A DNA stretch of 54,534 nucleotides. Origin: Candidatus Gastranaerophilales bacterium (GTDB lineage: Bacteria > Cyanobacteriota > Vampirovibrionia > Gastranaerophilales > Gastranaerophilaceae). Positions within the stretch are counted from its first letter, which is position 1; each line of letters begins with the position of its first letter. Both the position numbers and the translations under genes were made by a program. The notes below the pieces were generated by a model. It was not told the DNA's origin. It made no database searches and saw only the letters and a program-made list of their open reading frames with translations. The stretch spans positions 1 through 54,534 of the forward strand of contig CANQML010000001.1 in assembly GCA_947624935.1 (NCBI GenBank), in the 5' to 3' direction. This document shows, one piece after another, positions 1 to 54,534 of the stretch.

Positions 1-77
1 ACCTATTTATGTTTATTGACAACGGGGCGGCAACGTTCCGTGAACAAACAAATTCTCTCGATAGGGTTGTACAAGTT
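1..77. repeat. 77-bp terminal overlap identical to 54458..54534 (circular-contig signature or terminal redundancy)
   Basis: The first and last 77 nt match exactly when compared directly. Confidence 0.95.
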
Positions 78-149
78 GTCGGTAGTACAAAATCCGCAAA
101 CAACGAACCACTCTATAAAAACGTTCATATTTGGAGAAAAATATCATGA
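1..149 (+). CDS. tail fibre protein, 3' end of the ORF starting at 53314 (wraps through the circular junction; stop TGA 147..149)
   Basis: The frame of the 53314 ORF is open to 54534. After collapsing the 77-bp overlap it continues in frame from nt 78 (VGSTKSANNEPLYKNVHIWRKIS*). Confidence 0.8.
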   Translation, partial: LFMFIDNGAATFREQTNSLDRVVQVVGSTKSANNEPLYKNVHIWRKIS

Positions 150-649
150 AAGTTTACAACGAAGAAAAAACGCAGGAACTTTTCAATGTCGATGAGGAGC
201 ACGGCTATTTACGCCCCGACAGGCTTCTCAAAGAACACCACGAGGGAATCGCCGAAAAAGTCATCAAGACTGCGGAAGAGGTCAAAGACGAACTTATCGC
301 AGAGGGGAAAGAGGTTTTGAAATATGAGGACGGAACGTACAGGGAGACCGTGGCTCGCTACGATAATGGCGGGAAAGACGTAAAAACAGTCATGCCCGTC
401 ATCGAGCCCGCCGTTCCCGCAAAAGACGAGTATGAGGATATAAAAGTGTATCACCCTTATACGGACGAGGAGTACATAGCGTATCTTCGCAGAGAGCGCG
501 AGCGTATCTGTTTCCCCGTTATAAATCGCGGCGCGGCGTGGTATTCCCGACTTACTCCCGAGCAGACCGAGGAACTTCAAGCGTGGTATCAGGCGTGGTT
601 GGACGTCACCGAAACAAAGGTAAAACCCCAAACACCCGAATGGATATAG
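146..649 (+). CDS. tail fibre assembly chaperone-like protein (Tfa-like)
   Basis: ATG 146 overlaps the fibre stop (ATGA). The C-terminus LTPEQTEELQAWYQAWLDVTETKVKPQTPEWI resembles the conserved C-terminal motif of tail fibre assembly proteins. The track start at 131 is an upstream TTG. Confidence 0.5.
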   Translation: MKVYNEEKTQELFNVDEEHGYLRPDRLLKEHHEGIAEKVIKTAEEVKDELIAEGKEVLKYEDGTYRETVARYDNGGKDVKTVMPVIEPAVPAKDEYEDIKVYHPYTDEEYIAYLRRERERICFPVINRGAAWYSRLTPEQTEELQAWYQAWLDVTETKVKPQTPEWI

Positions 650-651
650 TT

Positions 652-780
652 ATGATTATCTTTAAATGGTTTAAAAAAATAATTGCTAAAATAAAATTAT
701 GGAAACAAAACCGCTATGAGGAAAAGTACGACGAAGATGAAGATACAATAGACCCCGACAGCGATTATGATTTTTCATAA
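652..780 (+). CDS. small hypothetical protein (basic amphipathic N-terminus, acidic tail)
   Basis: ATG lies just after the preceding stop. Sequence MIIFKWFKKIIAKIKLWKQ... then DEDEDTIDPDSDYDFS. Confidence 0.3.
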   Translation: MIIFKWFKKIIAKIKLWKQNRYEEKYDEDEDTIDPDSDYDFS

Positions 781-809
781 AAATAATTATAATTTTTATT
801 TTAAACTTC

Positions 810-838
810 TTGACAAATATAAAAGTTAGGTATATAAT
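810..838 (+). promoter_or_regulatory. consensus sigma70/sigmaA promoter TTGACA-17-TATAAT
   Basis: TTGACA at 810..815, 17-nt spacer, TATAAT at 833..838. Confidence 0.75.
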
Positions 839-887
839 AATAGCGAAATAAGATTGAATATTCGCTGTTAAACCTCTTTATGAATTT

Positions 888-935
888 GTAGTGCGGAGCA
901 CAAAGTATTTTACTTTGTGCTCCCCTACATTTTAT
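888..935 (+). terminator. promoter-proximal stem-loop plus T-rich tract (leader attenuator candidate)
   Basis: Perfect 12-bp stem GGAGCACAAAGT / ACTTTGTGCTCC (895..906 / 912..923), extended by GTAG/CTAC and followed by ATTTTAT. Confidence 0.45.
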
Positions 936-965
936 AAGCAATTTTAAATAGGAGATACAGAAAAA

Positions 966-1316
966 ATGATTAAGTCAGTACTTGAACAAGCAATAAAGAC
1001 AATAGAGGCTGAAAAAGCACAAAAAATTGCAGTTATAAAGGACAAAGTTACAAGGGAACAGATTGCGCCTTTTAATGCTGAAATAGACAACGCGAGGTCA
1101 AAGGCGATAGCAGAGCTTGATACCGAAATGGCACAGGAAATTTCTGCCGTTAAACAGCAGTATGAAGCAAAGAAGCAAGAATTGATAAAGCTCGGTGAAG
1201 AAAAGAAAAAGGCAAATGCCGAAGCAGTGCTTGCGGGCGAAACGGCGGTTATAGCAAGTGAGTATGATACGCATATTGCAAAACTTACTGCTCAAATTGC
1301 AGAGATAAAAGAATAA
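966..1316 (+). CDS. coiled-coil protein, unknown function
   Basis: RBS GGAGA lies upstream of the ATG. Composition is A/E/K-rich and heptad-like. Confidence 0.6.
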   Translation: MIKSVLEQAIKTIEAEKAQKIAVIKDKVTREQIAPFNAEIDNARSKAIAELDTEMAQEISAVKQQYEAKKQELIKLGEEKKKANAEAVLAGETAVIASEYDTHIAKLTAQIAEIKE

Positions 1317-1342
1317 TTATAAATTTATAAGAGGATAAGGGT

Positions 1343-1858
1343 ATGGAGTGGTTAAATACATTACTTCATAATACTTGGTTTGTAGGTTGCGCTATGGCAG
1401 TCTTGATATTTGGCATAACTGAACTAATAAAACTGCCTTTAAAGAAAGGGATAAAGAAACTCATAAAAAACGAGCGCATACGCAAGATAGTAAACACAAT
1501 ATTTTTGCTCATACCTTTTGCATTAGGAATAGTATTTGAGTTGGTATTCAAAACTTACTATTTGCACACTGAATTTAACGGTGTAACAGGCTTGCATTAT
1601 GGCACTGCGGCGGTTACGCTTTATGGAGTTGTTGAAAGATTTTTCTATGAGAAAGGCGTTAAGATAGAAAACCCTTATAATACGGAAGAGGGGAAAGCTG
1701 TAACGCAAGCTGTTGAAGATATAACGAAAGACGGAAAAGTTGACGAAACCGATATAAAAACAGTAGAAAAGCTGTTTGAAAATACGACAGAGACAGAAAA
1801 AGCTGATACAGAAAAAACCCCAACCGCCGTAGACGATTTTTTGAACAAGGTAAAGTAA
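1343..1858 (+). CDS. holin-like membrane protein (2 predicted TM helices, charged C-terminal tail)
   Basis: Hydrophobic segments WFVGCAMAVLIFGITELI and IVNTIFLLIPFALGIVFELVF. Located after the fibre/chaperone genes, where lysis genes usually sit. Confidence 0.4.
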   Translation: MEWLNTLLHNTWFVGCAMAVLIFGITELIKLPLKKGIKKLIKNERIRKIVNTIFLLIPFALGIVFELVFKTYYLHTEFNGVTGLHYGTAAVTLYGVVERFFYEKGVKIENPYNTEEGKAVTQAVEDITKDGKVDETDIKTVEKLFENTTETEKADTEKTPTAVDDFLNKVK

Positions 1859-2464
1859 ATGAAAGCCGTTAAAAGGGCGATAATACTCTGTTGGATAATG
1901 CTTATTGTATGCTTTATCATTAAACTATTCGGTGGGAATTGGTTTGAGATAATATGCAACAATGAGCATTTTGTTTATGTCTGTAATTATTTAGATAAGC
2001 ATTTAATACCTAATTATGCTATTGCTTTTGTTTTGTATATTAGCTCAACATATTTGGTTGTTTGTGCTTGTTGTTTAACAAGCAAGCCTAATTTAAAACA
2101 ATTTTTTCTTATAATCATTGTAATTTTTGTTGTGTGGGCGACACAATTTATTACAATGACTGTAAAATCAATATTAGAAATAATTATGTTTCTTTTACTT
2201 CCGTTTTTTGTGTCTTGCTTGTCAATAGGATTTAATAATTGGAAAACGGCGTTAAAGGGAAATTGGTATAAAGGGATAATTGGATATGTTTTAGTTTTGT
2301 TGTTTCAGCTTTTGTCGTTGATAACAAAAAACATAGGTATAAAAATAACAGATAGTAGCACGCTAATTACATTTATTCTAATGATAGACTATTATATAAT
2401 GGTTATGCTTTATTATCTGTATGTTTTATTAAAAACAAAAAAGGAGAAAAATAAAAATGGGTAG
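1859..2464 (+). CDS. polytopic membrane protein, unknown function
   Basis: About 5-6 hydrophobic segments. The ATG abuts the previous stop (TAAATG). Confidence 0.55.
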   Translation: MKAVKRAIILCWIMLIVCFIIKLFGGNWFEIICNNEHFVYVCNYLDKHLIPNYAIAFVLYISSTYLVVCACCLTSKPNLKQFFLIIIVIFVVWATQFITMTVKSILEIIMFLLLPFFVSCLSIGFNNWKTALKGNWYKGIIGYVLVLLFQLLSLITKNIGIKITDSSTLITFILMIDYYIMVMLYYLYVLLKTKKEKNKNG

Positions 2465-2600
2465 ATTTGGTTTAATATTTTTCAGTGAAGAAATAGCACA
2501 GTTGGAAGCGTTTAAGAAAACTCTTACTAACAAAGACGAAATCGCTGAAATTGACAGGCAAATTGCCGAACTTCAAAAGAAAGCAGAAGAGAATAAGTAA
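2457..2600 (+). CDS. small protein (47 aa), not in ORF track
   Basis: AAGGAG at 2441..2446, ATG at 2457. MGRFGLIFFSEEIAQLEAFKKTLTNKDEIAEIDRQIAELQKKAEENK*. Confidence 0.4.
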   Translation: MGRFGLIFFSEEIAQLEAFKKTLTNKDEIAEIDRQIAELQKKAEENK

Positions 2601-2602
2601 TT

Positions 2603-3163
2603 ATGCTTATGAAATTGAAAGTTAAGTTTAGGCTCTTTCAAATTTCTACTTATGCGTTAGTTTTTGCGGCAATTATCTTAATGGCTTTATTGACGGGCAA
2701 ATACATTGAAACAGTAGGGCTGTTTATAAGTTTTGTTGCGTTAAGATATACTTTTAGTAAAACATACCACTCTAACTCATTTTGGACGTGTATAGCTATA
2801 AGTATAATTATATTTATAATTGCAATACTATTTGTACCGAAAATCAATTTAAGCATACTTGCTTGTATTGTATTCGGTTTACTTATAGATTTTATTGCTT
2901 ATAAATATAAAGACTATCAAGATAATAAAGCCGAGCTAAAAGAACTAACAAAGCCTAAACCGTTTTCGGTAGATACTTGTACTGAAAATGAGCTTATAGC
3001 GCGTTGTAAAGAGTTAAGATTATCCGAAGAAAATACTAATCTTGCTGTTGAGTTTTTTATTAAAAAGACCAAGCCAAGTATAATAGCAAATAAGCTATGT
3101 ATAGATGAAAAATCCGTACAGCGAAAGAAAACACGCTTAAAAGCAAAACTTAATAACAAATAA
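2603..3163 (+). CDS. membrane-anchored protein with C-terminal HTH (sigma70 region-4 / LuxR-like)
   Basis: The N-terminal ~100 aa is hydrophobic (3-4 TM). The C-terminus NELIARCKELRLSEENTNLAVEFFIKKTKPSIIANKLCIDEKSVQRKKTRLKAKL looks like an HTH. Confidence 0.4.
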   Translation: MLMKLKVKFRLFQISTYALVFAAIILMALLTGKYIETVGLFISFVALRYTFSKTYHSNSFWTCIAISIIIFIIAILFVPKINLSILACIVFGLLIDFIAYKYKDYQDNKAELKELTKPKPFSVDTCTENELIARCKELRLSEENTNLAVEFFIKKTKPSIIANKLCIDEKSVQRKKTRLKAKLNNK

Positions 3164-3182
3164 AAAAATCAAGATTTTTATA

Positions 3183-3222
3183 AGATTGTACAGCTTTTGT
3201 CGGTGTACAGTCTTATTTTTTT
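3183..3222 (+). terminator. intrinsic terminator
   Basis: 10-bp stem AGATTGTACA / TGTACAGTCT (one G-T pair), 11-nt loop, followed by TATTTTTTT. Confidence 0.6.
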
Positions 3223-3233
3223 GTGTTATAAAC

Positions 3234-3256
3234 TCCTTGAAAAATATTTCAAGGAG
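3234..3256 (+). promoter_or_regulatory. hairpin sequestering the Shine-Dalgarno of the 3267 gene
   Basis: CTCCTTGAAA-ATA-TTTCAAGGAG. The 3' arm contains AAGGAG, 10 nt upstream of ATG 3267. Confidence 0.45.
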
Positions 3257-3266
3257 ATTTTTTATT

Positions 3267-3851
3267 ATGGCTTTTAATGGTATTGGTTATACACCGAGCA
3301 ACCCCTTTTCTGTACATAATTCCTACCCTATGTACTCTCAACCTATATCACCTATCCCTCAAATGCCTATGCCTATGCAACAGCCTCAAATGCAACCGCA
3401 AATGGCGCAAGCGCAAGCATATCAACAGCCTATGCAACAAATGCAACAAGCACAGCAAGCTCAACAGCAAATGCAACAGCCTATGCAAAATATACCGCCT
3501 AAAACTAATAAAGTGTTTGTATTGAATAAAGAGGCGGCGGGTAATGCATTAGCGGAATACAACAGCGATTATGTATATTTCGACCAAGACAACCCTATAC
3601 TTTACAATGTCATAACCGATATGCAAGGAAAGAAAACTATAACAATGTATAAAGTAGAGCCGTACAGCGAGCCTGTTGCCCCTACGCCCGTAGAAATTGA
3701 TACTACGCAATTTGTTACGCAAGACCAATTTAAAGCGTTAGAAGAACAAATAGCGGCGTTAAAAGCTACGCCTAAAACGGTTGATACTAAACTTGAAATT
3801 AAAAAGACAGAGCCTAAAAAAGAAGTTAAGGCTGAACCCAAAACTGAATAA
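3267..3851 (+). CDS. Q/M/P-rich low-complexity protein with globular C-terminal half
   Basis: The ATG follows AAGGAG. N-terminus PQMPMPMQQPQMQPQMAQAQAYQQPMQQMQQAQQAQQQMQQPMQ. The track start at 3186 is upstream of the RBS. Confidence 0.6.
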   Translation: MAFNGIGYTPSNPFSVHNSYPMYSQPISPIPQMPMPMQQPQMQPQMAQAQAYQQPMQQMQQAQQAQQQMQQPMQNIPPKTNKVFVLNKEAAGNALAEYNSDYVYFDQDNPILYNVITDMQGKKTITMYKVEPYSEPVAPTPVEIDTTQFVTQDQFKALEEQIAALKATPKTVDTKLEIKKTEPKKEVKAEPKTE

Positions 3852-3861
3852 GGAGTAAATT

Positions 3862-4239
3862 ATGGCTAACCCTTTGTTTAATGGTAATAGTGCCGCTATG
3901 AGCGGTATGGCAAATGTAGCACAACCAACAATGATAGGCAATATACCTGTCCCGCCGCAAGTAATGGAAACAATACAAAGCGTATTTAATATGATACAAA
4001 GCGGGGCAGATTTATATACTGTAATAAAGGCATTAAAAGAAAAAAATATTACTCCGCAAGCGGTAGAAAGAGGGCTTTATCTTGCAATGCCGCAACTGCG
4101 AAATGCAAAACAAAAACTAATGCAAATAGGCATAAATCCCAAAGAAGTTATAGGACAGCTTATGAAAGAAAATAATATTTCGGAAACTGAACTTAAATCT
4201 ATGATAACGGATTTTGCAAAACAATTTAAAAAGAAATGA
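3862..4239 (+). CDS. hypothetical protein
   Basis: AAGGAG RBS and tight spacing within the operon. Confidence 0.55.
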   Translation: MANPLFNGNSAAMSGMANVAQPTMIGNIPVPPQVMETIQSVFNMIQSGADLYTVIKALKEKNITPQAVERGLYLAMPQLRNAKQKLMQIGINPKEVIGQLMKENNISETELKSMITDFAKQFKKK

Positions 4240-4303
4240 TTTAAACGCACGATGACGTCTATGTGCGATTAAATAAATAAAATTTAAAGGAGATTTAAAA
4301 AAT

Positions 4304-5026
4304 ATGTATGTAGAGGGTGATTTGCCTTTGACCGTTGGTGGGGGCAATAACAACTCAAACGAGGGCTTTGGAGGCTGGTGGGGCATTATAGCCCTTATTG
4401 CCGTTGCGGCTATTTTCGGTAGAAACGGCGGGCTGTTTGGCAACAACAACCAAGGCGGTGTAACACAAGCTGACCTTTGTACTGCGTTAAATTTTAACAA
4501 TACCGATAGCGCAGTAAGGAGTGTGCAGAGTGGTCTTTGCGACGGTTTTTATGCCGTAAATACGGGATTGCTTAATGGCTTTGCTGGTGTACAGCAAACG
4601 CTTTGTCAAGGATTTGGTGGTGTAAATACCGCTATAACTACGCAGGGCTATCAGAACCAGCTAGCAACGCAGGGACTTTCGGCACAGCTTGCTTCCTGTT
4701 GCTGTGATACGCTTGCCGCAATAAAAGACGTGTCTTGCCAAGCGGCGGCAAATACAGGCGCAATTATAAGCGCAGGACAGGCTAATACGCAGAGAATAAT
4801 TGACTATCTGTGCAATGAAAAGATTTCCTCGCTCCAAGCAGAAAATTCGCTTCTTACGGCGCAGTTGTCGCAGAACTCGCAGACTAACACTATTATAAAT
4901 GCGTTACGTCCTACTCCTGTTCCCGCTTTTCCCGCAAGCAATCTTTACGGTTTTTACGGGCAGGGTTGCGGTAGTTGCAACACAAGCTGTGGGTGCAGTG
5001 GATACGGCTATGGTAATGCGTTTTAA
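4304..5026 (+). CDS. Cys/Gly/Asn/Gln-rich protein with one N-terminal TM segment
   Basis: Contains GGWWGIIALIAVAAIFG, then 15 Cys including CCC, and a C-terminal GCGSCNTSCGCSGYGYGNAF. No family recognised. Confidence 0.6.
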   Translation: MYVEGDLPLTVGGGNNNSNEGFGGWWGIIALIAVAAIFGRNGGLFGNNNQGGVTQADLCTALNFNNTDSAVRSVQSGLCDGFYAVNTGLLNGFAGVQQTLCQGFGGVNTAITTQGYQNQLATQGLSAQLASCCCDTLAAIKDVSCQAAANTGAIISAGQANTQRIIDYLCNEKISSLQAENSLLTAQLSQNSQTNTIINALRPTPVPAFPASNLYGFYGQGCGSCNTSCGCSGYGYGNAF

Positions 5027-5078
5027 TTAACGCAATAACTTAATAGGCAAGGAGATTTTATCTCGCCAAATAAAAAAT

Positions 5079-5104
5079 GGGGCGGGAAACCGCCCCTTAT
5101 AATT
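5079..5104 (+). terminator. GC stem with GAAA tetraloop (terminator candidate)
   Basis: GGGGCGG-GAAA-CCGCCCC followed by TTATAATTT. The T-tract is weak. Confidence 0.4.
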
Positions 5105-5118
5105 TAAGGAGAATTATT

Positions 5119-5571
5119 ATGACTTATAAAATGATACAAGTAACAAACTTGCCTACTGCGCCGTTTGGTGCGGTTGCAATCGGCGGTGTTGTTCCTCTCG
5201 GCGTTGTAACGCATAAAGTTGGTGGCTGTACTTGCAATCAACCTACTTTTACTGTAACGACAAGCGGTGCAAATACTGTTAGTATAAATAATACAGGGCT
5301 TTATAGAGTTACTTTTGATGCAAGCGTTGTTGCAACGGCGGCGGGTGATGTAACACTTAATCTTGTACAAAACGGAACTGTTATTGCAAGCGCAACTGAA
5401 ACCGCAGTTGCGGGTGAAACCGTTAATCTTTCGCTTACGCGCATTATAGCGGTTTACAACACTTATGGTGGAGTTGTGCCTACCGTTCCTGCTAATATTC
5501 AAATTACTAATACGGGTACTACTGCGCTCACAAGCGGTACTTCTAACCTTATTGTTGAAAGGATTTACTAA
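5119..5571 (+). CDS. BclA C-terminal-domain-like (C1q/TNF-like jelly-roll) protein, no collagen repeats
   Basis: The pattern NTGLYRVTFDASVVATAAGDVTLNLVQNGTVIASA...NLSLTRIIAV...GTSNLIVERI parallels the BclA CTD strand pattern (recalled, not searched). The ATG follows AAGGAG. Confidence 0.45.
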   Translation: MTYKMIQVTNLPTAPFGAVAIGGVVPLGVVTHKVGGCTCNQPTFTVTTSGANTVSINNTGLYRVTFDASVVATAAGDVTLNLVQNGTVIASATETAVAGETVNLSLTRIIAVYNTYGGVVPTVPANIQITNTGTTALTSGTSNLIVERIY

Positions 5572-5585
5572 TAGGGGGTGTAATT

Positions 5586-6266
5586 ATGAATGATTATGCA
5601 AGAAGTAGAATGAGAGGTATGCGCGACGGTGCGCGTGGTAGGCGCGGTATGCGTGATAGAATACGCGGCGAATATCGCGGCGGTATGGATTTCCGCGGTG
5701 ATTATGCTATGCGGGACGGCAGACAAGGCGTAAAAGGCACGGGTAGATATGGTAGAGGCGGTAGTATGTATCGTGATAGAGGTTATGACGACGATTACGA
5801 TTATGACGAAACCTATGAAGAGCCGTATGACTACGATTATGACTATGCAATGCGCGACGGTAGGCGTGGTGTAAGAGGCTCTCGCAGAGATAGAGGCTAT
5901 GACGATTACGACTACGCAGACGAAGAAGATATGCACTTATCTAAACGCGAAATGCAAGAGTGGAAACGCTCTATGAAAAACGCAGACGGTACAATGGGAG
6001 AACATTACAGACTTGAAGAAATTATGCCTATGGCTGAAAAAATGGGTGTAAAATTTGAAGAGTTTGACGAAAAAGAGTTTTGCCTTGCCGTTAATATGAT
6101 GTATTCCGATTATTGCAAAGCAATGAGAGAAAGCGTTGCGCTCCCGCCCGATAAAGAACTTATGACCTATATCAAGCTGGCAAAGGCTTGGTTAGAGGAC
6201 GAGGACGCTCCCGAAGGCTCGGAGAAGTTGGCTTTATATTATCGTTGCATAGTTGACGATATGTGA
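5586..6266 (+). CDS. charge-patterned RG-rich / DY-rich repeat protein with globular C-terminal domain
   Basis: Repeats of MRDG(R)xG(V)xG alternate with YDDDYDYDETYEEPYDYDYDY. The C-terminal ~110 aa is non-repetitive. Confidence 0.6.
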   Translation: MNDYARSRMRGMRDGARGRRGMRDRIRGEYRGGMDFRGDYAMRDGRQGVKGTGRYGRGGSMYRDRGYDDDYDYDETYEEPYDYDYDYAMRDGRRGVRGSRRDRGYDDYDYADEEDMHLSKREMQEWKRSMKNADGTMGEHYRLEEIMPMAEKMGVKFEEFDEKEFCLAVNMMYSDYCKAMRESVALPPDKELMTYIKLAKAWLEDEDAPEGSEKLALYYRCIVDDM

Positions 6267-6283
6267 GTAGGAGGGTAGATAGG

Positions 6284-6313
6284 CGGCAAGGGTGGAAAAG
6301 CTCTTGCCGTTTA
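6284..6313 (+). terminator. intrinsic terminator
   Basis: 9-bp stem CGGCAAGGG / CTCTTGCCG, then TTTAT. Confidence 0.5.
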
Positions 6314-6323
6314 TCGTATAATT

Positions 6324-6695
6324 ATGTCTGATTTTATGTATTACAATATAAACCCAAAAAAAGAAACTACTTTTGATTGCGTTTGTAGAGCAATAAGCCT
6401 TGCAAGTGGTTTGCCCTATCTCACTACTTCGCGGTTACTTGACCTTGTATCGGAACATACGGGATATGATAGAATAACGCTTAAATCTTATTCTTACCTA
6501 TTAGAAAAGATATTATTATACCCCGTATTCTATTGTGATTATGAGGAAACCGTTGACGAGGTTATAGAAAAATACCCGCATAATACATTACTTATACGCA
6601 TAGACGGACATTTATTGTGTGCCGTGGCTTCTGTAATAACTGATTTGTGGGATAGCCGTGATAGATTAGTTACTTGCTATTGGATAGCAAAATAA
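6324..6695 (+). CDS. putative papain-fold cysteine peptidase-like protein
   Basis: Candidate Cys-His-Asp arrangement (FDCVCRAISLA ... IDGHLLCAV ... DLWDS). Assigned by motif recall only. Confidence 0.3.
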   Translation: MSDFMYYNINPKKETTFDCVCRAISLASGLPYLTTSRLLDLVSEHTGYDRITLKSYSYLLEKILLYPVFYCDYEETVDEVIEKYPHNTLLIRIDGHLLCAVASVITDLWDSRDRLVTCYWIAK

Positions 6696-6698
6696 CAC

Positions 6699-6727
6699 TT
6701 GACAATTTAAACTTTTTATTATACAAT
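6699..6727 (+). promoter_or_regulatory. near-consensus promoter TTGACA-17-TACAAT
   Basis: TTGACA at 6699..6704 and TACAAT at 6722..6727. Confidence 0.7.
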
Positions 6728-6753
6728 ATTATAAAAATTTATGGAGATAATTT

Positions 6754-7050
6754 ATGAATACTTATTTAACAAACTCATTAGATTTTTGCTGTGGCTTTAA
6801 CGGTGCAATCAATGACGAATTAACTATTGGTGAAAAAATTTTGCTTGTAAAAGAGGACGGCTCTGTATGTGAAACCTATGGCGATTACGAAGATGGAAAA
6901 ACTTATACCGCCAAAAAGTTTTGGGTTATAAGAAAATCTTATCGTGATTTAGCAAGGTTTGATACCAAAGAAAAAGCACAAGCCGAGTTTGACCGTATAT
7001 TAAAAGAGATTGGTAGCGAAAGCAAAGTAGTAGTAATTACAAACAAATAA
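6754..7050 (+). CDS. hypothetical protein (single-gene moron)
   Basis: Has its own promoter (6699) and terminator (7124). Confidence 0.55.
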   Translation: MNTYLTNSLDFCCGFNGAINDELTIGEKILLVKEDGSVCETYGDYEDGKTYTAKKFWVIRKSYRDLARFDTKEKAQAEFDRILKEIGSESKVVVITNK

Positions 7051-7123
7051 AATATAATATGGAAAGTAGCAAAAGTGATTTTGCTCTGCTGGCAAGTATG
7101 ATTTATTGTACTTGCACTTGATT

Positions 7124-7150
7124 AGGGTAGGTTATTCCTACCCTTTTCTC
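7124..7150 (+). terminator. intrinsic terminator
   Basis: AGGGTAGG-TTATT-CCTACCCT followed by TTTTCTC. Two further 7-bp hairpins precede it (about 7066..7083 and 7092..7116). Confidence 0.65.
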
Positions 7151-7206
7151 ATATTCAAAAAAATTAAAATATTTTCAAAAACTTTAAAAAAAGTATAGTA
7201 AAACTA

Positions 7207-7235
7207 TTGACAAGCGGTGTTTTAGGGCTTATAAT
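7207..7235 (+). promoter_or_regulatory. consensus promoter TTGACA-17-TATAAT
   Basis: TTGACA at 7207..7212 and TATAAT at 7230..7235. Confidence 0.75.
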
Positions 7236-7268
7236 AAAGGTACAAATTAAGCAAAAGGAGAATAAATA

Positions 7269-7457
7269 ATGGAATTAAGCGAAGAAATAATTGCTTTTAG
7301 GGCAAGATACAATATGAGCCAAAAGAAAATGGCAGAATTGTGTAATGTATCTTTTGTAACACTTTTCTACATAGAGAAAGGCAATGATTGTACTGATTTA
7401 ACAAGGTATAAGATTTTGCAAGCAATGGAAAAGTACGAAAGAGAACATATTGATTAA
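7269..7457 (+). CDS. XRE/Cro-type HTH transcriptional regulator
   Basis: MSQKKMAELCNVSFVTLFYIEKG is a typical HTH_3 core. Confidence 0.6.
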   Translation: MELSEEIIAFRARYNMSQKKMAELCNVSFVTLFYIEKGNDCTDLTRYKILQAMEKYEREHID

Positions 7458-7468
7458 AGGAGTGGGCT

Positions 7469-7756
7469 ATGGGTGATATTGATAGAGATAAATGGGCAAG
7501 CCTTTTTTATGTTCTTGATTTCGCAAATGAACAAGTAGTTAAGTTTAACAAAACAATAGCGGACATTACAAACAAAATACAACTTACTTCTATTGAAGAA
7601 ATAAAGCATAACGAAGAATACGAGCTTATGGAAAATGCACCGCAATTTGATATAAACCAAATAAAGTGGTGTATTAAAATGGGTATAAGACTAACAAAAA
7701 GAGAAAAGGCATACGCTGTATTATATTTGGGTTATGACCTTAAAGACTTAAAATAA
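7469..7756 (+). CDS. hypothetical protein
   Basis: RBS AGGAG, within the operon. Confidence 0.5.
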   Translation: MGDIDRDKWASLFYVLDFANEQVVKFNKTIADITNKIQLTSIEEIKHNEEYELMENAPQFDINQIKWCIKMGIRLTKREKAYAVLYLGYDLKDLK

Positions 7757-8217
7757 TGAATAGCTGTACTAATAAACAATGTTCTTTATACGGCAAATGC
7801 AATTTAGGCACTAATTGTATTCTGTATAAAGGGAAAGCAAAAGGCAATAAATATCACGCCGAAAAATGCGAATATAAGGGCGAAATCTTTGATAGCCAAA
7901 AGGAAAGAGATAGGTATATCGAATTAACCTTGCTTTTAAAAGCTGGTGAAATAACCGATTTACAAAGGCAAGTTAAATACGAGCTTATTCCTGCTCAAAG
8001 AGAGGCTGATACCATAGGTAAAAGGGGCGGGGTAAAAAAAGGTAAGCTAATCGAGGCGGGAGTGGGCTATGTTGCTGATTTTGTTTACAAAGATAAAAAC
8101 GGCAATCTTGTTGTAGAGGACGTAAAAGGTTATAGACAAGGCGGTGCATACGCCGTGTTTACGATAAAACGAAAACTATTTTTGTATAAGTATGGAATAA
8201 GAATAAAAGAGGTGTAA
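7756..8217 (+). CDS. DUF1064-family nuclease-fold protein (putative Holliday-junction resolvase)
   Basis: Motifs KYHA..GEIFDSQKERDRYIEL...GEITDLQRQVKYEL...YVADFVY...VVEDVKG match the DUF1064 pattern as recalled. Confidence 0.6.
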   Translation: MNSCTNKQCSLYGKCNLGTNCILYKGKAKGNKYHAEKCEYKGEIFDSQKERDRYIELTLLLKAGEITDLQRQVKYELIPAQREADTIGKRGGVKKGKLIEAGVGYVADFVYKDKNGNLVVEDVKGYRQGGAYAVFTIKRKLFLYKYGIRIKEV

Positions 8218-8219
8218 TT

Positions 8220-8492
8220 ATGAAAAGAAAAATACTTATTGTTTTAATGGCATTAAGTCTATGTTTACTATGTGGCTGTGCCTCAACTGCAAGGGCTTGT
8301 AAATCTTGTAGTAGCGATATGAACGGCGGGCTTGATAGAATAATCAATGTTTATTCACTTGACGGACAGCTGATAGCAACCTACGAGGGGTTTGTAGACA
8401 TAGACGATAACGATAACGGCTCAATTATGTTTGACCTTAACGGCAAACGTTATGTATATTATAATGCAATAATTGAAGTAATTGAAAAATAA
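8220..8492 (+). CDS. lipoprotein
   Basis: Signal peptide MKRKILIVLMALSLCLLCGC with a lipobox-like LCGC. Confidence 0.55.
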   Translation: MKRKILIVLMALSLCLLCGCASTARACKSCSSDMNGGLDRIINVYSLDGQLIATYEGFVDIDDNDNGSIMFDLNGKRYVYYNAIIEVIEK

Positions 8493-8507
8493 AAAGGAGA
8501 ATTAACA

Positions 8508-8750
8508 ATGTTTAAAAGAAATAAAAACCACTGCACACAACAAAATTACAAATCATCATTTGTTATAAAGATATTTTATCCGACACACGAGTGGACGGAC
8601 TATTTTAACACAGAGGATAGTTGGAATGAAACTTTTGATAAAATCAATAAACTTTTTCAAGAAAAAAACAATGAGGATAAAATTATTGTTTTAGACAACG
8701 TAATTCATAATTTATCGCGCGCAGACGTGGTACTTAAATGTAAAGAGTAA
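8508..8750 (+). CDS. hypothetical protein
   Basis: AAGGAG RBS. Confidence 0.5.
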   Translation: MFKRNKNHCTQQNYKSSFVIKIFYPTHEWTDYFNTEDSWNETFDKINKLFQEKNNEDKIIVLDNVIHNLSRADVVLKCKE

Positions 8751-8763
8751 AGGAGAATTAACA

Positions 8764-9114
8764 ATGCGGAAATGGATTTGGACTTTTGGTGGTGAAACGA
8801 TATTTAGAAATAAATATGTTGTTGTTTACTGCGAAAAAGGTGATGGTAGGGATATATTGTTTGAGATATACGGCAGAGAAAATTTGTGTATGTCTTATCT
8901 TGAACAGTTTGAACCTGAAAAAGAAACGGAATTAAGGCACAAAGGCTATACGCAAATAGCGGAATGGACTATAACAGATAAGTATATAAGTGTTGACGTT
9001 TATCATTATGTAGATTGTGGGCGGTTAGATAAAGAAACGATAACACAGCAAGGCGATACTTTATCTTATGATTTTATACATAAAGTATGGGAAACTATGA
9101 TAGGTGGTGTGTAA
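8764..9114 (+). CDS. hypothetical protein
   Basis: AAGGAG RBS. Confidence 0.5.
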   Translation: MRKWIWTFGGETIFRNKYVVVYCEKGDGRDILFEIYGRENLCMSYLEQFEPEKETELRHKGYTQIAEWTITDKYISVDVYHYVDCGRLDKETITQQGDTLSYDFIHKVWETMIGGV

Positions 9115-9260
9115 TGAGATATTTTACTAATGATATACCCGACGCTCCGTGGATAAAAAGAGCGGAATTATACGGTGACCCGTGGTATGACCCGTATTTT
9201 GACGACAACGAAGAAAATTATGATTATGAAGAAGAAAGCGAGGACGAAGAGGTAGAATAA
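9114..9260 (+). CDS. small acidic protein (48 aa), not in ORF track
   Basis: TAATG overlaps at both ends. MRYFTNDIPDAPWIKRAELYGDPWYDPYFDDNEENYDYEEESEDEEVE*. Confidence 0.4.
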   Translation: MRYFTNDIPDAPWIKRAELYGDPWYDPYFDDNEENYDYEEESEDEEVE

Positions 9261-9769
9261 TGGCACAATTATATATGTTAACAGAAAAAGCGAAAGAGCT
9301 TTATAACAATTTAATGGAAACAGCAGATACCGAAACGGGCGAGATTGATACCGATATATCTCAACAGCTTGATAATATGCTTATGGAAGTAAACGAAAAA
9401 GCTGTAACAATAGGTAGTGTATATCGCGCTATGACTACGGAAGCTGACAATGTACAAAAAGAAATAGACCGCTTGCAAGCGATACACGACCGAATAGATA
9501 AAAAGGCGAAGAAATTAAAAGAGTATTTATCTATTAACTTACAAAAGTTAGGCATAGAAAAAATACAAGGTCTTTATGCGAACATATCGTTTACTACTTC
9601 GCGACGCTGTATTGTTACTGAAATAAACGCTATTCCAGAAAAATATTTGAAAAAAGAAGTAAAAATAGAAGTCAATCCCGACTTAAATGCTATAAAAAAG
9701 GCTATAAAGAGCGGTGAAGAAATAGACGGTGCGCATATTGAAACCGTAAAGAATATACAAATTAAGTGA
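9260..9769 (+). CDS. siphovirus Gp157-family protein
   Basis: Size, N-terminal coiled coil, the ...IPEKYLKK...GEEIDGAHIE... pattern, and position just upstream of the recombinase. Confidence 0.55.
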   Translation: MAQLYMLTEKAKELYNNLMETADTETGEIDTDISQQLDNMLMEVNEKAVTIGSVYRAMTTEADNVQKEIDRLQAIHDRIDKKAKKLKEYLSINLQKLGIEKIQGLYANISFTTSRRCIVTEINAIPEKYLKKEVKIEVNPDLNAIKKAIKSGEEIDGAHIETVKNIQIK

Positions 9770-9780
9770 GGGAATAAACA

Positions 9781-10494
9781 ATGAATATTTACGAAAAATT
9801 ACTTGCAATACAAACAGAGCTTAAAGCTCCGAAAAGTCAATACAATTCTTTTGGTAAATACAATTACCGCAACTGCGAAGATATTTTAGAGGCGGTAAAG
9901 CCTATTTGCAAAAAATATAATGTCGTACTTTTCTTAACAGACGATATTATCTATGTTGAGGGTAGGCATTATGTAAAAGCAACGGCAACGCTTATTGATT
10001 GCGAAAAGCCTAATGAAATGGTGTTTGTTTCGGCAAACGCAAGAGAGGAAGCGGAAAAGAAAGGAATGGACGGCTCGCAGGTAACGGGTGCAAGCAGTTC
10101 CTACGCTCGTAAATACGCCCTTAACGGCTTATTCGATATAGACGATACCAAAGACAGCGACACAACAAATACGGGCGATAAAACGGCAAAAGAAAAGCCT
10201 GCGGAAAGCGCAAGCAATAGTACAGTAAGCAACGCGCAACCGCCTAAACCGATAGCGCAAGCAAGCGGTGCAATGACTTTGGCGCAAGCAAAAGCATATT
10301 GCTTTACAAACGGCAAAAACGCAAACAAGCCTCTTGGTGAGGCAAGCGACGGTTTTTTAACCTGGGTTAGCCAAAACGGCAACGGAAAAGCAAAAATGGC
10401 GGCAGATATAATTTTGAAAAGCCGTGCGGAAGTAAAATCATATCAACAATCTTTAATAGAAGATACAGAGGACGACGGAGATATTCCTTTTTGA
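9781..10494 (+). CDS. erf: ERF-family single-strand annealing recombinase with SSB-like acidic C-terminal tip
   Basis: N-terminus MNIYEKLLAIQTELKAPKSQYNSFGKYNYRNCEDILEAVKP is typical of the ERF family. It ends in DDGDIPF. Confidence 0.75.
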   Translation: MNIYEKLLAIQTELKAPKSQYNSFGKYNYRNCEDILEAVKPICKKYNVVLFLTDDIIYVEGRHYVKATATLIDCEKPNEMVFVSANAREEAEKKGMDGSQVTGASSSYARKYALNGLFDIDDTKDSDTTNTGDKTAKEKPAESASNSTVSNAQPPKPIAQASGAMTLAQAKAYCFTNGKNANKPLGEASDGFLTWVSQNGNGKAKMAADIILKSRAEVKSYQQSLIEDTEDDGDIPF

Positions 10495-10502
10495 GGTGAG
10501 TT

Positions 10503-10982
10503 ATGTTAAAAATAATGGCAAAGAAATGGGCTAAAAATCAAAAACTTTTGAAACAAAAATTTGCAACGACAAAAGGCTTAAATATATGTAATTATATTGA
10601 TATTGTTAAAATGACATTTGATGTTATTTATAATTCTAACGAACAAGATTATGGTAGTAAACTTGATATTGAACAAATAACACAAATTGATAATGGCGAT
10701 TATCAAGGAACACTTCTTTATCTTATACCATTTGACACATATCAACCGAGCGAATACGAATACTTAATGACCTATGTTGATTATGGAAGTTGTAGCGGTT
10801 GCGATACTCTTATGGCAATACAGGCTTATGGATATAGCGAGGAGTTTCTTAACGATAGGCAAGTAAAAGAGTTTATGCAACTTGCATTACATATTATACA
10901 ACATACTATTAGACCGTACAATTGTGGTTGGAGAAAAGACGAAGATTTTGAAACAATAGAAACCGACAAAACAGAGGATTAA
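10503..10982 (+). CDS. hypothetical protein (YGSCSGCD motif)
   Basis: Operon context only. Confidence 0.5.
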   Translation: MLKIMAKKWAKNQKLLKQKFATTKGLNICNYIDIVKMTFDVIYNSNEQDYGSKLDIEQITQIDNGDYQGTLLYLIPFDTYQPSEYEYLMTYVDYGSCSGCDTLMAIQAYGYSEEFLNDRQVKEFMQLALHIIQHTIRPYNCGWRKDEDFETIETDKTED

Positions 10983-10985
10983 ATT

Positions 10986-11225
10986 ATGACTGAACAAGCA
11001 AAGAAGTTGTTAAGTGATTATATAAGTTTATGCCCTACTGCACCGCAAAAGACACAGTCTGCATTGTCTTTATATAATCTTTACGAAACCGCTTTACAAA
11101 TAGTAGAAAGCGATAAAGACAATGAAACCATACAGCAAGCAATGTTATACTTAAAAGCAGATATATCAAAAGGGCTTTTAGAATTGTCTGAAAACATTAT
11201 AAAGCAACATAAGGGGGAAGAATAA
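10986..11225 (+). CDS. hypothetical protein
   Basis: Operon context only. Confidence 0.5.
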   Translation: MTEQAKKLLSDYISLCPTAPQKTQSALSLYNLYETALQIVESDKDNETIQQAMLYLKADISKGLLELSENIIKQHKGEE

Positions 11226-11629
11226 TGGCAACGCTAAAAGAATATGTAGAACAATACGGTGGTTTTATAGACGATTTAGGTATTATAAAGCAATTTATTA
11301 TAGGCAATGGACTTGAAGAAGAGGCTATTAAAATGCTTGCCGAATTGTCCGAGATAAAGATAAACAGCCTTAAACAGGGTATGTATGCGTTTAGAGGTAA
11401 TGTGCAAATGCTATCTATGAATAATTACCGAGATTTTTATGAAAAAGATTTTGCCGATTTATTGCAAAAAGCAAGTTTTTTTGTAGCTATTGGTCAAGAT
11501 ATAAAACAATACGAGTTTTGGGAAAAGCTGAAAGAGGAAGTGCCCAAACATAAAATTAACTTATTGTTGTGGAACGATTTGCACGAACTATTAACAAAAA
11601 ACGGCATTAAATTCAAGGGAGAAGAATAA
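11225..11629 (+). CDS. hypothetical protein
   Basis: TAATG start/stop overlap. Confidence 0.5.
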   Translation: MATLKEYVEQYGGFIDDLGIIKQFIIGNGLEEEAIKMLAELSEIKINSLKQGMYAFRGNVQMLSMNNYRDFYEKDFADLLQKASFFVAIGQDIKQYEFWEKLKEEVPKHKINLLLWNDLHELLTKNGIKFKGEE

Positions 11630-12057
11630 TGCAAGATTTAACCACTATTGATTGGCAGATTTACAACATACTCAAAGAGCAAACAGATTGGATTAGCCAA
11701 AAAGATTTAGCCTTGCTTTACTTGCAAAAGAATAATTATCAAACGGCTTATGAAGAGTGTTTAGCTCAATCTTCCGCTGAATTTCATAACAATAATCAAA
11801 TAAGAAAGGTTATTACAAAGTCTATAAGAAACCTTAATCAAAGTGATACGACACAGAAAATCATTTTAAGCGGCTCAAAGGGCGTTAAAATAGCCAACGA
11901 AGAAGAGTTTGACTTATATATCGAAAGGCAAATGATAGCCGTTAAAAGCAAAATAGGGCGTATTTCAAAGATAGCTAAAAAGGGCAATAGAAACGGACAA
12001 TGCCGTATCACTTTTGGTAAATACGAAAGAGATTTTATAGAGGCATTTAAGGAGTGA
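11629..12057 (+). CDS. hypothetical protein
   Basis: TAATG start/stop overlap. Confidence 0.5.
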   Translation: MQDLTTIDWQIYNILKEQTDWISQKDLALLYLQKNNYQTAYEECLAQSSAEFHNNNQIRKVITKSIRNLNQSDTTQKIILSGSKGVKIANEEEFDLYIERQMIAVKSKIGRISKIAKKGNRNGQCRITFGKYERDFIEAFKE

Positions 12058-12062
12058 TTATT

Positions 12063-12263
12063 ATGGAAATGAGAGAAAATGAATTGCATAAGGCGATACA
12101 AGAAACTGTATGGCACGAGGCAGACTATAAATTCTGGACTTTTTTTGACTGTCCTGTTTGCGGGAAAAGATTGTGCGGCACAAGTACGCCAGATGATGAA
12201 AAACTTATGGCAAGATATTTCCCAAATTATTGCCCTAATTGTGGAGCAAGATTAGAGAGGTAA
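12063..12263 (+). CDS. zinc-ribbon protein
   Basis: CPVC...CPNC pairs. ATG 12063 is preferred to the GTG at 12054. Confidence 0.5.
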   Translation: MEMRENELHKAIQETVWHEADYKFWTFFDCPVCGKRLCGTSTPDDEKLMARYFPNYCPNCGARLER

Positions 12264-12359
12264 ATAATGGAAAACATAGTTAAAGAGCAAATAGAAGAAA
12301 TAGCCGAAGATACAGGGTTAGATTTTTCCATAAAGGACGAATAAATTTCAAAATTTCCC

Positions 12360-12388
12360 TTGACAACCGAATAATAAAGGGTTATAAT
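12360..12388 (+). promoter_or_regulatory. consensus promoter TTGACA-17-TATAAT driving the tRNA unit
   Basis: TTGACA at 12360..12365 and TATAAT at 12383..12388. Confidence 0.75.
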
Positions 12389-12503
12389 GAATACAGATTA
12401 AAAAATGCGGCTTTTTAATCGAAATAAACAGTTATAAACCCTTGTTGATAGTGAAAGTATGCCGCATTGTGCGAGTAGCTATTGATAAGGGCTTTATATT
12501 TAT

Positions 12504-12577
12504 AGAGGTGTAGCTCAATGGTAGAGCGCGCGGCTTTGACCCGTGATATGTAAGTTCAATTCTTGCCGCCTCTGCCA
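12504..12577 (+). tRNA. tRNA-Gln (anticodon UUG), CCA encoded
   Basis: Hand-folded cloverleaf. Acceptor AGAGGUG/CGCCUCU, D arm GCUC-AAUGGUA-GAGC, anticodon arm CGCGG-CUUUGAC-CCGUG, T arm GUAAG-UUCAAUU-CUUGC, discriminator G. Confidence 0.85.
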
Positions 12578-12739
12578 CGCCGCCGCGTGCGAAGTAGGAC
12601 GGAAAATATCTATAACCGTTAGGAACAAGCGGGATATTGATGTCTGAGTTAAGCGGAAACTAAAATATCTTACGCGTGATTTATTTTAGCAGTTAAGCCG
12701 TGCCAAACTTGGCTAAGTAACTATAAATATCGGAAACAA

Positions 12740-12815
12740 GCTTCAATAGCTCAATCGGCAGAGCAATCGCCTTGTAAGCGATAGGTTGCAAGTTCAAATC
12801 TTGCTTGAAGCTCCA
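12740..12815 (+). tRNA. tRNA-Thr (anticodon UGU), CCA encoded
   Basis: Hand-folded cloverleaf. Acceptor GCUUCAA/UUGAAGC, D arm GCUC-AAUCGGCA-GAGC, anticodon arm AUCGC-CUUGUAA-GCGAU, T arm GCAAG-UUCAAAU-CUUGC. Confidence 0.85.
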
Positions 12816-12842
12816 AAACAAATAAAAAGTATTAAAAAAGTA

Positions 12843-12871
12843 TTGACATTGTACCATAATAGTGTTATAAT
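12843..12871 (+). promoter_or_regulatory. consensus promoter TTGACA-17-TATAAT
   Basis: TTGACA at 12843..12848 and TATAAT at 12866..12871. Confidence 0.75.
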
Positions 12872-12968
12872 AAAAGGGTAAAAAGCAGGACAGTAGGTAG
12901 CTCCTATTGCCGATAATCACCTTATGTCGGCTAACTGCTTTTTTACAAACCATATTATAGGTGTAGTT

Positions 12969-13376
12969 ATGGCTAACAATTTCAAGAAAAAGCAAAAGGA
13001 AGAACGCAAAAAGTTTAGGTCGTGGGAGTGCGAATTTCAAAAAGATAGATACATAAGATTTCCGCACAGCGCATTAACACACGAAAATTTCAAAAGTCTG
13101 TCGGTTTATGCCAAAACTTTGTATATGTATATGAAAGATTGGGCGTATGGTTGCAAAGGTTTTATTGAAAAGCAAGAAAACAACGGCAATGGCGAGTTTG
13201 AGTTTTCAATTAGATTAGCAAAAAGCATATTAAACTGTTCTTTACAAAAAGCAAGTGATACAGTACACGAATTAGAGCAAAAAGGTTTTATAGAAAGACA
13301 AAACAATTCTGCCCGTTCATACCAAACAAGTATATGGCAATTTTCTGATAAGTGGTATAAAGGGGATATGGTATAA
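12969..13376 (+). CDS. winged-helix DNA-binding protein (paralogue of 16878..17282)
   Basis: Shares YxRxxxxxL...LSxxAxxLYxxMKxxAxG...ELxxKGFIE...YxFSxxW with the 16878 product. ATG 12969 lies after a structured leader. Confidence 0.5.
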   Translation: MANNFKKKQKEERKKFRSWECEFQKDRYIRFPHSALTHENFKSLSVYAKTLYMYMKDWAYGCKGFIEKQENNGNGEFEFSIRLAKSILNCSLQKASDTVHELEQKGFIERQNNSARSYQTSIWQFSDKWYKGDMV

Positions 13377-13423
13377 TATAATATTTGTACTGTAAAATAG
13401 AATAGAAAAAAGTGAAACCTATT

Positions 13424-13518
13424 TGTCCTTTGTGGTAGAATAGCTTACAAGCGATAAATTCTTAAAACAGCGTTCGTGTCCTACGAGGTAGAACAAGCCA
13501 TTTCTATGGGATAGGACA
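13424..13518 (+). promoter_or_regulatory. operator-like repeats plus extended -10 promoter upstream of the XRE gene
   Basis: TGTCCT-N5-GTAGAA occurs at 13424 and 13477, with an inverted AGGACA at 13513. TGgTAGAAT at 13433..13441. Confidence 0.35.
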
Positions 13519-13541
13519 GCAAAATAAACATTGAGGTAGTT

Positions 13542-13736
13542 ATGAATACCAAACAAATAAGATTAAGTGCGTATTTAACACAACGGAAGTTTGCCGAGCG
13601 GTTGGGTGTTAGTGTTAGTAGTGTTAGAGCGTGGGAACAAAACTTGTGCAAGCCTAACATAACACAACAAGGCAAGATAGTAGCGTTTTGTAGAGAGAAT
13701 AATATACCTATTGAAACAAAGGCAAATAATGAATAA
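13542..13736 (+). CDS. XRE-type HTH regulator
   Basis: LTQRKFAERLGVSVSSVRAWEQ is an HTH core. Confidence 0.6.
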   Translation: MNTKQIRLSAYLTQRKFAERLGVSVSSVRAWEQNLCKPNITQQGKIVAFCRENNIPIETKANNE

Positions 13737-14313
13737 ATTTATCTGTTCGGGTAGGTTTTGTGCAGACCCGATACTAATTGAAAAAGACGATAAAATTGTA
13801 GCTTGTAGGTTTACGCTTGCTGTTGCGCGTGAAATGCCTCAAATACGAGGACAAACTGATTTTATTGATTTTATATCTTATTGCTCCGAGAAAAACAATA
13901 CGGCTGATTATATACGGCAATATTGTAGAAAAGGTATGCTTGTAGAGGTAGTAGCCGAAGTGCATACTAAACTAATGGATAGAGAAGATAAAAAGTTTAA
14001 GTTAGAGCAAAAGGTTGTATATTCAATCCGTATTCTTTCCTCTAAAAAAGAGTATGCAGACTTTATAGAAAGCGTACATAAAAAGAGAGGAAGAAAACCG
14101 AAAAAGAAAGTAGAGAATAGTGATACAGAAACTACCGAAACTACCGAGAATAAGCAAGTAGCCGAAACCGATAATAAGCCTAAAAAGACTATTAAAGAAA
14201 CGGCTGTAAAGCAAGAAACGGAAGTTACGGAAGTTGAGGAAGAGCTTGACGATATAGAAAAAGAGATAAGCAAATACACAACATTTTCCGTTGACGATAT
14301 GATACCATTTTAA
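13729..14313 (+). CDS. ssb: single-stranded DNA-binding protein
   Basis: OB-fold-like N-terminus (MNKFICSGRFCADPIL...), low-complexity acidic linker, and C-terminal DDMIPF tip. ATG 13729 is preferred to the TTG at 13711. Confidence 0.75.
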   Translation: MNKFICSGRFCADPILIEKDDKIVACRFTLAVAREMPQIRGQTDFIDFISYCSEKNNTADYIRQYCRKGMLVEVVAEVHTKLMDREDKKFKLEQKVVYSIRILSSKKEYADFIESVHKKRGRKPKKKVENSDTETTETTENKQVAETDNKPKKTIKETAVKQETEVTEVEEELDDIEKEISKYTTFSVDDMIPF

Positions 14314-14323
14314 GAGGTGATAT

Positions 14324-14476
14324 ATGTATAATTGTATAATTAAAGGTTGTTCTTGCGAATACGCAGAATATAATGGGTTATGTGGCTCGTATGATTGCAT
14401 AAAGGACAACAAAGAAGAAATTGACGATATAGACGAAATGAATTTTTATGATTTAATGGACGAGGGCGAATTATGA
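14324..14476 (+). CDS. small Cys-rich protein (50 aa), not in ORF track
   Basis: RBS GAGGTG. ATGA overlap with the next gene. Confidence 0.4.
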   Translation: MYNCIIKGCSCEYAEYNGLCGSYDCIKDNKEEIDDIDEMNFYDLMDEGEL

Positions 14477-14841
14477 GAGAGATTTTATTTCGTGGAAAAA
14501 CATTTGACGGTGAATGGCTTTATGGCGACTTGTGGAATGGAATAGATAAATACATTAATAGCAATGTATGCATAATGTTAGTAGACCCCGACACCGTTTC
14601 CGAGTTTACGGGTTTATACGATAAAAACGGCAAAAGGATATTTGAGGGAGATATTATAACCGCAAATGTCGGGCAAAGCGAAAACGAAGATGAATACCTA
14701 TCCAGCACAAACATAGTTGTTTCTTTTGAAAATGGATATTTTTATCCTTTTGCTATTGCTTGCGGTTGGAGAAGTTGGGTAACAGATATAGAAGTTATAG
14801 GCAACAAGTGGGATAATCCCGAATTACTAAAAGAGGACTAA
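14473..14841 (+). CDS. YopX-family protein
   Basis: MREILFRGKT...GEWLYGDL...EFTGLYDKNGKRIFEGDII is the characteristic YopX pattern. Confidence 0.7.
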   Translation: MREILFRGKTFDGEWLYGDLWNGIDKYINSNVCIMLVDPDTVSEFTGLYDKNGKRIFEGDIITANVGQSENEDEYLSSTNIVVSFENGYFYPFAIACGWRSWVTDIEVIGNKWDNPELLKED

Positions 14842-14843
14842 TT

Positions 14844-15122
14844 ATGACAATACAAGAAGCTATTGAGTTAATAGGTCAACCTATTTATGTGTATGAAGTG
14901 TATCAAAGTTTATACACTGAAAAGAAAGAGGTTTTCTTTGATATTTATGAAAGCAAGATAATAATGGTAGGCAAAGATTTTGTGTATGATGACGATAGTT
15001 CACTAAAAGATATAGGGAGAACTCATTATTTTAACGAATATAACGAAACTTGGTTTACCGATAAAGATTTATGCGAGCAAGCGGCTAAAAACGAAATAGA
15101 GGAAATGAATTATGACAAATAG
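14844..15122 (+). CDS. hypothetical protein
   Basis: Operon context only. Confidence 0.5.
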   Translation: MTIQEAIELIGQPIYVYEVYQSLYTEKKEVFFDIYESKIIMVGKDFVYDDDSSLKDIGRTHYFNEYNETWFTDKDLCEQAAKNEIEEMNYDK

Positions 15123-15288
15123 ACAATGGCTTGAAAGTTTAAATGATGAAGAATTGGCGAAACAACTTTTAGAAAAAAAGTGTACGCGCTGTATTTGCAA
15201 AGTTGCAGGTGGGAACGCTTGCGTAAATACAGATTGCTATGTTGCGACTGAAAAATGGCTTAAAGCCGAACATAAAGACGAGGAATAA
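15112..15288 (+). CDS. small Cys-containing protein (58 aa), not in ORF track
   Basis: MTNRQWLESLNDEELAKQLLEKKCTRCICK.... It overlaps the previous gene's end and stops 2 nt before the next ATG. Confidence 0.45.
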   Translation: MTNRQWLESLNDEELAKQLLEKKCTRCICKVAGGNACVNTDCYVATEKWLKAEHKDEE

Positions 15289-15290
15289 CT

Positions 15291-15692
15291 ATGAGTAAAA
15301 TATTTCTTAAAATGGTTTTTATTGATATAAAAGAAGATTGTCCGACTTTCTTGCTGAAAGAAGTGTATGAAATACGAAATGTTATGTACACTTATATAGA
15401 CGATAAAGAAGAAATAGAGAAGATAAAGCAAGGTTTTGAAAAAGACGGCTTGGATTGCTTTATCGAGGACGGCGTACTTTATATCACGGGAATAGACAGA
15501 AAAAATAAAGAGAGAATAGAGGCAGGTATAAAAGAGCTAACAGAAAAAATGGAAGCTATAAGAAAGTTTGAAGCTATGCCTAATCCCATAATAAACGATT
15601 ATCCCAAAACAGATGATTATGAGAAAGACTATATAGACCGCCTTGCCGAAAAATATCGTAAAGAGGCAGAAGATAAAGGTAAATTAAACTAA
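15291..15692 (+). CDS. hypothetical protein
   Basis: Operon context only. Confidence 0.5.
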   Translation: MSKIFLKMVFIDIKEDCPTFLLKEVYEIRNVMYTYIDDKEEIEKIKQGFEKDGLDCFIEDGVLYITGIDRKNKERIEAGIKELTEKMEAIRKFEAMPNPIINDYPKTDDYEKDYIDRLAEKYRKEAEDKGKLN

Positions 15693-15706
15693 AAGGGGAA
15701 CTGTGT

Positions 15707-15934
15707 ATGTCATATTATTGTATTAGCTTGGCTTGCAAAAAATTTGAGCAATGCAAAAGAGCTTGTATTTATGCTAATTTTCCCAATGTAGCCATAGAAG
15801 ATTTTTCATATTATGGTTCTTCAAGTTGTCATATTGACAAAGACGGCAAACAACATTTTGAAAATGAATATTGGTGCGGAGCTAACGGAAATTACAAAAT
15901 GTTTATACCAATAACAGAGGGAATTAACAAATAA
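15707..15934 (+). CDS. Cys-rich hypothetical protein
   Basis: Operon context only. Confidence 0.5.
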   Translation: MSYYCISLACKKFEQCKRACIYANFPNVAIEDFSYYGSSSCHIDKDGKQHFENEYWCGANGNYKMFIPITEGINK

Positions 15935-15936
15935 AA

Positions 15937-16584
15937 ATGAAATACTTTGCAATAGACGATAACAAAACCGTTTCTAAACTTGAATATATCGAAAACGAAA
16001 TGAGTGATTTTCTCGATAAACTTGCCATAGAAAAGCAAGAAAACGAAATGAGAAAAAAGCCGTTACCGATAGAGTTTAATACACGGATATATAACAAGTT
16101 AGAATTAGTTATGTTAAAGGCTGAAAGTCCTATGTCTAACAACGAGGCTTTGTGTATATCTGCAAGCGAGTTTTATGACCTTTATAACGAATACTGCGAG
16201 CTTTGTTGTTGGATAGAAAATAAAGTAGGTATTCCGTATTATAAAAACAAACCCGAATTTTGTAATTATTGCGCGATAACGACGGAGGCTTTTGATACGA
16301 TAAAGACAACGGGCGGGAAAATAGACGGACACCAAATGGAAGCTGTAAACGATATTGATACAAGAATAGCCAACTCTATACTTGTATCGGCTGAAAACGC
16401 CGAGATTAAATCTAAAATGGCAGAATTTAGGTTAGGGGCTAAAAACGGTTTAGGGCATAGAATACAGACAGTCAATAATCACGAGCCTGTAATGGTATTG
16501 CCTATAAGAGAAACAGATTTTTCGCCCATATCGGAAATAGCACCGCCTAAAATGCCTAAACAAATAACGAATAAGAAAGAATAA
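15937..16584 (+). CDS. possible terminase small subunit-like protein
   Basis: The segment KPEFCNYCAITTEAFDTIK...DTRIANSILVSAEN...MAEFRLGAKNGLG resembles the HTH and C-terminal motif of Terminase_2-type small subunits. Weak, by recall only. Confidence 0.35.
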   Translation: MKYFAIDDNKTVSKLEYIENEMSDFLDKLAIEKQENEMRKKPLPIEFNTRIYNKLELVMLKAESPMSNNEALCISASEFYDLYNEYCELCCWIENKVGIPYYKNKPEFCNYCAITTEAFDTIKTTGGKIDGHQMEAVNDIDTRIANSILVSAENAEIKSKMAEFRLGAKNGLGHRIQTVNNHEPVMVLPIRETDFSPISEIAPPKMPKQITNKKE

Positions 16585-16669
16585 CGGTTAAACCCCTCTC
16601 AAACGCACAGAATAGCCCCTCTACGGCTCGATAATACTTTTCTCGATAAAGTCATTAGGTAAACAATAA

Positions 16670-16698
16670 AAGCCGTTAGAATTGAAATTAGACGGCTT
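16670..16698 (+). terminator. stem-loop, possible terminator
   Basis: AAGCCGT-N15-ACGGCTT. The T-tract is not immediately adjacent. Confidence 0.3.
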
Positions 16699-16729
16699 AA
16701 AATTGGTTTTATGTTTTTTATCAATATGC

Positions 16730-16758
16730 TTGACAATAAAACAGAAAAGTAGTATAAT
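16730..16758 (+). promoter_or_regulatory. consensus promoter TTGACA-17-TATAAT
   Basis: TTGACA at 16730..16735 and TATAAT at 16753..16758. Confidence 0.75.
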
Positions 16759-16839
16759 GATAGAGTAGTAAGTAGAGTGCCGCTATTTATTATGAATTTA
16801 ATAGGTTAGAATTACCCCTCGTGATAGGAAAGGACGGCA

Positions 16840-16866
16840 CCCGAGTACTTCACTTGGGGTTTTCTT
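16840..16866 (+). terminator. leader terminator/attenuator between promoter and gene
   Basis: CCCGAGT-ACTTC-ACTTGGG then GTTTTCTTATT, preceded by a long-range stem GTGCCG (16777) / CGGCAC (16835). Confidence 0.5.
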
Positions 16867-16877
16867 ATTAAATTACA

Positions 16878-17282
16878 ATGTCGAGAGGAAAGAAAATTAC
16901 TCCGTTCAAAGACTATGAGCAAGTAACGGATAGAAACGGGTATGAAGTTAATTATTTACGAATAACAAGTATTCAATTAGCGTGTATGAACGAATTATCG
17001 GCAAACGCTTTTCGCTTGTATGTAATGATGAAAAGTTATGCAAAAGGTGAAGTGCAGTTTACTTACCCATACAGAATTTATAAAAACATTTTTTCAAAGC
17101 AAACATTTATAAAGGTTAGGCAAGAGCTTGTTGATAAAGGCTATATAGAGCCGTTCCACTCCCACAAAACAATGAGGACTGAAAACGAATACAGATTTAG
17201 TAGTGTTTGGCGTACTCGCAATAAACAAGTTATAGCCGATATAATCAATAGGGAAAAGAGGAAACCTAATAAGAAAACCTAA
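16878..17282 (+). CDS. winged-helix DNA-binding protein (paralogue of 12969..13376)
   Basis: See the 12969 entry. LSANAFRLYVMMKSYAKGEVQF...RQELVDKGYIEP...YRFSSVW. Confidence 0.5.
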   Translation: MSRGKKITPFKDYEQVTDRNGYEVNYLRITSIQLACMNELSANAFRLYVMMKSYAKGEVQFTYPYRIYKNIFSKQTFIKVRQELVDKGYIEPFHSHKTMRTENEYRFSSVWRTRNKQVIADIINREKRKPNKKT

Positions 17283-17317
17283 TAGGGTGGCATAATATTG
17301 TATATCTTCCTAAAAAA

Positions 17318-17432
17318 TAGACAGTGCAAGCGGTGAAAAACAGCCTAAAACAACACAAATCTTGTCTATTTTTGGAACAGTGCAATACAATCTTGTCTAA
17401 AAAATAGGAAAGATTTTGCGTTACACTGTCTA
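17318..17432. repeat. cluster of short direct and inverted repeats upstream of the HNH gene
   Basis: TAGACAGTG (17318) pairs with CACTGTCTA (17424). AATCTTGTCTA occurs twice (17358, 17389) and ACAGTGCAA twice (17321, 17377). Confidence 0.5.
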
Positions 17433-17455
17433 ATTCTTGAACAGCCAAAATAACT

Positions 17456-17800
17456 ATGAAAAGCAAATACAGAAAAAAGTATTTAGAATATCTTAAAAGC
17501 GATAAGTGGCAAGAAGTAAGGAAAGCAAAGGCAAAGGAACAGAATTACACCTGCGAGCGTTGCCATAAAGTGATTAAGAAAGGTTTTCATATTCACCATA
17601 AAACCTATGAGCATTTAGGCAATGAGCCGTTAAGCGATTTAATGTTTTTATGCGAAGATTGCCATAAGGAAATACACAAAATCATTGCTAAAAAGAAAAT
17701 GAGGAAGTCTAAAACTTCCCCAAAGAACAAGAATAAGCGTAAAACGGTGCGTAAGCCGTCTAAAAAGCCCTCTGTGGCAAAGAAAAGGTTTTCTCGATAA
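17456..17800 (+). CDS. HNH endonuclease
   Basis: CERCH...HIHHK...CEDCHKEIH, with a basic C-terminal tail. Confidence 0.8.
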   Translation: MKSKYRKKYLEYLKSDKWQEVRKAKAKEQNYTCERCHKVIKKGFHIHHKTYEHLGNEPLSDLMFLCEDCHKEIHKIIAKKKMRKSKTSPKNKNKRKTVRKPSKKPSVAKKRFSR

Positions 17801-17852
17801 TTTATTCATAGAAAAGAAAAAGGGCATTAAAACGCAAAATAAAGGGCAAGAA

Positions 17853-17876
17853 AAAGAGCGGGTTATTCCGCTCTTT
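17853..17876. terminator. bidirectional terminator between convergent operons
   Basis: AAAGAGCGG-GTTATT-CCGCTCTTT, with an A-run upstream and a T-run downstream. Confidence 0.7.
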
Positions 17877-17881
17877 ATGTT

Positions 17882-18166
17882 TTATTTATCATACTTAAAT
17901 GTGAAATAAGCAATAGCTTGTGGGCAATTATACATTTTCATATAATCTTTATCGTCATACCGCTTTGTGCCAACAAGATATGTATGCCAATCTATGCGCT
18001 TGTCATAGTCGTAATAGCTAAAAACTAAATCTTCTCTCGCAAAAGCGTTTTCGTGATAATCTACAAGGAAGTCTAAAAAATCTTCCATTGTATTAAATTC
18101 CTTTGATTGTGATAATGCCTCGTCCAATGACATCATTGACCCAGCGGGTCTGTAAATAATTTTCAT
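17882..18166 (-). CDS. hypothetical protein
   Basis: Last gene of the leftward operon. Confidence 0.5.
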   Translation of the reverse strand: MKIIYRPAGSMMSLDEALSQSKEFNTMEDFLDFLVDYHENAFAREDLVFSYYDYDKRIDWHTYLVGTKRYDDKDYMKMYNCPQAIAYFTFKYDK

Positions 18167-18182
18167 AATTTAATTCTCCTTA

Positions 18183-18860
18183 TTAACTTTTTTCTTCTAA
18201 AATCTTCCGCAACTTACTTGCAGTAACCTCACATTCTCGTTCTTGATTATCAAATTTTATTTTTATCTTAAACGGGTATTCAGAAGAAATTTTTGTAATG
18301 GTTGCCTTTCTTTCTTGAACAAGCATTACCAACAAATCATCTACACATATAACACGCTCACCAACGGAAAACTCTTTTGCTATTCGACTATCTCTTTCTG
18401 TATCGCATAACTTTTCCAAAAGTCGCGCAATCGGAGTTGTTCCACCGTAATGATTAGTTTCGTTTGCATAGTTTTCAAACACAACAAAGTCATCATCTGT
18501 AAGTTTAGACATAAAATCTTTAACGGCGGTACAAAACTGTTCTCTAACTTTGTCTTTTTTCTCGACCACCTCTTTAACCTTTTCCGCAACCGCATTTTTC
18601 AATTCATTACATACAGCTTCCGCCGACAAAAAGCAATTCAATCTGCACTCTACGTCGTCTTTTTCTCTAATTTCATTACCGTGATAATATATTTCTTCAT
18701 AATAGCGTTTAATATTTTTTTCTGTGCAATCAATAGAGCCTTTTGCTTTTCGTGCAAGGTCGTTTGAAAAATTTTCAACGTGGTCTATATAACCACCTGC
18801 GTTATATTCGTTGTAAAATGTTTTCCCGCAAATCGGGCATTGCATAATTGTATATTTCAT
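18183..18860 (-). CDS. hypothetical protein with N-terminal zinc-ribbon
   Basis: MQCPICGKTF. No family recognised. Confidence 0.5.
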   Translation of the reverse strand: MKYTIMQCPICGKTFYNEYNAGGYIDHVENFSNDLARKAKGSIDCTEKNIKRYYEEIYYHGNEIREKDDVECRLNCFLSAEAVCNELKNAVAEKVKEVVEKKDKVREQFCTAVKDFMSKLTDDDFVVFENYANETNHYGGTTPIARLLEKLCDTERDSRIAKEFSVGERVICVDDLLVMLVQERKATITKISSEYPFKIKIKFDNQERECEVTASKLRKILEEKS

Positions 18861-18862
18861 TT

Positions 18863-19294
18863 TTAATTCTCCTTTTCCTTTTCTATTTTTTCTTTTAGCT
18901 TAAAAACATATTGTCTTGATACACCAAAACGCTTTGCAATAGAACTCATAGTTTCGTTTGTAAAGCTCATTTGCCTAATCGCTTGAATTATATCGCTTGT
19001 TTGTTTACTTCGCGTTCTTGGGCGTTTTATACCGCTTAAAGCTATCTTTACAGTTGTTGCCGAGCATTTATATTTATTTTTCAAGTAATCAATATCTGTA
19101 AAGCCGTTAAGACAGTCCTCACGGATTTTATCAAAGTCAATTCTATGATTGCTTGCTTTGTGTATTCCGCTACCGCTAATCACTTGATTAACATAAACAT
19201 AAGGCACTCCTAAAAGAATAGCTATCTCTTTTGCCGTATGCGTTTTATAAAGCATTAAGATTGATTGCTTTTGCTCGTAAGTGATAAGTGCCAT
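18863..19294 (-). CDS. DNA-binding protein with two HTH motifs
   Basis: TAKEIAILLGVPYVYVNQVIS and TMSSIAKRFGVSRQYVFKLKEK. ATG 19294 (MALITY) is preferred. Confidence 0.5.
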   Translation of the reverse strand: MALITYEQKQSILMLYKTHTAKEIAILLGVPYVYVNQVISGSGIHKASNHRIDFDKIREDCLNGFTDIDYLKNKYKCSATTVKIALSGIKRPRTRSKQTSDIIQAIRQMSFTNETMSSIAKRFGVSRQYVFKLKEKIEKEKEN

Positions 19295-19893
19295 TATTTC
19301 TCTCTCCTTGTAAGCGTTCCGCATAGCGCACAATAAATTTGACCTGTCCGAATTTCGTCGCCATTTTTTATCTGTTTAGCGCAACTTTTTACCCAATTAT
19401 ATGCTAATGGGTTTTGTGCGGCTTCGGTTATCTTCTCTTTCGCTATTCTTTTGTTTTCTTCCGTCAATTCGGGGAGCAATTTCCAACCAAGCTCACTTAT
19501 ACCTTGTTTACAATCATTTTCCGTTGGGAACACATAACACTCCTTATGTATTGCTCCGATAATAGTATGTATTTCCCCTATTTGTATTAGCTTGTATGAA
19601 ATAGAATACTTATTTATGTTTACTTTTGTAATTTTACAAGGTACAGGTAAATAGCCTAAATAGCTATAACTCATTCTGCCTATCGCGTAAACAGTATCTC
19701 CAACTTTGTATTTTGGGACAAGTCCACCGCGCTCCGATTTTAGCCAAGTTGTAATACAAGCAATACAGTTTTTGTATTCTTGACATCTTTTATATCCAAC
19801 CATACACAAATCGTCAATATTTTCCCCGCCTCTTTTTATCACCCAAGCCAGCTCGTTATCTGTTAAAGTCATAAGATATTCTCTTCCTGTCAT
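19294..19893 (-). CDS. hypothetical protein
   Basis: GAGGTG RBS before ATG 19893 (MTGREY). Confidence 0.5.
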   Translation of the reverse strand: MTGREYLMTLTDNELAWVIKRGGENIDDLCMVGYKRCQEYKNCIACITTWLKSERGGLVPKYKVGDTVYAIGRMSYSYLGYLPVPCKITKVNINKYSISYKLIQIGEIHTIIGAIHKECYVFPTENDCKQGISELGWKLLPELTEENKRIAKEKITEAAQNPLAYNWVKSCAKQIKNGDEIRTGQIYCALCGTLTRREK

Positions 19894-19901
19894 ATTACAC
19901 C

Positions 19902-20330
19902 TCAATTCTGTTTTAATTCCGCAATAACATTTTCAATATTCCACTCTTTGCGAAGTTTCAAATTCCGTTTTGCTTTGTTTGCTTTATCTTTGCCGTGAAA
20001 TTGAAAATCCCTAACGAACGGAACACCGATAGTCAAAAGCAGGTCCTCTGCCGTCCAAAGTGCGCCCTCAATGCACTTCAAATCGTCCTCGCATAATGCT
20101 CTGTCTTTATATTCATACTCTCCTTCTAAAAATCGAACGCCTAAATCTCCGTCTATGGAAATGCCTTCCTCGTCAACGGATATAACGGCATAAACTTTCG
20201 TATAATACCCCTCTAAAATGCGAATAGAATAAATTGCACAGTCATAATCTCTATCGCACTTCTCCCAGCCTGTTTTTGTTAAATAATCAAAAATTTTATT
20301 ATCAAATGCTGTTCTATCGCTGAATTTCAT
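19902..20330 (-). CDS. hypothetical protein
   Basis: Operon context only. Confidence 0.5.
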   Translation of the reverse strand: MKFSDRTAFDNKIFDYLTKTGWEKCDRDYDCAIYSIRILEGYYTKVYAVISVDEEGISIDGDLGVRFLEGEYEYKDRALCEDDLKCIEGALWTAEDLLLTIGVPFVRDFQFHGKDKANKAKRNLKLRKEWNIENVIAELKQN

Positions 20331-20344
20331 ATTTATATCCTCAC

Positions 20345-20662
20345 TTATAGATATTTCTGTAATCTTGTGCGGAAATCAATCGGCTCATTGTCGTATTTGA
20401 CATATATATGCTCGTCATTGTGTAAACCGTCAATGCTAACCCAATTAAAACCTTTTAATTCCGTTACAAGCCAATGTGCCTCTTTCATAATCGCTCCGAG
20501 CGCAACGGCAGGGACAACCCAGCCGTCATATTGATTGCCCATAAAATCAATACATTTTTCTCTCTTGATATTCTTCTTGAAAAAAGCGTATGCTTTGCTT
20601 TTCGGCTCAATATCCATACCAAAAGTTATTCCGTCAAAATATTCTGCGTGTAATTCTTTCAT
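20345..20662 (-). CDS. hypothetical protein
   Basis: ATGA overlap with the upstream gene. Confidence 0.5.
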   Translation of the reverse strand: MKELHAEYFDGITFGMDIEPKSKAYAFFKKNIKREKCIDFMGNQYDGWVVPAVALGAIMKEAHWLVTELKGFNWVSIDGLHNDEHIYVKYDNEPIDFRTRLQKYL

Positions 20663-20838
20663 ACATTATGTTCCTTTACTGTCTTTTCAATAAATTCAAG
20701 TGTTTCCTTAAAAGCAACTTCTCGCCCAGCAAAATAATCGTCATACTTTTTATATTTGCCGTAAACTGAATTATTATGTGCTTTGCTAATCGATATAAGT
20801 AGCCAATCTTTAATTTCCTTTACTATATCATTTTCCAT
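20659..20838 (-). CDS. small protein (59 aa), not in ORF track
   Basis: MENDIVKEIKDWLLISISKAHNNSVYGKYKKYDDYFAGREVAFKETLEFIEKTVKEHNV*. Confidence 0.45.
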   Translation of the reverse strand: MENDIVKEIKDWLLISISKAHNNSVYGKYKKYDDYFAGREVAFKETLEFIEKTVKEHNV

Positions 20839-20840
20839 AA

Positions 20841-21416
20841 TTACCTATTCTCCTTTAATATTCTTGATACAGTAGAGGGTGATATTCCTAACTCTACCGC
20901 TATTTCTTTACCCATTTTACCTTGTGAAGATAAATCTAAAACTCTATCTGATAAGGCTTTGCTTTTGTTTGGTCTGCCGAGAATTATGCCCTCGTCCTTT
21001 TTCGCGGCAAGAGCTTGCCTTGTACGGTCTGCTATCAAGTCGCGCTCGAATTGTGCAAATGCACTCATAATATGGAATACAAGCGCAGACATAGCGTCCA
21101 TTTTATTATCACCGCCTACTGTTAGGTTTTCCTTTAAGAATATAACCTTTACTTTTTTATCTCTAACAAGCAAGTTAGTTGTATCTATCAAGTCTTGTAC
21201 ACTTCTTGCCATACGGCTCATACTTTCAAAATACACCTCATCACCCGCTTGCAAGACTTCAAGCAAGTTATTAAATTCTTCTCTTATACAAGCCTTTTTA
21301 GTTCCGCTTATTTTTTCCTCAAACAGTCTGTCAAGCTGATAATCTTTCAAAACATATTCTTGCCTTGTGTATTCCTGTTTGTCGGCTACGGACACTCTTA
21401 TATAGCCGTATCTCAT
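20841..21416 (-). CDS. small serine recombinase (resolvase/invertase family) with C-terminal HTH
   Basis: MRYGYIRVS (catalytic Ser), ...SRMARS..., ...FAQFERDLIADRTRQAL..., and C-terminal GKEIAVELGISPSTVSRIL. ATGA overlap with the upstream gene. Confidence 0.9.
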   Translation of the reverse strand: MRYGYIRVSVADKQEYTRQEYVLKDYQLDRLFEEKISGTKKACIREEFNNLLEVLQAGDEVYFESMSRMARSVQDLIDTTNLLVRDKKVKVIFLKENLTVGGDNKMDAMSALVFHIMSAFAQFERDLIADRTRQALAAKKDEGIILGRPNKSKALSDRVLDLSSQGKMGKEIAVELGISPSTVSRILKENR

Positions 21417-21883
21417 TTTAATATCTCCCATACTTTATTTGTTTTGAAATCTATTAAATAATCCCTGTTATTTTCGGCTGTTCTTGTTTTTGCAAGTTTT
21501 TTGTTTGCCACATTATGCCACCAAAAATAATCGCCATAACCTTGCCACCGTAACGATATAAAATCATTAGTCAATCGGTCAAAAAAGTTAAACTCCCAAA
21601 ACAAATCATTTGCCCATTTTTCATATCTTGCAAAACCCATAAACATTTTCTTTTGAGTTGGCAAAACATAAAATTCTTCTTTTGATTTACCTTTCCCCCT
21701 TGTGCCGTAGAGTTTAAGCTCATTAAGATTGGGCAGTATAATACCATAAACATTATTAAGTGTTTTTTGTAAATCAACATAGTTATACCAGCAATACAAA
21801 TCAATTTCTTTTTCTGTTTGCCCCATTACTTTTGCAGAATATCTGCCAAGTAGTTTGCGTACATATATAAGTTCATATCTCAT
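21413..21883 (-). CDS. hypothetical Trp/Tyr-rich protein
   Basis: Operon context only. Confidence 0.5.
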   Translation of the reverse strand: MRYELIYVRKLLGRYSAKVMGQTEKEIDLYCWYNYVDLQKTLNNVYGIILPNLNELKLYGTRGKGKSKEEFYVLPTQKKMFMGFARYEKWANDLFWEFNFFDRLTNDFISLRWQGYGDYFWWHNVANKKLAKTRTAENNRDYLIDFKTNKVWEILK

Positions 21884-21888
21884 AGTTA

Positions 21889-22068
21889 TTACTCCTTGTC
21901 CTCTTTTTTCAAGATTTCTCGCGTTGTAGTTTGTAAAAGTTGTCTCCCTCGATAATACTCATTGTCGCAATATGAACTTTTGCCGTCATTTTTGTGCCTT
22001 ATGTCATTATCAAGCATACCTGTTATTTGAAAAATATTTAACAATCGCTCTAATAATTCTTTTTCCAT
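21889..22068 (-). CDS. small hypothetical protein (59 aa)
   Basis: GAGGA RBS before ATG 22068 (MEKELL). Confidence 0.4.
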   Translation of the reverse strand: MEKELLERLLNIFQITGMLDNDIRHKNDGKSSYCDNEYYRGRQLLQTTTREILKKEDKE

Positions 22069-22070
22069 AG

Positions 22071-22310
22071 TTAATAATCCTCGTCGTTCCTCTCTTTTTT
22101 TATTTTTTGTCCGCAAAAGGGACAATAACTAAACGGTACGCTTACTGGTGTATCACCCATTGCAGATATAAGAGGTGGATATGCATAAAAGTCTATCGCC
22201 AATCCGCCCCGTGTTCCTTGAAATCTGTGATAGCCACTATGGGCAGAACAAATTTGTTTTATATCTTCCTCTATATCTTCTTCTGTGTAATAAGTGTAAT
22301 CATCTATCAT
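22071..22310 (-). CDS. hypothetical protein with C-terminal zinc-ribbon-like CPFCG
   Basis: AAGGAG lies 8 nt upstream of ATG 22310 (MIDDYTYY). Confidence 0.5.
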   Translation of the reverse strand: MIDDYTYYTEEDIEEDIKQICSAHSGYHRFQGTRGGLAIDFYAYPPLISAMGDTPVSVPFSYCPFCGQKIKKERNDEDY

Positions 22311-22323
22311 AATCTTTACTCCT

Positions 22324-23367
22324 TTATTTATCATATTTTCCTGTTATACAGTTAAGAATTTCTCTATCGCTAATATTCGCGCATTGACAACGGAAAAGTG
22401 TTGTTGAGTTCGGCAATTTAATATAGCTATCGCCCTTGCCTAAAAGTTCCGCACCCTTGCCGCAGTCAATAACGTTCATTGAGTGCCTTGCGTTTGCCGT
22501 AGTCAAGCAAACCTTTGTAGGCAGATTATATTTAATCAAGCCTGTTACAACGCTTGCTCGCGGGTCTTGCGTTGCCACAATAAGGTGTATGCCCGCCGCT
22601 CTACCCTTTTGTGCTATCCTCACGATATATTCCTCTACTTCGTTTTTAGAGGTCATCATAAGGTCGGCTAACTCGTCTATAACAACCACAATTCTATTGC
22701 CGTCATACTTCTTTAACCCTTTTGCTTGCATTTCACCATACCGCCGTTCCATTTCGTCAACGGCGATAGAAAGCCACTCTAACGCCTCGCTATTATCTTT
22801 TGCAACCTTATATATGCGTTTGTGTATATCTTGCTCATACAAGCCAAATTCCGCGCCTTGTTTAGGGTCTATTAAAATTAAACTCGCAGTTGAAAAACAT
22901 AACAGCTCCATAATAAGACTGTTTAGCAAACAAGATTTACCACTTCCTGTTGACCCCGCTATAAGTAAGTGTGCCGCTTCGTCCATATTTGTAACAATAA
23001 AATCGAAGTTACCTTTGCCGAAAGAAATATAGCCTTTTTGCCTTGCCGCTTGTTCGCCGTCTTTATCTTCGGCAATAGCTTTTTTAATAGCGTGTGCGCA
23101 ATCACCGCACGATATAAATTGCCTGTCGCAGTTACGCGATAATCGGAAAGTGCCGCCCTCTAACGGCTCATAGTTATAGCCAGCAAAAACGCGCATTTCC
23201 TTTATCACTCTATTAAACGCAGAAAGGGATACGGCAGAAATGATTTTAAACTCAAAATTTCCCGCTTGCGGTGAAAAGTAACAGCGTAATAATTCAACTT
23301 GTATTCCCGCCCTTGCAAAATAGTTAGTCAAATTTACGCTCATTTGCTCTATTGTTATATCGCCCAT
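22324..23367 (-). CDS. FtsK/SpoIIIE-family DNA translocase ATPase (motor domain only, no TM)
   Basis: Walker A GSTGSGKS, Walker B VVVIDELADLM, and IVATQDPR. Confidence 0.85.
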   Translation of the reverse strand: MGDITIEQMSVNLTNYFARAGIQVELLRCYFSPQAGNFEFKIISAVSLSAFNRVIKEMRVFAGYNYEPLEGGTFRLSRNCDRQFISCGDCAHAIKKAIAEDKDGEQAARQKGYISFGKGNFDFIVTNMDEAAHLLIAGSTGSGKSCLLNSLIMELLCFSTASLILIDPKQGAEFGLYEQDIHKRIYKVAKDNSEALEWLSIAVDEMERRYGEMQAKGLKKYDGNRIVVVIDELADLMMTSKNEVEEYIVRIAQKGRAAGIHLIVATQDPRASVVTGLIKYNLPTKVCLTTANARHSMNVIDCGKGAELLGKGDSYIKLPNSTTLFRCQCANISDREILNCITGKYDK

Positions 23368-23369
23368 AG

Positions 23370-23726
23370 TTATGCCCTCTTCCCCGTTGCGCTATCTTTA
23401 TTAGCTTGTTCTATAAGCTCGGCAAGCCTTGCACTCGCCCTTTTGCCCCAATCGCTGTTAAGCCCTTTGGCAAGAATATCAATATGTGCAGAAACATATT
23501 CCTTGCAAGCGGAAAAGGTTACAAATCCGCCCGCACCTACTCCCGCGCCTGTGCTTGCTTCTGTTGCTTGCCAATAGCCGTGCTGTTTCCTATAAAAGAC
23601 AACAATTATATTGCCGTCTTTATCTTTATGTTCCATCCTATGCCCCATAACAGGTCTTGCATAAAAAGTATCTGTATTTTCCAATTCATCAAATGTGTGC
23701 ATACACTCATAATATAACTTATTCAT
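23370..23726 (-). CDS. hypothetical protein
   Basis: Operon context only. Confidence 0.5.
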   Translation of the reverse strand: MNKLYYECMHTFDELENTDTFYARPVMGHRMEHKDKDGNIIVVFYRKQHGYWQATEASTGAGVGAGGFVTFSACKEYVSAHIDILAKGLNSDWGKRASARLAELIEQANKDSATGKRA

Positions 23727-23738
23727 AGTTATGCCCTC

Positions 23739-24053
23739 TCAATAAATAATACAACCCTCTATATAGTTTGATTTTATGCCTTTGTCTTTATCGCAGAATA
23801 TCAACGGCTCATCGACAATCTTTATAAAAACATTGTTTGCCTTGCCTACTCCCCAAAGTAATCGCTTGTCCGTCATAAAGGTTTTGCCGTGTTCTGTTTT
23901 CCAAACAAAATGTTTATGTGTTACCTTTACGCAGTCCACCTTGCTTGCAAAAACAGTTAGCCCGCTTCCGCTATTACAAACATAGCAATACTTTTTGTCG
24001 GTGTTTATCCACTCATAGTTGCGTTTAAAGTCGTTCCAAATTCTAATATACAC
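23739..24053 (-). CDS. hypothetical protein (GTG start)
   Basis: AAGGGGG RBS. Confidence 0.45.
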   Translation of the reverse strand: MYIRIWNDFKRNYEWINTDKKYCYVCNSGSGLTVFASKVDCVKVTHKHFVWKTEHGKTFMTDKRLLWGVGKANNVFIKIVDEPLIFCDKDKGIKSNYIEGCIIY

Positions 24054-24065
24054 AGTTATACCCCC

Positions 24066-24287
24066 TTAAATAAATTGCCTTATATACTGTTTATACGGTG
24101 TTTTTGTGCCTGTTGCTTTTACTTCGTCATAAGTCATCAACGCTTTTATTCTGTCAAGCTCGCGCTGTTCCTTTTCGTCTTTGGGCGGAATATAGTTCCC
24201 CAAACCCGCAAAAGCGTTGTGTCGTCTTGCCGTCATTATCTTAAAATCTTTAAATGAAATAGTTAATCTTTGATTATAATTTAACAT
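24066..24287 (-). CDS. hypothetical protein
   Basis: AAGGGGG RBS. Confidence 0.5.
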   Translation of the reverse strand: MLNYNQRLTISFKDFKIMTARRHNAFAGLGNYIPPKDEKEQRELDRIKALMTYDEVKATGTKTPYKQYIRQFI

Positions 24288-24298
24288 AATATACCCCC

Positions 24299-24508
24299 TT
24301 AACCTCTGTAATCAACAATTCTATGTTTGCCGTTTTCTTCTCTTTCAATATCTATTTTTTCGGTAAAAAACTGTGATATAAACCTATGCGCCATCGCATT
24401 TGCGCCGTTGTAATATTCAAGTTCAGCTTGCTCGCCGTGCGTAATTGCTTCAAAGTAAACCTCATCAAGCCATTTTGCAACACGTTCAAAAAGTTCCTGT
24501 TGTTCCAT
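24299..24508 (-). CDS. hypothetical protein
   Basis: Preceded by the repeated AAATAATTTATAAAGAGG module. Confidence 0.5.
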   Translation of the reverse strand: MEQQELFERVAKWLDEVYFEAITHGEQAELEYYNGANAMAHRFISQFFTEKIDIEREENGKHRIVDYRG

Positions 24509-24611
24509 AATTAAACCTCTTTATAAATTATTTATTTAAGCCGTAACGGCTCATTTTTATTGTTGTGATAAAATATACTACCTCGCCCATAAAAGGGCGC
24601 AGAATTGAAAT

Positions 24612-24869
24612 TTAGGCGGTTAGAATTGATTTCAAGCTATCGAAAAAATCAAACAGCGATTTTAATGTTCGTTTGTCGTATGTCGCCGTGCTTGCGTCAT
24701 TCGGACTTTTTGATTTTGCACAATAAATAAGCGAGTGCGGCGCAGGAATATCGAGCATATCACAAAGAATATAAAAATCAAGTTGTTCTAATTCTTCCTT
24801 GCCTTTTGCCCATTGTTTAGCCGCTTCCAATACGGCTTGATTTCTCTTTTCGCATTGCTCAATAGTCAT
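24612..24869 (-). CDS. hypothetical protein
   Basis: Preceded by the repeated AAATAATTTATAAAGAGG module. Confidence 0.5.
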   Translation of the reverse strand: MTIEQCEKRNQAVLEAAKQWAKGKEELEQLDFYILCDMLDIPAPHSLIYCAKSKSPNDASTATYDKRTLKSLFDFFDSLKSILTA

Positions 24870-24957
24870 AAAATACCTCTTTATAAATTATTTTTCCGCT
24901 ATGCGGTGGGGCGGGTAGTGTTTTAGGAGTTTCCCGCTATCGCTCCGAAAAGTGCAG

Positions 24958-25101
24958 TTATGCTCTCCTTAAATATAAATTTTTAACTTTTTCAAACTCT
25001 TCTTGACTTATCGCAGAAAGGGGCAGACCCCCGAACCACAAACGGCAGAAAGACAGAAAGCCACATAAAGTTTTAATATTTGTATGAATATAGAATTGCA
25101 T
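24958..25101 (-). CDS. small hypothetical protein (47 aa)
   Basis: Internal ATG (MQFYIH). The RBS is weak. Confidence 0.3.
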   Translation of the reverse strand: MQFYIHTNIKTLCGFLSFCRLWFGGLPLSAISQEEFEKVKNLYLRRA

Positions 25102-25117
25102 AATTATACACCGCCAT

Positions 25118-25303
25118 TTAAAACCAAACAAAAACCTTTTTACCCGCCTTTTCAAGCTCTTCAACGGTATAAATTTCCCCGTTGATTTTTACGCACTGTT
25201 GCCCCCATTCATCCGAATAAACGCGTCGGTCAATATGCGCGTTGCCTTGCGTGATTGTCGCAAACAGCGGATAACCTGCGCAAAATTCTTTTTCAAGTGT
25301 CAT
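25118..25303 (-). CDS. small hypothetical protein (61 aa)
   Basis: AAGGAG before ATG 25303 (MTLEKEF). Confidence 0.45.
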   Translation of the reverse strand: MTLEKEFCAGYPLFATITQGNAHIDRRVYSDEWGQQCVKINGEIYTVEELEKAGKKVFVWF

Positions 25304-25404
25304 TTTGTTAAATCTCCTTTGCCTGTCATCATCAGTACGGGGCGGCAAACCCCCGCAGACGGGCAGAAAAAGCCCGTTTCGACTGTTTAATTAAATCACC
25401 CCCC

Positions 25405-25527
25405 TTATAAATACAGAAAATCGCCATTTTGCCAAACAATTTGAGAATAGCCGCGCCTTTTTAATCTCAAAATCGTAGAATTAGCGGGATATTGCCACAT
25501 TTTTTTACCTTTTGCGTAATAAGTCAT
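25405..25527 (-). CDS. small hypothetical protein (40 aa), not in ORF track
   Basis: GGAG RBS. MTYYAKGKKMWQYPANSTILRLKRRGYSQIVWQNGDFLYL*. Confidence 0.35.
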   Translation of the reverse strand: MTYYAKGKKMWQYPANSTILRLKRRGYSQIVWQNGDFLYL

Positions 25528-25644
25528 AATAATATACTCCTCTTTATGCGTTTAGTTTTGCCGTGTGCGGTCTTTGGACGCTCTCGGCGGACGCATTAAC
25601 GGCGGGCAAGCCGCCGCCCATCTGCTATAATTTCACCCCCTTTA

Positions 25645-25992
25645 TTATGCTAATGCCCTGTTTATAAGCTCGGCGCGCAATTCCGCAATCTTTTTATTTG
25701 CGCGTTCTTCCGCGCTTTTGTCGGATAAGTGCGCCCAATATTCTGCGATTGCATTTTCCGCTTCCTCTTCGAGGTCGTCATACTTTACGCGCGCGCCCGT
25801 TAAATTCCTATAACCTGTGCAAACACAAACGCCGCCGCCGATGTCGTAAGCGTCCCAATTCCAACCGTAAACGCCTTTGTTATAAGCGTAAGCATTTAAG
25901 CCGCGCAACAGATATTGCGCGCCGCAATAGCCTATTCTAATAACTTGCTTGTTTGTTGTTTCTAACTGTTTGTTTGTCAATTTGATTTTCAT
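25645..25992 (-). CDS. hypothetical protein (115 aa, GC-rich codons)
   Basis: AAGAGGG RBS before ATG 25992 (MKIKLTNKQ). Contains IRIGYCGAQYLL...GVYGWNWDAYD. Confidence 0.5.
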   Translation of the reverse strand: MKIKLTNKQLETTNKQVIRIGYCGAQYLLRGLNAYAYNKGVYGWNWDAYDIGGGVCVCTGYRNLTGARVKYDDLEEEAENAIAEYWAHLSDKSAEERANKKIAELRAELINRALA

Positions 25993-26087
25993 AATAAAAC
26001 CCTCTTTATAATTTATTTGCGGGCGGGCTTGCAACCGCCACCGCCGCATTAACCCCTTGCGGGGCTGCTCTGCGTTACAAATTTATT

Positions 26088-26219
26088 TTAATTATTTGTA
26101 CAAATACAAGCGATTAAATACACCGCGCGCGGGTTTTTTTCGTGCATTTCCCACGCGAGCGCGTCCGCCTCTTCAAATGTTTTCCCGCCCGCGAGCATTC
26201 CCGCGCTTTGCTCTACCAT
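26088..26219 (-). CDS. small GC-rich ORF, start ambiguous (43 aa from the ATG; the frame is open for 77 codons without a canonical start)
   Basis: MVEQSAGMLAGGKTFEEADALAWEMHEKNPRAVYLIACICTNN*. The upstream in-frame part reads ...YEFYCPSGNTFTFCAQCDKSAAAYARQ. Confidence 0.35.
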   Translation of the reverse strand: MVEQSAGMLAGGKTFEEADALAWEMHEKNPRAVYLIACICTNN

Positions 26220-26315
26220 TTGCCGCGCATACGCCGCCGCGCTTTTATCGCATTGGGCACAAAATGTAAATGTATTGCCACTCGGGCAATAAAATTCATA
26301 ATTGCCAAACGATAA

Positions 26316-26370
26316 CCGCCCCCCGAGTCAAGGTTAATTTGATTATAACACCGCCCGCCCCCCGTGTCAA
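26316..26370 (-). repeat. two copies of TTGAC(A/T)CGGGGGGCGG, 39 bp apart; the distal copy supplies the -35 of the leftward promoter
   Basis: Plus-strand ccgccccccgAgtcaa (26316..26331) and ccgccccccgTgtcaa (26355..26370). Confidence 0.7.
26342..26370 (-). promoter_or_regulatory. consensus promoter TTGACA-17-TATAAT for the leftward operon
   Basis: The reverse complement reads TTGACA cggggggcgggcggtgt TATAAT. Confidence 0.75.
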
Positions 26371-26419
26371 CCCTTTTATTATACTTTTTTTAATATTCTT
26401 TTAGTTTTTTTAATATGTA

Positions 26420-26437
26420 CACGCGCCCGCGCGCGTG
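26420..26437. other. GC hairpin CACGCGC-CCGC-GCGCGTG; the motif CGCGCCCGC occurs three times (26422, 26452, 26649)
   Basis: Read directly. GC islands sit inside an AT-rich intergenic region. Confidence 0.6.
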
Positions 26438-26506
26438 ATATAAATATCCTGCGCGCCCGCCCTGCTAACCCTTGCAGGCGTGGAAGGAGCCGCCCCGCGC
26501 CCCCGC

Positions 26507-26640
26507 TTTTTTCTTTTTATTTATTTTTCTTTTTTGTAAATTATTCAAAATTACTTTTTGTAATTTTGTACACTAAATAATTATGTAAATTATTCAATGT
26601 ATTGATATGATTATTTAATGATTTTTGTAAAAAAATAAAG
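26507..26640. other. extremely AT-rich tract (about 13% G+C by hand count) with TTTTGTA half-sites and a 13-bp direct repeat; DNA-unwinding-element candidate
   Basis: TTTTGTA at 26532, 26556, 26564 and 26623. GTAAATTATTCAA at 26536 and 26585. Confidence 0.45.
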
Positions 26641-26720
26641 TAACATATCGCGCCCGCACTCGCTCATTCTGTTTTTTCGTGCTTTTTATCCCGTCTAACC
26701 GATTTATAAAACGTTCATAT

Positions 26721-26749
26721 TTGAAATTTTGTTGATTTTTGGCTAAAAT
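26721..26749 (+). promoter_or_regulatory. candidate promoter TTGAAA-17-TAAAAT inside the gene-free hub
   Basis: TTGAAA at 26721..26726 and TAAAAT at 26744..26749. Confidence 0.45.
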
Positions 26750-26761
26750 ATGCCAAAATCA

Positions 26762-26785
26762 GGGCGGGAGGGGTGCCCGTGGGGG
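26762..26785 (+). other. canonical G-quadruplex motif GGG-C-GGG-A-GGGG-TGCCCGT-GGGGG; a second G block GGGGTGGGGG lies at 26806..26815
   Basis: Read directly. Four G3+ tracts with loops of 1, 1 and 7 nt. Confidence 0.6.
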
Positions 26786-26821
26786 CAAAGGTTGCGGATT
26801 TGAAAGGGGTGGGGGTAACCT

Positions 26822-26890
26822 CATACACTTACAATTTAGAAATTTGAATTTAGCTATTCACATACACTTACAAAATTAAAATTTCAATTT
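26822..26890. repeat. two imperfect 30-bp direct repeats (25/30 identical), period 39 bp
   Basis: CATACACTTACAATTTAGAAATTTGAATTT versus CATACACTTACAAAATTAAAATTTCAATTT. Confidence 0.7.
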
Positions 26891-26891
26891 C

Positions 26892-27203
26892 AAGTCTTTA
26901 TCAAGACTTTCATTTTAGTTTATGAGATTATTCGGTAAATCCGAATTATCTCTTTACTCACTTAAACTGACATAAAAGCTATAAAAGATTATCAGTATAT
27001 TGATAATGATAGGTAGTAATCATTTCAAAAACGCCGTTAGAGCTTATAATTAGCGTTCTAACGGGTTTTAGAATAAACTATGGGTAAATACACGGAAAGG
27101 CTAAATAAGGGTTTAGAAAGCAAATAAAAGCCTTTCCGAGAGAGTATAATTTTATTGGTGTTTTAGTGGTAAAATATTTCCTATAAAGATAGAAATAGGA
27201 AAA
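26892..27203 (+). other. run of six stem-loops, including a terminator-like one at 27034..27069
   Basis: Stems at 26892..26909 (7 bp), 26924..26952 (12 bp, 1 mismatch), 26988..27007 (7 bp), 27034..27069 (8 bp then GTTTTA), 27093..27138 (10 bp) and 27177..27202 (8 bp). Confidence 0.55.
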
Positions 27204-27221
27204 GGGTATTTTTAGAGAGCA

Positions 27222-27405
27222 TTTTGTAGTCTATGGTGTTTACAAAATAGGGGTAAAGTGGCATTTTTGTAGCCTGTACTGTTTACAAAAATTTTGTAAC
27301 CTACTGTGTTTACAAAAAGTATGATTTTGTAGCCGTGTGCGTTTACAAAATTTTTTCTGTGTAATAAAATTTATTTATAATTTTGTAGTTATTTTGTTTA
27401 CAAAA
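27222..27405. repeat. five 25-26-bp palindromic iterons TTTTGTA(G/A)-N8-9-GTTTACAAAA
   Basis: Copies at 27222..27247, 27265..27290, 27292..27317, 27325..27350 and 27381..27405. Confidence 0.85.
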
Positions 27406-27425
27406 TTGATTTAGTATGATATAAT
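27397..27425 (+). promoter_or_regulatory. promoter TTTACA-17-TATAAT whose -35 lies inside iteron 5
   Basis: TTTACA at 27397..27402 and TATAAT at 27420..27425. Confidence 0.55.
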
Positions 27426-27521
27426 GAATATACAGAGCAAGGACAGCCCTATTGCAAGGGGTTTCCGAGCGTTCCTGCGGATTACTTGCTTTGTACATTT
27501 TTGCTTGGGGAACGCAAGTTA

Positions 27522-28067
27522 ATGAAAAAGGTAACGAAATACATAAATGATACGCATAAGCCTGTACCGCTGTATGAGGGTGCGGACGGAGAGAAGTTGT
27601 TTGACGTGCCGCCGAACGGCGGTATGGCGAAGATATTTACGGAAGCGCAGATTAGAAGTCAAACGGCGTATGCAAGTAGAGTACAATACGATTGGAAGTT
27701 TATAAAGTGTATGGAAAATGAGCAAGAGATAATAATTCTGTTAAAAGACGACTTAAAGACTTTTTACGCTTTAACCGTAATGAAACATTTTCTGTTAAAA
27801 GATAGGAATATTTTAGTTAAAAATATAGTTAAGGACGGTAAAGAGCAAACAGTTAAGTTTACCGCTATTGATTTACAAGAGGCTTTGGGGTATAAGACGA
27901 GGCAAGCGGCAAGCAAGCATATTATGAAATTAAAGAGCTTGAATATAGTAAAGGGCATAAAGACAAAAGATTTCGGTTATGTTTTTGCTATTAACCCGAA
28001 TTACTATATGAACGGCACTTCTGTACCGAAAGAGATAAGTGAGTTATTCAACGAGGACAATAAATGA
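27522..28067 (+). CDS. winged-helix DNA-binding protein, putative iteron-binding replication initiator or regulator (RepL-like)
   Basis: wHTH-like LQEALGYKTRQAASKHIMKLKSLNIVKGI. It is the first gene after the iterons. ATG 27522 is preferred to the TTG at 27486. Confidence 0.4.
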   Translation: MKKVTKYINDTHKPVPLYEGADGEKLFDVPPNGGMAKIFTEAQIRSQTAYASRVQYDWKFIKCMENEQEIIILLKDDLKTFYALTVMKHFLLKDRNILVKNIVKDGKEQTVKFTAIDLQEALGYKTRQAASKHIMKLKSLNIVKGIKTKDFGYVFAINPNYYMNGTSVPKEISELFNEDNK

Positions 28068-28246
28068 TAGGTTGGATTGTAGCAGTAGTAGGTTTAATTT
28101 GTTTTATTGCAAGCATTTTTGCTTTTCGTAAGGCATATATAAAAGAAAAAGACGAGATAGGGTTGTTGTTTTTATTTACTATTGCTTTTGGGTTTTTGTT
28201 TGCTGTTGGCGGTACGGCGATTGCAATAATGTCGCTATTAAAATAA
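28064..28246 (+). CDS. small membrane protein (2 TM)
   Basis: Hydrophobic sequence; ATGA overlap. Confidence 0.5.
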   Translation: MIGWIVAVVGLICFIASIFAFRKAYIKEKDEIGLLFLFTIAFGFLFAVGGTAIAIMSLLK

Positions 28247-28265
28247 ATTTAACGAGAGGCTAATT

Positions 28266-28574
28266 ATGACAAAGCAAGAACTTGAAACTTTATTAGATAT
28301 GACAAAAAAAGAAAAACAAAGTTACGAAAATGCGCTGTTTGAAATAAAAAAATGTATGCAATCTGCGGCTGATATGTTTAATAGCGGTTTAGCCGAAGAA
28401 AGTGATTTTAACAACGGAATACAAAATGCTTTGTGCGTAATATCGGAAATAATAAATTCTCACATTTCTTCTTATTCTTACCTTAAATGTCCAAAATTCA
28501 AGTACACAGACGATGATAAACCTGCTTTTACTGTAATTGAGGGCGGGTTATCAAAAAAGAAACAAGAGGTATAA
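28266..28574 (+). CDS. hypothetical protein
   Basis: Operon context only. Confidence 0.5.
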   Translation: MTKQELETLLDMTKKEKQSYENALFEIKKCMQSAADMFNSGLAEESDFNNGIQNALCVISEIINSHISSYSYLKCPKFKYTDDDKPAFTVIEGGLSKKKQEV

Positions 28575-28575
28575 T

Positions 28576-28839
28576 ATGGAAACAAAAGCAGATACCTTGA
28601 AAGACATACCAAAAGGCAAATATTGCAAAGGTTGTAAATACAATAGAATAATCACACAAAAAACAGTAAATATGTTTGGTGATGATAGCGGTTATATAGA
28701 AAAATATTATTGTGCTTTGTTTAATTGTGAATTAGATAATAATTATCATTATTTTGCTTTTATTGACAAGCTAATAGAGCCGAACACTAAATGCTTTGAG
28801 TGTTCTTTGAAAACGGAGGAATTTAACGAGGGGAACTGA
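28576..28839 (+). CDS. Cys-rich hypothetical protein
   Basis: ATG 28576 (METKADT). Confidence 0.5.
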   Translation: METKADTLKDIPKGKYCKGCKYNRIITQKTVNMFGDDSGYIEKYYCALFNCELDNNYHYFAFIDKLIEPNTKCFECSLKTEEFNEGN

Positions 28840-28841
28840 TT

Positions 28842-29147
28842 ATGAAAGATTATAGGTTAAGCGAGATATTGAGTTATTGTTATTCTAATGGCGATTGCAA
28901 ACAATGTGAGTTAGAAAAAATTTGTTCTCATAGACTTGATTATATAAGCATATGCAACATAGAGCCGCGCGATATGATTGAATTGCCGTGTATAAACGAA
29001 ATAGATAAATCTAAAACGGGTTGTTATACACTTGACGGCAAGTTTTATGAAGTTATCTTTCGTGATAAAGACGGCTCAATAAAGGTTATGCAAGCGGAAA
29101 GCAAAGACGAGGCATATAAATTTTTAGCAATGTTAAAAGGAAACTAA
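28842..29147 (+). CDS. hypothetical protein
   Basis: Operon context only. Confidence 0.5.
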   Translation: MKDYRLSEILSYCYSNGDCKQCELEKICSHRLDYISICNIEPRDMIELPCINEIDKSKTGCYTLDGKFYEVIFRDKDGSIKVMQAESKDEAYKFLAMLKGN

Positions 29148-29149
29148 TT

Positions 29150-29365
29150 ATGACACTTGAAGAATTAGACAAACATTATAAAAAATATTCTTGTAAAAAG
29201 TGTAACAATGCGCTGTTGGACAAGAAATATGATGTTATAAAGTGTAAAATAAATAATTGTCATAACTATATTTATCCCTCTAATAGTTGTGTTTCTTGTG
29301 CTGATTTTCAAAAAAGAATAGATAAACAAAAAACTTTTAATCTTTTTGGTGAGTGTAAAGTATGA
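29150..29365 (+). CDS. Cys-rich hypothetical protein
   Basis: Operon context only. Confidence 0.5.
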   Translation: MTLEELDKHYKKYSCKKCNNALLDKKYDVIKCKINNCHNYIYPSNSCVSCADFQKRIDKQKTFNLFGECKV

Positions 29366-30045
29366 AAATAGAGCCAAACAACTGCTATAATCTTGATTGT
29401 GAAATAGGTATGCGGTTAATGATAGAGCAAGGGCTTAAAGCTGATTGTATGTTGACTGATATTCCTTATGGGGAAGTAAATCGTTTGTCTAATGGCTTGC
29501 GACAATTAGATAAAGGGCAAGCTGACGAAGAAACATTTTGCTTAAATAGCTTTTTAGAAACTGCTGAAAAAGTTGTTAGTGGTGTGTTTATTATTTTTTG
29601 TGGCACGGAACAAGTATCGCAAATAAGAAAGTTTTTTGTTAAACATAATTGTGCAACACGATTGCTTATATGGGAGAAAACTAACCCATCTCCAATAAAC
29701 GGCGATAAACTTTATTTGAGTGGTATTGAGTGCGCTGTTTATGCAAAGAAAAGTGGCGGTACATTTAATGGCTTTTGTAAAAATACTGTTTTTAGAAAGC
29801 CTACTGTTCAAAGTGATATTCACCCAACAATGAAACCTTTATCTTTGTGGTATGAATTACTGAGAGATAATACAAATGAGGGATAGCTTGTTATTGACCC
29901 TTGTATGGGAAGTTTTACAACAGCTATTGCTTGCCATAAATTAAGTCGAAATTGGATTGGTTTTGAATTAAACAAGGAATTTTATAAAAGCGGATATGAA
30001 AGATACAAACAAGTGTCTGCACAAATGAGTATTTTTGATTTATAA
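29362..30045 (+). pseudogene. N6-adenine/N4-cytosine DNA methyltransferase (beta class) interrupted by an in-frame TAG at 29884..29886
   Basis: Motif IV-like TDIPYG lies upstream. The SAM-binding motif LVIDPCMGSFTT lies immediately after the TAG in the same frame. The frame ends at TAA 30043..30045. Confidence 0.7.
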
Positions 30046-30085
30046 AGAATTTTCTTAATATTGGCATAATAGTGGAGTTGAGTTA

Positions 30086-30301
30086 ATGGAAGAAAAATTT
30101 GTTGATTTGCTCGAATATGCATTTGAAAACTTTATTGATACAGCGATTGAGCGAGGAGCTGAATATAAAGAAATTTACGATAAGCAATCCGATTTTGCAA
30201 AATCATTTTTTCTCGGCGCAGTTGCCACTTATCTTTCAAAAGAAGAATATTTGCGCATATTTTCTTTGGCAGACAAGGCAGAAAAATTAAATAACAATTA
30301 A
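30086..30301 (+). CDS. hypothetical protein
   Basis: Operon context only. Confidence 0.5.
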   Translation: MEEKFVDLLEYAFENFIDTAIERGAEYKEIYDKQSDFAKSFFLGAVATYLSKEEYLRIFSLADKAEKLNNN

Positions 30302-30314
30302 AGGAGTAATTTTT

Positions 30315-30644
30315 ATGGAATTATGGGTAAGAAGTCAAGATAAAAGGCTTTTATGTAAAGTTGATAGTCTTAATTGCTATAAACTTAATGGCAGTTTTAA
30401 CATATCAACGGGAAATCAACTGTTAGGTAAATATTCTACCGAAGAACGCTGTCTTGAAATAATAGACGAGATACAAGGAAAGCTAAAAGATTTTTCTTTT
30501 GTATCTGTAAAAGGCATTACGCAAGAAGAATTTGACAAATTAAACAACAATGCTTATGAATACGGTGTTGTTTGTTTGCCAAGCGGAGTAGATATTGTTC
30601 ACCACGATATAGACGTTTTTACTTATCAAATGCCCGAAAACTAA
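30315..30644 (+). CDS. hypothetical protein
   Basis: AAGGAG RBS. Confidence 0.5.
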   Translation: MELWVRSQDKRLLCKVDSLNCYKLNGSFNISTGNQLLGKYSTEERCLEIIDEIQGKLKDFSFVSVKGITQEEFDKLNNNAYEYGVVCLPSGVDIVHHDIDVFTYQMPEN

Positions 30645-30668
30645 TAAAAATACAAGGATTGTATAATT

Positions 30669-30974
30669 ATGCAAAATATTAAACTTGACGGCTCAACAGG
30701 TTGTTTTATTCACCGCGATAAAGACGGAATACATTTAGAAATGGTTGTAAATGATAATTTGGGGTGTAAAAGCGGTGATTATAAAACTGTAAAGCCCGAA
30801 GATTGTCCTACTCAATACGATTATGTTATAGACATAAGCGAAACTACTTATATAACGCTTGTAAAATGTATGCTGTCATTAGCAACACGCGAAGAATTTA
30901 ACAAAATATTACTTAACCCCGTTGACGGGGCTTGTTGGGAAGTAACCCATAGAAAAACAAACAAAAAGCAATGA
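30669..30974 (+). CDS. hypothetical protein
   Basis: ATGA overlap with terL. Confidence 0.5.
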   Translation: MQNIKLDGSTGCFIHRDKDGIHLEMVVNDNLGCKSGDYKTVKPEDCPTQYDYVIDISETTYITLVKCMLSLATREEFNKILLNPVDGACWEVTHRKTNKKQ

Positions 30975-33013
30975 ATAGTCTTAAAAATATTATTGATAGC
31001 CGATTACAGTTTGTGGCTACTTTTACCGAAAAATCGTATTGTGTTTGTAAAGATTGCGGTAGAGAGTGGAAAACTAAACTTGTAAACGGCGAAAAAGTAT
31101 ATGATTTGAAAGCAAAGTGCGATTGCGGTTGTAAAGAATACCAAAATAGGTATTTAGTTGAAAACAACGAGTTTGTTATTCAAGTCTTACAAGATTTAGC
31201 AAAAGCGTATAAGACGGAAATACACGAATATCTTGCGCCGTCTAATCTGCCCGATAAAGAAAAGCGAATACGCGACCATATAAGAGATATTATGACGAGG
31301 GTTAAGCCTATTGCAGAGGGTAGGCTTGACTACTTTACTAATCAATACACAAAATGGTATAACAAAGGCGTTGCGGAACTTCAAAGAGGCAAAAATAAAA
31401 ACAAGTATAAGAGTAGGAAAGAAATACCTATTGAAGATTTTTCACCCGAAGTAAAACAACAATTAAAAACTTATAAACAGTATGTAGATATTTTCAAAGG
31501 GTTAGTAGAAGATTATACTGCGTTAGTTGCGTTTAGGCACTTTGAAACTTTTTGTTTGTACATAGACAGAATATTCGGTAATGATATTTTTACACCCTCA
31601 ATAAGGCTATTCAAAGGGTTTTATTACTATGCTAACAAAATGGTTTTGGACGGCGATGTCAAGTTTATAGAAAAACAATGTTTTGCTGGCGCGGGCAAGT
31701 CTATAACCGACTGCGCTTTAATCTGTTGGATTTTAGGCATTGATATTAACACGGACGTGCTTAAAATCTTCGGCAATGATGAAAACATACAAAACGCTAT
31801 GGATACCATAACGCAAATAATGTGTTCGCCGTATTACGCAAAGGTATTTCCGTACTTTGAAAAGTTTAACGGCAATAAAAACGATATGTTTTCTAAACTC
31901 AAAGAGGCAAGCGGTGATTTAAAGATAAGCGGTAGTATTAAAACGCTTAATTTAAGGGTTAAGTCAAAAGGTGAGAAAACGGACGGCGTAAGAGCTAAAT
32001 TCTTATTCTTGGACGATATAGACGCAGCTGACGACACCCTCGAAAACTATAAAAAGTCTATTTTCTTATATAGAACAAGGTGGCGCAAAAGAAAATATAA
32101 CGATAATCAGTTTTATATCATTGCAAGCGGAACAACATACCACAGAGAAGATTTTTTATCATTTCTTAAAGAAAAGTTCGGCTCACAGTACGCAACGCCA
32201 TCACCGTTTGAGTTTACTTCAACGGCAAGGACTAACGAGATTACGCCTAACGGACTTTCCGTATTCTGCGTAATTTACGGGCTTGACGAAAACGATAAAT
32301 CGACTTATGAAAAGAAGTTTACAACCCAATCGTTTTTGAACGAACGAAAAGACGATTATCGTACTTTTATGGCTATGACACAACAACAGCCGTTACCGCC
32401 AGAGGGTGCGCCGTTTGATTATGATAATCTTCCTAACCTATACGGCGAAGAGGGAATACCGCACTTGCCCGACCGCTTACAGGAAGTATGCAGAGCTTCC
32501 CTCGACCCTGCAAGAAAAGGTAAAGACTTTAATTCTATGCCTATAATTGTTACAATAAACGGCGAAATGTATTTACAAGATTGTATATTCAATAACGACC
32601 CGCCCGACAAACTTCCTTATCAAATAGTCGATATGATTGAAAAACACCATATTGTAGAGTTAGATATAGAAAACAATACCGATACTACTTTTGATTTGCT
32701 TATTAAGAAAATTCTTAAAGAGCGCGGAATAATGTACTGTAATGTTACTTCGTTTTATAGTTACGAGAAAAAAGACCAAAAAATAAAGAACTATGAAACT
32801 GCAATAAAGAGTATTCATTACCCCGAACGCGATGTGTATTCTCGAAATTCGCCTATGGGGAACTTTATGTATTGGTTTACTAACTATGACTATGAACACC
32901 CGCCCAAACACGACGATAGCGTAGATAGCCTTGCTAACTATTCACAGAGATTTATAATCAATAAGCCTACGGGAGTACAGATAAAAACCTATTCTCGAAG
33001 AAAACATTATTAA
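30971..33013 (+). CDS. terL: terminase large subunit
   Basis: Walker A CFAGAGKS, Walker B KFLFLDDID, nuclease-domain motifs SLDPARKGKD and HDDSVDSLA. 680 aa with an N-terminal Cys cluster. Confidence 0.85.
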   Translation: MNSLKNIIDSRLQFVATFTEKSYCVCKDCGREWKTKLVNGEKVYDLKAKCDCGCKEYQNRYLVENNEFVIQVLQDLAKAYKTEIHEYLAPSNLPDKEKRIRDHIRDIMTRVKPIAEGRLDYFTNQYTKWYNKGVAELQRGKNKNKYKSRKEIPIEDFSPEVKQQLKTYKQYVDIFKGLVEDYTALVAFRHFETFCLYIDRIFGNDIFTPSIRLFKGFYYYANKMVLDGDVKFIEKQCFAGAGKSITDCALICWILGIDINTDVLKIFGNDENIQNAMDTITQIMCSPYYAKVFPYFEKFNGNKNDMFSKLKEASGDLKISGSIKTLNLRVKSKGEKTDGVRAKFLFLDDIDAADDTLENYKKSIFLYRTRWRKRKYNDNQFYIIASGTTYHREDFLSFLKEKFGSQYATPSPFEFTSTARTNEITPNGLSVFCVIYGLDENDKSTYEKKFTTQSFLNERKDDYRTFMAMTQQQPLPPEGAPFDYDNLPNLYGEEGIPHLPDRLQEVCRASLDPARKGKDFNSMPIIVTINGEMYLQDCIFNNDPPDKLPYQIVDMIEKHHIVELDIENNTDTTFDLLIKKILKERGIMYCNVTSFYSYEKKDQKIKNYETAIKSIHYPERDVYSRNSPMGNFMYWFTNYDYEHPPKHDDSVDSLANYSQRFIINKPTGVQIKTYSRRKHY

Positions 33014-33041
33014 AAAATATTAAAAATCTTTCAAAAAACAC

Positions 33042-33070
33042 TTGACAATAAAGGAATACGGCTATATAAT
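33042..33070 (+). promoter_or_regulatory. consensus promoter TTGACA-17-TATAAT
   Basis: TTGACA at 33042..33047 and TATAAT at 33065..33070. Confidence 0.75.
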
Positions 33071-33124
33071 AGCTATGATAGTTGAGTTCAGGCGATTATC
33101 GAAAATAAATTATTGCTAACGATA

Positions 33125-33178
33125 CCACCCCCGAAAGCGGCTGAACACGCAAGTAGGGGAGTGGTTATTGTTTTATTT
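33125..33178 (+). terminator. leader terminator/attenuator just upstream of the C5-methyltransferase
   Basis: CCACCCCC / GGGGAGTGG stem (one bulge), 23-nt loop, then TTATTGTTTTATTT. The loop segment CTGAAC can pair with upstream GTTCAG (33086). Confidence 0.45.
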
Positions 33179-33185
33179 AAGACCT

Positions 33186-34145
33186 ATGCAAATGAGTATG
33201 TTTGACGGCGAGCATAAATTAAAAATAGATAAGCCTATTCGTTTGATAGAATTGTTTGCAGGAATAGGAGCGCAAGCAAAAGCACTTGAAAGAATAGGCG
33301 TACCGTTTGAGCATTACCGCATTTGCGAGTTTGATAAATATGCAATAAAAAGTTATAATGCTATACACGGCACAAACTTTGAAACAAGTGATATAAGAAC
33401 AATTACAGCTAACGATTTAGGAATAGTTGATACAGATAAATATTGCTATATTATGACATACTCATTCCCTTGCACAGATTTATCCGTTGCGGGCAAACAA
33501 ATGGGTATGAGTAAAGGCACACAAACCCGTAGCGGGTTACTTTGGGAAGTTGAGCGGTTACTAAAAGAAATGAAAGAATTACCGCAAATACTTTTAATGG
33601 AAAATGTACCGCAAGTTATAGGGCAAAAAAATATAAAAGATTTTGCCGATTGGATAGCTTTTCTTGATACGCTTGGTTATAAAAGCAAATGGCAAGTATT
33701 AAACGCAAAAGATTTTAATGTGCCGCAAAATAGAGAGCGTTGCTATATGGTTAGCGCATTGGGGAATAACTATTTTGCGTTTCCCGATACGGTTAAATTA
33801 ACAAAAAAATTAGAAACAATTTTTGAGCCGAGTGTTAGCAAAAAATATTTTAATGTTCCTCCGTCAATGATAAAAGCATTAGAAAACGGAAAGGTGATAT
33901 TGCTAAACGATAGAGAATATTCTTGTACCGTAACTTGTAAAAATGATAGGTGGCATAATGTAGGGCTTTATATGCAAGACGGGAGAATAAGATATTTAAC
34001 TGAAAAAGAAGTTTGGCGGCTTATGGATTTTGACGATAAAGATTACGAAGTGTCAAAAAATATTCCGTCTGGACAACTTTACAAACAAGCAGGTAATAGT
34101 ATTGTTGTAGCAGTTTTACAAGCTATTTTTAATCAAATGTTATAA
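33186..34145 (+). CDS. DNA (cytosine-5) methyltransferase
   Basis: Motif I LFAGIGA, motif IV SFPCTDLS, motif VI ENV, motif VIII QNRER, motif X GNSI. ATG 33186 is preferred to the TTG at 33168. Confidence 0.9.
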   Translation: MQMSMFDGEHKLKIDKPIRLIELFAGIGAQAKALERIGVPFEHYRICEFDKYAIKSYNAIHGTNFETSDIRTITANDLGIVDTDKYCYIMTYSFPCTDLSVAGKQMGMSKGTQTRSGLLWEVERLLKEMKELPQILLMENVPQVIGQKNIKDFADWIAFLDTLGYKSKWQVLNAKDFNVPQNRERCYMVSALGNNYFAFPDTVKLTKKLETIFEPSVSKKYFNVPPSMIKALENGKVILLNDREYSCTVTCKNDRWHNVGLYMQDGRIRYLTEKEVWRLMDFDDKDYEVSKNIPSGQLYKQAGNSIVVAVLQAIFNQML

Positions 34146-34157
34146 AGGAGTAATTTT

Positions 34158-34304
34158 ATGTTTAACAAACAAAAAAGAGAAGAAAAGGAATTAGCAGTTA
34201 AGAATATCAAACAGCCTATTAGACACGATTATGAAAATGAAGAATTGAAAGTAGGCATAGAGTATTCAAAAGAAGAAAGAAAATTAGGTAAAAAGAGTGA
34301 TTGA
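34158..34304 (+). CDS. small basic protein (48 aa), not in ORF track
   Basis: AAGGAG RBS. MFNKQKREEKELAVKNIKQPIRHDYENEELKVGIEYSKEERKLGKKSD*. Confidence 0.35.
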   Translation: MFNKQKREEKELAVKNIKQPIRHDYENEELKVGIEYSKEERKLGKKSD

Positions 34305-34308
34305 CCAC

Positions 34309-34337
34309 TTGACAAGTAAATAATTATGTGATATAGT
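34309..34337 (+). promoter_or_regulatory. promoter TTGACA-17-TATAGT with an extended -10 TG
   Basis: TTGACA at 34309..34314 and TGaTATAGT at 34329..34337. Confidence 0.7.
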
Positions 34338-34466
34338 TATTATAGTGATTATAAGGTGCTGGTTTATAATCAAAATAATTAAAGGTTTATAATCCCATTG
34401 CTTATAGTGGAAGTCCAGCACACCGAAACTATTTGCAGTGGGCTTATTTTTTACTTGAAAGGCGAT

Positions 34467-34967
34467 ATGGATTACAGCACGGAATTAGATTGTTTTTTAT
34501 CTTTATGTTATAAGGCGCAACATATAATTTTTGAAAATCTAATGCGTGGCAATTATATTGCTTGCTGGACTATTGATAATCAAGAATTACCAAAATTGAC
34601 ACCGATAGAGCAAATATTTTATGTGCAAAGTTCTATAACAGCATATAACAACAATTTTGCTTTTAATTTAATTCCTCAACAAAAAATACAAAACGGCAAT
34701 AAATGTTACATTGTAGATTTTTTAATAAATTCTGTTTATTTTAGAGATAATTTGGTAAAATTGAATAAGCCTTTGGTTATTGAGCTTGACGGCAAAGATT
34801 ATCATAGCAGTACAAAGCAAATGAATTATGACTATGCAAGAGAAAATGATTTGAAATTATTAGGTTATGATATTATTAGATTTACGGGCAGTCAAATTTA
34901 TAACGACACAGAGAATTGTGTAAAAAAGGTTGCTAAATATCTAAATATTGATTTGGTTGAGGAGTAA
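34467..34967 (+). CDS. DUF559 / Vsr-like restriction-endonuclease-fold protein
   Basis: The C-terminal pattern YIVDFLI...VIELDGKDYHSS...DYARENDLKLLGYDIIRFTG matches DUF559-type nucleases as recalled. Confidence 0.5.
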   Translation: MDYSTELDCFLSLCYKAQHIIFENLMRGNYIACWTIDNQELPKLTPIEQIFYVQSSITAYNNNFAFNLIPQQKIQNGNKCYIVDFLINSVYFRDNLVKLNKPLVIELDGKDYHSSTKQMNYDYARENDLKLLGYDIIRFTGSQIYNDTENCVKKVAKYLNIDLVEE

Positions 34968-34972
34968 AGATT

Positions 34973-35836
34973 ATGGCAGTATTTAAGGTACACAAAACAC
35001 AAAATTACACGGTAATGAGCAATTACCATTTAAGGGAAAAGAATATGAGTATGAAAGCAAAAGGCTTATTGTCTGTTATGCTTTCATTACCGCAAGATTG
35101 GGATTATTCTATTAGCGGACTTTGTGCGCTTGGCATAGAAAAGGAAACCGCTATAACCGCTATGCTTAACGAGCTTAAAGAGTTTGGTTATCTTGTAGTG
35201 CAAAAGATTTACCCGAATAAAGAAAACGGCGGTAGGATAGAATATATATATAATATCTACGAACAGCCCCAAAAACAAGAGGGTAAAAAACAAGGGTTAG
35301 AAAATCAAGGGCTTGTAGGTCAAGGGGTTGAAACACAAGGGGTAGAAGATATAGGTCTATATAATAATACTAATAAACAAAATACTAATGAACAAAGTAT
35401 TGATATAAATAATATATATATAAACGGGACAAGCAATAACCTTTTATCAGTCAATGAAGTTTTGGAATTAGCTAAAACTCATTGCCGAGTGCTTTATGAC
35501 AGATTTCAACGCAAGATAGACGAGAAAGGACAAGTCCATTTATATGACACTTTACAAAATGTTTTAGACGAGATAGGTAGGTATTACACTATTGAGCAAT
35601 TAAAAGAGCTGTTTATAAAGGCAAGTAAACTGTATTGTTCTACTCCAAACTATTCTAATCTTGACTTACTATGGCTGTTAAACAACTTGAAAAAGATAGA
35701 GGACACGCCTATTAGGGAAGGTACAAGCGGTGGCGATAATTCCCCCTCAAAGTTTACTGAAACTAAAACAGCAGAGGAGTTGGAATACGAAAAGCAATTA
35801 TACGAAAAGTTAAGTAGAGTAGGGAGAGTTGACTAA
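34973..35836 (+). CDS. replication initiator/organizer with N-terminal winged helix (RepA_N / DnaD-like)
   Basis: NYTVMSNYHLREKNMSMKAKGLLSVMLSLPQDWDYSISGL...LNELKEFGYLVV. Directly upstream of the helicase-loader-like ATPase. Confidence 0.55.
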   Translation: MAVFKVHKTQNYTVMSNYHLREKNMSMKAKGLLSVMLSLPQDWDYSISGLCALGIEKETAITAMLNELKEFGYLVVQKIYPNKENGGRIEYIYNIYEQPQKQEGKKQGLENQGLVGQGVETQGVEDIGLYNNTNKQNTNEQSIDINNIYINGTSNNLLSVNEVLELAKTHCRVLYDRFQRKIDEKGQVHLYDTLQNVLDEIGRYYTIEQLKELFIKASKLYCSTPNYSNLDLLWLLNNLKKIEDTPIREGTSGGDNSPSKFTETKTAEELEYEKQLYEKLSRVGRVD

Positions 35837-36726
35837 TGGAATACAGCTTAATTGATTTGATAAAGAAAGGGTTTACTAAAATCACCGCTGACGAAAGAGA
35901 ATATTACCTCACTCACTATATATCAACGGAAGAAAAGCAAATAGGCAAACCGATTTTTGAAATGACGAAAGAGGAAGAACTTGAATACGATAGGCTTTGC
36001 TTTAACAATAAAGCGGGAAACCTAAAAGGCTATGATTGCCCGATATGCAAGAATAAGGGCGAGATTATGGTGGTAAAGGACGGAATAGCCTATTACCCCG
36101 ACTGTTCTTGTATGAAAATCCGTAGGTCGCTTGCGAATATGGAAAATAGCGGGCTTGGCAATTTACTTAACATTTACACCTTTGACAAGTATAAATGCAC
36201 TTACGATTGGCAAAAACACGCTTATGAAAGAGCAAAAGCGTTTATTACAAGCGATAGCAATTTCTTTACAATGGCAGGGCAGTCGGGGACAGGCAAGACT
36301 ATGTTATGTACAGCGGTTGCAGGAGCTTTGTTAAAACAAGGCATAGAGCTTAAATATATGCTTTGGCTTGACGAGAGCATAAAGATAAAACAAGTGGTAA
36401 ACGACAATAAGCAATACGGGAGTATGATTGAAGAACTAAAAAATATACCTGCGCTTTATATAGACGATTTTTTGAAAACCGAAAAGGGCGGTGCGCCTAC
36501 TTCCGCTGATATACGGCTTGCTAATGAGATTATAAATTATCGCTATAACAAGTGTAGAGCCGATAAATCGCAAAGGCACATAACGATTATAAGCACAGAG
36601 TGGTTATTACCGCAATTAAACGAATTTGATAATGCGCTTGCGGGGCGAATATATGAATTATCAAAACCCGATTTCTTTATACAGATAACGGGAGCGGAAA
36701 AGAATTATAGGTTGAAAGATTTTTAA
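35836..36726 (+). CDS. DnaC/IstB-like AAA+ ATPase (helicase loader) with N-terminal Cys4 zinc finger
   Basis: Walker A GQSGTGKT, Walker B LYIDDF, and CPICKN...CSC. Confidence 0.75.
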   Translation: MEYSLIDLIKKGFTKITADEREYYLTHYISTEEKQIGKPIFEMTKEEELEYDRLCFNNKAGNLKGYDCPICKNKGEIMVVKDGIAYYPDCSCMKIRRSLANMENSGLGNLLNIYTFDKYKCTYDWQKHAYERAKAFITSDSNFFTMAGQSGTGKTMLCTAVAGALLKQGIELKYMLWLDESIKIKQVVNDNKQYGSMIEELKNIPALYIDDFLKTEKGGAPTSADIRLANEIINYRYNKCRADKSQRHITIISTEWLLPQLNEFDNALAGRIYELSKPDFFIQITGAEKNYRLKDF

Positions 36727-36737
36727 GGAGATAGACA

Positions 36738-36995
36738 ATGACAGCGGAAGAATTAAACGAAATTTTTGATAATCAAGATAAAAAATTCTCTATTGAAGAG
36801 TTGAAAGAAGTTTTTATCGGATTACAAGAATATTGCAATAATAGACAAAAGGAAATTAAGAACGATTATATGAAAGGGGAAATAACACACGACAAAGCTA
36901 TTACTACTATTTATTTTTGTGCGGGGGAAGTAAATGCTTTGCAAAGAGTTCTTAACTTATTAGAGCGTTTAGACAGCGATAAAACAGAGGTGTAA
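36738..36995 (+). CDS. hypothetical protein
   Basis: AAGGAG RBS. Confidence 0.5.
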   Translation: MTAEELNEIFDNQDKKFSIEELKEVFIGLQEYCNNRQKEIKNDYMKGEITHDKAITTIYFCAGEVNALQRVLNLLERLDSDKTEV

Positions 36996-36996
36996 T

Positions 36997-37197
36997 ATGT
37001 TTTTAATTACTGACGATATTATTGATAATTTAAAACCTATTGATAGCGAAACGCTTGACAAGTTATGTACACCCGAAATTATAAACGATTTTCGTGAAAG
37101 GACTAAAAACGCTAAAATAATTCATTTACATAGCAACAAAGTTTATAAGTGGGAAAACAATGAATTGATAGAGGTTAAAAAGAGGAAAGCAAAATGA
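36997..37197 (+). CDS. hypothetical protein
   Basis: Operon context only. Confidence 0.45.
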   Translation: MFLITDDIIDNLKPIDSETLDKLCTPEIINDFRERTKNAKIIHLHSNKVYKWENNELIEVKKRKAK

Positions 37198-37418
37198 AAC
37201 AAACACCTTTTTCACTTGAAATACACTATGTCAACAATGTTATTGATAAGTGGTTTTATGATAGCGAAAGCTGTTTAGAACAAGCATACAAACAATTAAA
37301 AAGTTTTTTAATAGGCAAGAAAAAATACAAAAATATGTATGTTGAATTTTACCAAATAGGCAAACTTGTCAATCTTGACAATGTGATTTTTATTGAAAAG
37401 AAGATAATAACGCCGTAA
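37194..37418 (+). CDS. hypothetical protein
   Basis: ATGA overlap. Confidence 0.45.
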   Translation: MKQTPFSLEIHYVNNVIDKWFYDSESCLEQAYKQLKSFLIGKKKYKNMYVEFYQIGKLVNLDNVIFIEKKIITP

Positions 37419-37465
37419 ATAGTATAAGTACAGCTTATATTTATTCATAAATTTATGAAATTCTC

Positions 37466-37494
37466 TTGACAAACGAAAAATCTTGTGGTATTTT
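37466..37494 (+). promoter_or_regulatory. promoter TTGACA-17-TATTTT with an extended -10 TG
   Basis: TTGACA at 37466..37471 and TGgTATTTT at 37486..37494. Confidence 0.6.
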
Positions 37495-37529
37495 AGAATA
37501 AAATAAAGTATTATTAGATTTATGCCTAT

Positions 37530-37745
37530 ATGAGCGAACAAGAAAAAAGCGAGCTTGAAAAGAAGAAATTTCATAAAGTGTTATGTTACCGTTGCGGACT
37601 TCCATTGAATATACAGACAACGGAAGAAGTCGGGTATAAAGTATCGCAAGCAAACATAAAGGTTTGGTGCGTACATTGCCAAAGGTATTGTAAAATACAA
37701 ATTCCCGAAAACGCAAGGTTTATAAATTGTGAGGAGAAGAAATGA
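37530..37745 (+). CDS. zinc-ribbon protein (CxxC...CxxC)
   Basis: CYRCG ... CVHCQ. Confidence 0.5.
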   Translation: MSEQEKSELEKKKFHKVLCYRCGLPLNIQTTEEVGYKVSQANIKVWCVHCQRYCKIQIPENARFINCEEKK

Positions 37746-38695
37746 TAGTTATAAGCCCCCAAAATCTTAAAACTGTTGGTGCAATAGTCAATGTTGCTGA
37801 TATTGTAGCAGACAGTAACGGTGATTATGTACTTAAAGCGGGTACGCCCGTTTATGGCTCGGCGTTAAGCGAAGATAGGCAAACGGCATTAACTTTATCG
37901 GGCATAAAGGCAAGAGGAATTGTTTACAGAGATATTTACTTTGAAAATGGCGAAAAGGAAGTAAATGTTACGCTTATTGTCAATGGTATGGTAGATATTA
38001 CTTACCTTGACGAAGATATAAAGGAAAAACTCACTCACGAAGTTCAAAGTCAATTATTTAACATACAGTTTGTAAACGGTGTAGGCAGATTGTTTACAAA
38101 TGTTGCTAATAAGACACAATTATTGTCTGCAATAACAAAAGGTGGCACTATTGTTCTTGAAAGCGATATAACCGATATTACCGATAGAATTGAAATAACG
38201 AAAGATACCGAGATTGACCTTAACGGAAAAACGTTACAAGGCTCGTGCGGAAGTAATATTTCACTTCTTTGGGTAACGGGCGGTGAGCTTACTATAAGGG
38301 GCAAAGGTACAGTAAAATGTACGGACGGCTACGCGATATATGTAGGTAGCGTTGCGTTAGGCGATAAGAAAGGTAAAGTAGTTATAGAGGGCGGTACTTA
38401 TAGCGGTGAAACAACCGTTGTACACGTTATTTGCGGTACGGCTGAAATAAAAAGCGGTACATTTAAGCTGAATAACTCAATGGGTACATACGGTGCTAAC
38501 TTCTTACTTAACTGTCAAGATACTTCTATTGGCAAGGCAAGTATAGAGGTTACGGGCGGTACATATTATGATTTTAACCCCGCCGAAGCTGAAAATAACG
38601 ATTTAGGCGCAGGCAAAAAGACAACCTATGTAAAGAGCGGTTATAAGTCCGTAAAAGACAAGTCGCAAAACATTTGGACTGTTATAAAAGCATAG
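37742..38695 (+). CDS. capsid-decoration-protein paralogue fused to a C-terminal beta-helix-like domain (head fibre candidate)
   Basis: The N-terminal ~115 aa aligns with the 41121..41522 product (YVLKAGTPVYGS/YRVKAGTPLYTS; TLIVNGMVD/TLVINGMVD; IQFVNG/IQFVRG). The C-terminal ~200 aa has repetitive G-x-hydrophobic beta-strand rungs. Confidence 0.55.
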   Translation: MIVISPQNLKTVGAIVNVADIVADSNGDYVLKAGTPVYGSALSEDRQTALTLSGIKARGIVYRDIYFENGEKEVNVTLIVNGMVDITYLDEDIKEKLTHEVQSQLFNIQFVNGVGRLFTNVANKTQLLSAITKGGTIVLESDITDITDRIEITKDTEIDLNGKTLQGSCGSNISLLWVTGGELTIRGKGTVKCTDGYAIYVGSVALGDKKGKVVIEGGTYSGETTVVHVICGTAEIKSGTFKLNNSMGTYGANFLLNCQDTSIGKASIEVTGGTYYDFNPAEAENNDLGAGKKTTYVKSGYKSVKDKSQNIWTVIKA

Positions 38696-38738
38696 TTTGA
38701 TATAAAAATTACATAACGGCATAGACTGATAGCGCGGA

Positions 38739-38786
38739 GCGCAGATTAACTCTTTTATTAGGGTTAGTTTGCGCTTTTTATTTTTT
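38739..38786 (+). terminator. intrinsic terminator
   Basis: 12-bp stem GCGCAGATTAAC / GTTAGTTTGCGC (two G-T pairs), then TTTTTATTTTTT. Confidence 0.7.
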
Positions 38787-38798
38787 CAAGGGTAGTGT

Positions 38799-40397
38799 AT
38801 GGAAATTAGAGGTTGCAAAATAGAAAAGTCGGGAATACCAAAAATAGAAATTCCCGTTAGACTTAAAGATTTAGACGAAGAAGTAATTGCATACTACTTA
38901 CCTTATTGTATAGCGCAAGCGAAAGAAAATGCAAAGAAAATACGCTATTTAAATGATTATGTTGACGGCTCTTTTCAACCGATAGACAAACATATTTACG
39001 ACAAAAAAACAAGCGGAAATGCTGAAAACCGCATAAAAGAAAACCACGCTTATGAGATTATTCAATTTAAAGAGGGCTTTTATTGCGGTGATAGCATACA
39101 GTTTTCGAGTAAAAATCCCGATAAACAAGAAGCTATGTTTTGCTTAAACCAACAGCTTGTAGATACAAGTTACCACTCTAAAAGTATTGAGCGTTGGCAT
39201 AATGCGTTAGCAACGGGAACGGCAATCAGTTTTATAATGCCTCGCGCAGATATATTTAACGATATAGGCGAGGGTGAAAACAGAGTAACAACTTATAAAA
39301 CCGAAAGCGAGGGTTATAATGTAAAAACTGACGCTTGCTTTGTTTATGAAATTGTTGACGGCGAGAATAACGCTATTGTTTATTCTTCTTATATAGGCGA
39401 AAGTGGGCTTAAAGATTTATTCTGTTTTAATATTGCGCAAGTGCGCAACAGAATTACTAACCGAAACGAGCAAATTGTTACCGTTTATACGCGAGAGGCT
39501 ATATACGAATACAAAAAAGTAAACGAAAAAAATGAGTTAGTTTATGTAGCTTCAAATGTAGCATACGGCAGATTGCCTATGACGGAACACGCAACAAACA
39601 ACACGCGCATTTCGCCTATTGAAGTAATAAATGATTTGCTTAATGCAATAAACTTAACTGTTTCAATAGAAGTAAACAGCATACAAGATAAAGTATATCA
39701 ACTGTTGGTATTTTTAGGTGCAGATATAGGCGATGAGGGCGTTGACGCGCTATATCAAAACGGCGTTGTTTGCGTTCCCCCCAGCCAATTTGGAAATACT
39801 GACGTTAAAGCTATATCAAATGATTTAAAGTGTGCAGATACAAACACTTCAATCGAGCGTATGTTGACGAGAGCGTTTGATATTGTAGGCGTTCCGTTAG
39901 CAAGTGCGGCTGTTTCAAGCGGTAATAACGAGGCGGCGTATTTGGGCGGCGGTTGGACTAACGCAAGTGTTGTTGCTAAAAGAGATATTGCTTATGACGA
40001 AAGATTTGCAAAAGAGGAATTAGAAAAAATCATAAAGATTTGCTCTTTAAATCCTCAAAACCCTGTCAATGCAATAACAGCAAGCGAAATAAATATTAAG
40101 TACAACATAAACCAAAGCAATAACTTACTTGTCAAAACACAAGCAATGCAAAACTTAAAAGAAATAGGCTTTGCAATAGAAGATATAGTAAAAACTATTC
40201 CGCTGTTTAATGACGAGGCTAATGTTGCTAAACGCTGTGAAGAAAACTTAAAAAAAATACAAGAGCAATTAAAACAGTTGCAAAATTCGACTACTAACAA
40301 TTCAAACGAACAGCCTACGGGCGATAATTTGAAAGGCGAGCAAAAGCAACAGCAAGCGCAACAAACACAAGGCGAACAGGCAAAAAGCGTTTCATAA
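38799..40397 (+). CDS. portal protein (SPP1 Gp6-like)
   Basis: 532 aa, upstream of scaffold and capsid. NRIKENHAYEIIQFKEGFYCGDSIQF resembles the conserved portal N-terminal motif. Confidence 0.75.
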   Translation: MEIRGCKIEKSGIPKIEIPVRLKDLDEEVIAYYLPYCIAQAKENAKKIRYLNDYVDGSFQPIDKHIYDKKTSGNAENRIKENHAYEIIQFKEGFYCGDSIQFSSKNPDKQEAMFCLNQQLVDTSYHSKSIERWHNALATGTAISFIMPRADIFNDIGEGENRVTTYKTESEGYNVKTDACFVYEIVDGENNAIVYSSYIGESGLKDLFCFNIAQVRNRITNRNEQIVTVYTREAIYEYKKVNEKNELVYVASNVAYGRLPMTEHATNNTRISPIEVINDLLNAINLTVSIEVNSIQDKVYQLLVFLGADIGDEGVDALYQNGVVCVPPSQFGNTDVKAISNDLKCADTNTSIERMLTRAFDIVGVPLASAAVSSGNNEAAYLGGGWTNASVVAKRDIAYDERFAKEELEKIIKICSLNPQNPVNAITASEINIKYNINQSNNLLVKTQAMQNLKEIGFAIEDIVKTIPLFNDEANVAKRCEENLKKIQEQLKQLQNSTTNNSNEQPTGDNLKGEQKQQQAQQTQGEQAKSVS

Positions 40398-40496
40398 CGC
40401 ATTGTAAATAAAAGTGCAAAGAAGCACTCTAAAAAATGCAAGGGTATAAACCCCTTTTCAGAGAAGAAAAGTAAAATAAACGCAAAGGAGATTTTT

Positions 40497-41108
40497 ATGT
40501 TTAAGTGTAGGTATGGCAAGATTATGTTTGCGCCCGATACGGGAGCGGACGGCGGTGCAGGTGCAAGCGGTGTTGACGGTGTAGAAACGGAAACTCCCGA
40601 TACAACCGATTGGAAAGCCTTGTATGAAAAAGAACACGCTGACAAGGAAAAACTGAAAACAAGTTTTGATAAAACAGCGAGTGAGATTGCAGAGCTGAAA
40701 AGGCAAAACAAGGCTAAAATGACAGAGGACGAGCAACGGCAAGCGGAGCAAGCGGAAAGAGAAGCTAAATATCAAAGTATGCAAAATGAGCTTAACGAGA
40801 TAAAGACTTCTAATGTGTTTGCAAAGCAAGGCTTTAATGAAACCGATTATGCGGACTTGTCAAAAAAACTTGTAGAAAGTTGCGGTGAACACGCAAGCGA
40901 AGTTGCGGAAATAATAACCGCTTTTGTAAAGAAAAGCAATCAAACAGCAGTTGCAAATGCAAGAAACGGCGCAGTTGTTGACGGCGCAAAACCGCCCAAA
41001 GCAAGTACAGCCACAAAAGAAGAACATACCTATGCAAATATAGCTTCTCAAATGAACGCACAAAACAATAGGATTGACGAAATTAAAAATCATTATAAAA
41101 AAAGTTAA
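40497..41108 (+). CDS. scaffolding protein (GP20-like)
   Basis: Coiled-coil, charged protein located between portal and capsid. Confidence 0.65.
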   Translation: MFKCRYGKIMFAPDTGADGGAGASGVDGVETETPDTTDWKALYEKEHADKEKLKTSFDKTASEIAELKRQNKAKMTEDEQRQAEQAEREAKYQSMQNELNEIKTSNVFAKQGFNETDYADLSKKLVESCGEHASEVAEIITAFVKKSNQTAVANARNGAVVDGAKPPKASTATKEEHTYANIASQMNAQNNRIDEIKNHYKKS

Positions 41109-41120
41109 AGGAGTTATAAA

Positions 41121-41522
41121 ATGGTAACAAAGGAAACTTATACCACAGGCACGGTTATACTGATTAAGCCTGAAACCGCAAGACGGGTTGGTTGCGTTAT
41201 TAAGAAGCCCTCTCTTTCCGACAGCGACGGCAAGTATAGGGTTAAGGCGGGTACGCCTCTTTATACGTCAGAAGCCTTGACGGAAGTAGGCATAGATAGG
41301 AGCAAGGCATTGTCCGATACAGAGGGCGGCGTTGGCTCGGCGGCAGGTGTGCTTTACGAGGACATTGTATTTAAGGACAAAGAAGAAGAGGCTAACGGAA
41401 CTTTGGTAATTAACGGTATGGTTGATTATCTTAAACTTGACAGCACAATACAAGCAAAAATTACTACGGACGTTGAAACAAAACTTCCGCATATACAATT
41501 TGTTAGAGGGAGGGCAGACTAA
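41121..41522 (+). CDS. head decoration protein (gpD-position)
   Basis: 133 aa, immediately upstream of the gpE-type capsid gene. Confidence 0.5.
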   Translation: MVTKETYTTGTVILIKPETARRVGCVIKKPSLSDSDGKYRVKAGTPLYTSEALTEVGIDRSKALSDTEGGVGSAAGVLYEDIVFKDKEEEANGTLVINGMVDYLKLDSTIQAKITTDVETKLPHIQFVRGRAD

Positions 41523-41524
41523 TA

Positions 41525-42565
41525 ATGAACAGCCTTTATGATATTGTAACCGCACCTGAAATTGCGGCTTATTGGGAAGATAACCAACAGTACAACGAGC
41601 CTTATTTTGGCGAGGGCAAATTCCCTAATATGAAGAAAGTAGGGCTTGACCTTGCGTGGATTAAGGGTGCAAGGCGCGCGCCCGTTTCCCTCTCGCTTTC
41701 GGCGTTTGACGCGGACGTTTTGCCCTTAAAGCGTGGCGAAGTTGAGAGATTGGCAACGGAAATGCCTTTCTTTAAGAACGAGTACAGAATTGACGAAAAA
41801 ACAAGGCAGGAATTGCTTATACTTACGCAAGCGGGCAACGCTGGCGCAAATGCCATTATAGGTCAAGTATTTAACGACGAGGCTAACCTTTTGCGTAACG
41901 CGGCACTCACCCGTGAAATGCTCCGTATGCAGTTGCTGACTACGGGTGTTATTTCCCTTGACGATAACGGGCAGAAATTCTCTTATGATTTCGGACTTCC
42001 CGAAGAGCATAAGGTAGAGCCTAATACGAAGTGGGGCGTTGTAGCTACCGCTGACCCCGTTGCCGATATTGAAAAATGGCAGTTAATGATAGCGGAAGAA
42101 AAAGGTACTGCGCCTACGGAAATTCTGCTTAACAGCGCAACTTTGGCAGCTATGGCAAAGGTTGACGCTATTAAAAACGGCGTATTTGCAAACAGCAATG
42201 TTACGACACTTCCTACGAGAGGACAGGTTGTTGCGTTCTTGCAAGACCAGCTTGGAATTACTGTTTATGTATATGACAAAGGTTATAACAAGAACGGCAA
42301 GTTCACGAAGTTTGTTCCTGACGGCACCGTTGTACTTATGCCCGCTACTACTTTGGGTAACACTTGGTTTGGTACTACTCCCGAAGAGGCAGACTTGCAA
42401 ACGGGCGGGACTGATGCAGTTGTCAGCGTTGTAGATACGGGCGTTGCAATAACCACTTGGAAAGAAAAAGACCCCGTAAACGTGCGTACAAAGGCTTCGG
42501 AAGTTGTACTTCCCTCTTTTGAGCTTGCTGACGAGGTTATTATCGCAAGCGTACTTACTGATTAA
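41525..42565 (+). CDS. major capsid protein (lambda gpE-like family)
   Basis: 346 aa. The N-terminal pattern LYDIVTAPEIAAYWE...FPNMKKVGLDLAWIKG is typical of Phage_cap_E as recalled. Position supports the call. Confidence 0.8.
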   Translation: MNSLYDIVTAPEIAAYWEDNQQYNEPYFGEGKFPNMKKVGLDLAWIKGARRAPVSLSLSAFDADVLPLKRGEVERLATEMPFFKNEYRIDEKTRQELLILTQAGNAGANAIIGQVFNDEANLLRNAALTREMLRMQLLTTGVISLDDNGQKFSYDFGLPEEHKVEPNTKWGVVATADPVADIEKWQLMIAEEKGTAPTEILLNSATLAAMAKVDAIKNGVFANSNVTTLPTRGQVVAFLQDQLGITVYVYDKGYNKNGKFTKFVPDGTVVLMPATTLGNTWFGTTPEEADLQTGGTDAVVSVVDTGVAITTWKEKDPVNVRTKASEVVLPSFELADEVIIASVLTD

Positions 42566-42575
42566 AAGGTGATTT

Positions 42576-42818
42576 ATGGCGTGGATTGACGTAAAAAGGC
42601 AAGGCGATAGGAATATTTATCGCATAACCACAGAGGCTTACGAAAAAGATTTCAAAGCGCAAGGCTATAAGATTGTAAACGAAACCGCGAATAACGCCGA
42701 TAATAGCGTTTCTGCGGCGCAAAACGGCACAGCCGATAAATCTATCAAGCCCACGCCCGAAACGCCGTCAAAACGCAAATACACGCGCCACAAAGATATT
42801 GCCGATAAAAAAGAATAA
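42576..42818 (+). CDS. hypothetical protein (head module)
   Basis: Position only. Confidence 0.45.
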   Translation: MAWIDVKRQGDRNIYRITTEAYEKDFKAQGYKIVNETANNADNSVSAAQNGTADKSIKPTPETPSKRKYTRHKDIADKKE

Positions 42819-42834
42819 TAGGAAAAGGAAAGGT

Positions 42835-43179
42835 ATGGCTAAATTAGCTGAACTCATAAAAAAGGTTAAAGCAGATTTCAAAAGTCAATATAACTATTTA
42901 ACCGATGACGAAGTTGAGGGTATTTACGAACAAGCGTTATATACTTATTTAGACCTTGCCTTTCCTTACCATTATGAAGTAGTTGAAATTCCCGAAGATA
43001 GACCGAGAGCGATATATTGGGTAAAAGACTGTATGAAAGAGATAATAGACCGTAACGGAATAACGGCAACAAGCTATTCCGAAAATGGTTTATCATATAC
43101 TTGGAGTACAGATATGGTTAGCGATATATTAAGACAGCGGGTTATAGGTTTATGCGGAGTACGAGGTAGTAAACGGTGA
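42835..43179 (+). CDS. head-tail connector (gp6-like adaptor)
   Basis: Size and position. ATG 42835 (MAKLAELIKK) follows an AGGAAAGG RBS. Confidence 0.5.
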   Translation: MAKLAELIKKVKADFKSQYNYLTDDEVEGIYEQALYTYLDLAFPYHYEVVEIPEDRPRAIYWVKDCMKEIIDRNGITATSYSENGLSYTWSTDMVSDILRQRVIGLCGVRGSKR

Positions 43180-43544
43180 AAGTAGGTTTACCTATATGGC
43201 ATTGCAAAAGGATATACAAGCCAAACGCCGTTATTAAAGAGTACGAATTGCCGAATAAGATTATTACAAGGTTTAGGCATTTAACCGTACAGCCCGCAAG
43301 CGGTGATAGCGATATAGAGGAATTTGGCGAAAATATCAGGCAATATCAAAACATAATAGCACAGCCTTATGATAAATGGGTAGGCGTATTTGTAGAGGGC
43401 GATATGTGCTATGTAGAGAAAACACCTACGGAAGAAGATTTAGAAGATACAACCGCTGAAAACGCTGATTATATTGTCGATAGCGTTAGACCACAAAATA
43501 AGGCTATTAGAATAATACTTAAAAAGCGTACAGGCGAAAACTAA
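43176..43544 (+). CDS. head closure / neck protein candidate (GTG start)
   Basis: GTGA overlap; position. Confidence 0.35.
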   Translation: MKVGLPIWHCKRIYKPNAVIKEYELPNKIITRFRHLTVQPASGDSDIEEFGENIRQYQNIIAQPYDKWVGVFVEGDMCYVEKTPTEEDLEDTTAENADYIVDSVRPQNKAIRIILKKRTGEN

Positions 43545-43561
43545 ACTTATAAGGAGTTATT

Positions 43562-43720
43562 ATGGAAGTTGTAAAGATAAAAAGAAACGGCGTTACCAAA
43601 ACTGTTGAAAAGGGTGCTGTTTCGGATTATAACAAACGCGGTTGGGTAGTAGATAAAGGCGACACCAAAAAGCCTACTTCCACTACTGACCCTTACAGTT
43701 TTTACGGCACTAAAAAGTAA
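43562..43720 (+). CDS. small protein (52 aa), not in ORF track
   Basis: AAGGAG RBS. MEVVKIKRNGVTKTVEKGAVSDYNKRGWVVDKGDTKKPTSTTDPYSFYGTKK*. Confidence 0.45.
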   Translation: MEVVKIKRNGVTKTVEKGAVSDYNKRGWVVDKGDTKKPTSTTDPYSFYGTKK

Positions 43721-43723
43721 TAA

Positions 43724-44332
43724 ATGAAAATTCCCGTAGGCTATACTGAAAAAGCCATAGACAAAGCAATAAAGCAAGTAGAGGAATACCGAAAGCGTTT
43801 TCAAAACTTGATACCTGATTTTTTTGAGCGTTGCGCCCAAAAGATAATTAGCCTTGCTAATGATAGGTTAAGCACAGTACAAATTTCCCCTACGATATTA
43901 GACGGCATTAGAAACGGCTGGCAAACTAAAAAACTTGACGATAAACATTTTGTGCTTGAAAACACAAGCGATAAAAGCGTTTATATTGAGTTCGGTGTAG
44001 GACAAGTAGGTGCTGAAAACCCGCACGAATTAGCGGGCAAAGAGGGCTACGAGTATAATGTTTCTAACACAAAGTCGGGTAAAAACACAAAGTGGTCTAA
44101 CCCGTATAGCGGTGAAACGCAATGGTATATATCTTTTAGGTCGTTAGACGATATAGATATAGCCGATACATACTACGAGCCTTTAACAGAGCCTAAATAT
44201 GCACGGCGAAGTAGAAAGTATATTCGTACAAGCGGACAACCCGCAACAATGTTTGCTTTTAATGCTGTACAAGACTTTATGGATAATAAAATGTACGAGC
44301 CTATATGGAAAGAACTTATTAAAGGTTTATAA
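43724..44332 (+). CDS. HK97 gp10-like neck/tail-completion protein
   Basis: The segment ...SVYIEFGVG... and position. Confidence 0.4.
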   Translation: MKIPVGYTEKAIDKAIKQVEEYRKRFQNLIPDFFERCAQKIISLANDRLSTVQISPTILDGIRNGWQTKKLDDKHFVLENTSDKSVYIEFGVGQVGAENPHELAGKEGYEYNVSNTKSGKNTKWSNPYSGETQWYISFRSLDDIDIADTYYEPLTEPKYARRSRKYIRTSGQPATMFAFNAVQDFMDNKMYEPIWKELIKGL

Positions 44333-44334
44333 CA

Positions 44335-44781
44335 ATGGATATAACGGTTTACGACAAGTTATACGAGGCACTTGATATTGTGCTTAAAAAGTTTAATACT
44401 GAAAGCGGTTACAATGTTGGGTTAGCTCCGTTTGAGCCTGCCGAGCCGCAATATCCGTTAGTTATATTTGACGAAATTCGTAACCAACCCCAAACCGTTT
44501 ATTATAGCAGTAGAGAGGAAATATCTTCTTTGGGTTATAGGGTAGATATATTTGCTAAAACAGCAACTATAAAATCACCTAACGGCAAAAAAGGGCAAGT
44601 TACAAAACAACAAATATGTAGAAACATTATGCAAGTAGTAACCGACTTCTTACAAAAAAGAATAAAGTTACGCTTGATAAGCAACAATTCGTTTCCGAGC
44701 GTAGGAACGCAAGGCGAGCTATATCAAATTGTACTTGTATTCCAACGCCCGCACTACGATAACAGAGAACAATTTGTTTAA
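44335..44781 (+). CDS. tail terminator / tail-completion protein candidate
   Basis: Position only. Confidence 0.3.
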   Translation: MDITVYDKLYEALDIVLKKFNTESGYNVGLAPFEPAEPQYPLVIFDEIRNQPQTVYYSSREEISSLGYRVDIFAKTATIKSPNGKKGQVTKQQICRNIMQVVTDFLQKRIKLRLISNNSFPSVGTQGELYQIVLVFQRPHYDNREQFV

Positions 44782-44793
44782 GGAGAAATAATT

Positions 44794-45573
44794 ATGCAAA
44801 AGGGTTTTTTAATTGAAACCGAAGATGACAGCAGAAAACACAACCCGTATGGAAGTGCGTTGCTTGTTGACGAAAACAACGAGGGTTTTTATGCAATAAC
44901 CATACCCCTTGAAGGCATACCTACTGTTACGGGCGACCCCGAAACTTTTGAATATAATGTTCTTACTGAAAGAAGTAAAGGACAGACAAAAGGTAAAATC
45001 GAGCTTGAAGCCGCCTCTACCGATTTCTTTTGGACGAAAGAAAATTGCAATAGGTTAGACCAACTCAAAGATAAAGTATTGCAGTATATGACTGTATATG
45101 GTAACGGCATAGGCGTAAAGTTTAATGCCGAATTGTCTTATAGAGCTAACGACGTTGATAACGGCGATAACCTTAAAGGTACTTTGACTATTACGCCGAG
45201 CAGTCTTGGCGATATGGTTTATGACGTTAGACCTTTAATTAAGCAAACATTACAGTTTGCAGGAACTATACCCGCCGATATAGTTTTGACCGATAAAGAA
45301 GAGTATAAATTATCTTGCAAGGTAAAAGACGATACGGCGGCAAAGGTTACGGCTACGGTTATAGGGGACGCTTCCGATAAGTACACCGCAACTTGGGCAG
45401 ACGGTACTCTTACTCTTAAAGCCAATGAGGGTATAAAGCAAAGCGATTACGCTATGGTTAGACTTGAAATAACCGATACCACTTCCAAAATTGACGGTGA
45501 GGAAAGCATTAACAAGTATGCGCCTTACACGCTGTTTATAGATTTATCATACGCTGGCGAAGTTAGCGAATAA
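44794..45573 (+). CDS. major tail protein
   Basis: 259 aa, immediately upstream of the chaperone pair and tape measure. Confidence 0.6.
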   Translation: MQKGFLIETEDDSRKHNPYGSALLVDENNEGFYAITIPLEGIPTVTGDPETFEYNVLTERSKGQTKGKIELEAASTDFFWTKENCNRLDQLKDKVLQYMTVYGNGIGVKFNAELSYRANDVDNGDNLKGTLTITPSSLGDMVYDVRPLIKQTLQFAGTIPADIVLTDKEEYKLSCKVKDDTAAKVTATVIGDASDKYTATWADGTLTLKANEGIKQSDYAMVRLEITDTTSKIDGEESINKYAPYTLFIDLSYAGEVSE

Positions 45574-45599
45574 AAAATAATTATTAAAAGGACACCTAT

Positions 45600-46214
45600 A
45601 TGAGTGCAAATATAATATCGTCATTAACAATAGACAAAGGAACTGAAAACGAAAAAACTTACAAGCTGTTTTTTAGTAAAGCATTGCAAGTTAGATTTCA
45701 AGAGTTGCAAGACGAAAAGCTAAAAAATGCGGAATATCAGCAAGAAATAACCGAAAGCGAACGCCTTAAAGCAGAGTATGAAAAGATAAAAACAATCTAC
45801 GATAAGGCACAAGACGAATATTATGCCGATATGGCAAACAAAGACAAGCAAGCAATATTTGAAGCCGTTGAACAACGGTATTTGAAAGTTTATAATAATT
45901 GGCTTGAATATTCGACTACGCACGTTGCTCCTAATGAATTGAATAACCGTACATTATGGATATGCGGACAACTTGTTTTGCTTGGTTTGGAAACACAATA
46001 TAATTTAAGCAAAGAAGAAGCCGAAAATGTATGGAATAAATATGTAGAGCAAAACGGTTATGTTGAGGGATTAGAGTTTTTAAGTTCAACGGGTGTTTTG
46101 TGGCTTGGTGCGCAAGACGGTGATAGCGAAAACCCATTTGTACAACAAATGCGGGAAAGGGCAATACAGCAAGCCGACAACCGCAAAACGGGTTTGAGCA
46201 AAGTGAAGAAGTAA
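45600..46214 (+). CDS. tail assembly chaperone (G-like)
   Basis: Position upstream of the tape measure; contains the frameshift site. Confidence 0.65.
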   Translation: MSANIISSLTIDKGTENEKTYKLFFSKALQVRFQELQDEKLKNAEYQQEITESERLKAEYEKIKTIYDKAQDEYYADMANKDKQAIFEAVEQRYLKVYNNWLEYSTTHVAPNELNNRTLWICGQLVLLGLETQYNLSKEEAENVWNKYVEQNGYVEGLEFLSSTGVLWLGAQDGDSENPFVQQMRERAIQQADNRKTGLSKVKK

Positions 46215-46561
46215 ATCTTTACGAGTATTTTGCTTATGAGTTATTGCCGTGCGCAAAATCTTACGGTATGTCCGAAAAGGAATTTTGGTACGGCGACCCT
46301 AAACTCTATCAAGCATACCAAAAACAATACTTTGAAAGATTAAGTTATGAAAGCTATATACAAGGGCTTTATAACTATATCGGCGTTTCTACGGCGTTAA
46401 GTAATTTTGCCCGAAAGAAAGGCGAAAAAGCGCAGTCGTATTTAGATAAACCTATAAACTTATATGGTGAGCCTAAAAAGACAAAACAACAAGCGTACCT
46501 TGAATATGAAAAAGGTAGGCAATATCAAATGGATTGGGTAAATTCATTATCAACAAACTAA
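45600..46561 (+). CDS. tail assembly chaperone G-T fusion product (via -1 frameshift at 46190..46196)
   Basis: The shifted frame reads ...NRKTGL/EQSEEVNLYEYFAYELLPCAKSYGMSEKEFW.... The track ORF 46244..46561 is its 3' part. Confidence 0.6.
46190..46196 (+). promoter_or_regulatory. -1 programmed ribosomal frameshift slippery heptamer G GGT TTG
   Basis: An X XXY YYZ heptamer in the zero frame of the 45600 ORF. The -1 frame is open from 46127 to 46561. Confidence 0.65.
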
Positions 46562-46582
46562 AAAAGCGGAGGAGTTAAAGTT

Positions 46583-48568
46583 ATGCCAGATTATCAAGTA
46601 GGCAATTTACAAATTGTCTTTGAAGCGGTAGACCAAACAGCCTCCGCTTTTGATAAACTATCTAAAAATTTAAGTGCGATAAAAAATGTCGTTTTTAACA
46701 TAAGTAAAATTGACAGTACAAGCATAAAGAAATTTGGCGAAAACCTTGAACAAATTAGAGTACAATTTACACCGTTTTTAGCCGACATAAAAAATGTAGG
46801 CGAAGAACTTATATCCTTAAACAATATATTAAAAACAGCGGGCGGGAAACCCGAAAAAATGACCGAAACGGCAAATGCTATTGCTGATATAAGTAAAAAT
46901 TTATCTACAACAACGCAAACAAACGAAGAATTAAAAGAAACAATTATAGAGGGTACAAACGCTATAATTGCAGGAGCTAACAGAGCAAAGAAAAATACAC
47001 AAGACCTTGTAATACAACAACAAAAAGCGGCTATTGAGGCAAAACAACACGAATTAGCATTATTAAAAGCTAATTACGCTATGGGCAATCTCAATATTAC
47101 TTCAAAAGAATACGCGCAGCAGGTAGATAATCTTGAAAGCGAAATAAAAAGATTAAGCGGTGCGGTTGACGAAGTAGATAAACCCGTTAAAAAAACAACA
47201 AATAGTTGGAAGAAATTTCTTAATCAGATTAAGCGCGTAGCTATATATAGGCTAATAAGAACATTGTTAAAGTCCGTTGTATCTACTTTTAGAGATACAA
47301 TCAACGCTTTTGCGCAAGTAGATGACGGCGTAAATGAAACAATGTCAAGTCTTACAAGTTCGCTTAATGTTATAAAGCTCTCAATAGGCACAAGCATATT
47401 GCCTTTGTTGCAAATGATAGAGCCTATTGTTAGTCAAATAGCCGTTGCTTTTGCTAATCTTGGCAATATGATAAGTGCTACTTTTGCAAAAGAGGGTAAG
47501 TTTACAAAAATAAATACTGAATACATAGAAGATTACCGTAAACAAATAGAAAAAACACAAGGTAGTCTACTTGATTTTGATAAATTCCGTGTATTAAATA
47601 GACAAGAGGGGCAATTAAGTAATTTTCTTTTGCCCAACCAAAGTGTTGAAGAATATAAAAAAGAGCTTGGCACTACGGCTTGGCAATATGACCTTATATC
47701 GGGCACTATACAAAGCATAAGCAAATTTTTAGCGACAGCTTTTGACACTGTTAAGCAAATAATAGAGGCAGTTAGACCTTTTGCAAGTATAGTTTTAGGC
47801 ATTGCAAGTAGTGTGCTTAATATTGCAACAGGGTTATTAGACGTTTTAAATAAAAGCGGCTTAATCAAACCTATTGTAGGGGCAATATTAGGTTATTTAG
47901 TAGCTATTAGTGCAACTAAAATAATTACTTGGCTTGGTAGTGGGAAACTTGTAACATTTATAAGCAATGTAATTAGTAAACTTGAATTAACAGAAAAAAA
48001 TTTATCAAAAATATTAACTTCAAATAAATTATTAAGTATAAGTATAGGTGCGCTTGCAGGCAGTGTATTTTATTTTATATCAAGCCTTGATAATATGAGC
48101 AAAAGTACAGCTTGGCTTGTTGGCGGTTTATCAACTTTAATTGGTGTATTAGTAGGTGTAGCGACGGCAATAATTGCCGTTAAGGCGGCAGGATTAGGAT
48201 TAGGTGCGGCTTTAAAAGCGGCGGTTTCCGTAGGTGCATTAACTACTGCTATTGGTTTAGCAATAGGAACTGCCGTTTCAACTGCAAATAGCTCGGCAAA
48301 AAACAATTCTGCTGTATCTGATAGAAGTACAGCCTCTATTGCAAGCGCAACAAGTAGTAGTATTAGCTACGGCGGATATTCCGCACAAACAACAAGTATA
48401 AATACAAATACAAGCACAGAGCAAGCAATGTATAATGCGCTTGTTAGATACAATAGAGAAAACCCGAATGATAATACACCGATAGTAGTTGAAATAGACG
48501 GACAAAAAGTTTTTGAGGCAACAAGACGAACCGCAGGCAGGCGTGGTTTAGGTTTTGGTAATATTTAA
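46583..48568 (+). CDS. tape measure protein
   Basis: 661 aa with an N-terminal coiled coil and central Gly/Ala-rich hydrophobic segments. Position supports the call. Confidence 0.85.
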   Translation: MPDYQVGNLQIVFEAVDQTASAFDKLSKNLSAIKNVVFNISKIDSTSIKKFGENLEQIRVQFTPFLADIKNVGEELISLNNILKTAGGKPEKMTETANAIADISKNLSTTTQTNEELKETIIEGTNAIIAGANRAKKNTQDLVIQQQKAAIEAKQHELALLKANYAMGNLNITSKEYAQQVDNLESEIKRLSGAVDEVDKPVKKTTNSWKKFLNQIKRVAIYRLIRTLLKSVVSTFRDTINAFAQVDDGVNETMSSLTSSLNVIKLSIGTSILPLLQMIEPIVSQIAVAFANLGNMISATFAKEGKFTKINTEYIEDYRKQIEKTQGSLLDFDKFRVLNRQEGQLSNFLLPNQSVEEYKKELGTTAWQYDLISGTIQSISKFLATAFDTVKQIIEAVRPFASIVLGIASSVLNIATGLLDVLNKSGLIKPIVGAILGYLVAISATKIITWLGSGKLVTFISNVISKLELTEKNLSKILTSNKLLSISIGALAGSVFYFISSLDNMSKSTAWLVGGLSTLIGVLVGVATAIIAVKAAGLGLGAALKAAVSVGALTTAIGLAIGTAVSTANSSAKNNSAVSDRSTASIASATSSSISYGGYSAQTTSINTNTSTEQAMYNALVRYNRENPNDNTPIVVEIDGQKVFEATRRTAGRRGLGFGNI

Positions 48569-48570
48569 TT

Positions 48571-49047
48571 ATGAAAAAGATAGAAGAAATTAAAAACCAT
48601 TTAGAAGATTATGTCGCAGACGGTATAGACCGAATTCAGATAGATGGTGAGTTCTATACCGAATACGATAAATACACTTCTTTTTGGGAACAGTCAATGA
48701 CTAAATCGCCCGATAGAACACAAACGGGTGCTATGCCTAACCTTAATACTATTTCTACCTTTGAGAGTTTTCACGTTACTGTACACTATGATATAATGCC
48801 TATTGACGATTTTAGACGGCTTATGAAACAATTTAAGGGGAAACAAACAATAGGCGTAGATAAGAAAATAGAAGTTACTTTTAAGGGTTACGACCATATA
48901 TATAATCAAGTTGTAACGCGCCGTATGTATTTAGCAACACCGCAAATGCCCGATTATTATGAATTGCCTTTGGGCGACGGCAGAGTTGCGGTAGCGGGCG
49001 TGCATAATTATACATTAGAATTTATAGACACAAATAACGCAGTATGA
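48571..49047 (+). CDS. distal tail protein candidate
   Basis: Position after the tape measure. Confidence 0.45.
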   Translation: MKKIEEIKNHLEDYVADGIDRIQIDGEFYTEYDKYTSFWEQSMTKSPDRTQTGAMPNLNTISTFESFHVTVHYDIMPIDDFRRLMKQFKGKQTIGVDKKIEVTFKGYDHIYNQVVTRRMYLATPQMPDYYELPLGDGRVAVAGVHNYTLEFIDTNNAV

Positions 49048-50123
49048 TAACTATTCAAGCAAGGATAAACATAACGGGAAACAGTAGCGGTACAATCACT
49101 TCGGCAAGTAATTCACTTAAAGGGAATAATGTGTCAAGTGATTTAACGGCGGTAGTTAATAAGAAAGAAACACCGTTAGGCAAACCGTTTATATTAGGAC
49201 GGAGTATATTAGGAAAGGGCGATACCTATACTAAACAACTGCCGTATTATATGGGTGCGCAACTTGCTAATAGCGCGGGAAATTTTGCAAATAAATACAC
49301 TATTACGATAAACGGCACTGATATTTCAAGTGCCGTTATAGTCTTTGATAAAGAAAATGAGAGATACCCTAAAAGTCTTTTAGTGGACGGCGAAATTTAT
49401 GTAGACGACGACCCGCAAATCGAAATACATTTTCCTAATACTTCAAATTCTCATACTATTGAAATATCGAATTGGAATACGCCTAATGAGCCGTTAATTA
49501 TTACGGGCATTTACGCTGATTTAAGCATTGATATAGGCTTAAATAACCTTATATCTTTTAATAGCACGATACAAGATAGAGATAGTAGTGATTATCCTAC
49601 ATATGGGCTTATATCTAATACGGCAACACTTAACTTTGCCGATTTAGACGAGCAAACAAAAGACTTAATCACTCAAAAGATATTGCATAGCGGTATTACT
49701 GTTACAGTTGAACTTGTAAATGATACGGCAAATAAGCGCGAGCAAATTTGCCAAATGGAAATACGCAATTTAAGCTATGACAATAACAATAGGTCTGTAT
49801 CATTATCCTTAAAAGACAATCTTGAAGATTTACAAGATATTAACTTTGAGGGCATAAGCTATACTCCTACCGTTAGTACGCCAAAAACAGCAAAAGAGAT
49901 TTATGATATTTTATACGAGGCAACAAAAAAATTAAACAAATATCAATGGCAATCTTATGACGAATTAGACGAGGAAGTAAAGGACAGACTTAATAGCATA
50001 ACAATACAATATCCTACTATGGAAAGCTCTAATTTATGGGATGGTTGGAATAAACTTTGTCAATTATGTTTATTGCATATTTATATTGACAACAACAATG
50101 TAGTTGTGGTAAAATGTGATTAA
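49044..50123 (+). CDS. tail-associated / baseplate hub protein candidate
   Basis: Position; ATGA overlap. Confidence 0.4.
   Translation: MITIQARINITGNSSGTITSASNSLKGNNVSSDLTAVVNKKETPLGKPFILGRSILGKGDTYTKQLPYYMGAQLANSAGNFANKYTITINGTDISSAVIVFDKENERYPKSLLVDGEIYVDDDPQIEIHFPNTSNSHTIEISNWNTPNEPLIITGIYADLSIDIGLNNLISFNSTIQDRDSSDYPTYGLISNTATLNFADLDEQTKDLITQKILHSGITVTVELVNDTANKREQICQMEIRNLSYDNNNRSVSLSLKDNLEDLQDINFEGISYTPTVSTPKTAKEIYDILYEATKKLNKYQWQSYDELDEEVKDRLNSITIQYPTMESSNLWDGWNKLCQLCLLHIYIDNNNVVVVKCD
50086..50115 (+). promoter_or_regulatory. internal promoter TTGACA-18-TAAAAT with an extended -10 TG
   Basis: TTGACA at 50086..50091 and TGgTAAAAT at 50107..50115, inside the 3' end of the 49044 gene. 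Confidence 0.5.
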
Positions 50124-50146
50124 AGGAAATTAAGGAGATTAAAAGT

Positions 50147-50509
50147 ATGGGCGATTTTTCGGACGGGAGAGGAATGATAGCTCTTATGGCGATTATGGCA
50201 ATATTCGGTAATGGTAATAGCTTACCTATAAAAATTACTGACGAAGAGCGCAAGGAATTTATAGACTGTTTAGAAAAGTCGATAGAAGAAACGAAAAAAG
50301 ATATTGAAAATATAAAGAATAATTCTTTTGCGCTTGCCGATACCGAACAAACAAAAGCTATTTTAGAAAGCGAGCAAAATACTATAACATATTTTACTAA
50401 CTTTATAGAAAAATTAAAAAGCGGTGAAGAAATACCCGATATTGCTTTTTATTACGGTCTTAAAGGGTTATGCGAAATGAGAAAGAAAAAGGATAACCCG
50501 AAAGAGTAA
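50147..50509 (+). CDS. hypothetical protein with N-terminal hydrophobic segment
   Basis: AAGGAG RBS; GMIALMAIMAIFG. Confidence 0.5.
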   Translation: MGDFSDGRGMIALMAIMAIFGNGNSLPIKITDEERKEFIDCLEKSIEETKKDIENIKNNSFALADTEQTKAILESEQNTITYFTNFIEKLKSGEEIPDIAFYYGLKGLCEMRKKKDNPKE

Positions 50510-50514
50510 CGCTT

Positions 50515-50784
50515 ATGCAAAAGACTGATACCGATACTCTTATAGAGCAATTAAAAGCATTATATAATCAAACGCTTGATTTTATTGATTATATCAATAA
50601 TGGGCATAGCAGAAAGCAATATGGTGAAAGCTGTATGAATAGATTTATAAAGAAAACTATGCAATTAAACGAGTATATCAAGCAATTAGAAAACGGCGGT
50701 AAACACGACAAGCCGTTTGAGTATTGGTGCAATCTTTTAGGCGATATTTTAGTTTCCGATAATTTCTACCACGAGGACAAATAA
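50515..50784 (+). CDS. hypothetical helical protein
   Basis: Operon context only. Confidence 0.5.
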   Translation: MQKTDTDTLIEQLKALYNQTLDFIDYINNGHSRKQYGESCMNRFIKKTMQLNEYIKQLENGGKHDKPFEYWCNLLGDILVSDNFYHEDK

Positions 50785-53303
50785 TGGCAGATTATTATAT
50801 AACTTCTAATAAGCGGGTACAATTTTTCGAAAGCACATCGGCTGATGAATTAAAACAAATACAATTACCCGAATTATTAGGAAAAAATAATTTAAACCTT
50901 ATAAGACAAAACACTTATCAGCCTTATTTATCACTATATCCTCCCTTTGATTTTGATGATGAGGGATTATTTGGTTGTATTCTATTATCAAGCACTTCAC
51001 CAAGTCAATTCAGTGATACAGCATATACGGGCACATATACTTTTTCTTTGCCTAAATTAAGCTTATATATAACAGCAAGCTTATATGCAAAATATGCAGA
51101 AAGTTCGTACAAAGCAACACTTCGGCTGGTTTTTTTAACAGAAGAAACTGAACACAGTAATGGTATAGTTTATTTAATTATTGGTTGTGCGAGAATAGAC
51201 AACAAATATGAAGAGGGATATATTCATAACGGAACATTTTCTTGGGATAAAAATGTAGTTAAGGATACATATCAAGGAGTATTAACGGTAGCAGCAGACA
51301 ACGGGGCAAATACTTTAACAAGTTTTGATTTCAGTGGCACAGCTTTTACTGAAAAAGAATATCAATGGTTACTTAATAATACTAATTTAACCGAAGAAGA
51401 TTTTGAATATAAAGGCATTACTTTTCACGCTAATGGAGGGGCTATTGGAGGCTTATCATCGGCAACCAAATTAGTAGACCCTCAAACGCATAAAGTTATA
51501 CCGCCCGATATAACAAACTCTGACCCGTCAAAAAAATTCCTTGGTTGGGCATATTATGGGACAAGTGACATAATAGATTTTAATAATGTTGAATTTTATG
51601 AAAGTGTAGACGTATATGCAGTATGGCAGTCATCAGATTTTTCCGTTACTTTTAACGCTAATGGCGGGCAATTTAAAGACGGTACAAAAAGAAAAGCAGC
51701 AGGAGTTCACCCCGACACACATAAAGTACAATTTACTGAACGCCCTATATCATCAAATTCAAATGAAATATTTGTTGGGTGGGGTGAAAATGCAAGTTCA
51801 ATCTTTCCTATTGATTTAGATACTGAAGAGTTTTATTCTTCTACTGAGCTTTATGCTATATGGGAAAGAAGTACGCCTACTCCTCCCATTGGCGGGGGAA
51901 AGGCTATTATAATACCCTCAAAATATATATACGAAATAGACGACAACAAAGTTATTGATAATGAAGTTGATAACCTTGAAGTTGAAGCGATAAAAGCTGA
52001 AATATCCAATCGATATGGGGAAATTGTAGGCAAATTTACTTATGACAATAAAGCAGATTTTAAAAGCGCAACTACTAAAAGCAACCAAAACATAGGCAAC
52101 ACTGTAATGGGCGGGTCAAGTTCTCGAAGAGTGGCGGTTGTATATGTAACAATCACCCCCGTGTTTATTGAAAAAACAATAAACATACCAAAAGAGCAAA
52201 CGAACGCGTTTGTAGAAAGTATTTTAACAGGCACTTCTCCAAGCGGGTATGAAAATATCAAATATACAATTTATGGGAAACGTATAACAGGAATAACAAC
52301 TGCAACGGCAAATCTGCATAGAGACGAAACAACCGTAAGCCCTTTTGGCATACAATCAATAACTGTTGATAATCCGCAAAAAAATTATGAAAGCGATATT
52401 GAGGCATATACATTAGAAAAAACAATAACAGTTGAAGAAAACGAAATATATGGCGATTTTGCGCCAACGGCAAATGCTGACATAAGTTTAACATATACTG
52501 ACGATATAACAAATTTATCCACAGCAAAAGCAAATGAAGTAACAATAAACGGCATAAAATATTGGCAAGTAAATGTAAAAATTTATTCGGGTGTTAAAAC
52601 AGCAACATATAAGGGTGGCGGTTTGGGGTCGGGTAGTGACCTTTCTATACCTTTAAGTGGAAACTATGAAGAATATGCACCGTACAGTATAGAAATAAAT
52701 TTATATGGCAATACAATAACGCTTGATTTGCAAGACGAAACGCTTAAAATAGGCAACGGACAACACATATATTCTTTTAGCGGAAATGAGTTAATGCAGA
52801 CTACTAATACTGATACTGTTAATGATACTTATCAAAAAGTAATTGATAGTTGGAAAGAGGGGAAAGAAGTTGCTACATTAAGGTGCGCTATTGCGAATTA
52901 TCAAAACAACATTAAAATTACAATAATAAGTAGTAGTGTTGTAGCTAACGGTTATTCATGTGAAGCTATTAGCAATTATGAACTTAAAAACGGCGACAAA
53001 ATTTATTATAAAAACGCTGTTTATACTGTAGCAGACTGGACTGGTTTTTACGGAATTTTATTTATACCTTTTGATAATGAATTTATTTCTAATACAGAAA
53101 TAATTGTATCGGTTAATGAAAACTCCGATAAAATGTTTTTTTTACAAGGCGATATAGTAGAGCCTTATGTTTATGGCGCAGACGGTAGAGATAAACCTAT
53201 GGCTACTAAAAAAGACGGTACGCCTAAACAGTTTAAAGTAATTAGCGTTGGAATAAACAATAATAACGGAATAACGCAAGATATTGTTATACAAGAGGTA
53301 TAA
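50784..53303 (+). CDS. baseplate / receptor-binding protein with two InlB B-repeat (Listeria-Bacteroides repeat) modules
   Basis: ITFHANGG...FLGWAYYG...VDVYAVWQ and VTFNANGG...FVGWGENA...TELYAIWE. Confidence 0.6.
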   Translation: MADYYITSNKRVQFFESTSADELKQIQLPELLGKNNLNLIRQNTYQPYLSLYPPFDFDDEGLFGCILLSSTSPSQFSDTAYTGTYTFSLPKLSLYITASLYAKYAESSYKATLRLVFLTEETEHSNGIVYLIIGCARIDNKYEEGYIHNGTFSWDKNVVKDTYQGVLTVAADNGANTLTSFDFSGTAFTEKEYQWLLNNTNLTEEDFEYKGITFHANGGAIGGLSSATKLVDPQTHKVIPPDITNSDPSKKFLGWAYYGTSDIIDFNNVEFYESVDVYAVWQSSDFSVTFNANGGQFKDGTKRKAAGVHPDTHKVQFTERPISSNSNEIFVGWGENASSIFPIDLDTEEFYSSTELYAIWERSTPTPPIGGGKAIIIPSKYIYEIDDNKVIDNEVDNLEVEAIKAEISNRYGEIVGKFTYDNKADFKSATTKSNQNIGNTVMGGSSSRRVAVVYVTITPVFIEKTINIPKEQTNAFVESILTGTSPSGYENIKYTIYGKRITGITTATANLHRDETTVSPFGIQSITVDNPQKNYESDIEAYTLEKTITVEENEIYGDFAPTANADISLTYTDDITNLSTAKANEVTINGIKYWQVNVKIYSGVKTATYKGGGLGSGSDLSIPLSGNYEEYAPYSIEINLYGNTITLDLQDETLKIGNGQHIYSFSGNELMQTTNTDTVNDTYQKVIDSWKEGKEVATLRCAIANYQNNIKITIISSSVVANGYSCEAISNYELKNGDKIYYKNAVYTVADWTGFYGILFIPFDNEFISNTEIIVSVNENSDKMFFLQGDIVEPYVYGADGRDKPMATKKDGTPKQFKVISVGINNNNGITQDIVIQEV

Positions 53304-53313
53304 GGAGTAATTT

Positions 53314-54534
53314 ATGGCAAGTTTTACGCCGAGTAAGAAAACGGCAAGTGATTTTAATAATAACACGAAATATGTTGATTACGACCCTGCATTAGGAATT
53401 ACAGGGGATAGTCCGCAAGCAGAAACGATAAACAATCTTGTTGAAAGCGCATTGTATACACAAGAGAGGGCTGATAGCGCGGCTCAAAGTGCGGCAAATG
53501 CTGAAAGTTCTGCCGATAACGCTAATTCGGCGGCAGAGGCGGCGCAAAAGACGGCGGACGGCAAGTATACATTACCGGCAGGCGGTATACCGGCAAGCGA
53601 TTTAAAAGGCGATATCCCGACCTCGAAGATAACAGGGCTTGCCACAGTAGCAACAAGCGGCGATTATAATGACCTGTTGCATAAACCTGCCGCATACTCG
53701 TTGCCAATTGCAACGTCGACCGTTCTCGGCGGCGTTAAGAGCTCCACAACAGGTACAGACGGCACAGATTATAACGTCCAGGTAAATGCAGACGGCACAA
53801 TGAAAGTCAATGTGCCCAGCCCTGATTTAAGCGGTTATGCGAGGCTTGACGGCACGCAAGAATTTACGGGTAAAAACACCTTTACTGCAAGCACGACGTT
53901 TACGGAAACGGACAATACCGGGAACTACACCAACATAGACGGTGCCTCGATTGGAGTGGTTTCTGATTATGGTGACATTGCAACATATATTACTTCTGAC
54001 GGTATAGAGATAAAAGCGGACAATGGTGAGACTAATACTGAATATCAAGCGACAGGTATAACTTATAATCACAACGATAATACCAATACTTTGTCTTTCC
54101 CCCAAAAAAGTGGTACGCTTTTTCTTAAAGAGGAATTTAAGGCGGCAGAAAAGGCTTTTATTAAATTTGAAGTCGGTGATTATTTTATTACAGGAAATAC
54201 AACTTCACCCGCCGCACGTTTTGGCGGTACTTGGGAAGAACTTCCGCAAGGCACCTTCCTTCGCGCAACAGGCACGAGCGGCGCGATTTCATCGGGTACT
54301 GCGACGGACGGCGGAAGCAATTCGCATAATCATGTTGTTGGTGCGCAAGACGATACAAGTGCATACGCAATTATGGATACGGGCATAGCAGTCATTGACG
54401 GTACTAATCAAAGAGGTGTTTTAACCCGTACATCCCAAGTTCACGGTTATTCGAGCGACCTATTTATGTTTATTGACAACGGGGCGGCAACGTTCCGTGA
54501 ACAAACAAATTCTCTCGATAGGGTTGTACAAGTT
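53314..54534 (+). CDS. tail fibre protein (5' part; continues to nt 149 through the circular junction)
   Basis: An Ala/Ser-rich coiled N-terminal region, then ...VGDYFITGNTTSPAARFGGTWEELPQGTFLRATG...GGSNSHNH, a fibre-tip/collar-like motif. No stop before the window end. Confidence 0.8.
   Translation, partial: MASFTPSKKTASDFNNNTKYVDYDPALGITGDSPQAETINNLVESALYTQERADSAAQSAANAESSADNANSAAEAAQKTADGKYTLPAGGIPASDLKGDIPTSKITGLATVATSGDYNDLLHKPAAYSLPIATSTVLGGVKSSTTGTDGTDYNVQVNADGTMKVNVPSPDLSGYARLDGTQEFTGKNTFTASTTFTETDNTGNYTNIDGASIGVVSDYGDIATYITSDGIEIKADNGETNTEYQATGITYNHNDNTNTLSFPQKSGTLFLKEEFKAAEKAFIKFEVGDYFITGNTTSPAARFGGTWEELPQGTFLRATGTSGAISSGTATDGGSNSHNHVVGAQDDTSAYAIMDTGIAVIDGTNQRGVLTRTSQVHGYSSDLFMFIDNGAATFREQTNSLDRVVQV
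54458..54534. repeat. 77-bp terminal overlap identical to 1..77
   Basis: Exact match. Confidence 0.95.

Follow-up and report, generated by a model that had tools for sequence, protein, structure and literature searches.

Five consecutive open reading frames in a phage region of a Candidatus Gastranaerophilales assembly raise the question of whether a virus encoding proteins reminiscent of spore coats remodels the spore or surface of its host, decorates its own virion, or acts elsewhere in the infected cell. The locus lies in a window of 54,534 nucleotides (the whole stretch analyzed, contig CANQML010000001.1), and the initial annotation had described it as a five-gene set of oddly composed, surface-type products, a description with which both the ORF coordinates and the residue fractions agree. 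In all likelihood, the five genes (g1–g5) are not spore genes but a self-contained accessory module passed horizontally from one tailed phage to another.

Gene content and composition

The cassette fills positions 3267–6266 of the plus strand with the following genes:

3267..3851, plus strand: g1, 194 aa, matching phrog_21718 (4.7e-8)
3862..4239, plus strand: g2, 125 aa, a small ORF in its slot, of which phrog_22984 is a short form
4304..5026, plus strand: g3, 240 aa, the core protein, matching phrog_16490 (8.7e-20) and phrog_9288 (3.4e-8)
5119..5571, plus strand: g4, 150 aa, a predicted free-standing jelly roll (AlphaFold2, Foldseek, PF18573 in relatives)
5586..6266, plus strand: g5, a low-complexity N-terminal half followed by DUF7841 (Pfam PF25223)

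Each gene carries an AAGGAG/GGAG-type ribosome-binding site 7–11 nt 5' of its ATG. Searches returned 1866 homologues of g1, 1862 of g3 and 34 of g4, numbers swollen by closely related IMG/VR contigs that reduce to 55, 63 and 34 representatives after de-duplication; the g1 family was enlarged with jackhmmer searches of a small database, and its low-complexity sequence can recruit false members. The five ORFs are real genes, as shown by these homologue numbers, the Pfam DUF7841 match of g5 and the conserved gene order. Low-entropy windows of 20 residues cover 26–48% of g1, g3, g4 and g5 versus 7% of the rest of the proteome, an excess beyond chance, and the GC content of these four genes (0.40–0.48; g2, 0.35) compares with 0.28–0.37 in neighboring genes. 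The higher GC and the flanking hairpins are moron-like features. PADLOC gave no match for any of the five products, their PHROG matches are all of "unknown function", PDB sequence searches yielded nothing significant (weak BclA matches for g4 only), and no signal peptide was found in g1, g2, g4 or g5. The upstream genes, previously called lysis-like, do encode membrane proteins, including an AgrB-like product (2603–3163), but none was identified as a holin or an endolysin.

Hairpins and promoters

Terminators had been placed at 3183, 5079 and 6284, and stable hairpins occur at all three positions, with a fourth just before g1:

3181..3217, plus strand: terminator-like hairpin closing the membrane-protein genes upstream (RNAfold -16.1 kcal/mol, UUUUUUU tail)
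3233..3256, plus strand: 10-bp hairpin whose 3' arm holds the AAGGAG ribosome-binding site of g1 (terminator scan, -12.9 kcal/mol)
5079..5096, strand unassigned: GC-rich 7-bp hairpin between g3 and g4 (reported on both strands by the terminator scan, -17.1 kcal/mol)
6275..6319, plus strand: strong hairpin closing the cassette (RNAfold -25.8 kcal/mol)

The hairpin at 3233–3256 could be a terminator or a translational gate for g1, while that at 5079–5096, which has the better U-run on the minus strand, is a possible partial terminator on either strand. The closing hairpin overlaps a promoter-like site of the next gene (6293–6322, promoter scan). The same scan detected no sigma-70 consensus promoter ahead of g1 in the window, and located perfect sigma-70 promoters for the early genes at 6699 and 7207. 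Across 69 non-redundant regions upstream of the cassette, promoter-like sites were not enriched (mean score 9.30 versus 9.02 in controls).

The jelly-roll protein g4

The fourth product, rich in Thr, Val, Gly and Ala, had been likened to the BclA C-terminal domain, a C1q/TNF-like fold, without collagen repeats, and structure prediction bears this out. Its AlphaFold2 model (pLDDT 86.8, pTM 0.83) is all-beta with ten strands, and the top Foldseek match in the PDB is 1wck, the BclA C-terminal domain (E 1e-6, TM 0.67/0.73), followed by 7r1m (ExsFA), C1q/TNF proteins, among them EDA-A1, and PRD1 P5. Matches in BFVD comprise small gut-phage proteins, two of which bear the name "BclA protein", as well as tail-fiber, minor-tail, C1q-domain and fibritin-like proteins. 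Pfam PF18573 (BclA_C) is matched by 20 of 35 family members, the window protein itself falling below Pfam and NCBIfam thresholds, and BclA is its sole, weak match in the PDB sequence search. Comparison by hhalign with phrog_20016-type neighbors gave a probability of 95% (E 2.6e-8). Nearly all family members are free-standing proteins of 130–155 aa without collagen repeats, and g4 itself has none. On the strength of the model, g4 is classed as a BclA-C/ExsF/C1q-TNF-like jelly roll.

Among solved proteins, the BclA C-terminal domain of the Bacillus anthracis exosporium (PF18573; PDB 1wck, 2r6q, 3twi) shares the fold and a weak but specific sequence similarity; g4 differs in lacking the collagen-like Gly-X-X stalk and the N-terminal exosporium-targeting region, and in being phage-encoded rather than part of a sporulation locus. 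The closest solved match in architecture, as judged from the model, is ExsFA/BxpB, the exosporium anchor of Bacillus cereus (PDB 7r1m, 7r5i, 9h3d), a free-standing jelly roll of ~150–170 aa without a stalk (TM 0.65–0.68), although it has no detectable sequence similarity to g4 and functions in the spore basal layer. ExsFA docks short N-terminal peptides of partner proteins (title of entry 9h3d), and this analogy suggests that g4 may bind g5 or g3 in a similar manner. The same fold is used by viruses in fiber knobs such as PRD1 P5 (PDB 1yq5) and the phage tail-fiber and minor-tail proteins of BFVD, where it forms the C-terminal domain of a long fiber polypeptide; g4 is instead a separate 150-aa protein whose upstream neighbor is a coiled-coil protein.

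The core protein g3

Compared with 60 other window proteins, in which Cys averages 1.8%, g3 is rich in this residue (5.0%) and also contains 14.2% Gly and 10.4% Asn. From the N- to the C-terminus, it comprises an acidic N-terminus, a Gly-rich hydrophobic segment, a long helical stalk with conserved Cys, a Pro-rich linker and a Cys/Gly tail:

4364..4420, plus strand: hydrophobic segment GFGGWWGIIALIAVAAIFG, residues 21–39, membrane-anchor or fusion-peptide-like (Kyte-Doolittle 19-residue mean 1.84)
4697..4705, plus strand: CCC motif, residues 132–134
4967..5023, plus strand: Cys/Gly/Tyr-rich C-terminal tail GCGSCNTSCGCSGYGYGNAF

The hydrophobic segment, which is flanked by Gly, is the only one in the protein. 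Across 57 representatives, the 25 residues preceding it contain 2.4 Asp/Glu versus 0.4 Lys/Arg, and the 15 residues following it contain 0.6 Lys/Arg versus 0.3 Asp/Glu; the Kyte-Doolittle mean exceeds 1.6 in only 44% of family representatives, and the corresponding "anchor" in the version from Edwardsiella phage eiAU is a Gly-zipper-like segment of low hydrophobicity. Alignment A2 shows G103, F104 and CCC132–134 as invariant, and the CCC motif is present in 57 of 63 de-duplicated members and also in the crAss-like phage cr125_1 and in eiAU. Tails of the CGCGC type are found in Bacillota-type (A2) and crAss-like homologues and are absent from eiAU. The AlphaFold2 model is all-helical and of low confidence (pLDDT 43).

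i-spanins of the lambda Rz type and class I viral fusion subunits resemble g3, in which a hydrophobic or Gly-rich segment near the N-terminus is combined with a long helical stalk and conserved Cys, and the "spike protein/glycoprotein" label on crAss-like homologues in GenBank reflects this resemblance. Nevertheless, no profile match to either group was obtained for g3, the cassette contains no partner lipoprotein gene, g3 also occurs in viruses assigned to archaea and in phages that infect monoderm hosts, and the eiAU genome already carries an Rz-type gene at another position.

The proteins g1, g2 and g5 and the neighboring gene d1

g1 (Gln 14.9%, Pro 11.3%, Met 6.7%) begins with a low-complexity region of ~90 aa rich in Gln, Pro, Met and Tyr, after which come a short globular domain rich in beta structure, a coiled coil and a Lys/Glu-rich tail. 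It lies 5' of g3, with only the small g2 ORF between them, in 124 loci, and its relative in locus L019 matches phrog_21718 at 3e-39. g2 is a small helical protein enriched in Met, Gln and Pro that has no Pfam or PDB match; its slot is filled by a small ORF in 81 loci, and its family averages 15.6% Gln and 10.4% Met (7–8% Met in the g5 families; background 2.3%).

g5 is dominated by Arg (13.3%), Asp (13.3%), Tyr (9.7%) and Met (8.8%), and divides into two parts followed downstream by d1:

5586..5909, plus strand: N-terminal half of g5, Arg/Gly/Asp/Tyr/Met-rich and of low complexity, with two copies of Y-A-M-R-D-G-R-x-G-V-[KR]-G
5910..6242, plus strand: C-terminal DUF7841 domain of g5, residues 109–219 (Pfam PF25223, 5.2e-20; 72 bits, cut-off 25)
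6324..6695, plus strand: d1, 123 aa, with a Cys...His...Asp pattern (phrog_3754, 1.8e-10)

The motif GR[FYQR][AG][PV][KT]G is present in 5 of 34 DUF7841-type and 11 of 22 phrog_28802-type fifth genes and in none of 2132 background ORFs, and is thus common to two types of fifth gene that are unrelated to each other. Neither Pfam nor the PDB gave a match for d1, which immediately follows or precedes the cassette in 82 loci and is possibly a small papain-like peptidase, a putative label drawn from its residue pattern.

The strong, conserved low-complexity regions of complementary chemistry in g1 and both forms of the fifth gene have a further possible reading, that Tyr-Arg contacts bring the Tyr/Gln/Pro-rich part of g1 and the Arg/Gly/Tyr/Asp-rich part of g5 together in a membrane-tethered cytoplasmic scaffold or condensate organizing phage replication or assembly. 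Replication and recombination genes do adjoin the cassette in the window, as they do in C. perfringens phages and one Bacteroides phage. This reading is nonetheless improbable, as composition is its only basis, the jelly roll and the conserved Cys are left without a role, and the low-complexity regions vary greatly in length and are much shorter in the enterobacterial four-gene version described below.

Synteny and mobility

About 130 loci in phages or prophages, a number subject to the same swelling by related contigs, share the arrangement (small HTH)-g1-g2-g3-g4-g5-(peptidase-like gene), in which the two flanking genes are often present. The description of the five genes as one unit is sustained by this gene order. 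Over 139 loci, the pattern d1-sig-g1-g3-g4-g5L was counted 44 times, (sig)-g1-g2-g3-g4-g5L-mp 31 times and the window type, g1-g2-g3-g4-g5D-d1, 10 times. A GerE/sigma-r4-type HTH gene stands 5' of the cassette in 88 loci, and a serine or tyrosine integrase ends 250–500 nt upstream of g1 in 17; in the window phage, no integrase like those flanking the cassette elsewhere was found. In many loci, g4 is absent or swapped for another beta-rich protein. The site of the cassette varies: it lies beside attP/integrase, after lysis or tail-fiber genes, or within the head module, as in L019 (between MuF-like and scaffold/capsid genes), and in L043 it separates endolysin and holin-like genes. Synteny was also seen in L002 and L003, and gene maps were drawn for seven loci.

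Unrelated small accessory genes traveling together by chance would account for internal hairpins such as that at 5079, which could split separate transcription units, for the non-homologous genes filling the fourth and fifth positions in different phages, and for the homing endonuclease genes inserted within the cassette in some loci. Such a chance association is very improbable, given that the order is kept across families of 20–45% protein identity and very different genomic positions, that the pairing of g3 with DUF7841 persists in crAss-like phages, and that short intergenic distances on one strand indicate an operon.

Distribution among viruses and the spore hypothesis

The initial annotation had proposed that the phage might remodel the host spore or cell surface, and had suggested comparing sporulation loci with phages as the genomic context of homologues. 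Several observations would suit proteins that imitate the spore coat or exosporium and are produced by the mother cell during sporulation: the fold of g4 is common to the BclA C-terminal domain and ExsFA, and its relatives match BclA_C; the soluble partners lack signal peptides, like coat proteins; the small upstream regulator belongs to the GerE/LuxR HTH family; and the majority of carriers are phages of gut Clostridia. The Gln-rich, Cys-rich and Tyr/Asp-rich cassette proteins also recall GerQ, ExsY/CdeC and CotC, a likeness of composition only. In Lachnospira intestinalis, moreover, the cassette sits at the edge of a chromosomal prophage and abuts a truncated SigG/SigF-like sporulation sigma gene. 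The interruption of sporulation genes by prophages is a known phenomenon (PMC4191935, PMC5595907, PMC3442830), and this neighborhood bears on the integration site, not on cassette function.

All homologue contexts examined, however, are phage or prophage, and none is a sporulation or exosporium locus. The likeness to coat proteins holds at the level of composition for g1, g3 and g5, but these proteins show no Pfam, NCBIfam or PDB link to coat families; reading of the sequence also revealed no BclA-type N-terminal targeting sequence, collagen repeats are missing, and no integrase of the cassette-flanking kind was found in the window phage. Relatives of g3 are spread over viruses of three bacterial phyla (Bacillota, Bacteroidota and Pseudomonadota) and over viruses assigned to Methanomassiliicoccales archaea, including virulent T1-like, 9g-like, PY100 and eiAU phages and Vibrio phages; the phages among them, many strictly virulent, infect hosts that include Escherichia, Salmonella, Yersinia, Edwardsiella, Vibrio and Bacteroides. 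g3 and the DUF7841 protein co-occur in crAss-like Bacteroides phages, and in cr125_1 the two genes adjoin, with the CCC motif and Cys/Gly tail as in the window. Because g3 relatives occur in viruses of non-spore-forming hosts, a spore-specific role is unlikely; the proposal that these proteins mimic spore coats is extremely improbable, and we regard the cassette with considerable confidence as a mobile module that is conserved among phages and has no specific tie to spores.

A related four-gene set, phrog_9288-9157-8329-7239, occurs in enterobacterial siphophages (eiAU P858_08–P858_11; PY100 ORF29–32; Tlsvirus Bas08 bas08_0030–0027). Its first gene is a true g3 homologue (window g3 versus phrog_9288, 3.4e-8; profile A2 versus the eiAU protein, 1e-13) and shares the CCC and LCQGF-GVN motifs with it, and the companions are similar in kind to those of the cassette: one is helical and rich in Arg, His and Tyr, one is beta-rich with a Pro/Gln tail, and one is small and helical. 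The set differs from the cassette in gene order and in having no BclA_C-like gene, and its companions show no detectable homology to g1, g2 or g5.

Virion or membrane of the infected cell

The main rival to a membrane complex, though itself unlikely, is a virion-borne accessory structure, in line with the unusual capsid or tail decorations that the initial annotation had offered as an alternative. In this extra fiber, decoration or ejection aid, a trimeric coiled-coil shaft made of g3 would carry g4 at its distal end as a jelly-roll knob; the fusion-peptide-like N-terminus of g3 would enter the host membrane at DNA delivery, with g1, g2 and g5 as assembly chaperones or linkers. The structural matches of g4 to the PRD1 vertex protein P5 and to tail-fiber, minor-tail, C1q-domain and fibritin-like proteins are consistent with this, as are the GenBank labels "spike protein/glycoprotein" and "outer capsid protein/viral fiber" on crAss-like g3 homologues. 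Tail-fiber genes precede the cassette in eiAU and Bas08, where the lateral tail fiber and the cassette form an island amid replication genes; the window cassette lies less than 3 kb from tail fibers and that of L019 inside the head module. Missing signal peptides in g1, g2, g4 and g5 would fit cytoplasmic assembly, and a virion-intrinsic function would account for the spread over bacterial phyla and archaea. Against a virion role, an N-proximal hydrophobic segment like WWGIIALIAVAAIFG should be drawn into the membrane by the insertion machinery of the cell that produces it, and membrane-captured g3 would be unavailable for virion assembly. Placement among early or recombination genes or beside attP in other phages, and in PY100 as a separate operon of opposite orientation, is odd for stoichiometric virion parts; the cassette is accessory, present in only some phages of a group, and no member has a PHROG structural annotation.

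The preferred, still tentative, explanation is a membrane-anchored stalk-and-knob complex in the infected cell. That g1–g5 form a complex as such is inferred from synteny. In the cell that makes it, g3 would insert into the cytoplasmic membrane, exposing a short acidic N-terminus on the outer side and leaving the stalk in the cytoplasm, and g4, presumably trimeric like all solved members of its fold, would cap or dock on the stalk to give an anchor-stalk-knob assembly. A layout like that of BclA or a TNF-family ligand would thereby be divided over two genes; the type II membrane ligands of the TNF superfamily (EDA-A1, PDB 1rj7) combine anchor, stalk and trimeric jelly roll, but the analogy is architectural only, these ligands being eukaryotic single chains of opposite predicted topology without sequence relation to g3 or g4. 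Met/Gln-rich g2 and low-complexity g1 and g5 may act as holdases or adaptors, and the fifth-gene motif GR-x-[AG]-[PV]-[KT]-G is a candidate docking peptide by analogy to the binding of N-terminal peptides by ExsF. Several points weigh against the membrane complex: the g3 model is poor (pLDDT 43), the charge bias behind the proposed topology is weak, the putative anchor is of low hydrophobicity in eiAU and exceeds a Kyte-Doolittle mean of 1.6 in only 44% of representatives, many loci lack g4 or have another protein in its stead, so that its pairing with g3 is not obligatory, and both the predominance of the viral TNF/C1q-like fold as the distal knob of virion fibers and the position of the cassette directly after tail-fiber genes in several phages favor a virion role.

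Expression of the module would be under phage control, middle or late in infection, rather than from a host-type early promoter. Its site of action would be the cytoplasmic membrane, the sole envelope layer common to all hosts, and a gatekeeping role there, although doubtful at present, would most plausibly consist in the control of membrane passage, either by exclusion of superinfecting DNA or by the timing of lysis.

The cassette and its phage

The five-gene cassette singled out in the initial annotation is confirmed, and its ORFs are present as described there, each with a good ribosome-binding site. Together with the ORF directly 3' of them, they are:

3267-3851, plus strand, g1
3862-4239, plus strand, g2
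4304-5026, plus strand, g3, stalk protein with a CCC motif
5119-5571, plus strand, g4, jelly roll
5586-6266, plus strand, g5, DUF7841 protein
6324-6695, d1, ORF directly 3' of the cassette

The unusual compositions reported for these proteins are likewise borne out and contrast strongly with the 60 other proteins of the phage. Low-entropy windows make up 26-48% of g1, g3, g4 and g5 against a background of 7%, and g3, which has a single hydrophobic segment (residues 21-39), contains 5.0% Cys against 1.8%. The three hairpins associated with the cassette are stable (-16.1, -17.1 and -25.8 kcal/mol), the one at 5079 having its better U-run on the opposite strand. The GC content is 0.40-0.48 for g1 and g3-g5 and 0.35 for g2, compared with 0.28-0.37 in the flanks on both sides.

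The first 77 nt of the window are repeated exactly as its last 77 nt (1-77 and 54458-54534), which makes the window a complete circular assembly of ~54.46 kb. The structural module it encodes is of the siphovirus type, and its gene order runs from the fibres through a set of small genes and the cassette to the early genes (Holliday-junction resolvase, ERF and SSB). The main landmarks are:

30971, large terminase
38799, portal
41525, major capsid protein
46583, tape measure
50784-53303, fibre protein, 839 aa
~53320 to 149, second tail-fibre ORF, spanning the window ends at the circular junction
1343-1858, 1859-2464 and 2603-3163, three membrane-protein genes among the small genes
6293, 6699 and 7207, consensus sigma-70-type promoters serving the early genes

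The gene at 2603-3163 encodes a 186-aa protein in which an N-terminal AgrB-type membrane domain (Pfam PF04647, 4.8e-12; 46 bits, cut-off 23) is fused to a C-terminal region resembling a sigma-region-4/LuxR HTH. This fusion gene occupies the slot taken in other loci by a small HTH gene, and the same fusion occurs in the homologue locus L003. A perfect sigma-70 consensus promoter at 810-838 (TTGACA-17-TATAAT) is followed by a 13-bp hairpin at 895-923 and by the first gene at 966; the hairpin is a possible attenuator or antitermination site for the membrane-protein genes, perhaps governing read-through into the cassette. Elsewhere in the window, a minus-strand gene block (17882-26049) encodes, among others, a small HTH-bearing serine resolvase (20841-21431, minus strand; Pfam Resolvase, 3e-31) as well as an FtsK/SpoIIIE-like ATPase (22324-23367, minus strand; phrog_1358, 5e-60). 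No integrase of the kinds that flank the cassette elsewhere was found in the window, and a DNA similarity search of the region against GenBank phages gave no match.

Conservation of the module

On contigs that encode g4 homologues, the gene is preceded by a g3 homologue and followed by a DUF7841 gene, and the surroundings are those of phages. When loci with the g3 family were fetched (80 from IMG/VR and 48 from GTDB genomes, plus GenBank phages) and their ORFs labelled by iterative searches, a recurrent order emerged: (small HTH)-g1-g2-g3-g4-g5, followed either by d1 or by the gene for a small HExxH metallopeptidase-like protein; one large group has d1 ahead of the cassette instead. Many of the IMG/VR loci are closely related, and de-duplication left 63 representatives of g3, 55 of g1 and 34 of g4. 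Searches with g1, whose family includes low-complexity sequence, and with g3 yielded ~1,860 protein clusters each, some of hundreds to 1,490 member sequences. Phage contigs bearing the module number in the thousands, and most of them come from animal guts. HNH-type homing endonuclease genes were observed between g4 and the fifth gene of L009 (8546-9358, judged from its sequence) and after g4 in Butyrivibrio phage Ceridwen (L089, 7139-7933; phrog_374, 2.9e-65).

The jelly-roll protein g4

The initial annotation guessed that g4 adopts a jelly roll like that of the BclA C-terminal domain (CTD) or C1q, and AlphaFold2 modelling followed by Foldseek searching proved this guess correct. The model (pLDDT 86.8, pTM 0.83) is all-beta with ten strands, and its top match is the BclA-CTD (1wck; E 1.1e-6, TM 0.67/0.73), followed by ExsFA and then by EDA, C1q, 4-1BBL and other TNF/C1q proteins, as well as the PRD1 spike protein P5. 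There were 124 PDB matches at E<=1e-3, and the best 50 of these 124 are almost all BclA, ExsFA or C1q/TNF-type chains. From this fold family we infer that g4 would assemble as a homotrimer. At the sequence level, 20 of the 35 aligned sequences of the g4 family match Pfam BclA_C (PF18573; best 1.1e-6), and the family profile retrieves BclA chains alone from the PDB, weakly (E 0.08-0.25). In the Pfam scan, g4 itself did not match PF18573 at E<=0.1; against NCBIfam GXX_rpt_CTERM, the Gly-X-X-repeat C-terminal domain, it scored 18.8 bits (cut-off 50).

The absence of collagen repeats also holds, as g4 is a 150-aa protein whose jelly roll begins at residue 2, with no Gly-X-X stalk. The 34 g4 homologues can be aligned over their whole length, and an exhaustive profile search returned 464 clusters of the family at E<=1e-3; since nearly all of the best 150 of these 464 are 130-155 aa long, the stalkless, free-standing form is the norm. 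Among predicted viral structures, the best matches are uncharacterised proteins of 130-150 aa from uncultured gut phages, two of them named 'BclA protein', while longer matches include tail fibres, minor tail proteins and proteins with C1q domains or collagen repeats.

The composition of the five products had led to the proposal that the phage may remodel the host spore or cell surface. This reading accounts for the fold of g4 and for the compositions of the other cassette proteins, but it leaves the distribution of the families unexplained and is very unlikely. The exosporium glycoprotein BclA bears a collagen-like stalk N-terminal to its jelly roll, whereas g4 does not, making ExsFA the closer analogue by architecture. 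Moreover, a BclA-type protein would be expected in a sporulation or exosporium locus, whereas all contexts examined for homologues were phage or prophage.

Companion genes

The product of g5 belongs to DUF7841 (PF25223; 72.2 bits against a gathering score of 25.2, residues 109-219), a family also found in L002, L003 and crAss-like phages. Across loci, the fifth position holds either a DUF7841 protein that, like g5 of the window, has an Arg/Gly/Asp/Tyr-rich region, or a helical protein of the phrog_28802 type with a similar low-complexity region in its middle. Because hhalign gave a probability of only 1.4% for their relatedness, the two kinds are treated as non-homologous, with a short motif alone in common: GR-x-[AG]-[PV]-[KT]-G occurs in 5/34 DUF7841-type and 11/22 phrog_28802-type representatives, and in 0/2132 other ORFs. 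The g5 peptide YAMRDGRQGVKGTGRY is a candidate binding partner of a g4 trimer. Methionine is abundant in the g2 family (10.4%, with 15.6% Gln) and in the g5 families (7-8%), against a background of 2.3%.

At the fourth position, phrog_20016 proteins are homologous to g4 of the window (hhalign probability 95%, E 2.6e-8), and in some loci the gene is absent or swapped for a different beta-rich protein. Replacements of this kind, 125-145 aa long, were seen in C. perfringens phages (L008, 5445-5822), an Enterocloster prophage (L125, 6819-7256) and the crAss-like phage cr125_1 (L006, 5570-5998); none of the three had a PHROG or Pfam match, and the C. perfringens protein has a Cys-rich N-terminus (MTCNRRCNCCNRR).

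The neighbouring gene d1 adjoins the cassette, before or after it, in 82 loci. Its 123-aa product (phrog_3754) has a conserved Cys...His...Asp pattern that is suggestive of a small papain-like peptidase. A promoter-like -10 box ends 1 nt 5' of the annotated d1 ATG, so that either the gene may start further downstream or its mRNA may be leaderless.

Pfam and NCBIfam scans of g1-g5 returned DUF7841 and sub-threshold matches only. The PADLOC defence-system models gave no match to g1-g5 at E<=0.1, their matches being confined to d1 (weak) and the upstream AgrB-like protein. Sequence and profile searches of the PDB with g1, g3, g5, d1 and the phrog_20016-type relatives of g4 produced nothing significant; matches to syntaxin, YadA and Atg8 (E>0.01) were dismissed as coiled-coil or chance similarities. 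The PHROGs of the cassette families (21718, 22984, 16490/9288, 20016, 28802 and 3754) are all annotated 'unknown function'.

The stalk protein g3 and its host range

Owing to its N-proximal hydrophobic segment, g3 should be targeted to the producing cell's membrane. Family-wide, this segment is preceded by acidic residues and followed by slightly basic ones, a charge bias that weakly favours an N-out/C-in orientation in which the stalk would lie in the cytoplasm. AlphaFold2 modelling from 36 sequences gave a g3 model of low confidence (pLDDT 43).

Relatives of g3 extend well beyond gut Clostridia. The crAss-like phage cr125_1 encodes a full-length homologue that shares with g3 the Gly-rich hydrophobic segment, the ASCCCD motif, the Pro-rich linker and the Cys/Gly/Tyr tail; its gene directly adjoins that of a DUF7841 protein with a C-terminal Arg/Gly/Tyr/Asp-rich region, and both adjoin genes for a holin, a LysB-like protein and an endolysin. 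Each cassette gene of cr125_1 (L006, 4656-6604) contains 1-4 in-frame TAG codons and ends in TAA, consistent with TAG reassignment in late genes. None of the cultured crAss phages for which proteomics exist carries the crAss-like homologue. In addition, g3 of the window matches phrog_9288, the first gene of an enterobacterial four-gene set carried by Edwardsiella phage eiAU, Yersinia phage PY100, T1-like Tlsvirus (Bas08) and 9g-like phages; these phages are virulent, and their hosts do not sporulate. In the eiAU genome paper, the homologue appears only as a hypothetical protein. Vibrio phages, too, encode relatives, as do Caudoviricetes assigned to Methanomassiliicoccales; among the latter, tblastn with the crAss-like homologue picked up BK063680.1/NC_134205.1 (vir335, 2e-15) and BK063676.1/NC_092586.1 (vir215, 9e-9). 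Most of the GTDB matches are contigs of phage size that were binned with gut Clostridia and Bacilli.

Two known classes of protein were considered for g3 and rejected. An i-spanin combines an N-terminal anchor with a periplasmic coiled coil, and is found in phages of diderm hosts together with the gene for a partner outer-membrane lipoprotein. The anchor and helical stalk are present in g3, but the lipoprotein partner is missing, the family extends to phages of monoderm Clostridia and to viruses assigned to archaea, and eiAU has a separate Rz gene. A RiPP precursor resembling microcin B17 was considered in view of the Cys/Gly/Ser tail and the upstream AgrB-like gene; it was rejected because the tail is variable, modification enzymes are absent and only the window and L003 have the AgrB-like gene alongside the cassette.

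Genomic position and expression

The cassette occupies a variety of genomic positions. In 17 loci it directly follows an integrase gene (serine or tyrosine type), on the far side of the presumed attP, and in Lachnospira intestinalis it stands at the extreme edge of a chromosomal prophage. In the commonest group of IMG/VR loci it separates a MuF-like minor head gene from the scaffold/capsid genes, and in C. perfringens phages it is flanked by an anti-repressor gene and Gam/Erf. Lysis genes are its neighbours in cr125_1, L002, L043 (between endolysin and holin-like genes) and Ceridwen (3' of the endolysin). In the Lachnospira case (L110, 4209-4964; strain CLA-AA-H89B, 486-kb contig), the prophage abuts a SigG/SigF-like sporulation sigma gene that lacks about its first 100 codons, the frame opening at ...AIPMIIGEIKRYLRD right after a stop codon. 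The prophage therefore apparently lies within the sigma gene, with the cassette first inside the junction at the one prophage end covered.

This mobility, together with the raised GC content and the flanking hairpins (3181-3217 and 6275-6319), fits an autonomous accessory unit, or 'moron', reportedly defined by Hendrix and colleagues; the cassette has its own terminator, a distinct base composition and a variable position. No sigma-70 consensus promoter precedes g1 in the window, nor is one enriched across 69 non-redundant upstream regions, and a gene for a GerE/sigma-region-4-type HTH protein lies upstream of the cassette in 88 loci. These observations suggest that cassette expression may be under phage control, possibly from a phage-specific promoter served by the HTH protein.

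Possible function and significance

The cytoplasmic membrane is the only cell structure common to all of these hosts, and the virion is the sole other shared denominator. As g1, g2, g4 and g5 have no signal peptide, their products must be cytoplasmic, on the side where the g3 stalk is proposed to lie, and this arrangement, with g3 directed to the membrane, favours an anchored stalk-and-cap complex. In such a complex, g3 would form a membrane-anchored stalk on the cytoplasmic side of the producing cell, g4 a trimeric jelly-roll cap or hub upon it, and the Met/Gln-rich and low-complexity proteins their partners, the whole being made under phage control and acting at the membrane. The main rival is an accessory fibre or ejection aid borne on the virion, which would agree with the normal use of the jelly-roll fold by viruses and with the frequent proximity of the cassette to tail-fibre genes; the predicted membrane targeting of g3 argues instead for the stalk-and-cap complex.

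What that complex would do can be guessed from position only: it might keep out incoming DNA or control when lysis occurs. Membrane proteins with such roles (Sie2009, Ltp, Imm, RI/LysB types) are, to our knowledge, defined by phenotype and share no sequence family, and the resemblance of the cassette to them is positional, namely its adjacency to attP and integrase or to lysis genes. A broader and rather improbable proposal is that g3 and its partners constitute an unrecognised membrane-active apparatus of tailed viruses infecting Bacillota, Bacteroidota, Pseudomonadota and methanogenic archaea, which would act at the cytoplasmic membrane as a general device for entry, exit or exclusion. Its parts would comprise a fusion-peptide-like N-terminus, a Cys-bearing coiled-coil stalk with the invariant CCC, Met/Gln-rich holdases, low-complexity adaptors and, in Clostridial phages, a BclA/TNF-like trimeric knob.

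As far as the literature search shows, this widespread multi-gene phage module is undescribed: no paper mentioning DUF7841 was found, and publications on BclA, C1q or TNF-like proteins in phages yielded nothing on the cassette. The window provides a clean and complete example of it, and its core protein has relatives in phages that are well studied in the laboratory (T1-like BASEL phages, PY100 and C. perfringens phages); all the families are nevertheless catalogued under 'unknown function'. Should the module turn out to be an ordinary virion decoration or exclusion system, its value would be lesser but useful, with some six PHROGs gaining an annotation; if its parts truly cooperate, it would represent a widespread, unnamed piece of phage biology. 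The circulation of the exosporium BclA/ExsF fold in phages as a free-standing small protein also bears on the origin of spore-surface proteins.

Follow-up and report, generated by a model that had tools for sequence, protein, structure and literature searches.

The FtsK-like gene of a tailed phage from rabbit gut lies in an 8.5-kb leftward operon that also encodes a small serine recombinase and a DNA-binding protein with three HTH units; the ATPase and recombinase motifs are conserved, the two genes are linked in other loci, and most of the surrounding ORFans turn over between close relatives. We tentatively read this as an accessory operon, expressed early, in which cargo genes surround a core that resolves or circularizes phage DNA, and give this reading a probability of roughly one in three. 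The window (the whole stretch of 54,534 nucleotides analyzed) is a complete circular tailed-phage contig of ~54.5 kb with a 77-bp terminal overlap between its ends, and it contains portal, capsid, and tape-measure genes as well as its own terminase.

Operon Layout and Gene Content

All ORFs between 17882 and 26049 that have a ribosome-binding site run leftward on the minus strand, and both GC skew and AT skew change sign across exactly this block. Start refinement gave 20 solid ORFs and 2 doubtful ones (24958-25164 and 26088-26219), both lacking a ribosome-binding site and atypical in codon-position GC; the first-pass annotation counted about 22 genes. The features are as follows.

26370..26342, minus strand: leftward promoter, TTGACA-17-TATAAT with TG extension, 12/12 match to sigma-70
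25993..26341, minus strand: GC-rich leader of ~350 nt with hairpins, including the doubtful 43-aa ORF 26088-26219
25645..25992, minus strand: first well-initiated gene, encoding 115 aa when read from codon 20 of a long ORF
25592..25630, minus strand: conserved GC hairpin and then GTTAATGCG, from sequence comparison with other loci
25118..25527, minus strand: two small ORFs, 25405-25527 (40 aa) and 25118-25303 (61 aa)
23370..24869, minus strand: five ORFans, 24612-24869, 24299-24508, 24066-24287, 23739-24053, and 23370-23726
22324..23367, minus strand: FtsK/SpoIIIE-like ATPase, 347 aa, Pfam FtsK_SpoIIIE E 1.6e-35
21889..22334, minus strand: two small ORFans, 22071-22310/22334 and 21889-22068
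21413..21883, minus strand: 156-aa ORFan, its stop overlapping the recombinase start
20841..21431, minus strand: small serine recombinase, 191-196 aa, Pfam Resolvase E 3.2e-31 plus C-terminal HTH
19294..20838, minus strand: four ORFans, 20659-20838, 20345-20662, 19902-20330, and 19294-19905
18863..19294, minus strand: three-HTH protein, 143 aa from Met14, HTH_23 and Sigma70_r4 matches (ORF 18863-19333)
18183..18860, minus strand: acidic ORFan, 225 aa, N-terminal CxxC
17882..18166, minus strand: acidic protein, 94 aa, last operon gene
17853..17876, both strands: two-way intrinsic terminator, 10-bp stem, T-runs on both strands
30971-33013: TerL, the phage's own terminase

The proposal that a single consensus promoter and a bidirectional terminator flank the operon was borne out: the promoter is the sole perfect sigma-70 match in the promoter scan, with an A/T-rich stretch on its 5' side, and the terminator is common to the operon and the converging rightward arm. 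A TTGAC[A/T]CGGGGGGCGG motif occurs in two copies (26316-26331 and 26355-26370, spacing 39 bp), one of which holds the promoter -35, and the pair is a possible operator. The tight coupling described earlier is seen from 24287 down to 17882, where intergenic gaps are -19 to +16 nt; gaps in the promoter-proximal 2 kb are 100-250 nt, with GC-rich hairpins. ATGA overlaps proved rarer than claimed, with one certain junction (20662) and a second at 21416 that holds if translation of the recombinase begins at codon six, where the ribosome-binding site is better; the junction at 19905 is TTGA. The hairpin at 25592..25630 has an 86-88% match in loci L031, L034, L038, and L040, just 5' of their FtsK mini-operon, and a related motif is present at 26044-26055.

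Only three products are recognizable, as stated at first pass; the remaining 19 scanned gave no Pfam match at the curated cut-off and no PHROG match with a known function, and the 10 of these searched against NCBIfam gave nothing. The third recognizable product is an HTH protein as described, but with three HTH units rather than two. The gene at 25645-25992 is a member of a large phage family, with 1035 representative clusters, that is uncatalogued and has no Pfam match; in L003 and L041, too, a homologue lies 5' of the FtsK-like gene. No fold match was obtained for the 94-aa protein encoded by the last gene, a homologue of which (39% identity) is found 0.2 kb 3' of the recombinase gene in L001 and L002, where the recombinase gene directly follows the FtsK-like gene.

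The FtsK-type Motor

The FtsK-like protein is an ATPase with Walker A and B motifs and no membrane anchor, as first annotated. Its only domains are the alpha and beta parts of the motor; across 24 homologues neither Walker A (GSTGSGKS) nor Walker B (VVVIDE) varies, nor do the conserved arginines, and no transmembrane segment was found in it or in any other operon product. Its alignment with P. aeruginosa FtsK (PDB 2iuu, 2e-60) covers alpha and continues to the end of beta, where the phage protein stops, leaving neither a gamma domain nor any other DNA-recognition domain on the motor; the match to phrog_1358 is 5e-60. Cellular FtsK and the motor domain share 40-45% identity, and in a tree the window's clade stands apart from cellular FtsK on a long stem.

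The sequence comparisons leave close to refuted the reading of this protein as a second packaging ATPase, belonging to a satellite, or as a conjugation-type DNA exporter. Matches in that direction are weak (the only terminase-labeled PHROG at 3.7e-13, pCW3 coupling protein structures at 2e-34, and a TraB family model at 45 bits against a cut-off of 800), whereas cellular FtsK is far closer (2e-60 versus 3.7e-13). The motor thus groups with cellular FtsK and not with packaging ATPases, in keeping with the earlier view that a phage with its own TerL does not use it for packaging. A gp3-like, possibly small-terminase, gene abuts the FtsK-like gene in 27 of 55 loci, but on the opposite strand, and the window's three-HTH protein, considered as a member of that family, was ruled out (hhalign probability 5%). 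The operon also contains no membrane segment, capsid gene, or relaxase gene. DNA transfer, another role first suggested, is unlikely because the operon products have no transmembrane segment, the motor has no DNA-recognition domain, and the TraB score is far below its cut-off.

It is also highly improbable that the motor is the DNA-tracking ATPase of a phage-borne defense or superinfection exclusion module, like those of SspH or MADS Mad8. The PADLOC matches to SspH (1.4e-37) and Mad8 (6e-26) do cover most of the motor domain, but they are domain-level matches weaker than that to FtsK proper, and a search of the 10 largest operon products turned up no other SspH or MADS component.

An unlikely reading, but one with an appreciable chance, takes the motor and the recombinase as unrelated passengers, the former a host-directed takeover factor and the latter serving another purpose. 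A soluble motor might work on the host nucleoid, strip proteins from DNA, or poison host FtsK septal rings by mixing in. The PHROGs category of FtsK-like proteins ('moron, auxiliary metabolic gene and host takeover') fits this, as do the identity to cellular FtsK and the position of the gene in an early operon with a host-type consensus promoter and swappable ORFans around it. Cultured phages with FtsK-like genes are, moreover, mostly Bacillus or Mycobacterium phages, which give few or no recombinase matches. Against takeover, the long stem that separates the window's clade from cellular FtsK makes co-assembly with host FtsK less likely, and the FtsK-like gene is kept with the recombinase over deep divergence of the phage lineage in three arrangements. 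A sporulation link, as proposed for Bacillus phages, is unsupported here, since no Spo0A was found in the 97%-complete binned genome of the putative host.

The Serine Recombinase, Its Linkage, and the Operon Cargo

The assignment of a small serine recombinase is secured by its Resolvase domain and C-terminal HTH, with the catalytic YIRVS serine and the SRMAR arginines present. Its closest solved structures are Mu Gin (best), Sin, Tn3, and gamma-delta, and matches to it were found in 313 of 50,697 phage records, most of them from Ralstonia or enterobacterial phages. A Gin, Hin, or Mpi-type DNA invertase that flips a phage promoter or gene segment would agree with the top structure, the top PHROG ('DNA invertase', 1.9e-53), and the top NCBIfam model (Mpi master invertase), yet we find this very unlikely. 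The Mpi match reaches 81 bits where the cut-off is 272, no strand-switch joints are among the contig joints listed, and no repeat or inverted-repeat pair above chance was detected anywhere in the window, the tail-fiber end included. The repeats in the hub are half-sites of a dyad motif whose array, unique to this phage, lies on the promoter of the RepL-like gene. The search for res-like sites of the recombinase, suggested at first pass, likewise returned none in the window.

Could the recombinase instead be an integrase, in an operon that establishes or maintains a prophage? Resolvase-like enzymes of Ralstonia filamentous phages act as integrases, and such genes, of the phiRSM type, are among its best phage matches. 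Scanning of the window ORFs with Pfam revealed no tyrosine integrase, ParA, or ParB; a tyrosine integrase is likewise missing from five relatives (four complete), which carry one small serine recombinase each. In four of these five, as in the scanned window ORFs, no other site-specific recombinase was found. A few close FtsK-like homologues sit on contigs of 145-527 kb, and the clade-B relatives have a divergent hub, with the FtsK mini-operon on one side and, facing it on the other, the recombinase and a Cro-like HTH gene. We nonetheless regard a lysogeny module as unlikely: no close FtsK-like homologue turned up in ~1000 sampled genomes of two classes, no phage-host junction is among the contig joints and loose ends listed, no window sequence recurs in the binned genome, and no CI-type repressor was found, the XRE-type HTH proteins being just 62 and 64 aa.

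The pairing of motor and resolvase pointed out in the first-pass annotation recurs elsewhere. Of 55 dereplicated loci, 18 have a small serine recombinase from the same BLAST cluster no more than 5 kb away from the FtsK-like gene, a number that rises to 21 for a distance of 10 kb. The linkage takes three arrangements, in the same operon (the window and L001/L002), convergent (the L031/L034/L038/L040/L046 group, with a 68% identical recombinase in L046), and separated by a divergent hub that precedes TerL (L003, L014, and L041), and it is present in two deep FtsK-like clades. In the convergent group, a 23% identical homologue of the three-HTH protein adjoins the FtsK-like gene. The linked loci have distant TerL homology in common, and part of the linkage may thus be inherited synteny rather than functional coupling. 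Compared at genus level, the hosts of FtsK-like phages and of recombinase matches differ, which suggests that the motor has no general need for this recombinase.

We compared the operon with contigs from three other studies at ~90-97% identity. The HTH (18861-19288) and FtsK-like (22325-23381) stretches are kept in all three, and the recombinase stretch (20848-21887) is clearly kept in two. Most ORFans are lost or replaced in all three, with 18169-18861, 19288-20848, 21887-22325, and 23381-25006 skipped or replaced. The X7 relative has 18 letters in place of 23381-25006 and 96 letters in place of the two small ORFans at 21889..22334, while retaining 25318-26083. ORFans 19294..20838 are kept in the X5 relative and not alignable in X7, and the 225-aa ORFan is alignable in neither. 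The sole homologue found for the 156-aa ORFan is 97% identical and on a 28,555-bp contig, the length also of the X7 contig covering this stretch. By these alignments most of the small genes are flexible cargo swapped between near-identical phages. Such turnover fits the accessory or anti-defense position envisaged for them at first pass, although no operon ORFan could be linked to a known anti-defense or shutoff protein.

Our preferred reading, an early accessory operon with a core acting on phage DNA, would place two layers under host RNA polymerase in this leftward operon. The conserved core would comprise the 25645-25992 gene, the soluble alpha plus beta motor, the recombinase, probably translationally coupled to the gene directly 5', and the three-HTH protein; the short strain-variable cargo genes would be candidates for host takeover or anti-defense. 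Dimer resolution or segregation is the most attractive core role, as the gene linkage suggests. The recombinase would act at a phage site and convert either multimers from replication or the terminally redundant DNA that is injected to circular monomers. The FtsK-like ring would pump along phage double-stranded DNA, and could in this way pair sites, strip bound proteins, or aid product unlinking, and the three-HTH protein might supply sequence recognition for the motor or be a Mor-like transcription regulator. Counting against this are the failure to find a recombination site in the window and the zero intergenic space directly 5' of the recombinase gene. We also know of no serine resolvase system that requires a motor.

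Comparison with Known Systems

The logic proposed here would be that of FtsK with XerCD at dif, or of P1 Cre/lox, remade with a serine recombinase. The likeness is a functional analogy only, in which a motor and/or a site-specific recombinase yields monomer circles; those systems use tyrosine recombinases, whereas the window has a serine enzyme, no gamma domain, and neither a site nor partition genes that we could find. P1 has no integrase and uses a RepL replicon. In the window the recombinase gene is 9.5 kb from TerL, which weakens a P1-like 'site near pac' argument for this phage.

Among small serine recombinases, the window enzyme shares with Mu Gin, Hin, Sin, Tn3, gamma-delta, and Bacteroides Mpi the catalytic domain and C-terminal HTH, the length of ~190 aa, and the catalytic serine and arginines. 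It differs in being ~30% identical to any of them and below the Mpi cut-off, and in having no res, hix, or gix-like site or adjacent intergenic control region found in the window. The three homeodomain-like or resolvase-type HTH units (~140 aa) recall tandem-HTH proteins such as Mu Mor-like activators, HTH-type terminase N-terminal domains, and Sulfolobus Cbp1 (E 7e-4, 19.5 bits, cut-off 140), a similarity at clan level only (Atlas scores 0.90-0.92); the protein is distinct from the gp3-like family beside FtsK in other phages.

The motor aligns end to end over alpha and beta with the P. aeruginosa FtsK C-terminal domain (PDB 2iuu/2ius), Walker motifs and arginines kept, but as a 347-aa protein it lacks the N-terminal membrane domain and linker of cellular FtsK/SpoIIIE and the gamma winged helix that reads KOPS and activates XerD, and it forms a long separate branch. 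With pCW3 TcpA and actinomycete TraB it shares an FtsK-family ATPase domain on a mobile element; those proteins are membrane-anchored, TraB with a DNA-recognition domain, unlike the window protein. Closest in kind are the phage FtsK/SpoIIIE-like proteins (phrog_1358 and phrog_3551), likewise anchor-less motors among non-structural tailed-phage genes. Examples from mycobacteriophage Omega (gp203), Cluster J, and Bacillus phages (Bastille-like, W-beta, and BtCS33) have no assigned function (PMC3706429, PMC4528723, PMC3359378), and the present operon adds another member to them. The window protein, whose gene has a linked small serine recombinase, is at most 44% identical to these proteins and ends after beta, whereas Cluster J proteins retain a divergent gamma-like tail (PMC3706429).

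Organization of the leftward operon and the phage genome

The window is a tailed phage, and from its identical first and last 77 bases we take the contig to be a closed circular assembly of ~54.5 kb. Nearly all of its genes run rightward, from ~27.4 kb round the circle to 17.8 kb, and the operon block is the one long exception. From 17882 to 26049 all ORFs with a ribosome-binding site lie on the minus strand, and the GC and AT skews both switch sign across exactly that block. The first-pass annotation had described a single consensus promoter and a bidirectional terminator as bracketing the operon, and both were recovered.

Features of the operon boundaries and of the phage genome
26370..26342 (-), leftward promoter, 12 of 12 positions matched plus a TG extension, with an A/T-rich stretch before it
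17853-17876, two-way terminator hairpin with T-runs on both strands
30971-33013, TerL
38799-40397, portal gene
41525-42565, major capsid gene
46583-48568, tape measure gene

The accompanying claim of ~22 tightly coupled genes survives in part. With refined starts, 20 operon genes are solid, but two more ORFs (24958-25164 and 26088-26219) are doubtful, having no ribosome-binding site and an atypical codon-position composition. Coupling is tight for the sixteen genes packed from 24287 to 17882 (gaps of -19 to +16 nt), but the promoter-proximal 2 kb is looser and contains GC-rich hairpins. Nor are ATGA overlaps the rule, as had been supposed: one is certain, and a second depends on the sixth codon of the recombinase gene being its start. 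The sequence TTGAC[A/T]CGGGGGGCGG is present twice, 39 bp apart, and one copy spans the -35 of the promoter. No transmembrane segment was found in any operon product.

Several short elements recur in and around the operon. A GC hairpin followed by GTTAATGCG occurs at 25592-25630 and 26044-26055 (-) and, around 9180-9215, in L031, L034, L038 and L040, four of the metagenomic loci surrounding FtsK-like genes; between the operon and the FtsK mini-operon leader of this distant group it is 86-88% conserved, and the changes in its stem preserve pairing. It is not a terminator because it lacks a T-run; roles in RNA processing or stability, or as a site for protein binding, may be considered. A near-identical translation-initiation region of ~20 nt, AAATAA[T/A]TTATAAAGAGG, lies at the starts 25992, 24869 and 24508 (-), and three other operon genes have GGGCATAACT or GGGGGTATAACT ahead of the start codon; as judged from sequence, these common initiation regions suggest cassette-like gene exchange at fixed joints. 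The likeness of 777-840 to a stretch upstream of FtsK in the group of the related locus L046 was attributed merely to a common consensus promoter.

Elsewhere the window encodes a C5 methylase and DnaD-like and DnaC-like loaders, and its rightward arm, 3' of the tail genes, has RusA-, Gam-, Erf-, DnaD- and SSB-like genes together with one for an HNH endonuclease. Two Cro-sized proteins of 62 and 64 aa, encoded inside this arm (7269-7457 and 13542-13736, both +), are the sole XRE-type HTH proteins found. One window ORF in a pooled Pfam scan matched AgrB, an agr-type quorum-sensing membrane peptidase (PF04647, E 4.8e-12), the probable carrier being 1859-2464 (+; 201 aa, six hydrophobic segments). 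To the right of the operon, in the divergent hub region (26500-26890 and 27222-27410), the half-site TTTTGTA/TACAAAA forms five dyads on the promoter of a RepL-like gene and two oppositely oriented clusters 350-900 bp leftward. The hub in its entirety resembles a single origin or operator field, and its dyad array was not found in any related locus. A phage-plasmid maintenance module was not recognised: Pfam scans of the window ORFs revealed no ParA or ParB family member (~20 further ORFs were scanned with PHROGs only).

Public runs containing the window sequence carry the label rabbit-gut metagenome. The window was binned with a 2.2-Mb genome of 37% G+C; no sequence common to the two was found, which leaves the bin-to-host link unproven. 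Sporulation or forespore delivery, an idea taken from Bacillus phages, was rejected on the grounds that this 97%-complete binned genome, itself unconfirmed as the host, has no Spo0A.

The FtsK-like motor and the small serine recombinase

The FtsK-like protein (22324-23367) matches PF01580 with an E of 1.6e-35 (123 bits against a cut-off of 24) and phrog_1358 with one of 5.1e-60. The Walker A motif GSTGSGKS, the Walker B motif VVVIDE and several arginines are invariant among 24 homologues. A profile of these homologues aligns to Pseudomonas aeruginosa FtsK (2iuu) with an E of 2e-60, query position 5 meeting chain position 90, so that the alpha domain is present; the alignment runs on to profile position 338 of 342, where the beta domain and the protein itself both finish. 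As the alignment spans alpha to the end of beta, the protein has no membrane domain, no linker and no gamma domain, the winged helix that recognises DNA. The top 19-residue hydropathy window is the Walker A strand, and the alpha domain begins at residue 5. The earlier description of an ATPase devoid of a membrane anchor is borne out.

It had also been proposed that this motor is not the packaging enzyme, with clustering among packaging ATPases named as the contrary outcome. The match to an FtsK-HerA packaging ATPase or terminase family is far weaker (phrog_2666, 3.7e-13) than that to phrog_1358, TerL is encoded elsewhere and the operon is without a structural gene; these data exclude a packaging or satellite ATPase role. 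DNA transfer, which the first-pass annotation had listed as a candidate role, fared poorly: as a conjugative coupling or transfer ATPase of the TcpA, TraB or VirD4 type, the protein has no transmembrane segment and scores 44.8 bits against 800 for TraB and 35 against 366 for TraD, and DNA export by it is unlikely. As an explanation of the operon, a motor for packaging or export is extremely improbable.

Homologues of the FtsK-like protein number in the thousands. About 70 clusters are 45-96% identical to it, ~340 aa long and mainly from gut metagenomes, many on contigs of 48-59 kb and a few on contigs of >100 kb (P0011 at 145 kb, P0068 at 161 kb, P0060 at 213 kb and P0058 at 527 kb). About 1000 sampled genomes from two classes yielded no close homologue, relatives in cultured phages are at most 44% identical, and no relative above 40% identity occurs among PLSDB plasmids. 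A profile search of genome contigs with the family alignment was dominated by cellular ftsK genes, metagenome contigs held no match to a family-specific DNA pattern, and a further metagenome-contig scan gave only marine relatives of ~34% identity. IMG/VR scans with the homologues P0059 and P0022 returned nothing close, and no cultured phage matched the operon by megablast. In a tree of motor domains, the window's protein falls within a long-stemmed and well-supported clade (74 sequences, support 1.0), and a second clade, of short phage proteins, is the sister of cellular FtsK.

The small serine recombinase named by the first-pass annotation (20841-21431; 196 aa) was confirmed as such. It contains a Resolvase domain (PF00239; E 3e-31, 108.8 bits against a cut-off of 23.3), its YIRVS aligns with Gin Ser9, so that the catalytic serine is present, and it ends in a short HTH (GerE at 24.1 bits, cut-off 23.5; HTH_7 at 21.0 bits, slightly below 23.8). 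Its nearest known enzymes, at ~30% identity, are Mu Gin, Sin, Tn3 and gamma-delta. The search for res-like sites proposed earlier came up empty: no repeat pair stood above chance as a res, hix or gix crossover site, such sites being sometimes short and degenerate, and there is no intergenic region 5' of the recombinase gene.

Gin among these nearest enzymes would fit a DNA invertase, but we regard that role as quite improbable. The recombinase reaches 81.4 bits for the Mpi master invertase (NF009949) against an equivalog cut-off of 272, no inverted repeat longer than 12 nt marks an invertible tail-fibre segment at the fibre end, and the repeats of a supposed invertible hub segment are the TTTTGTA/TACAAAA half-sites of the array adjoining the RepL-like gene, unique to this phage. 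Use of the recombinase as a small-serine integrase in lysogeny is improbable as well. Among the window ORFs scanned with Pfam (~20 further with PHROGs only), neither an integrase nor a CI-sized repressor was found. The protein is not a large serine integrase (>400 aa, with C-terminal recombinase and zinc-ribbon domains); at 196 aa it matches the N-terminal part of phrog_95 only.

Conserved core, replaceable small genes and linkage across relatives

Against window positions 13000-32900 we aligned contigs assembled in the source sample's study and in three others, a comparison of assemblies in which minor inversion isoforms and molecule ends are not visible. A 28.6-kb relative, X7, retains 18861-19288 (the HTH gene), 20848-21887 (the recombinase and its coupled ORFan), 22325-23381 (the FtsK-like gene) and 25318-26083 at ~94-97% identity; window segments 18169-18861 and 19288-20848 are not alignable in it, and 96 letters stand in place of 21887-22325 and 18 in place of 23381-25006. 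X10 retains separate pieces across the HTH, recombinase and FtsK-like genes. X5 retains the HTH gene, 19294-20838 and the FtsK-like gene; its alignment covers no more than the final 150 nt of the gene for the recombinase, and 17882-18860 is left unaligned. From the retained and replaced segments in these three contigs, the operon is a conserved backbone interleaved with replaceable small genes.

The third core product (18863-19294, from Met14) had been called a double-HTH protein. Tandem HTHs are indeed present, but there are three homeodomain-like units rather than two. Its likeness to clusters with resolvase-type HTH, Mor or terminase-N domains is at clan level only, and as a small terminase it was rejected by hhalign against the gp3-like family (probability 5%).

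Only one of the operon's small genes belongs to a large family. The product of 25645-25992 has relatives in 1035 representative clusters (E <= 0.001) of ~110-aa phage proteins, in which the motifs GYC..Q, GVYGWN and TGYR are almost invariant; it has no Pfam match, and its pLDDT-93 model has no PDB fold match and, in BFVD, matches uncharacterised phage proteins only. This is apparently a widespread early phage protein not yet catalogued. Homologue searches gave one match for 21413-21883 and three for 17882-18166, the model of which (pLDDT 76) reached a best Z of 3.9 in a fold search with no PDB match; an Atlas search with 18183-18860 reached 0.85 at best, to a cluster without a name. A jackhmmer link of 19902-20330 to a gene downstream of a marine ftsK rests on a seed match of E 0.0024 over 38 residues and was for that reason taken as drift.

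Host takeover by the FtsK-like protein is a doubtful but serious rival explanation. Pfam and PHROGs, searched with every operon ORF, and NCBIfam, searched with 10, revealed no homologue of a known anti-defence or host-shutoff protein, and two predicted ORFan folds had no match in the PDB, the best, AcrIE2 at Z 3.9, being noise. That the FtsK-like protein is part of a phage-borne defence we consider very improbable.

For gene linkage, ORFs from 20 kb of the window were clustered with all those of 105 loci, taken from IMG/VR and JGI, that surround FtsK-like genes; the loci dereplicated to 55 groups. In 18 groups the FtsK-like gene has a gene for a small serine recombinase of one and the same BLAST cluster (187-256 aa) within 5 kb, and in 21 within 10 kb; recombinase matches occur in only 313 of 50,697 cultured-phage records. 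The pair is found in three arrangements. The first, seen in L001 and L002 (a 54.3-kb complete genome), has the recombinase gene immediately 3' of the FtsK-like gene and then a homologue of 17882-18166; the block, 8.2 kb in all, is bounded divergently and convergently like that of the window. In the L031/L034/L038/L040/L046 group, which is 40% identical to the window in TerL and 34% in portal (68% in the L046 recombinase), the recombinase gene and a homologue of the three-HTH gene run convergently towards a short FtsK operon. The third is that of L003, L014 and L041: an operon running into TerL and portal begins with a Cro-like HTH gene and the recombinase gene, and an FtsK mini-operon diverges from the same hub, in L003 and L041 with a 25645-25992 homologue at its head. 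A tyrosine integrase was found in none of five such relatives (four complete), all of which carry a single small serine recombinase.

Two further features of these loci concern the packaging genes. In 27 of the 55, including L003, L014 and L041, a 180-230-aa protein with a borderline match to gp3 (P22 small terminase) is encoded convergent to and directly after the FtsK-like gene, with TerL 3-6 kb away on the other side; given these neighbours, the FtsK mini-operon is inverted, inside or beside the packaging region. The TerL of L034 (4484-7519) and L046 (4894-7929) has 1011 aa against 680 aa in the window and matches it in two separated pieces, which suggests at the sequence level an intein or homing-endonuclease insertion of ~330 aa.

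A possible function of the core genes

FtsK/SpoIIIE-like genes of Bacillus, Listeria and mycobacterial phages have, to our knowledge, been noted for two decades without a function. Anchor-less homologues are described in Cluster J mycobacteriophages (PMC3706429) and in Bastille-like, W-beta and BtCS33 Bacillus phages (PMC4528723, PMC3359378), where their role is called unclear or sporulation is speculated upon (PMC3706429, PMC4528723, PMC3359378). One paper on a Bacillus phage-plasmid sets such a gene beside plasmid-type functions, and a full-text search for FtsK-like proteins with serine recombinases in phages gave one unrelated review. Two details appear new, namely the motor cut to its alpha and beta domains and the linkage to a recombinase across a phage lineage.

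Our preferred reading, to which we give a probability of about one in three, is an early accessory operon with a conserved core acting on phage DNA. For it we count the recurrence of the linkage, in three arrangements and two FtsK-like clades, and the finding of no other site-specific recombinase in this phage or in four of five relatives. Against it we count that the recombination site was not found, that the cultured phages matched by the FtsK-like gene are for the most part not those matched by the recombinase, and that we know of no serine resolvase that requires a motor. Because the linked loci have common ancestry, part of the linkage may be inherited synteny; if all of it is, the operon amounts to an early accessory region of the ordinary sort.

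The locus belongs to a large clade of uncultured gut phages in which the motor is pared down to alpha and beta and repeatedly linked to a small serine recombinase, and neither this phage nor five relatives yielded a tyrosine integrase. The hypothesis that this gives is testable, namely that motor and recombinase jointly process phage DNA. The presence of core genes and swappable ORFans in one operon also offers a natural contrast that guides the order of deletions and the anti-defence screening of the small genes.

Under the preferred reading, the serine recombinase would convert multimers, or the redundant genome after its injection, to monomer circles. A translocating helper would be provided by the soluble FtsK ring, and the three-HTH protein might be a DNA-recognition adaptor or a Mor-like regulator. 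In its most specific form, which is speculative and in our judgement unlikely, the motor, lacking gamma domain and anchor, and the small serine recombinase would be a joint machine for phage DNA resolution or circularisation, perhaps under the guidance of the three-HTH protein. Near-core in a lineage of gut Firmicute phages that do not integrate, it would be comparable to FtsK-XerCD/dif but built on a serine recombinase, and, if true, it would be the first role defined for phage FtsK-like genes. Two known systems that the preferred reading parallels, FtsK-XerCD/dif and the Cre/lox of P1, count in its favour by analogy.

Follow-up and report, generated by a model that had tools for sequence, protein, structure and literature searches.

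What does a 1.2-kb stretch without genes do between two divergent operons in a phage genome whose genes otherwise abut or overlap? The stretch lies at positions 26270 to 27521 of a 54,534-nucleotide sequence (the window), and an initial annotation, made from the letters alone, read it as a combined replication origin, genetic switch, and noncoding RNA locus. From a comparison with related genomes in ENA and Logan assemblies (labeled L001, L004, L010, L030, L033, L070, etc.; “win” denotes the window), we conclude that it is probably the conserved central divergent control region, or hub, of an uncultured gut-type phage, composed of modules that are kept and exchanged independently.

Gene content and conservation of the region

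All of the elements listed in the initial annotation were found in their places, and most of them are statistically unusual (Table 1). The description of the stretch as gene free also held: the longest ATG open reading frame in 26371-27521 encodes 51 amino acids on the minus strand and is not kept in diverged relatives, and no conserved reading frame was found across the relatives. The left boundary moved, in that the gene-poor leader of the leftward operon reaches further left, to about 26220. Several features of the genome are unique to this stretch: the lowest-GC 134 bp, the sole canonical G-quadruplex motif, the GCGCCCGC boxes (three), and the TTTTGTA-N12-TACAAAA palindromes (five).

Alignment with related genomes, proposed earlier as a check, revealed a mosaic of separately conserved modules. 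The segments 26339-26890 and 26953-27138 are 83 to 97% identical in three independent relatives and end at sharp mosaic breakpoints, which is not what filler would look like; homology with L004 and L010 ends at 27138-27140. In the four-relative alignment, invariant columns make up 90 to 96% of the blocks 26420-26443 and 26953-27140, compared to 5 to 21% of the neighboring DNA, and the intervals 26084-26338 and 26891-26952 are variable cargo slots. What stood of the “switch and noncoding RNA” reading is regulatory DNA, in the form of divergent promoters and of palindromes on −35 boxes that change along with a winged-helix protein, and at least one structured RNA (27432-27521) with strong covariation.

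An Rfam scan, also suggested earlier, placed ribozymes directly to the left of the region instead of inside it, and no Rfam 15 family matched within 26270-27521 (cmscan of 25500-28000 at E <= 1, plus the whole window). No relatives were found among INPHARED phages or PLSDB plasmids, whether by nucleotide or by protein search, nor in IMG/VR with the 27522 protein or the terminase as the query. The 18-mer AAAGGGGTGGGGGTAACC matched 19 IMG/VR contigs (16 from one unrelated phage group and 3 isolated), none of which has homologous flanks, and a scan with the pattern CGCGCCCGCGCGCGTGATATAA found no match.

Table 1. Features of the proposed divergent control region and of the gene that follows it
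Feature	Position	Strand	Basis or remarks
Leftward promoter P_L: TTGACA, 17-nt spacer, TG-n-TATAAT	26342..26370	-	Promoter scan; 12/12 consensus, extended −10 TG
Second −35/spacer box copy (CCGCCCCCCGAGTCAA)	26316..26331		Repeat D12; no −10 after it (sequence reading)
A/T-tract block directly upstream of P_L, two tandem 20-mers	26371..26419		Repeat D10; 65% of columns invariant in four relatives
GC palindrome/hairpin CACGCGC-CCGC-GCGCGTG with first GCGCCCGC box	26420..26437		96% invariant in win, L001, L004, L010; most conserved block of the hub
C-rich island: second GCGCCCGC box, internal hairpin, CCCCGCGCCCCCGC run, then T run	26450..26507	+	72% G+C; flanks conserved
Extreme AT tract, plus strand pyrimidine rich; four TTTTGTA, 17-nt direct repeat	26506..26641		12.7% G+C
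Near-palindrome TTCATATTTGAA on −35 of promoter-like site P_G (TTGAAA, 17-nt spacer, TAAAAT)	26714..26749	+	Promoter scan, 10/12 at 26721-26749
G-rich element GGGGURCCCGYGGGG, 25-35 variable nt, GGGYGGGGGUWACCU	26762..26822	+	Conserved in nine relatives
Two 30-nt direct repeats (CATACACTTACAA...), 39 bp apart, at 26822 and 26861	26822..26890	+	Repeat D5; 84% of columns invariant
Variable slot: hairpins 26892-26909 and 26924-26952, U-rich sequence after each	26892..26952	+	Predicted fold; terminator scan 26930-26946
Promoter-like box CTGACA, 17-nt spacer, TATCAG, under perfect palindrome TTATCA-N6-TGATAA	26967..27006	+	90% invariant in four relatives
Two strong hairpins, 27034-27064 (then GUUUU) and 27093-27138	27034..27138	+	z = −4.8; equal folding in 0/200 shuffles
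Five palindromes TTTTGTA-N12-TACAAAA	27221-27248, 27264-27291, 27291-27318, 27324-27351, 27380-27406		Proposed sites of the 27522 product
Tandem rightward promoters TTTACA-17-TAAAAT (27342-27370) and TTTACA-17-TG-n-TATAAT (27397-27425)	27342..27425	+	Promoter scan, 10/12 and 11/12
Structured 5' leader RNA of gene 27522	27432..27521	+	Four helices and loop-loop pseudoknot
Gene for 181-aa protein, beta-rich N-terminal part, C-terminal winged helix	27522..28067	+	AlphaFold pLDDT 77; proposed palindrome binder

Leftward promoter and ribozyme-bearing operon

The left edge carries the consensus promoter that had been described, its −35 inside one of two 16-nt copies of CCGCCCCCCG(A/T)GTCAA that start at 26316 and 26355, 39 bp apart. 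L001, L004, and L010 retain the −35 of P_L and a hexamer resembling its −10, with a differing spacer; the second box copy is absent from all three close relatives and is thus a window-specific duplication. The adjoining A/T-tract block may act in the manner of an UP element.

Fired from this promoter, the leftward operon would yield a transcript bearing self-cleaving ribozymes, for which twister and hammerhead matches lie at 25317-26074, just left of the stretch (whole-window cmscan). The idea that the GC islands of the hub are themselves diverged ribozymes was rejected for the known classes, as no model matched at E <= 1. The operon also includes a small serine resolvase and an FtsK-like ATPase. 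The product of the gene at 20841, put forward earlier as a binder of the hub, turned out to be a small serine recombinase or invertase and not an obvious hub-binding regulator. A segment invertible by a serine invertase was likewise rejected, no long inverted repeats being found on the flanks of the hub or of the leftward block.

Conserved modules between the promoters

In the mechanism that we propose, the space between the two edges would be taken up by the AT-richest segment of the genome with conserved C-rich boxes on its flanks, by a G-rich element that lies close to a promoter and is kept throughout the phage group, and by one or two short noncoding transcription units with hairpins at their ends. 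The likeliest function of these middle elements is that of signals acting in cis, as RNA or as DNA, on rightward transcription.

The three GCGCCCGC boxes, the last of them at 26650-26657, occur only here in 54.5 kb (chance expectation, 0.65; three reached in 1 of 100 shuffles). The center of the C-rich island, for which there was no Rfam match (26450-26507), is replaced in L004 and L010 and still reads as a hairpin there (CCUGC/GCAGG versus CUUG/CAAG). For the adjacent AT tract, the low G+C content and the four TTTTGTA half-sites noted earlier are present, but its direct repeat (D11) is 17 nt long and not 13 bp. The tract is the lowest-GC 134-bp segment of the genome (the runner-up has 20.1% G+C), and the hub contains 9 of the 22 copies of TTTTGTA in the genome. 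In four relatives 77% of its columns are invariant, the first ~90 bp being nearly identical, and T-rich tracts stand at the same position in L033 and L071.

The candidate promoter at 26721, a weak match like the other one in the middle of the hub, is followed, as had been observed, by a G-quadruplex motif, which is the sole canonical one on either strand (26762-26785; four tracts of at least three G, short loops). The near-palindrome on the −35 of P_G is single copy in the genome and precedes the G-rich element in relatives as well (TTCATATATGAA in L071, near-perfect in L001 and L070). The element itself is kept down to 58% terminase identity, in all nine relatives just after a promoter-like site. 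RNAalifold predicted a stem in it between 26770-26778 and 26813-26822, with 92% of cells paired compared to 34 to 62% in slid controls and with one invariant G-U pair that would be a mismatch on the minus strand; no compensatory changes were found in this stem, which leaves the RNA fold unproven. Four tracts of at least three G, with a central loop of 22 to 30 nt, are kept in all nine sequences, and the first two tracts of the canonical motif are not kept in distant relatives. The predicted hairpin would compete with a quadruplex and is equally compatible with this pattern of conservation.

Both 30-nt direct repeats reported earlier are present, and L001, L004, and L010 have three copies to the window's two. 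The stem-loops were likewise recovered, with folds that beat shuffles at z = −3.0 (26756-26960) and z = −4.8 (26995-27145). In the variable slot, the two modeled hairpins are candidate terminators of the G-rich transcript; the same slot holds a different, stronger hairpin with a U run in L001 and L010, and an ATTCGG/CCGAAT hairpin is common to L004 and L071. The palindrome TTATCA-N6-TGATAA is single copy in the genome, and the promoter-like box beneath it, whose weak −10 was not scored by the promoter scan, is recognizable in L030, L034, and L070, there with the −35 TTGACA. The two strong hairpins beyond it, candidates for a small RNA or a terminator pair judging from their modeled folds, belong to a block that is 91 to 93% identical in L001, L004, and L010, with a mosaic breakpoint directly after it. 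Small transcription units running from promoter to terminator can be read in the same hub of L030 and L033.

Winged-helix protein and its proposed operators

At the right edge, the initial annotation saw five palindromic iterons over the rightward promoter. Five palindromes do overlap two promoter-like sites, but they are inverted repeats with an irregular spacing of 43, 27, 33, and 56 bp and not iterons. With the strict pattern, four were found, compared to 0.65 expected by chance (a count reached in 0 of 100 shuffles), and none elsewhere in the genome. The −35 TTTACA of both promoters lies in the right arms of sites 4 and 5, so that, as in an operator array, palindromic sites overlap the core promoter of the proposed regulator's own gene; L030, L033, and L070 have an equivalent promoter ahead of the leader.

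The 27522 protein matched no Pfam family at E <= 0.1, and NCBIfam and PHROGs gave no informative name for its family, which is rare (49 clusters among 1.84 billion representatives). Its best structural matches, all weak, are the winged helices of MarR, ArsR, CodY, TubR, replisome-organizer, and RepL proteins. Pfam RepL (PF05732) is touched by 8 of 33 family members, with only P0147 above the curated cutoff (23.4 versus 20.3 bits), over the winged helix and the C-terminal tail. The gene is present in the integrase-less win, L001, L004, L010, L033, and L070 and absent from L034, L035, and L038, which bear an integrase and CI/Cro; in the stretch seen, L071 has neither the winged-helix gene nor an integrase.

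Sites, promoters, leader, and gene constitute a cassette that is found in the window and L001. In L004 and L010 it has been swapped as a unit for one with a 23%-identical homologue and different repeats (repeated CATAAA), while the homologues of 25 to 60% identity in L030, L033, and L070 each own a repeated half-site (five sites with TTGTAAAG in L030, ATGTTA/TAACAT in L033, and AAGTTA/TAACTT in L070). From this linkage and covariation over a handful of lineages, we infer that the 27522 protein binds the palindromes. Winged-helix dimers on the five sites would shut off transcription of their own gene, since two of the palindromes contain the promoter −35 boxes. The swappable cassette would suit an autoregulated DNA-binding protein whose synthesis is controlled twice, in transcription and in translation. 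Because the family weakly resembles RepL and replisome organizers, the sites could have a part in replication in addition to autoregulation.

Structured leader RNA

The mRNA of this gene would start with a four-helix leader in which a hairpin loop pairs with the ribosome-binding region. The helices are P1 (27436-41/27485-90), P2 (27445-49/27459-63, with the palindromic loop UUGCAA), P3 (27465-69/27476-80), and P4, a small hairpin just before the AUG. A pseudoknot joins the loops of P3 (27470-75) and P4 (27509-14) across a Shine-Dalgarno-like G run. Across seven sequences, 89.5% of cells are paired, compared to 30 to 48% in slid controls, and 15 of the 28 pairs show compensatory changes, a value reached in 0 of 500 shuffles. 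Judged by this covariation among homologous leaders, of the kind that marks a cis-regulatory mRNA structure, the structure is real. The junction nucleotides GGAC, GUUU, and AUUAC are invariant. In each of the six distinct leaders, the P3 loop is fully complementary to a stretch of 5 to 7 nt, which ends 1 nt short of the AUG in L032 and 5 to 8 nt short of it in the other five. Shuffled P3 loops match the ribosome-binding region as well in 1 to 19% of trials per sequence. The pairing would hide the ribosome-binding site and thereby throttle translation.

The leader had no Rfam hit, a covariance model (R1) found only its training copies in 262 kb, and the core pattern had no match in IMG/VR or GTDB genomes; 31 metagenome matches to that pattern were dismissed as chance, the rest of the motif being missing. 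We consider it unlikely that the leader goes beyond translational control to act as a new riboswitch-like sensor RNA, with a three-way junction whose nucleotides are invariant, a palindromic loop that could dimerize by kissing, and a contact between loops over the ribosome-binding site, that sets the level of a RepL-like protein and so decides between maintenance and replication of an integrase-less phage, the G-rich element serving as a second, as yet unclassified cis-acting RNA of the switch.

Replication and other alternative functions

The reading of the hub as an origin is weak, and the region is probably not the main replication origin. GC skew, an earlier suggestion for placing the origin, changes sign here only where gene orientation flips. 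A separate initiation module is encoded elsewhere: the gene at 34973-35836 specifies a replication-initiation/DnaD-like protein, and that at 35836-36726 specifies a DnaC-like loader. The initiator gene, at ~35 kb, contains AT-rich inverted repeats and tandem 15-mers, and the interior of the initiator gene is the usual place for such origins. The G-rich element and the T-rich tract also persist in relatives that have replication genes of another type, DnaB-like (L070 and L071). Unlike the repeats of an iteron origin, those of the hub are palindromic, 43, 27, 33, and 56 bp from start to start, and the AT tract is 580 to 900 bp away and inherited independently. A plasmid-type replicon is kept open by the remote resemblance of the winged-helix family to RepL and by the lack of this family in integrase-bearing relatives; integrase-less mycobacteriophages, replicating as plasmids via RepA or a noncoding RNA, are a precedent for it (PMC7157519). 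The phage would then be a nonintegrating phage-plasmid, with the 27522 protein as a RepL-like initiator, the palindromes as origin and autoregulatory sites, the 13%-GC tract as the unwinding element, and the promoter and G-rich transcript as a possible source of an R-loop primer. Viral structure matches enriched in replisome organizers, RepL, and replication initiator A, all weak, agree with such a replicon, as do the eight RepL-matching family members with one above the cutoff, the extremity of the AT tract, the position of the sole G-quadruplex motif just downstream of a promoter, and the resolvase and FtsK-like ATPase of the leftward operon. On the other side, the RepL signal covers only the generic winged helix and tail, and the window protein hits no Pfam family; the sites are irregularly spaced palindromes over −35 boxes, unlike the phased direct repeats of an iteron array; L004 and L010 retain the AT tract with both the palindromes and the first gene exchanged; the G-rich element is found alongside three types of replication genes; the DnaD-like/DnaC-like module is complete with repeats of its own; and L071 lacks the winged-helix gene and the integrase alike. 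We regard a plasmid-type replicon as possible, if rather unlikely, and prefer expression control.

Other roles for parts of the hub are less probable still. The G-rich element has partial twofold symmetry (GGGTRCCC, GGTWACC) and lies 3 to 5 kb upstream of the large terminase gene, which would suit a DNA packaging signal (cos or pac) in place of an RNA: its sequence is conserved without covariation, its submotifs are palindromic, its position upstream of the terminase is fairly constant in all relatives, and the Logan contigs L030, L070, and L071 start less than 200 bp upstream of it. Loss of coverage in the adjacent 13%-GC tract explains those contig starts equally well, however, and the start points differ among the full-length assemblies, which are circular or permuted (the two ends of the window overlap by 77 nt, and L004, L005, and L006 start at different positions); no small terminase gene is adjacent, and the invariant G-U pair and upstream promoter favor a plus-strand RNA, making a packaging signal improbable. 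We give very little credence to a partition role, in which the five palindromes would form a centromere and the 27522 protein would bind it as a TubR-like or other adaptor. Clustered sites, TubR winged helices among the PDB matches, and a phage without integrase would allow it, but there is no adjacent TubZ, ParA, or ParM-type motor gene, the structure matches are weak and generic for winged helices, and sites on −35 boxes with a structured leader point to expression control. That the middle (26371-27140) is nonfunctional spacer, or decayed cargo between two promoters, seems just as remote: no known RNA or protein family maps to it and its cargo slot, like that at 26084-26338, is truly variable, yet blocks of near-complete invariance stand beside the variable DNA, the predicted folds beat shuffles, and the G-rich element survives in relatives with a terminase identity of only 58 to 66%.

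Significance

The control regions of uncultured gut phages are almost unstudied. The leader, absent from Rfam and at ~90 nt short enough for direct biochemistry, is a new RNA motif with covariation and is proposed to exert translational control over a phage DNA-binding protein. The cassette variants would be natural orthogonal regulator/operator pairs that enable a test of specificity coevolution, and antitermination, priming, packaging, and binding of nucleoid proteins are possible roles of the G-rich element and the AT tract. This phage group concentrates RNA-centered functions near the hub, with twister and hammerhead ribozymes and, in relatives, RtcB ligase, Ro60, and Y-RNA-like genes, making it a promising system for phage RNA processing and repair. 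A Y RNA-like (YrlA)/Ro60 module was not found in the window; only the distant L038 has one, in which two YrlA matches, both sub-threshold, and a tRNA precede a TROVE gene.

Comparison with known systems

As in the ribozyme clusters of bacterial and phage operons, Twister-P5 and Hammerhead_II score above the Rfam gathering thresholds in the leftward operon of the window and of every relative; here, in contrast, the ribozymes lie outside the reported interval, and no ribozyme model fits the GC islands within it at E <= 1. The resemblance to lambda-type early control lies in divergent promoters, several palindromes over promoter hexamers, a regulator gene directly downstream, and a unit exchanged like an immunity module. 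The presumed binder in the hub, however, belongs to a rare unnamed winged-helix family and not to the CI/Cro-type helix-turn-helix proteins, the five sites are on one side only, and the promoters are ~1 kb apart with conserved noncoding modules between them; relatives with an integrase lack the cassette and have a separate CI/Cro module at another place.

With Rep-iteron, RepL (PF05732), and mycobacteriophage prophage origins (PMC7157519), the hub shares a winged-helix protein beside multiple presumed sites over its own promoter, an extreme AT tract, nearby noncoding units, and a cassette found in integrase-less relatives. It differs from them in sites that are inverted repeats without helical phasing, in a protein below every Pfam threshold, in an AT tract distant from the sites and independently inherited, and in the presence of a phage-type initiator and loader that are encoded separately.

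Promoter-proximal cis-acting RNA or R-loop elements are known from the HK022 put antiterminator RNAs, ColE1 RNA II, and the mitochondrial CSB II G-quadruplex. The G-rich element is like these in its place right after a promoter-like site, in the several terminator-like hairpins and the AT-rich DNA that follow it, and in its four conserved G tracts, but it has neither similarity to them in sequence or structure nor covariation. Leader pseudoknots and translational operators that sequester the Shine-Dalgarno sequence include the phage T4 gene 32 leader, preQ1-II, and SAM-II. The leader described here differs from them in its three-way junction and a separate small hairpin joined by a loop-loop contact, in the lack of an Rfam match, and in a P2 loop that is a conserved 6-nt palindrome (UUGCAA, or UAGCUA in L070). 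It shares with them its place in the 5' leader of a gene for a phage DNA-binding protein, a tertiary pairing over the ribosome-binding region, conserved junctions, and helices that vary by compensation.

Phage genome and relatives

Bases 1-77 of the window recur exactly, as a direct repeat, at 54458-54534. This is an assembler overlap, so the window represents a whole phage genome that closes into a circle of 54,457 bp, with a G+C content of 36%. Genes run rightward save in a leftward block (17.9 to 26.3 kb), which also encodes HTH proteins and many small open reading frames; the rightward arm begins at 27522 and carries DNA methylases, a 680-aa large terminase, an SPP1-type portal, and structural genes. 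No similar phage was found in INPHARED, PLSDB, IMG/VR, or the GTDB genomes, and all relatives were retrieved by exact-protein look-ups in ENA and Logan assemblies. The close relatives are contigs L001, L004, and L010, and the diverged ones (terminase identity, 58-66%) are L030, L033, L034/L035, L070, and L071. One terminase homolog carries the name of a Roseburia MAG, from which a Lachnospiraceae-type gut host can reasonably be inferred.

Features of the phage genome and its relatives, with coordinates (in the window unless a contig is named)
Feature	Location	Strand	Remarks
tRNA-Gln(UUG)	12504-12577	+	phage encoded
tRNA-Thr(UGU)	12740-12815	+	phage encoded
Small serine recombinase	20841-21431		leftward block
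FtsK-like ATPase	22324-23367		leftward block
Hammerhead_II	25317-25384	-	53.2 bits (gathering score, 37)
Weaker twister-like match	25567-25626	-	26.7 bits
Twister-P5	26023-26074	-	51.2 bits (gathering score, 37.6)
Variable cargo slot	26084-26338
Conserved block	26420-26443		90-96% invariant
Variable cargo slot	26891-26952
Conserved block	26953-27140		90-96% invariant
Replication-initiation/DnaD-like gene and DnaC-like helicase loader	34973-36726		rightward arm
Recurrences of winged-helix half	L004 10001-10372; L010 10001-10744; L032 640-1362
RtcB RNA ligase	L034 6964-8139; L035 5227-6402
Ro60/TROVE locus	L038 6446-8585		upstream of the Ro60 gene, a tRNA and two YrlA (Y-RNA-like) matches, both sub-threshold

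Composition of the divergent region

The elements that the initial annotation listed between the divergent operons (26270-27521) are all present, several of them unique in the genome. The sequence GCGCCCGC occurs three times and within the genome is confined to this region; the AT tract (26506-26641) is the genome's lowest-GC 134-bp window (12.7%, versus 20.1% for the next lowest); the canonical G-quadruplex motif at 26762-26785 is the sole one in the genome on either strand; and the consensus leftward promoter is a perfect match to the extended -10 consensus. Two claims needed amendment: both TTGAC...GGGGGGCGG copies exist, but the second is a duplication specific to the window and lacks a following -10, and the "five palindromic iterons" are indeed five copies of TTTTGTA-N12-TACAAAA, with none found elsewhere in the genome, but they are irregularly spaced inverted repeats rather than iterons. 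The region has no credible open reading frame, the longest in 26371-27521 being 51 aa and none being conserved in the diverged relatives.

Comparison with the close and diverged relatives revealed a mosaic of conserved blocks and variable cargo slots (see the table), so the region is not unconserved filler. Invariance is 76-84% for the AT tract, the promoter-like site before the G-rich element, that element itself (26762..26822), and the 30-nt repeats. Homology with L004 and L010 breaks off sharply at 27138-27140, just past a hairpin with a 10-bp stem, and picks up again at about 27720, within the gene starting at 27522. The GC hairpin, C-rich boxes, and AT tract are conserved and limited to the window's subclade; a T-rich tract alone was found again in L033 and L071. 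T/A tracts at 26371-26419 adjoin the -35 of the leftward promoter and look like an UP element.

Winged-helix gene and its leader RNA

The 27522 gene encodes a 181-aa protein that is rich in beta structure toward the N terminus and has a winged helix at the C terminus (AlphaFold pLDDT, 77; winged-helix structure matches). It belongs to a rare family, which makes up 49 clusters (50% identity) in a set of 1.84 billion representatives; the 181-aa proteins of L004 and L010 are members, 23% identical to the 27522 product. All family members found at this position have their own repeated-site array upstream: the five palindromes in the window and L001, five TTGTAAAG...CTTTACAA in L030, ATGTTA/TAACAT-type half-sites in L033 (the last site lying over the -35), AAGTTA/TAACTT in L070, and repeated (TT)CATAAA in L004 and L010. 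In the window, the -35 hexamers (TTTACA) of two tandem rightward promoter-like sites, which score 10/12 and 11/12, lie within the right arms of palindromes 4 and 5. The simplest reading is autorepression, in which the 27522 product would bind the palindromes and repress its own promoters by promoter occlusion.

The winged-helix half of this protein recurs in two forms: alone, in a 123-aa protein (81% identical), and in a fusion protein, where it follows a T5orf172/MUG113 domain (92% identical). Both lie directly 3' of a diverged 181-aa homolog. Since the phages with these forms are without the palindromes yet retain the AT tract's four TTTTGTA half-sites, this tract could be another target of the 27522-type DNA-binding domain.

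About 90 nt separate the downstream promoter from the start codon, and RNAalifold predicts a three-way junction for this leader, recognizable homologs of which occur, besides the window, in L001, L030, L031, L032, L033, and L070. The structure tested on the leader alignment (A6) comprised helices P1, P2, and P3, a small hairpin (P4) immediately next to the AUG, and a P3-P4 loop-loop pairing. Standard pairs fill 89.5% of its cells, versus 30-48% in slid controls with partners moved by 1-3 columns, and compensatory changes occur in 15 of the 28 pairs; none of 500 shuffles matched the observed value, and a second covariation count was concordant. In L070 alone, P1 reads GUGAG/CUCAC instead of GCAAG/CUUGC, P2 reads AGCGG/CCGUU instead of AGCCG/CGGUU, the palindromic loop of P2 is UAGCUA rather than UUGCAA, and the loop of P3 is AUUGCC rather than of the CGUUCC type, with a matching GGCAA upstream of the L070 AUG. 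Covariation thus shows the leader structure to be real.

Each of the six distinct leaders has a P3 loop with full complementarity to nucleotides that end shortly before the AUG, at the expected Shine-Dalgarno position (gap to the AUG, 5-8 nt in five leaders and 1 nt in L032), and the junction nucleotides GGAC, GUUU, and AUUAC are invariant. We infer that the leader lowers translation, and it may do so in response to a factor. It had no match in Rfam, a covariance model built from the alignment yielded no additional copies when run on 262 kb of related DNA, and its core pattern was absent from IMG/VR and the GTDB genomes, metagenome matches being due to chance.

G-rich element

The G-rich element has a core, GGGGURCCCGYGGGG, 25-35 variable nt, and GGGYGGGGGUWACCU, that is kept in nine relatives, in every case with a promoter-like site directly upstream and in several also preceded by a TTCATATATGAA-type palindrome. 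A candidate stem of 9-11 bp pairs in 92% of cells, versus 34-62% in slid controls; no covariation was found between its paired columns in the nine sequences, which leaves this fold a candidate. All nine have G-U at one of the pairs, a pattern that favors an RNA from the plus strand over one from the minus strand; four G tracts are likewise retained in all nine, making a quadruplex with a long central loop equally possible. A hairpin and U-rich sequence, unrelated in sequence among relatives, follow the element in each, and L030 and L033 have clear promoter-to-terminator small units in the same region. From these features, we read 26756 to ~26958 as a putative noncoding transcript or a promoter-proximal cis element for rightward transcription.

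In L033 (5949-6512) and L071 (421-984), a promoter and then a 187-aa gene lie downstream of the element; in L033 this gene has an HExxH metalloprotease-like motif (HELAH); the element thus tracks whichever gene is first rightward, not the winged-helix gene. Three independent Logan contigs (L030, L070, and L071) begin <200 bp upstream of the element, beside or inside the AT tract, reflecting either a coverage drop in 13%-GC DNA or a physical genome end.

Leftward transcript and RNA-centered cargo

The initial ~250 nt of the leftward transcript are GC-rich and hold, at 26088-26310 (minus strand), a zinc-ribbon-like frame (…FYCPSGNTFTFCAQCDK…) in which no ATG, GTG, or TTG start codon precedes the Met at 26219. 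The gene may have decayed or may use an unusual start; unrelated small genes occupy this slot in L001 and L010. Farther along the leftward operon, self-cleaving ribozyme matches (25317-26074) flank a 115-aa gene (25645-25995) on both sides, so cleavage may release this gene on an mRNA of its own. Twister-P5 occurs at the equivalent place in all relatives examined, and some also have twister-P3 or hammerhead. In distant relatives, genes for RNA repair or RNA chaperones come first on the rightward side, and the region seems to be a hotspot for RNA-centered cargo.

Origin of replication and comparison with known systems

The initial annotation read the region as a combined origin, genetic switch, and noncoding RNA locus; the switch and RNA parts hold, but the origin part fails on present evidence. 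It is unlikely that the region is the origin of a plasmid-type replicon with a RepL-like 27522 protein. GC skew, put forward as a check, tracks gene orientation, and a separate DnaD-like initiator gene and DnaC-like loader are present, with tandem 15-mers (35366-35395) and AT-rich inverted repeats (35236-35260 and 35404-35422) inside the initiator gene; this module is a better origin candidate than the divergent region. Pfam RepL was touched by 8 of 33 remote 27522-family members, one above the cut-off, and viral structure neighbors of the winged-helix protein are weakly enriched in replisome organizers and RepL, but the palindromes are not phased direct repeats, and the AT tract is inherited separately from them. 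The winged-helix gene occurs in integrase-less relatives and is missing from L034, L035, and L038, which have an integrase and a CI/Cro module, and there is a precedent in integrase-less mycobacteriophages, whose prophages replicate like plasmids via RepA or a noncoding RNA (PMC7157519); however, the conserved elements of the region also occur in relatives with DnaB-type replication genes.

The region as a whole is of a recognized type, a divergent control region of a phage; it contains one new RNA motif, supported by covariation, and one conserved element, the G-rich one.
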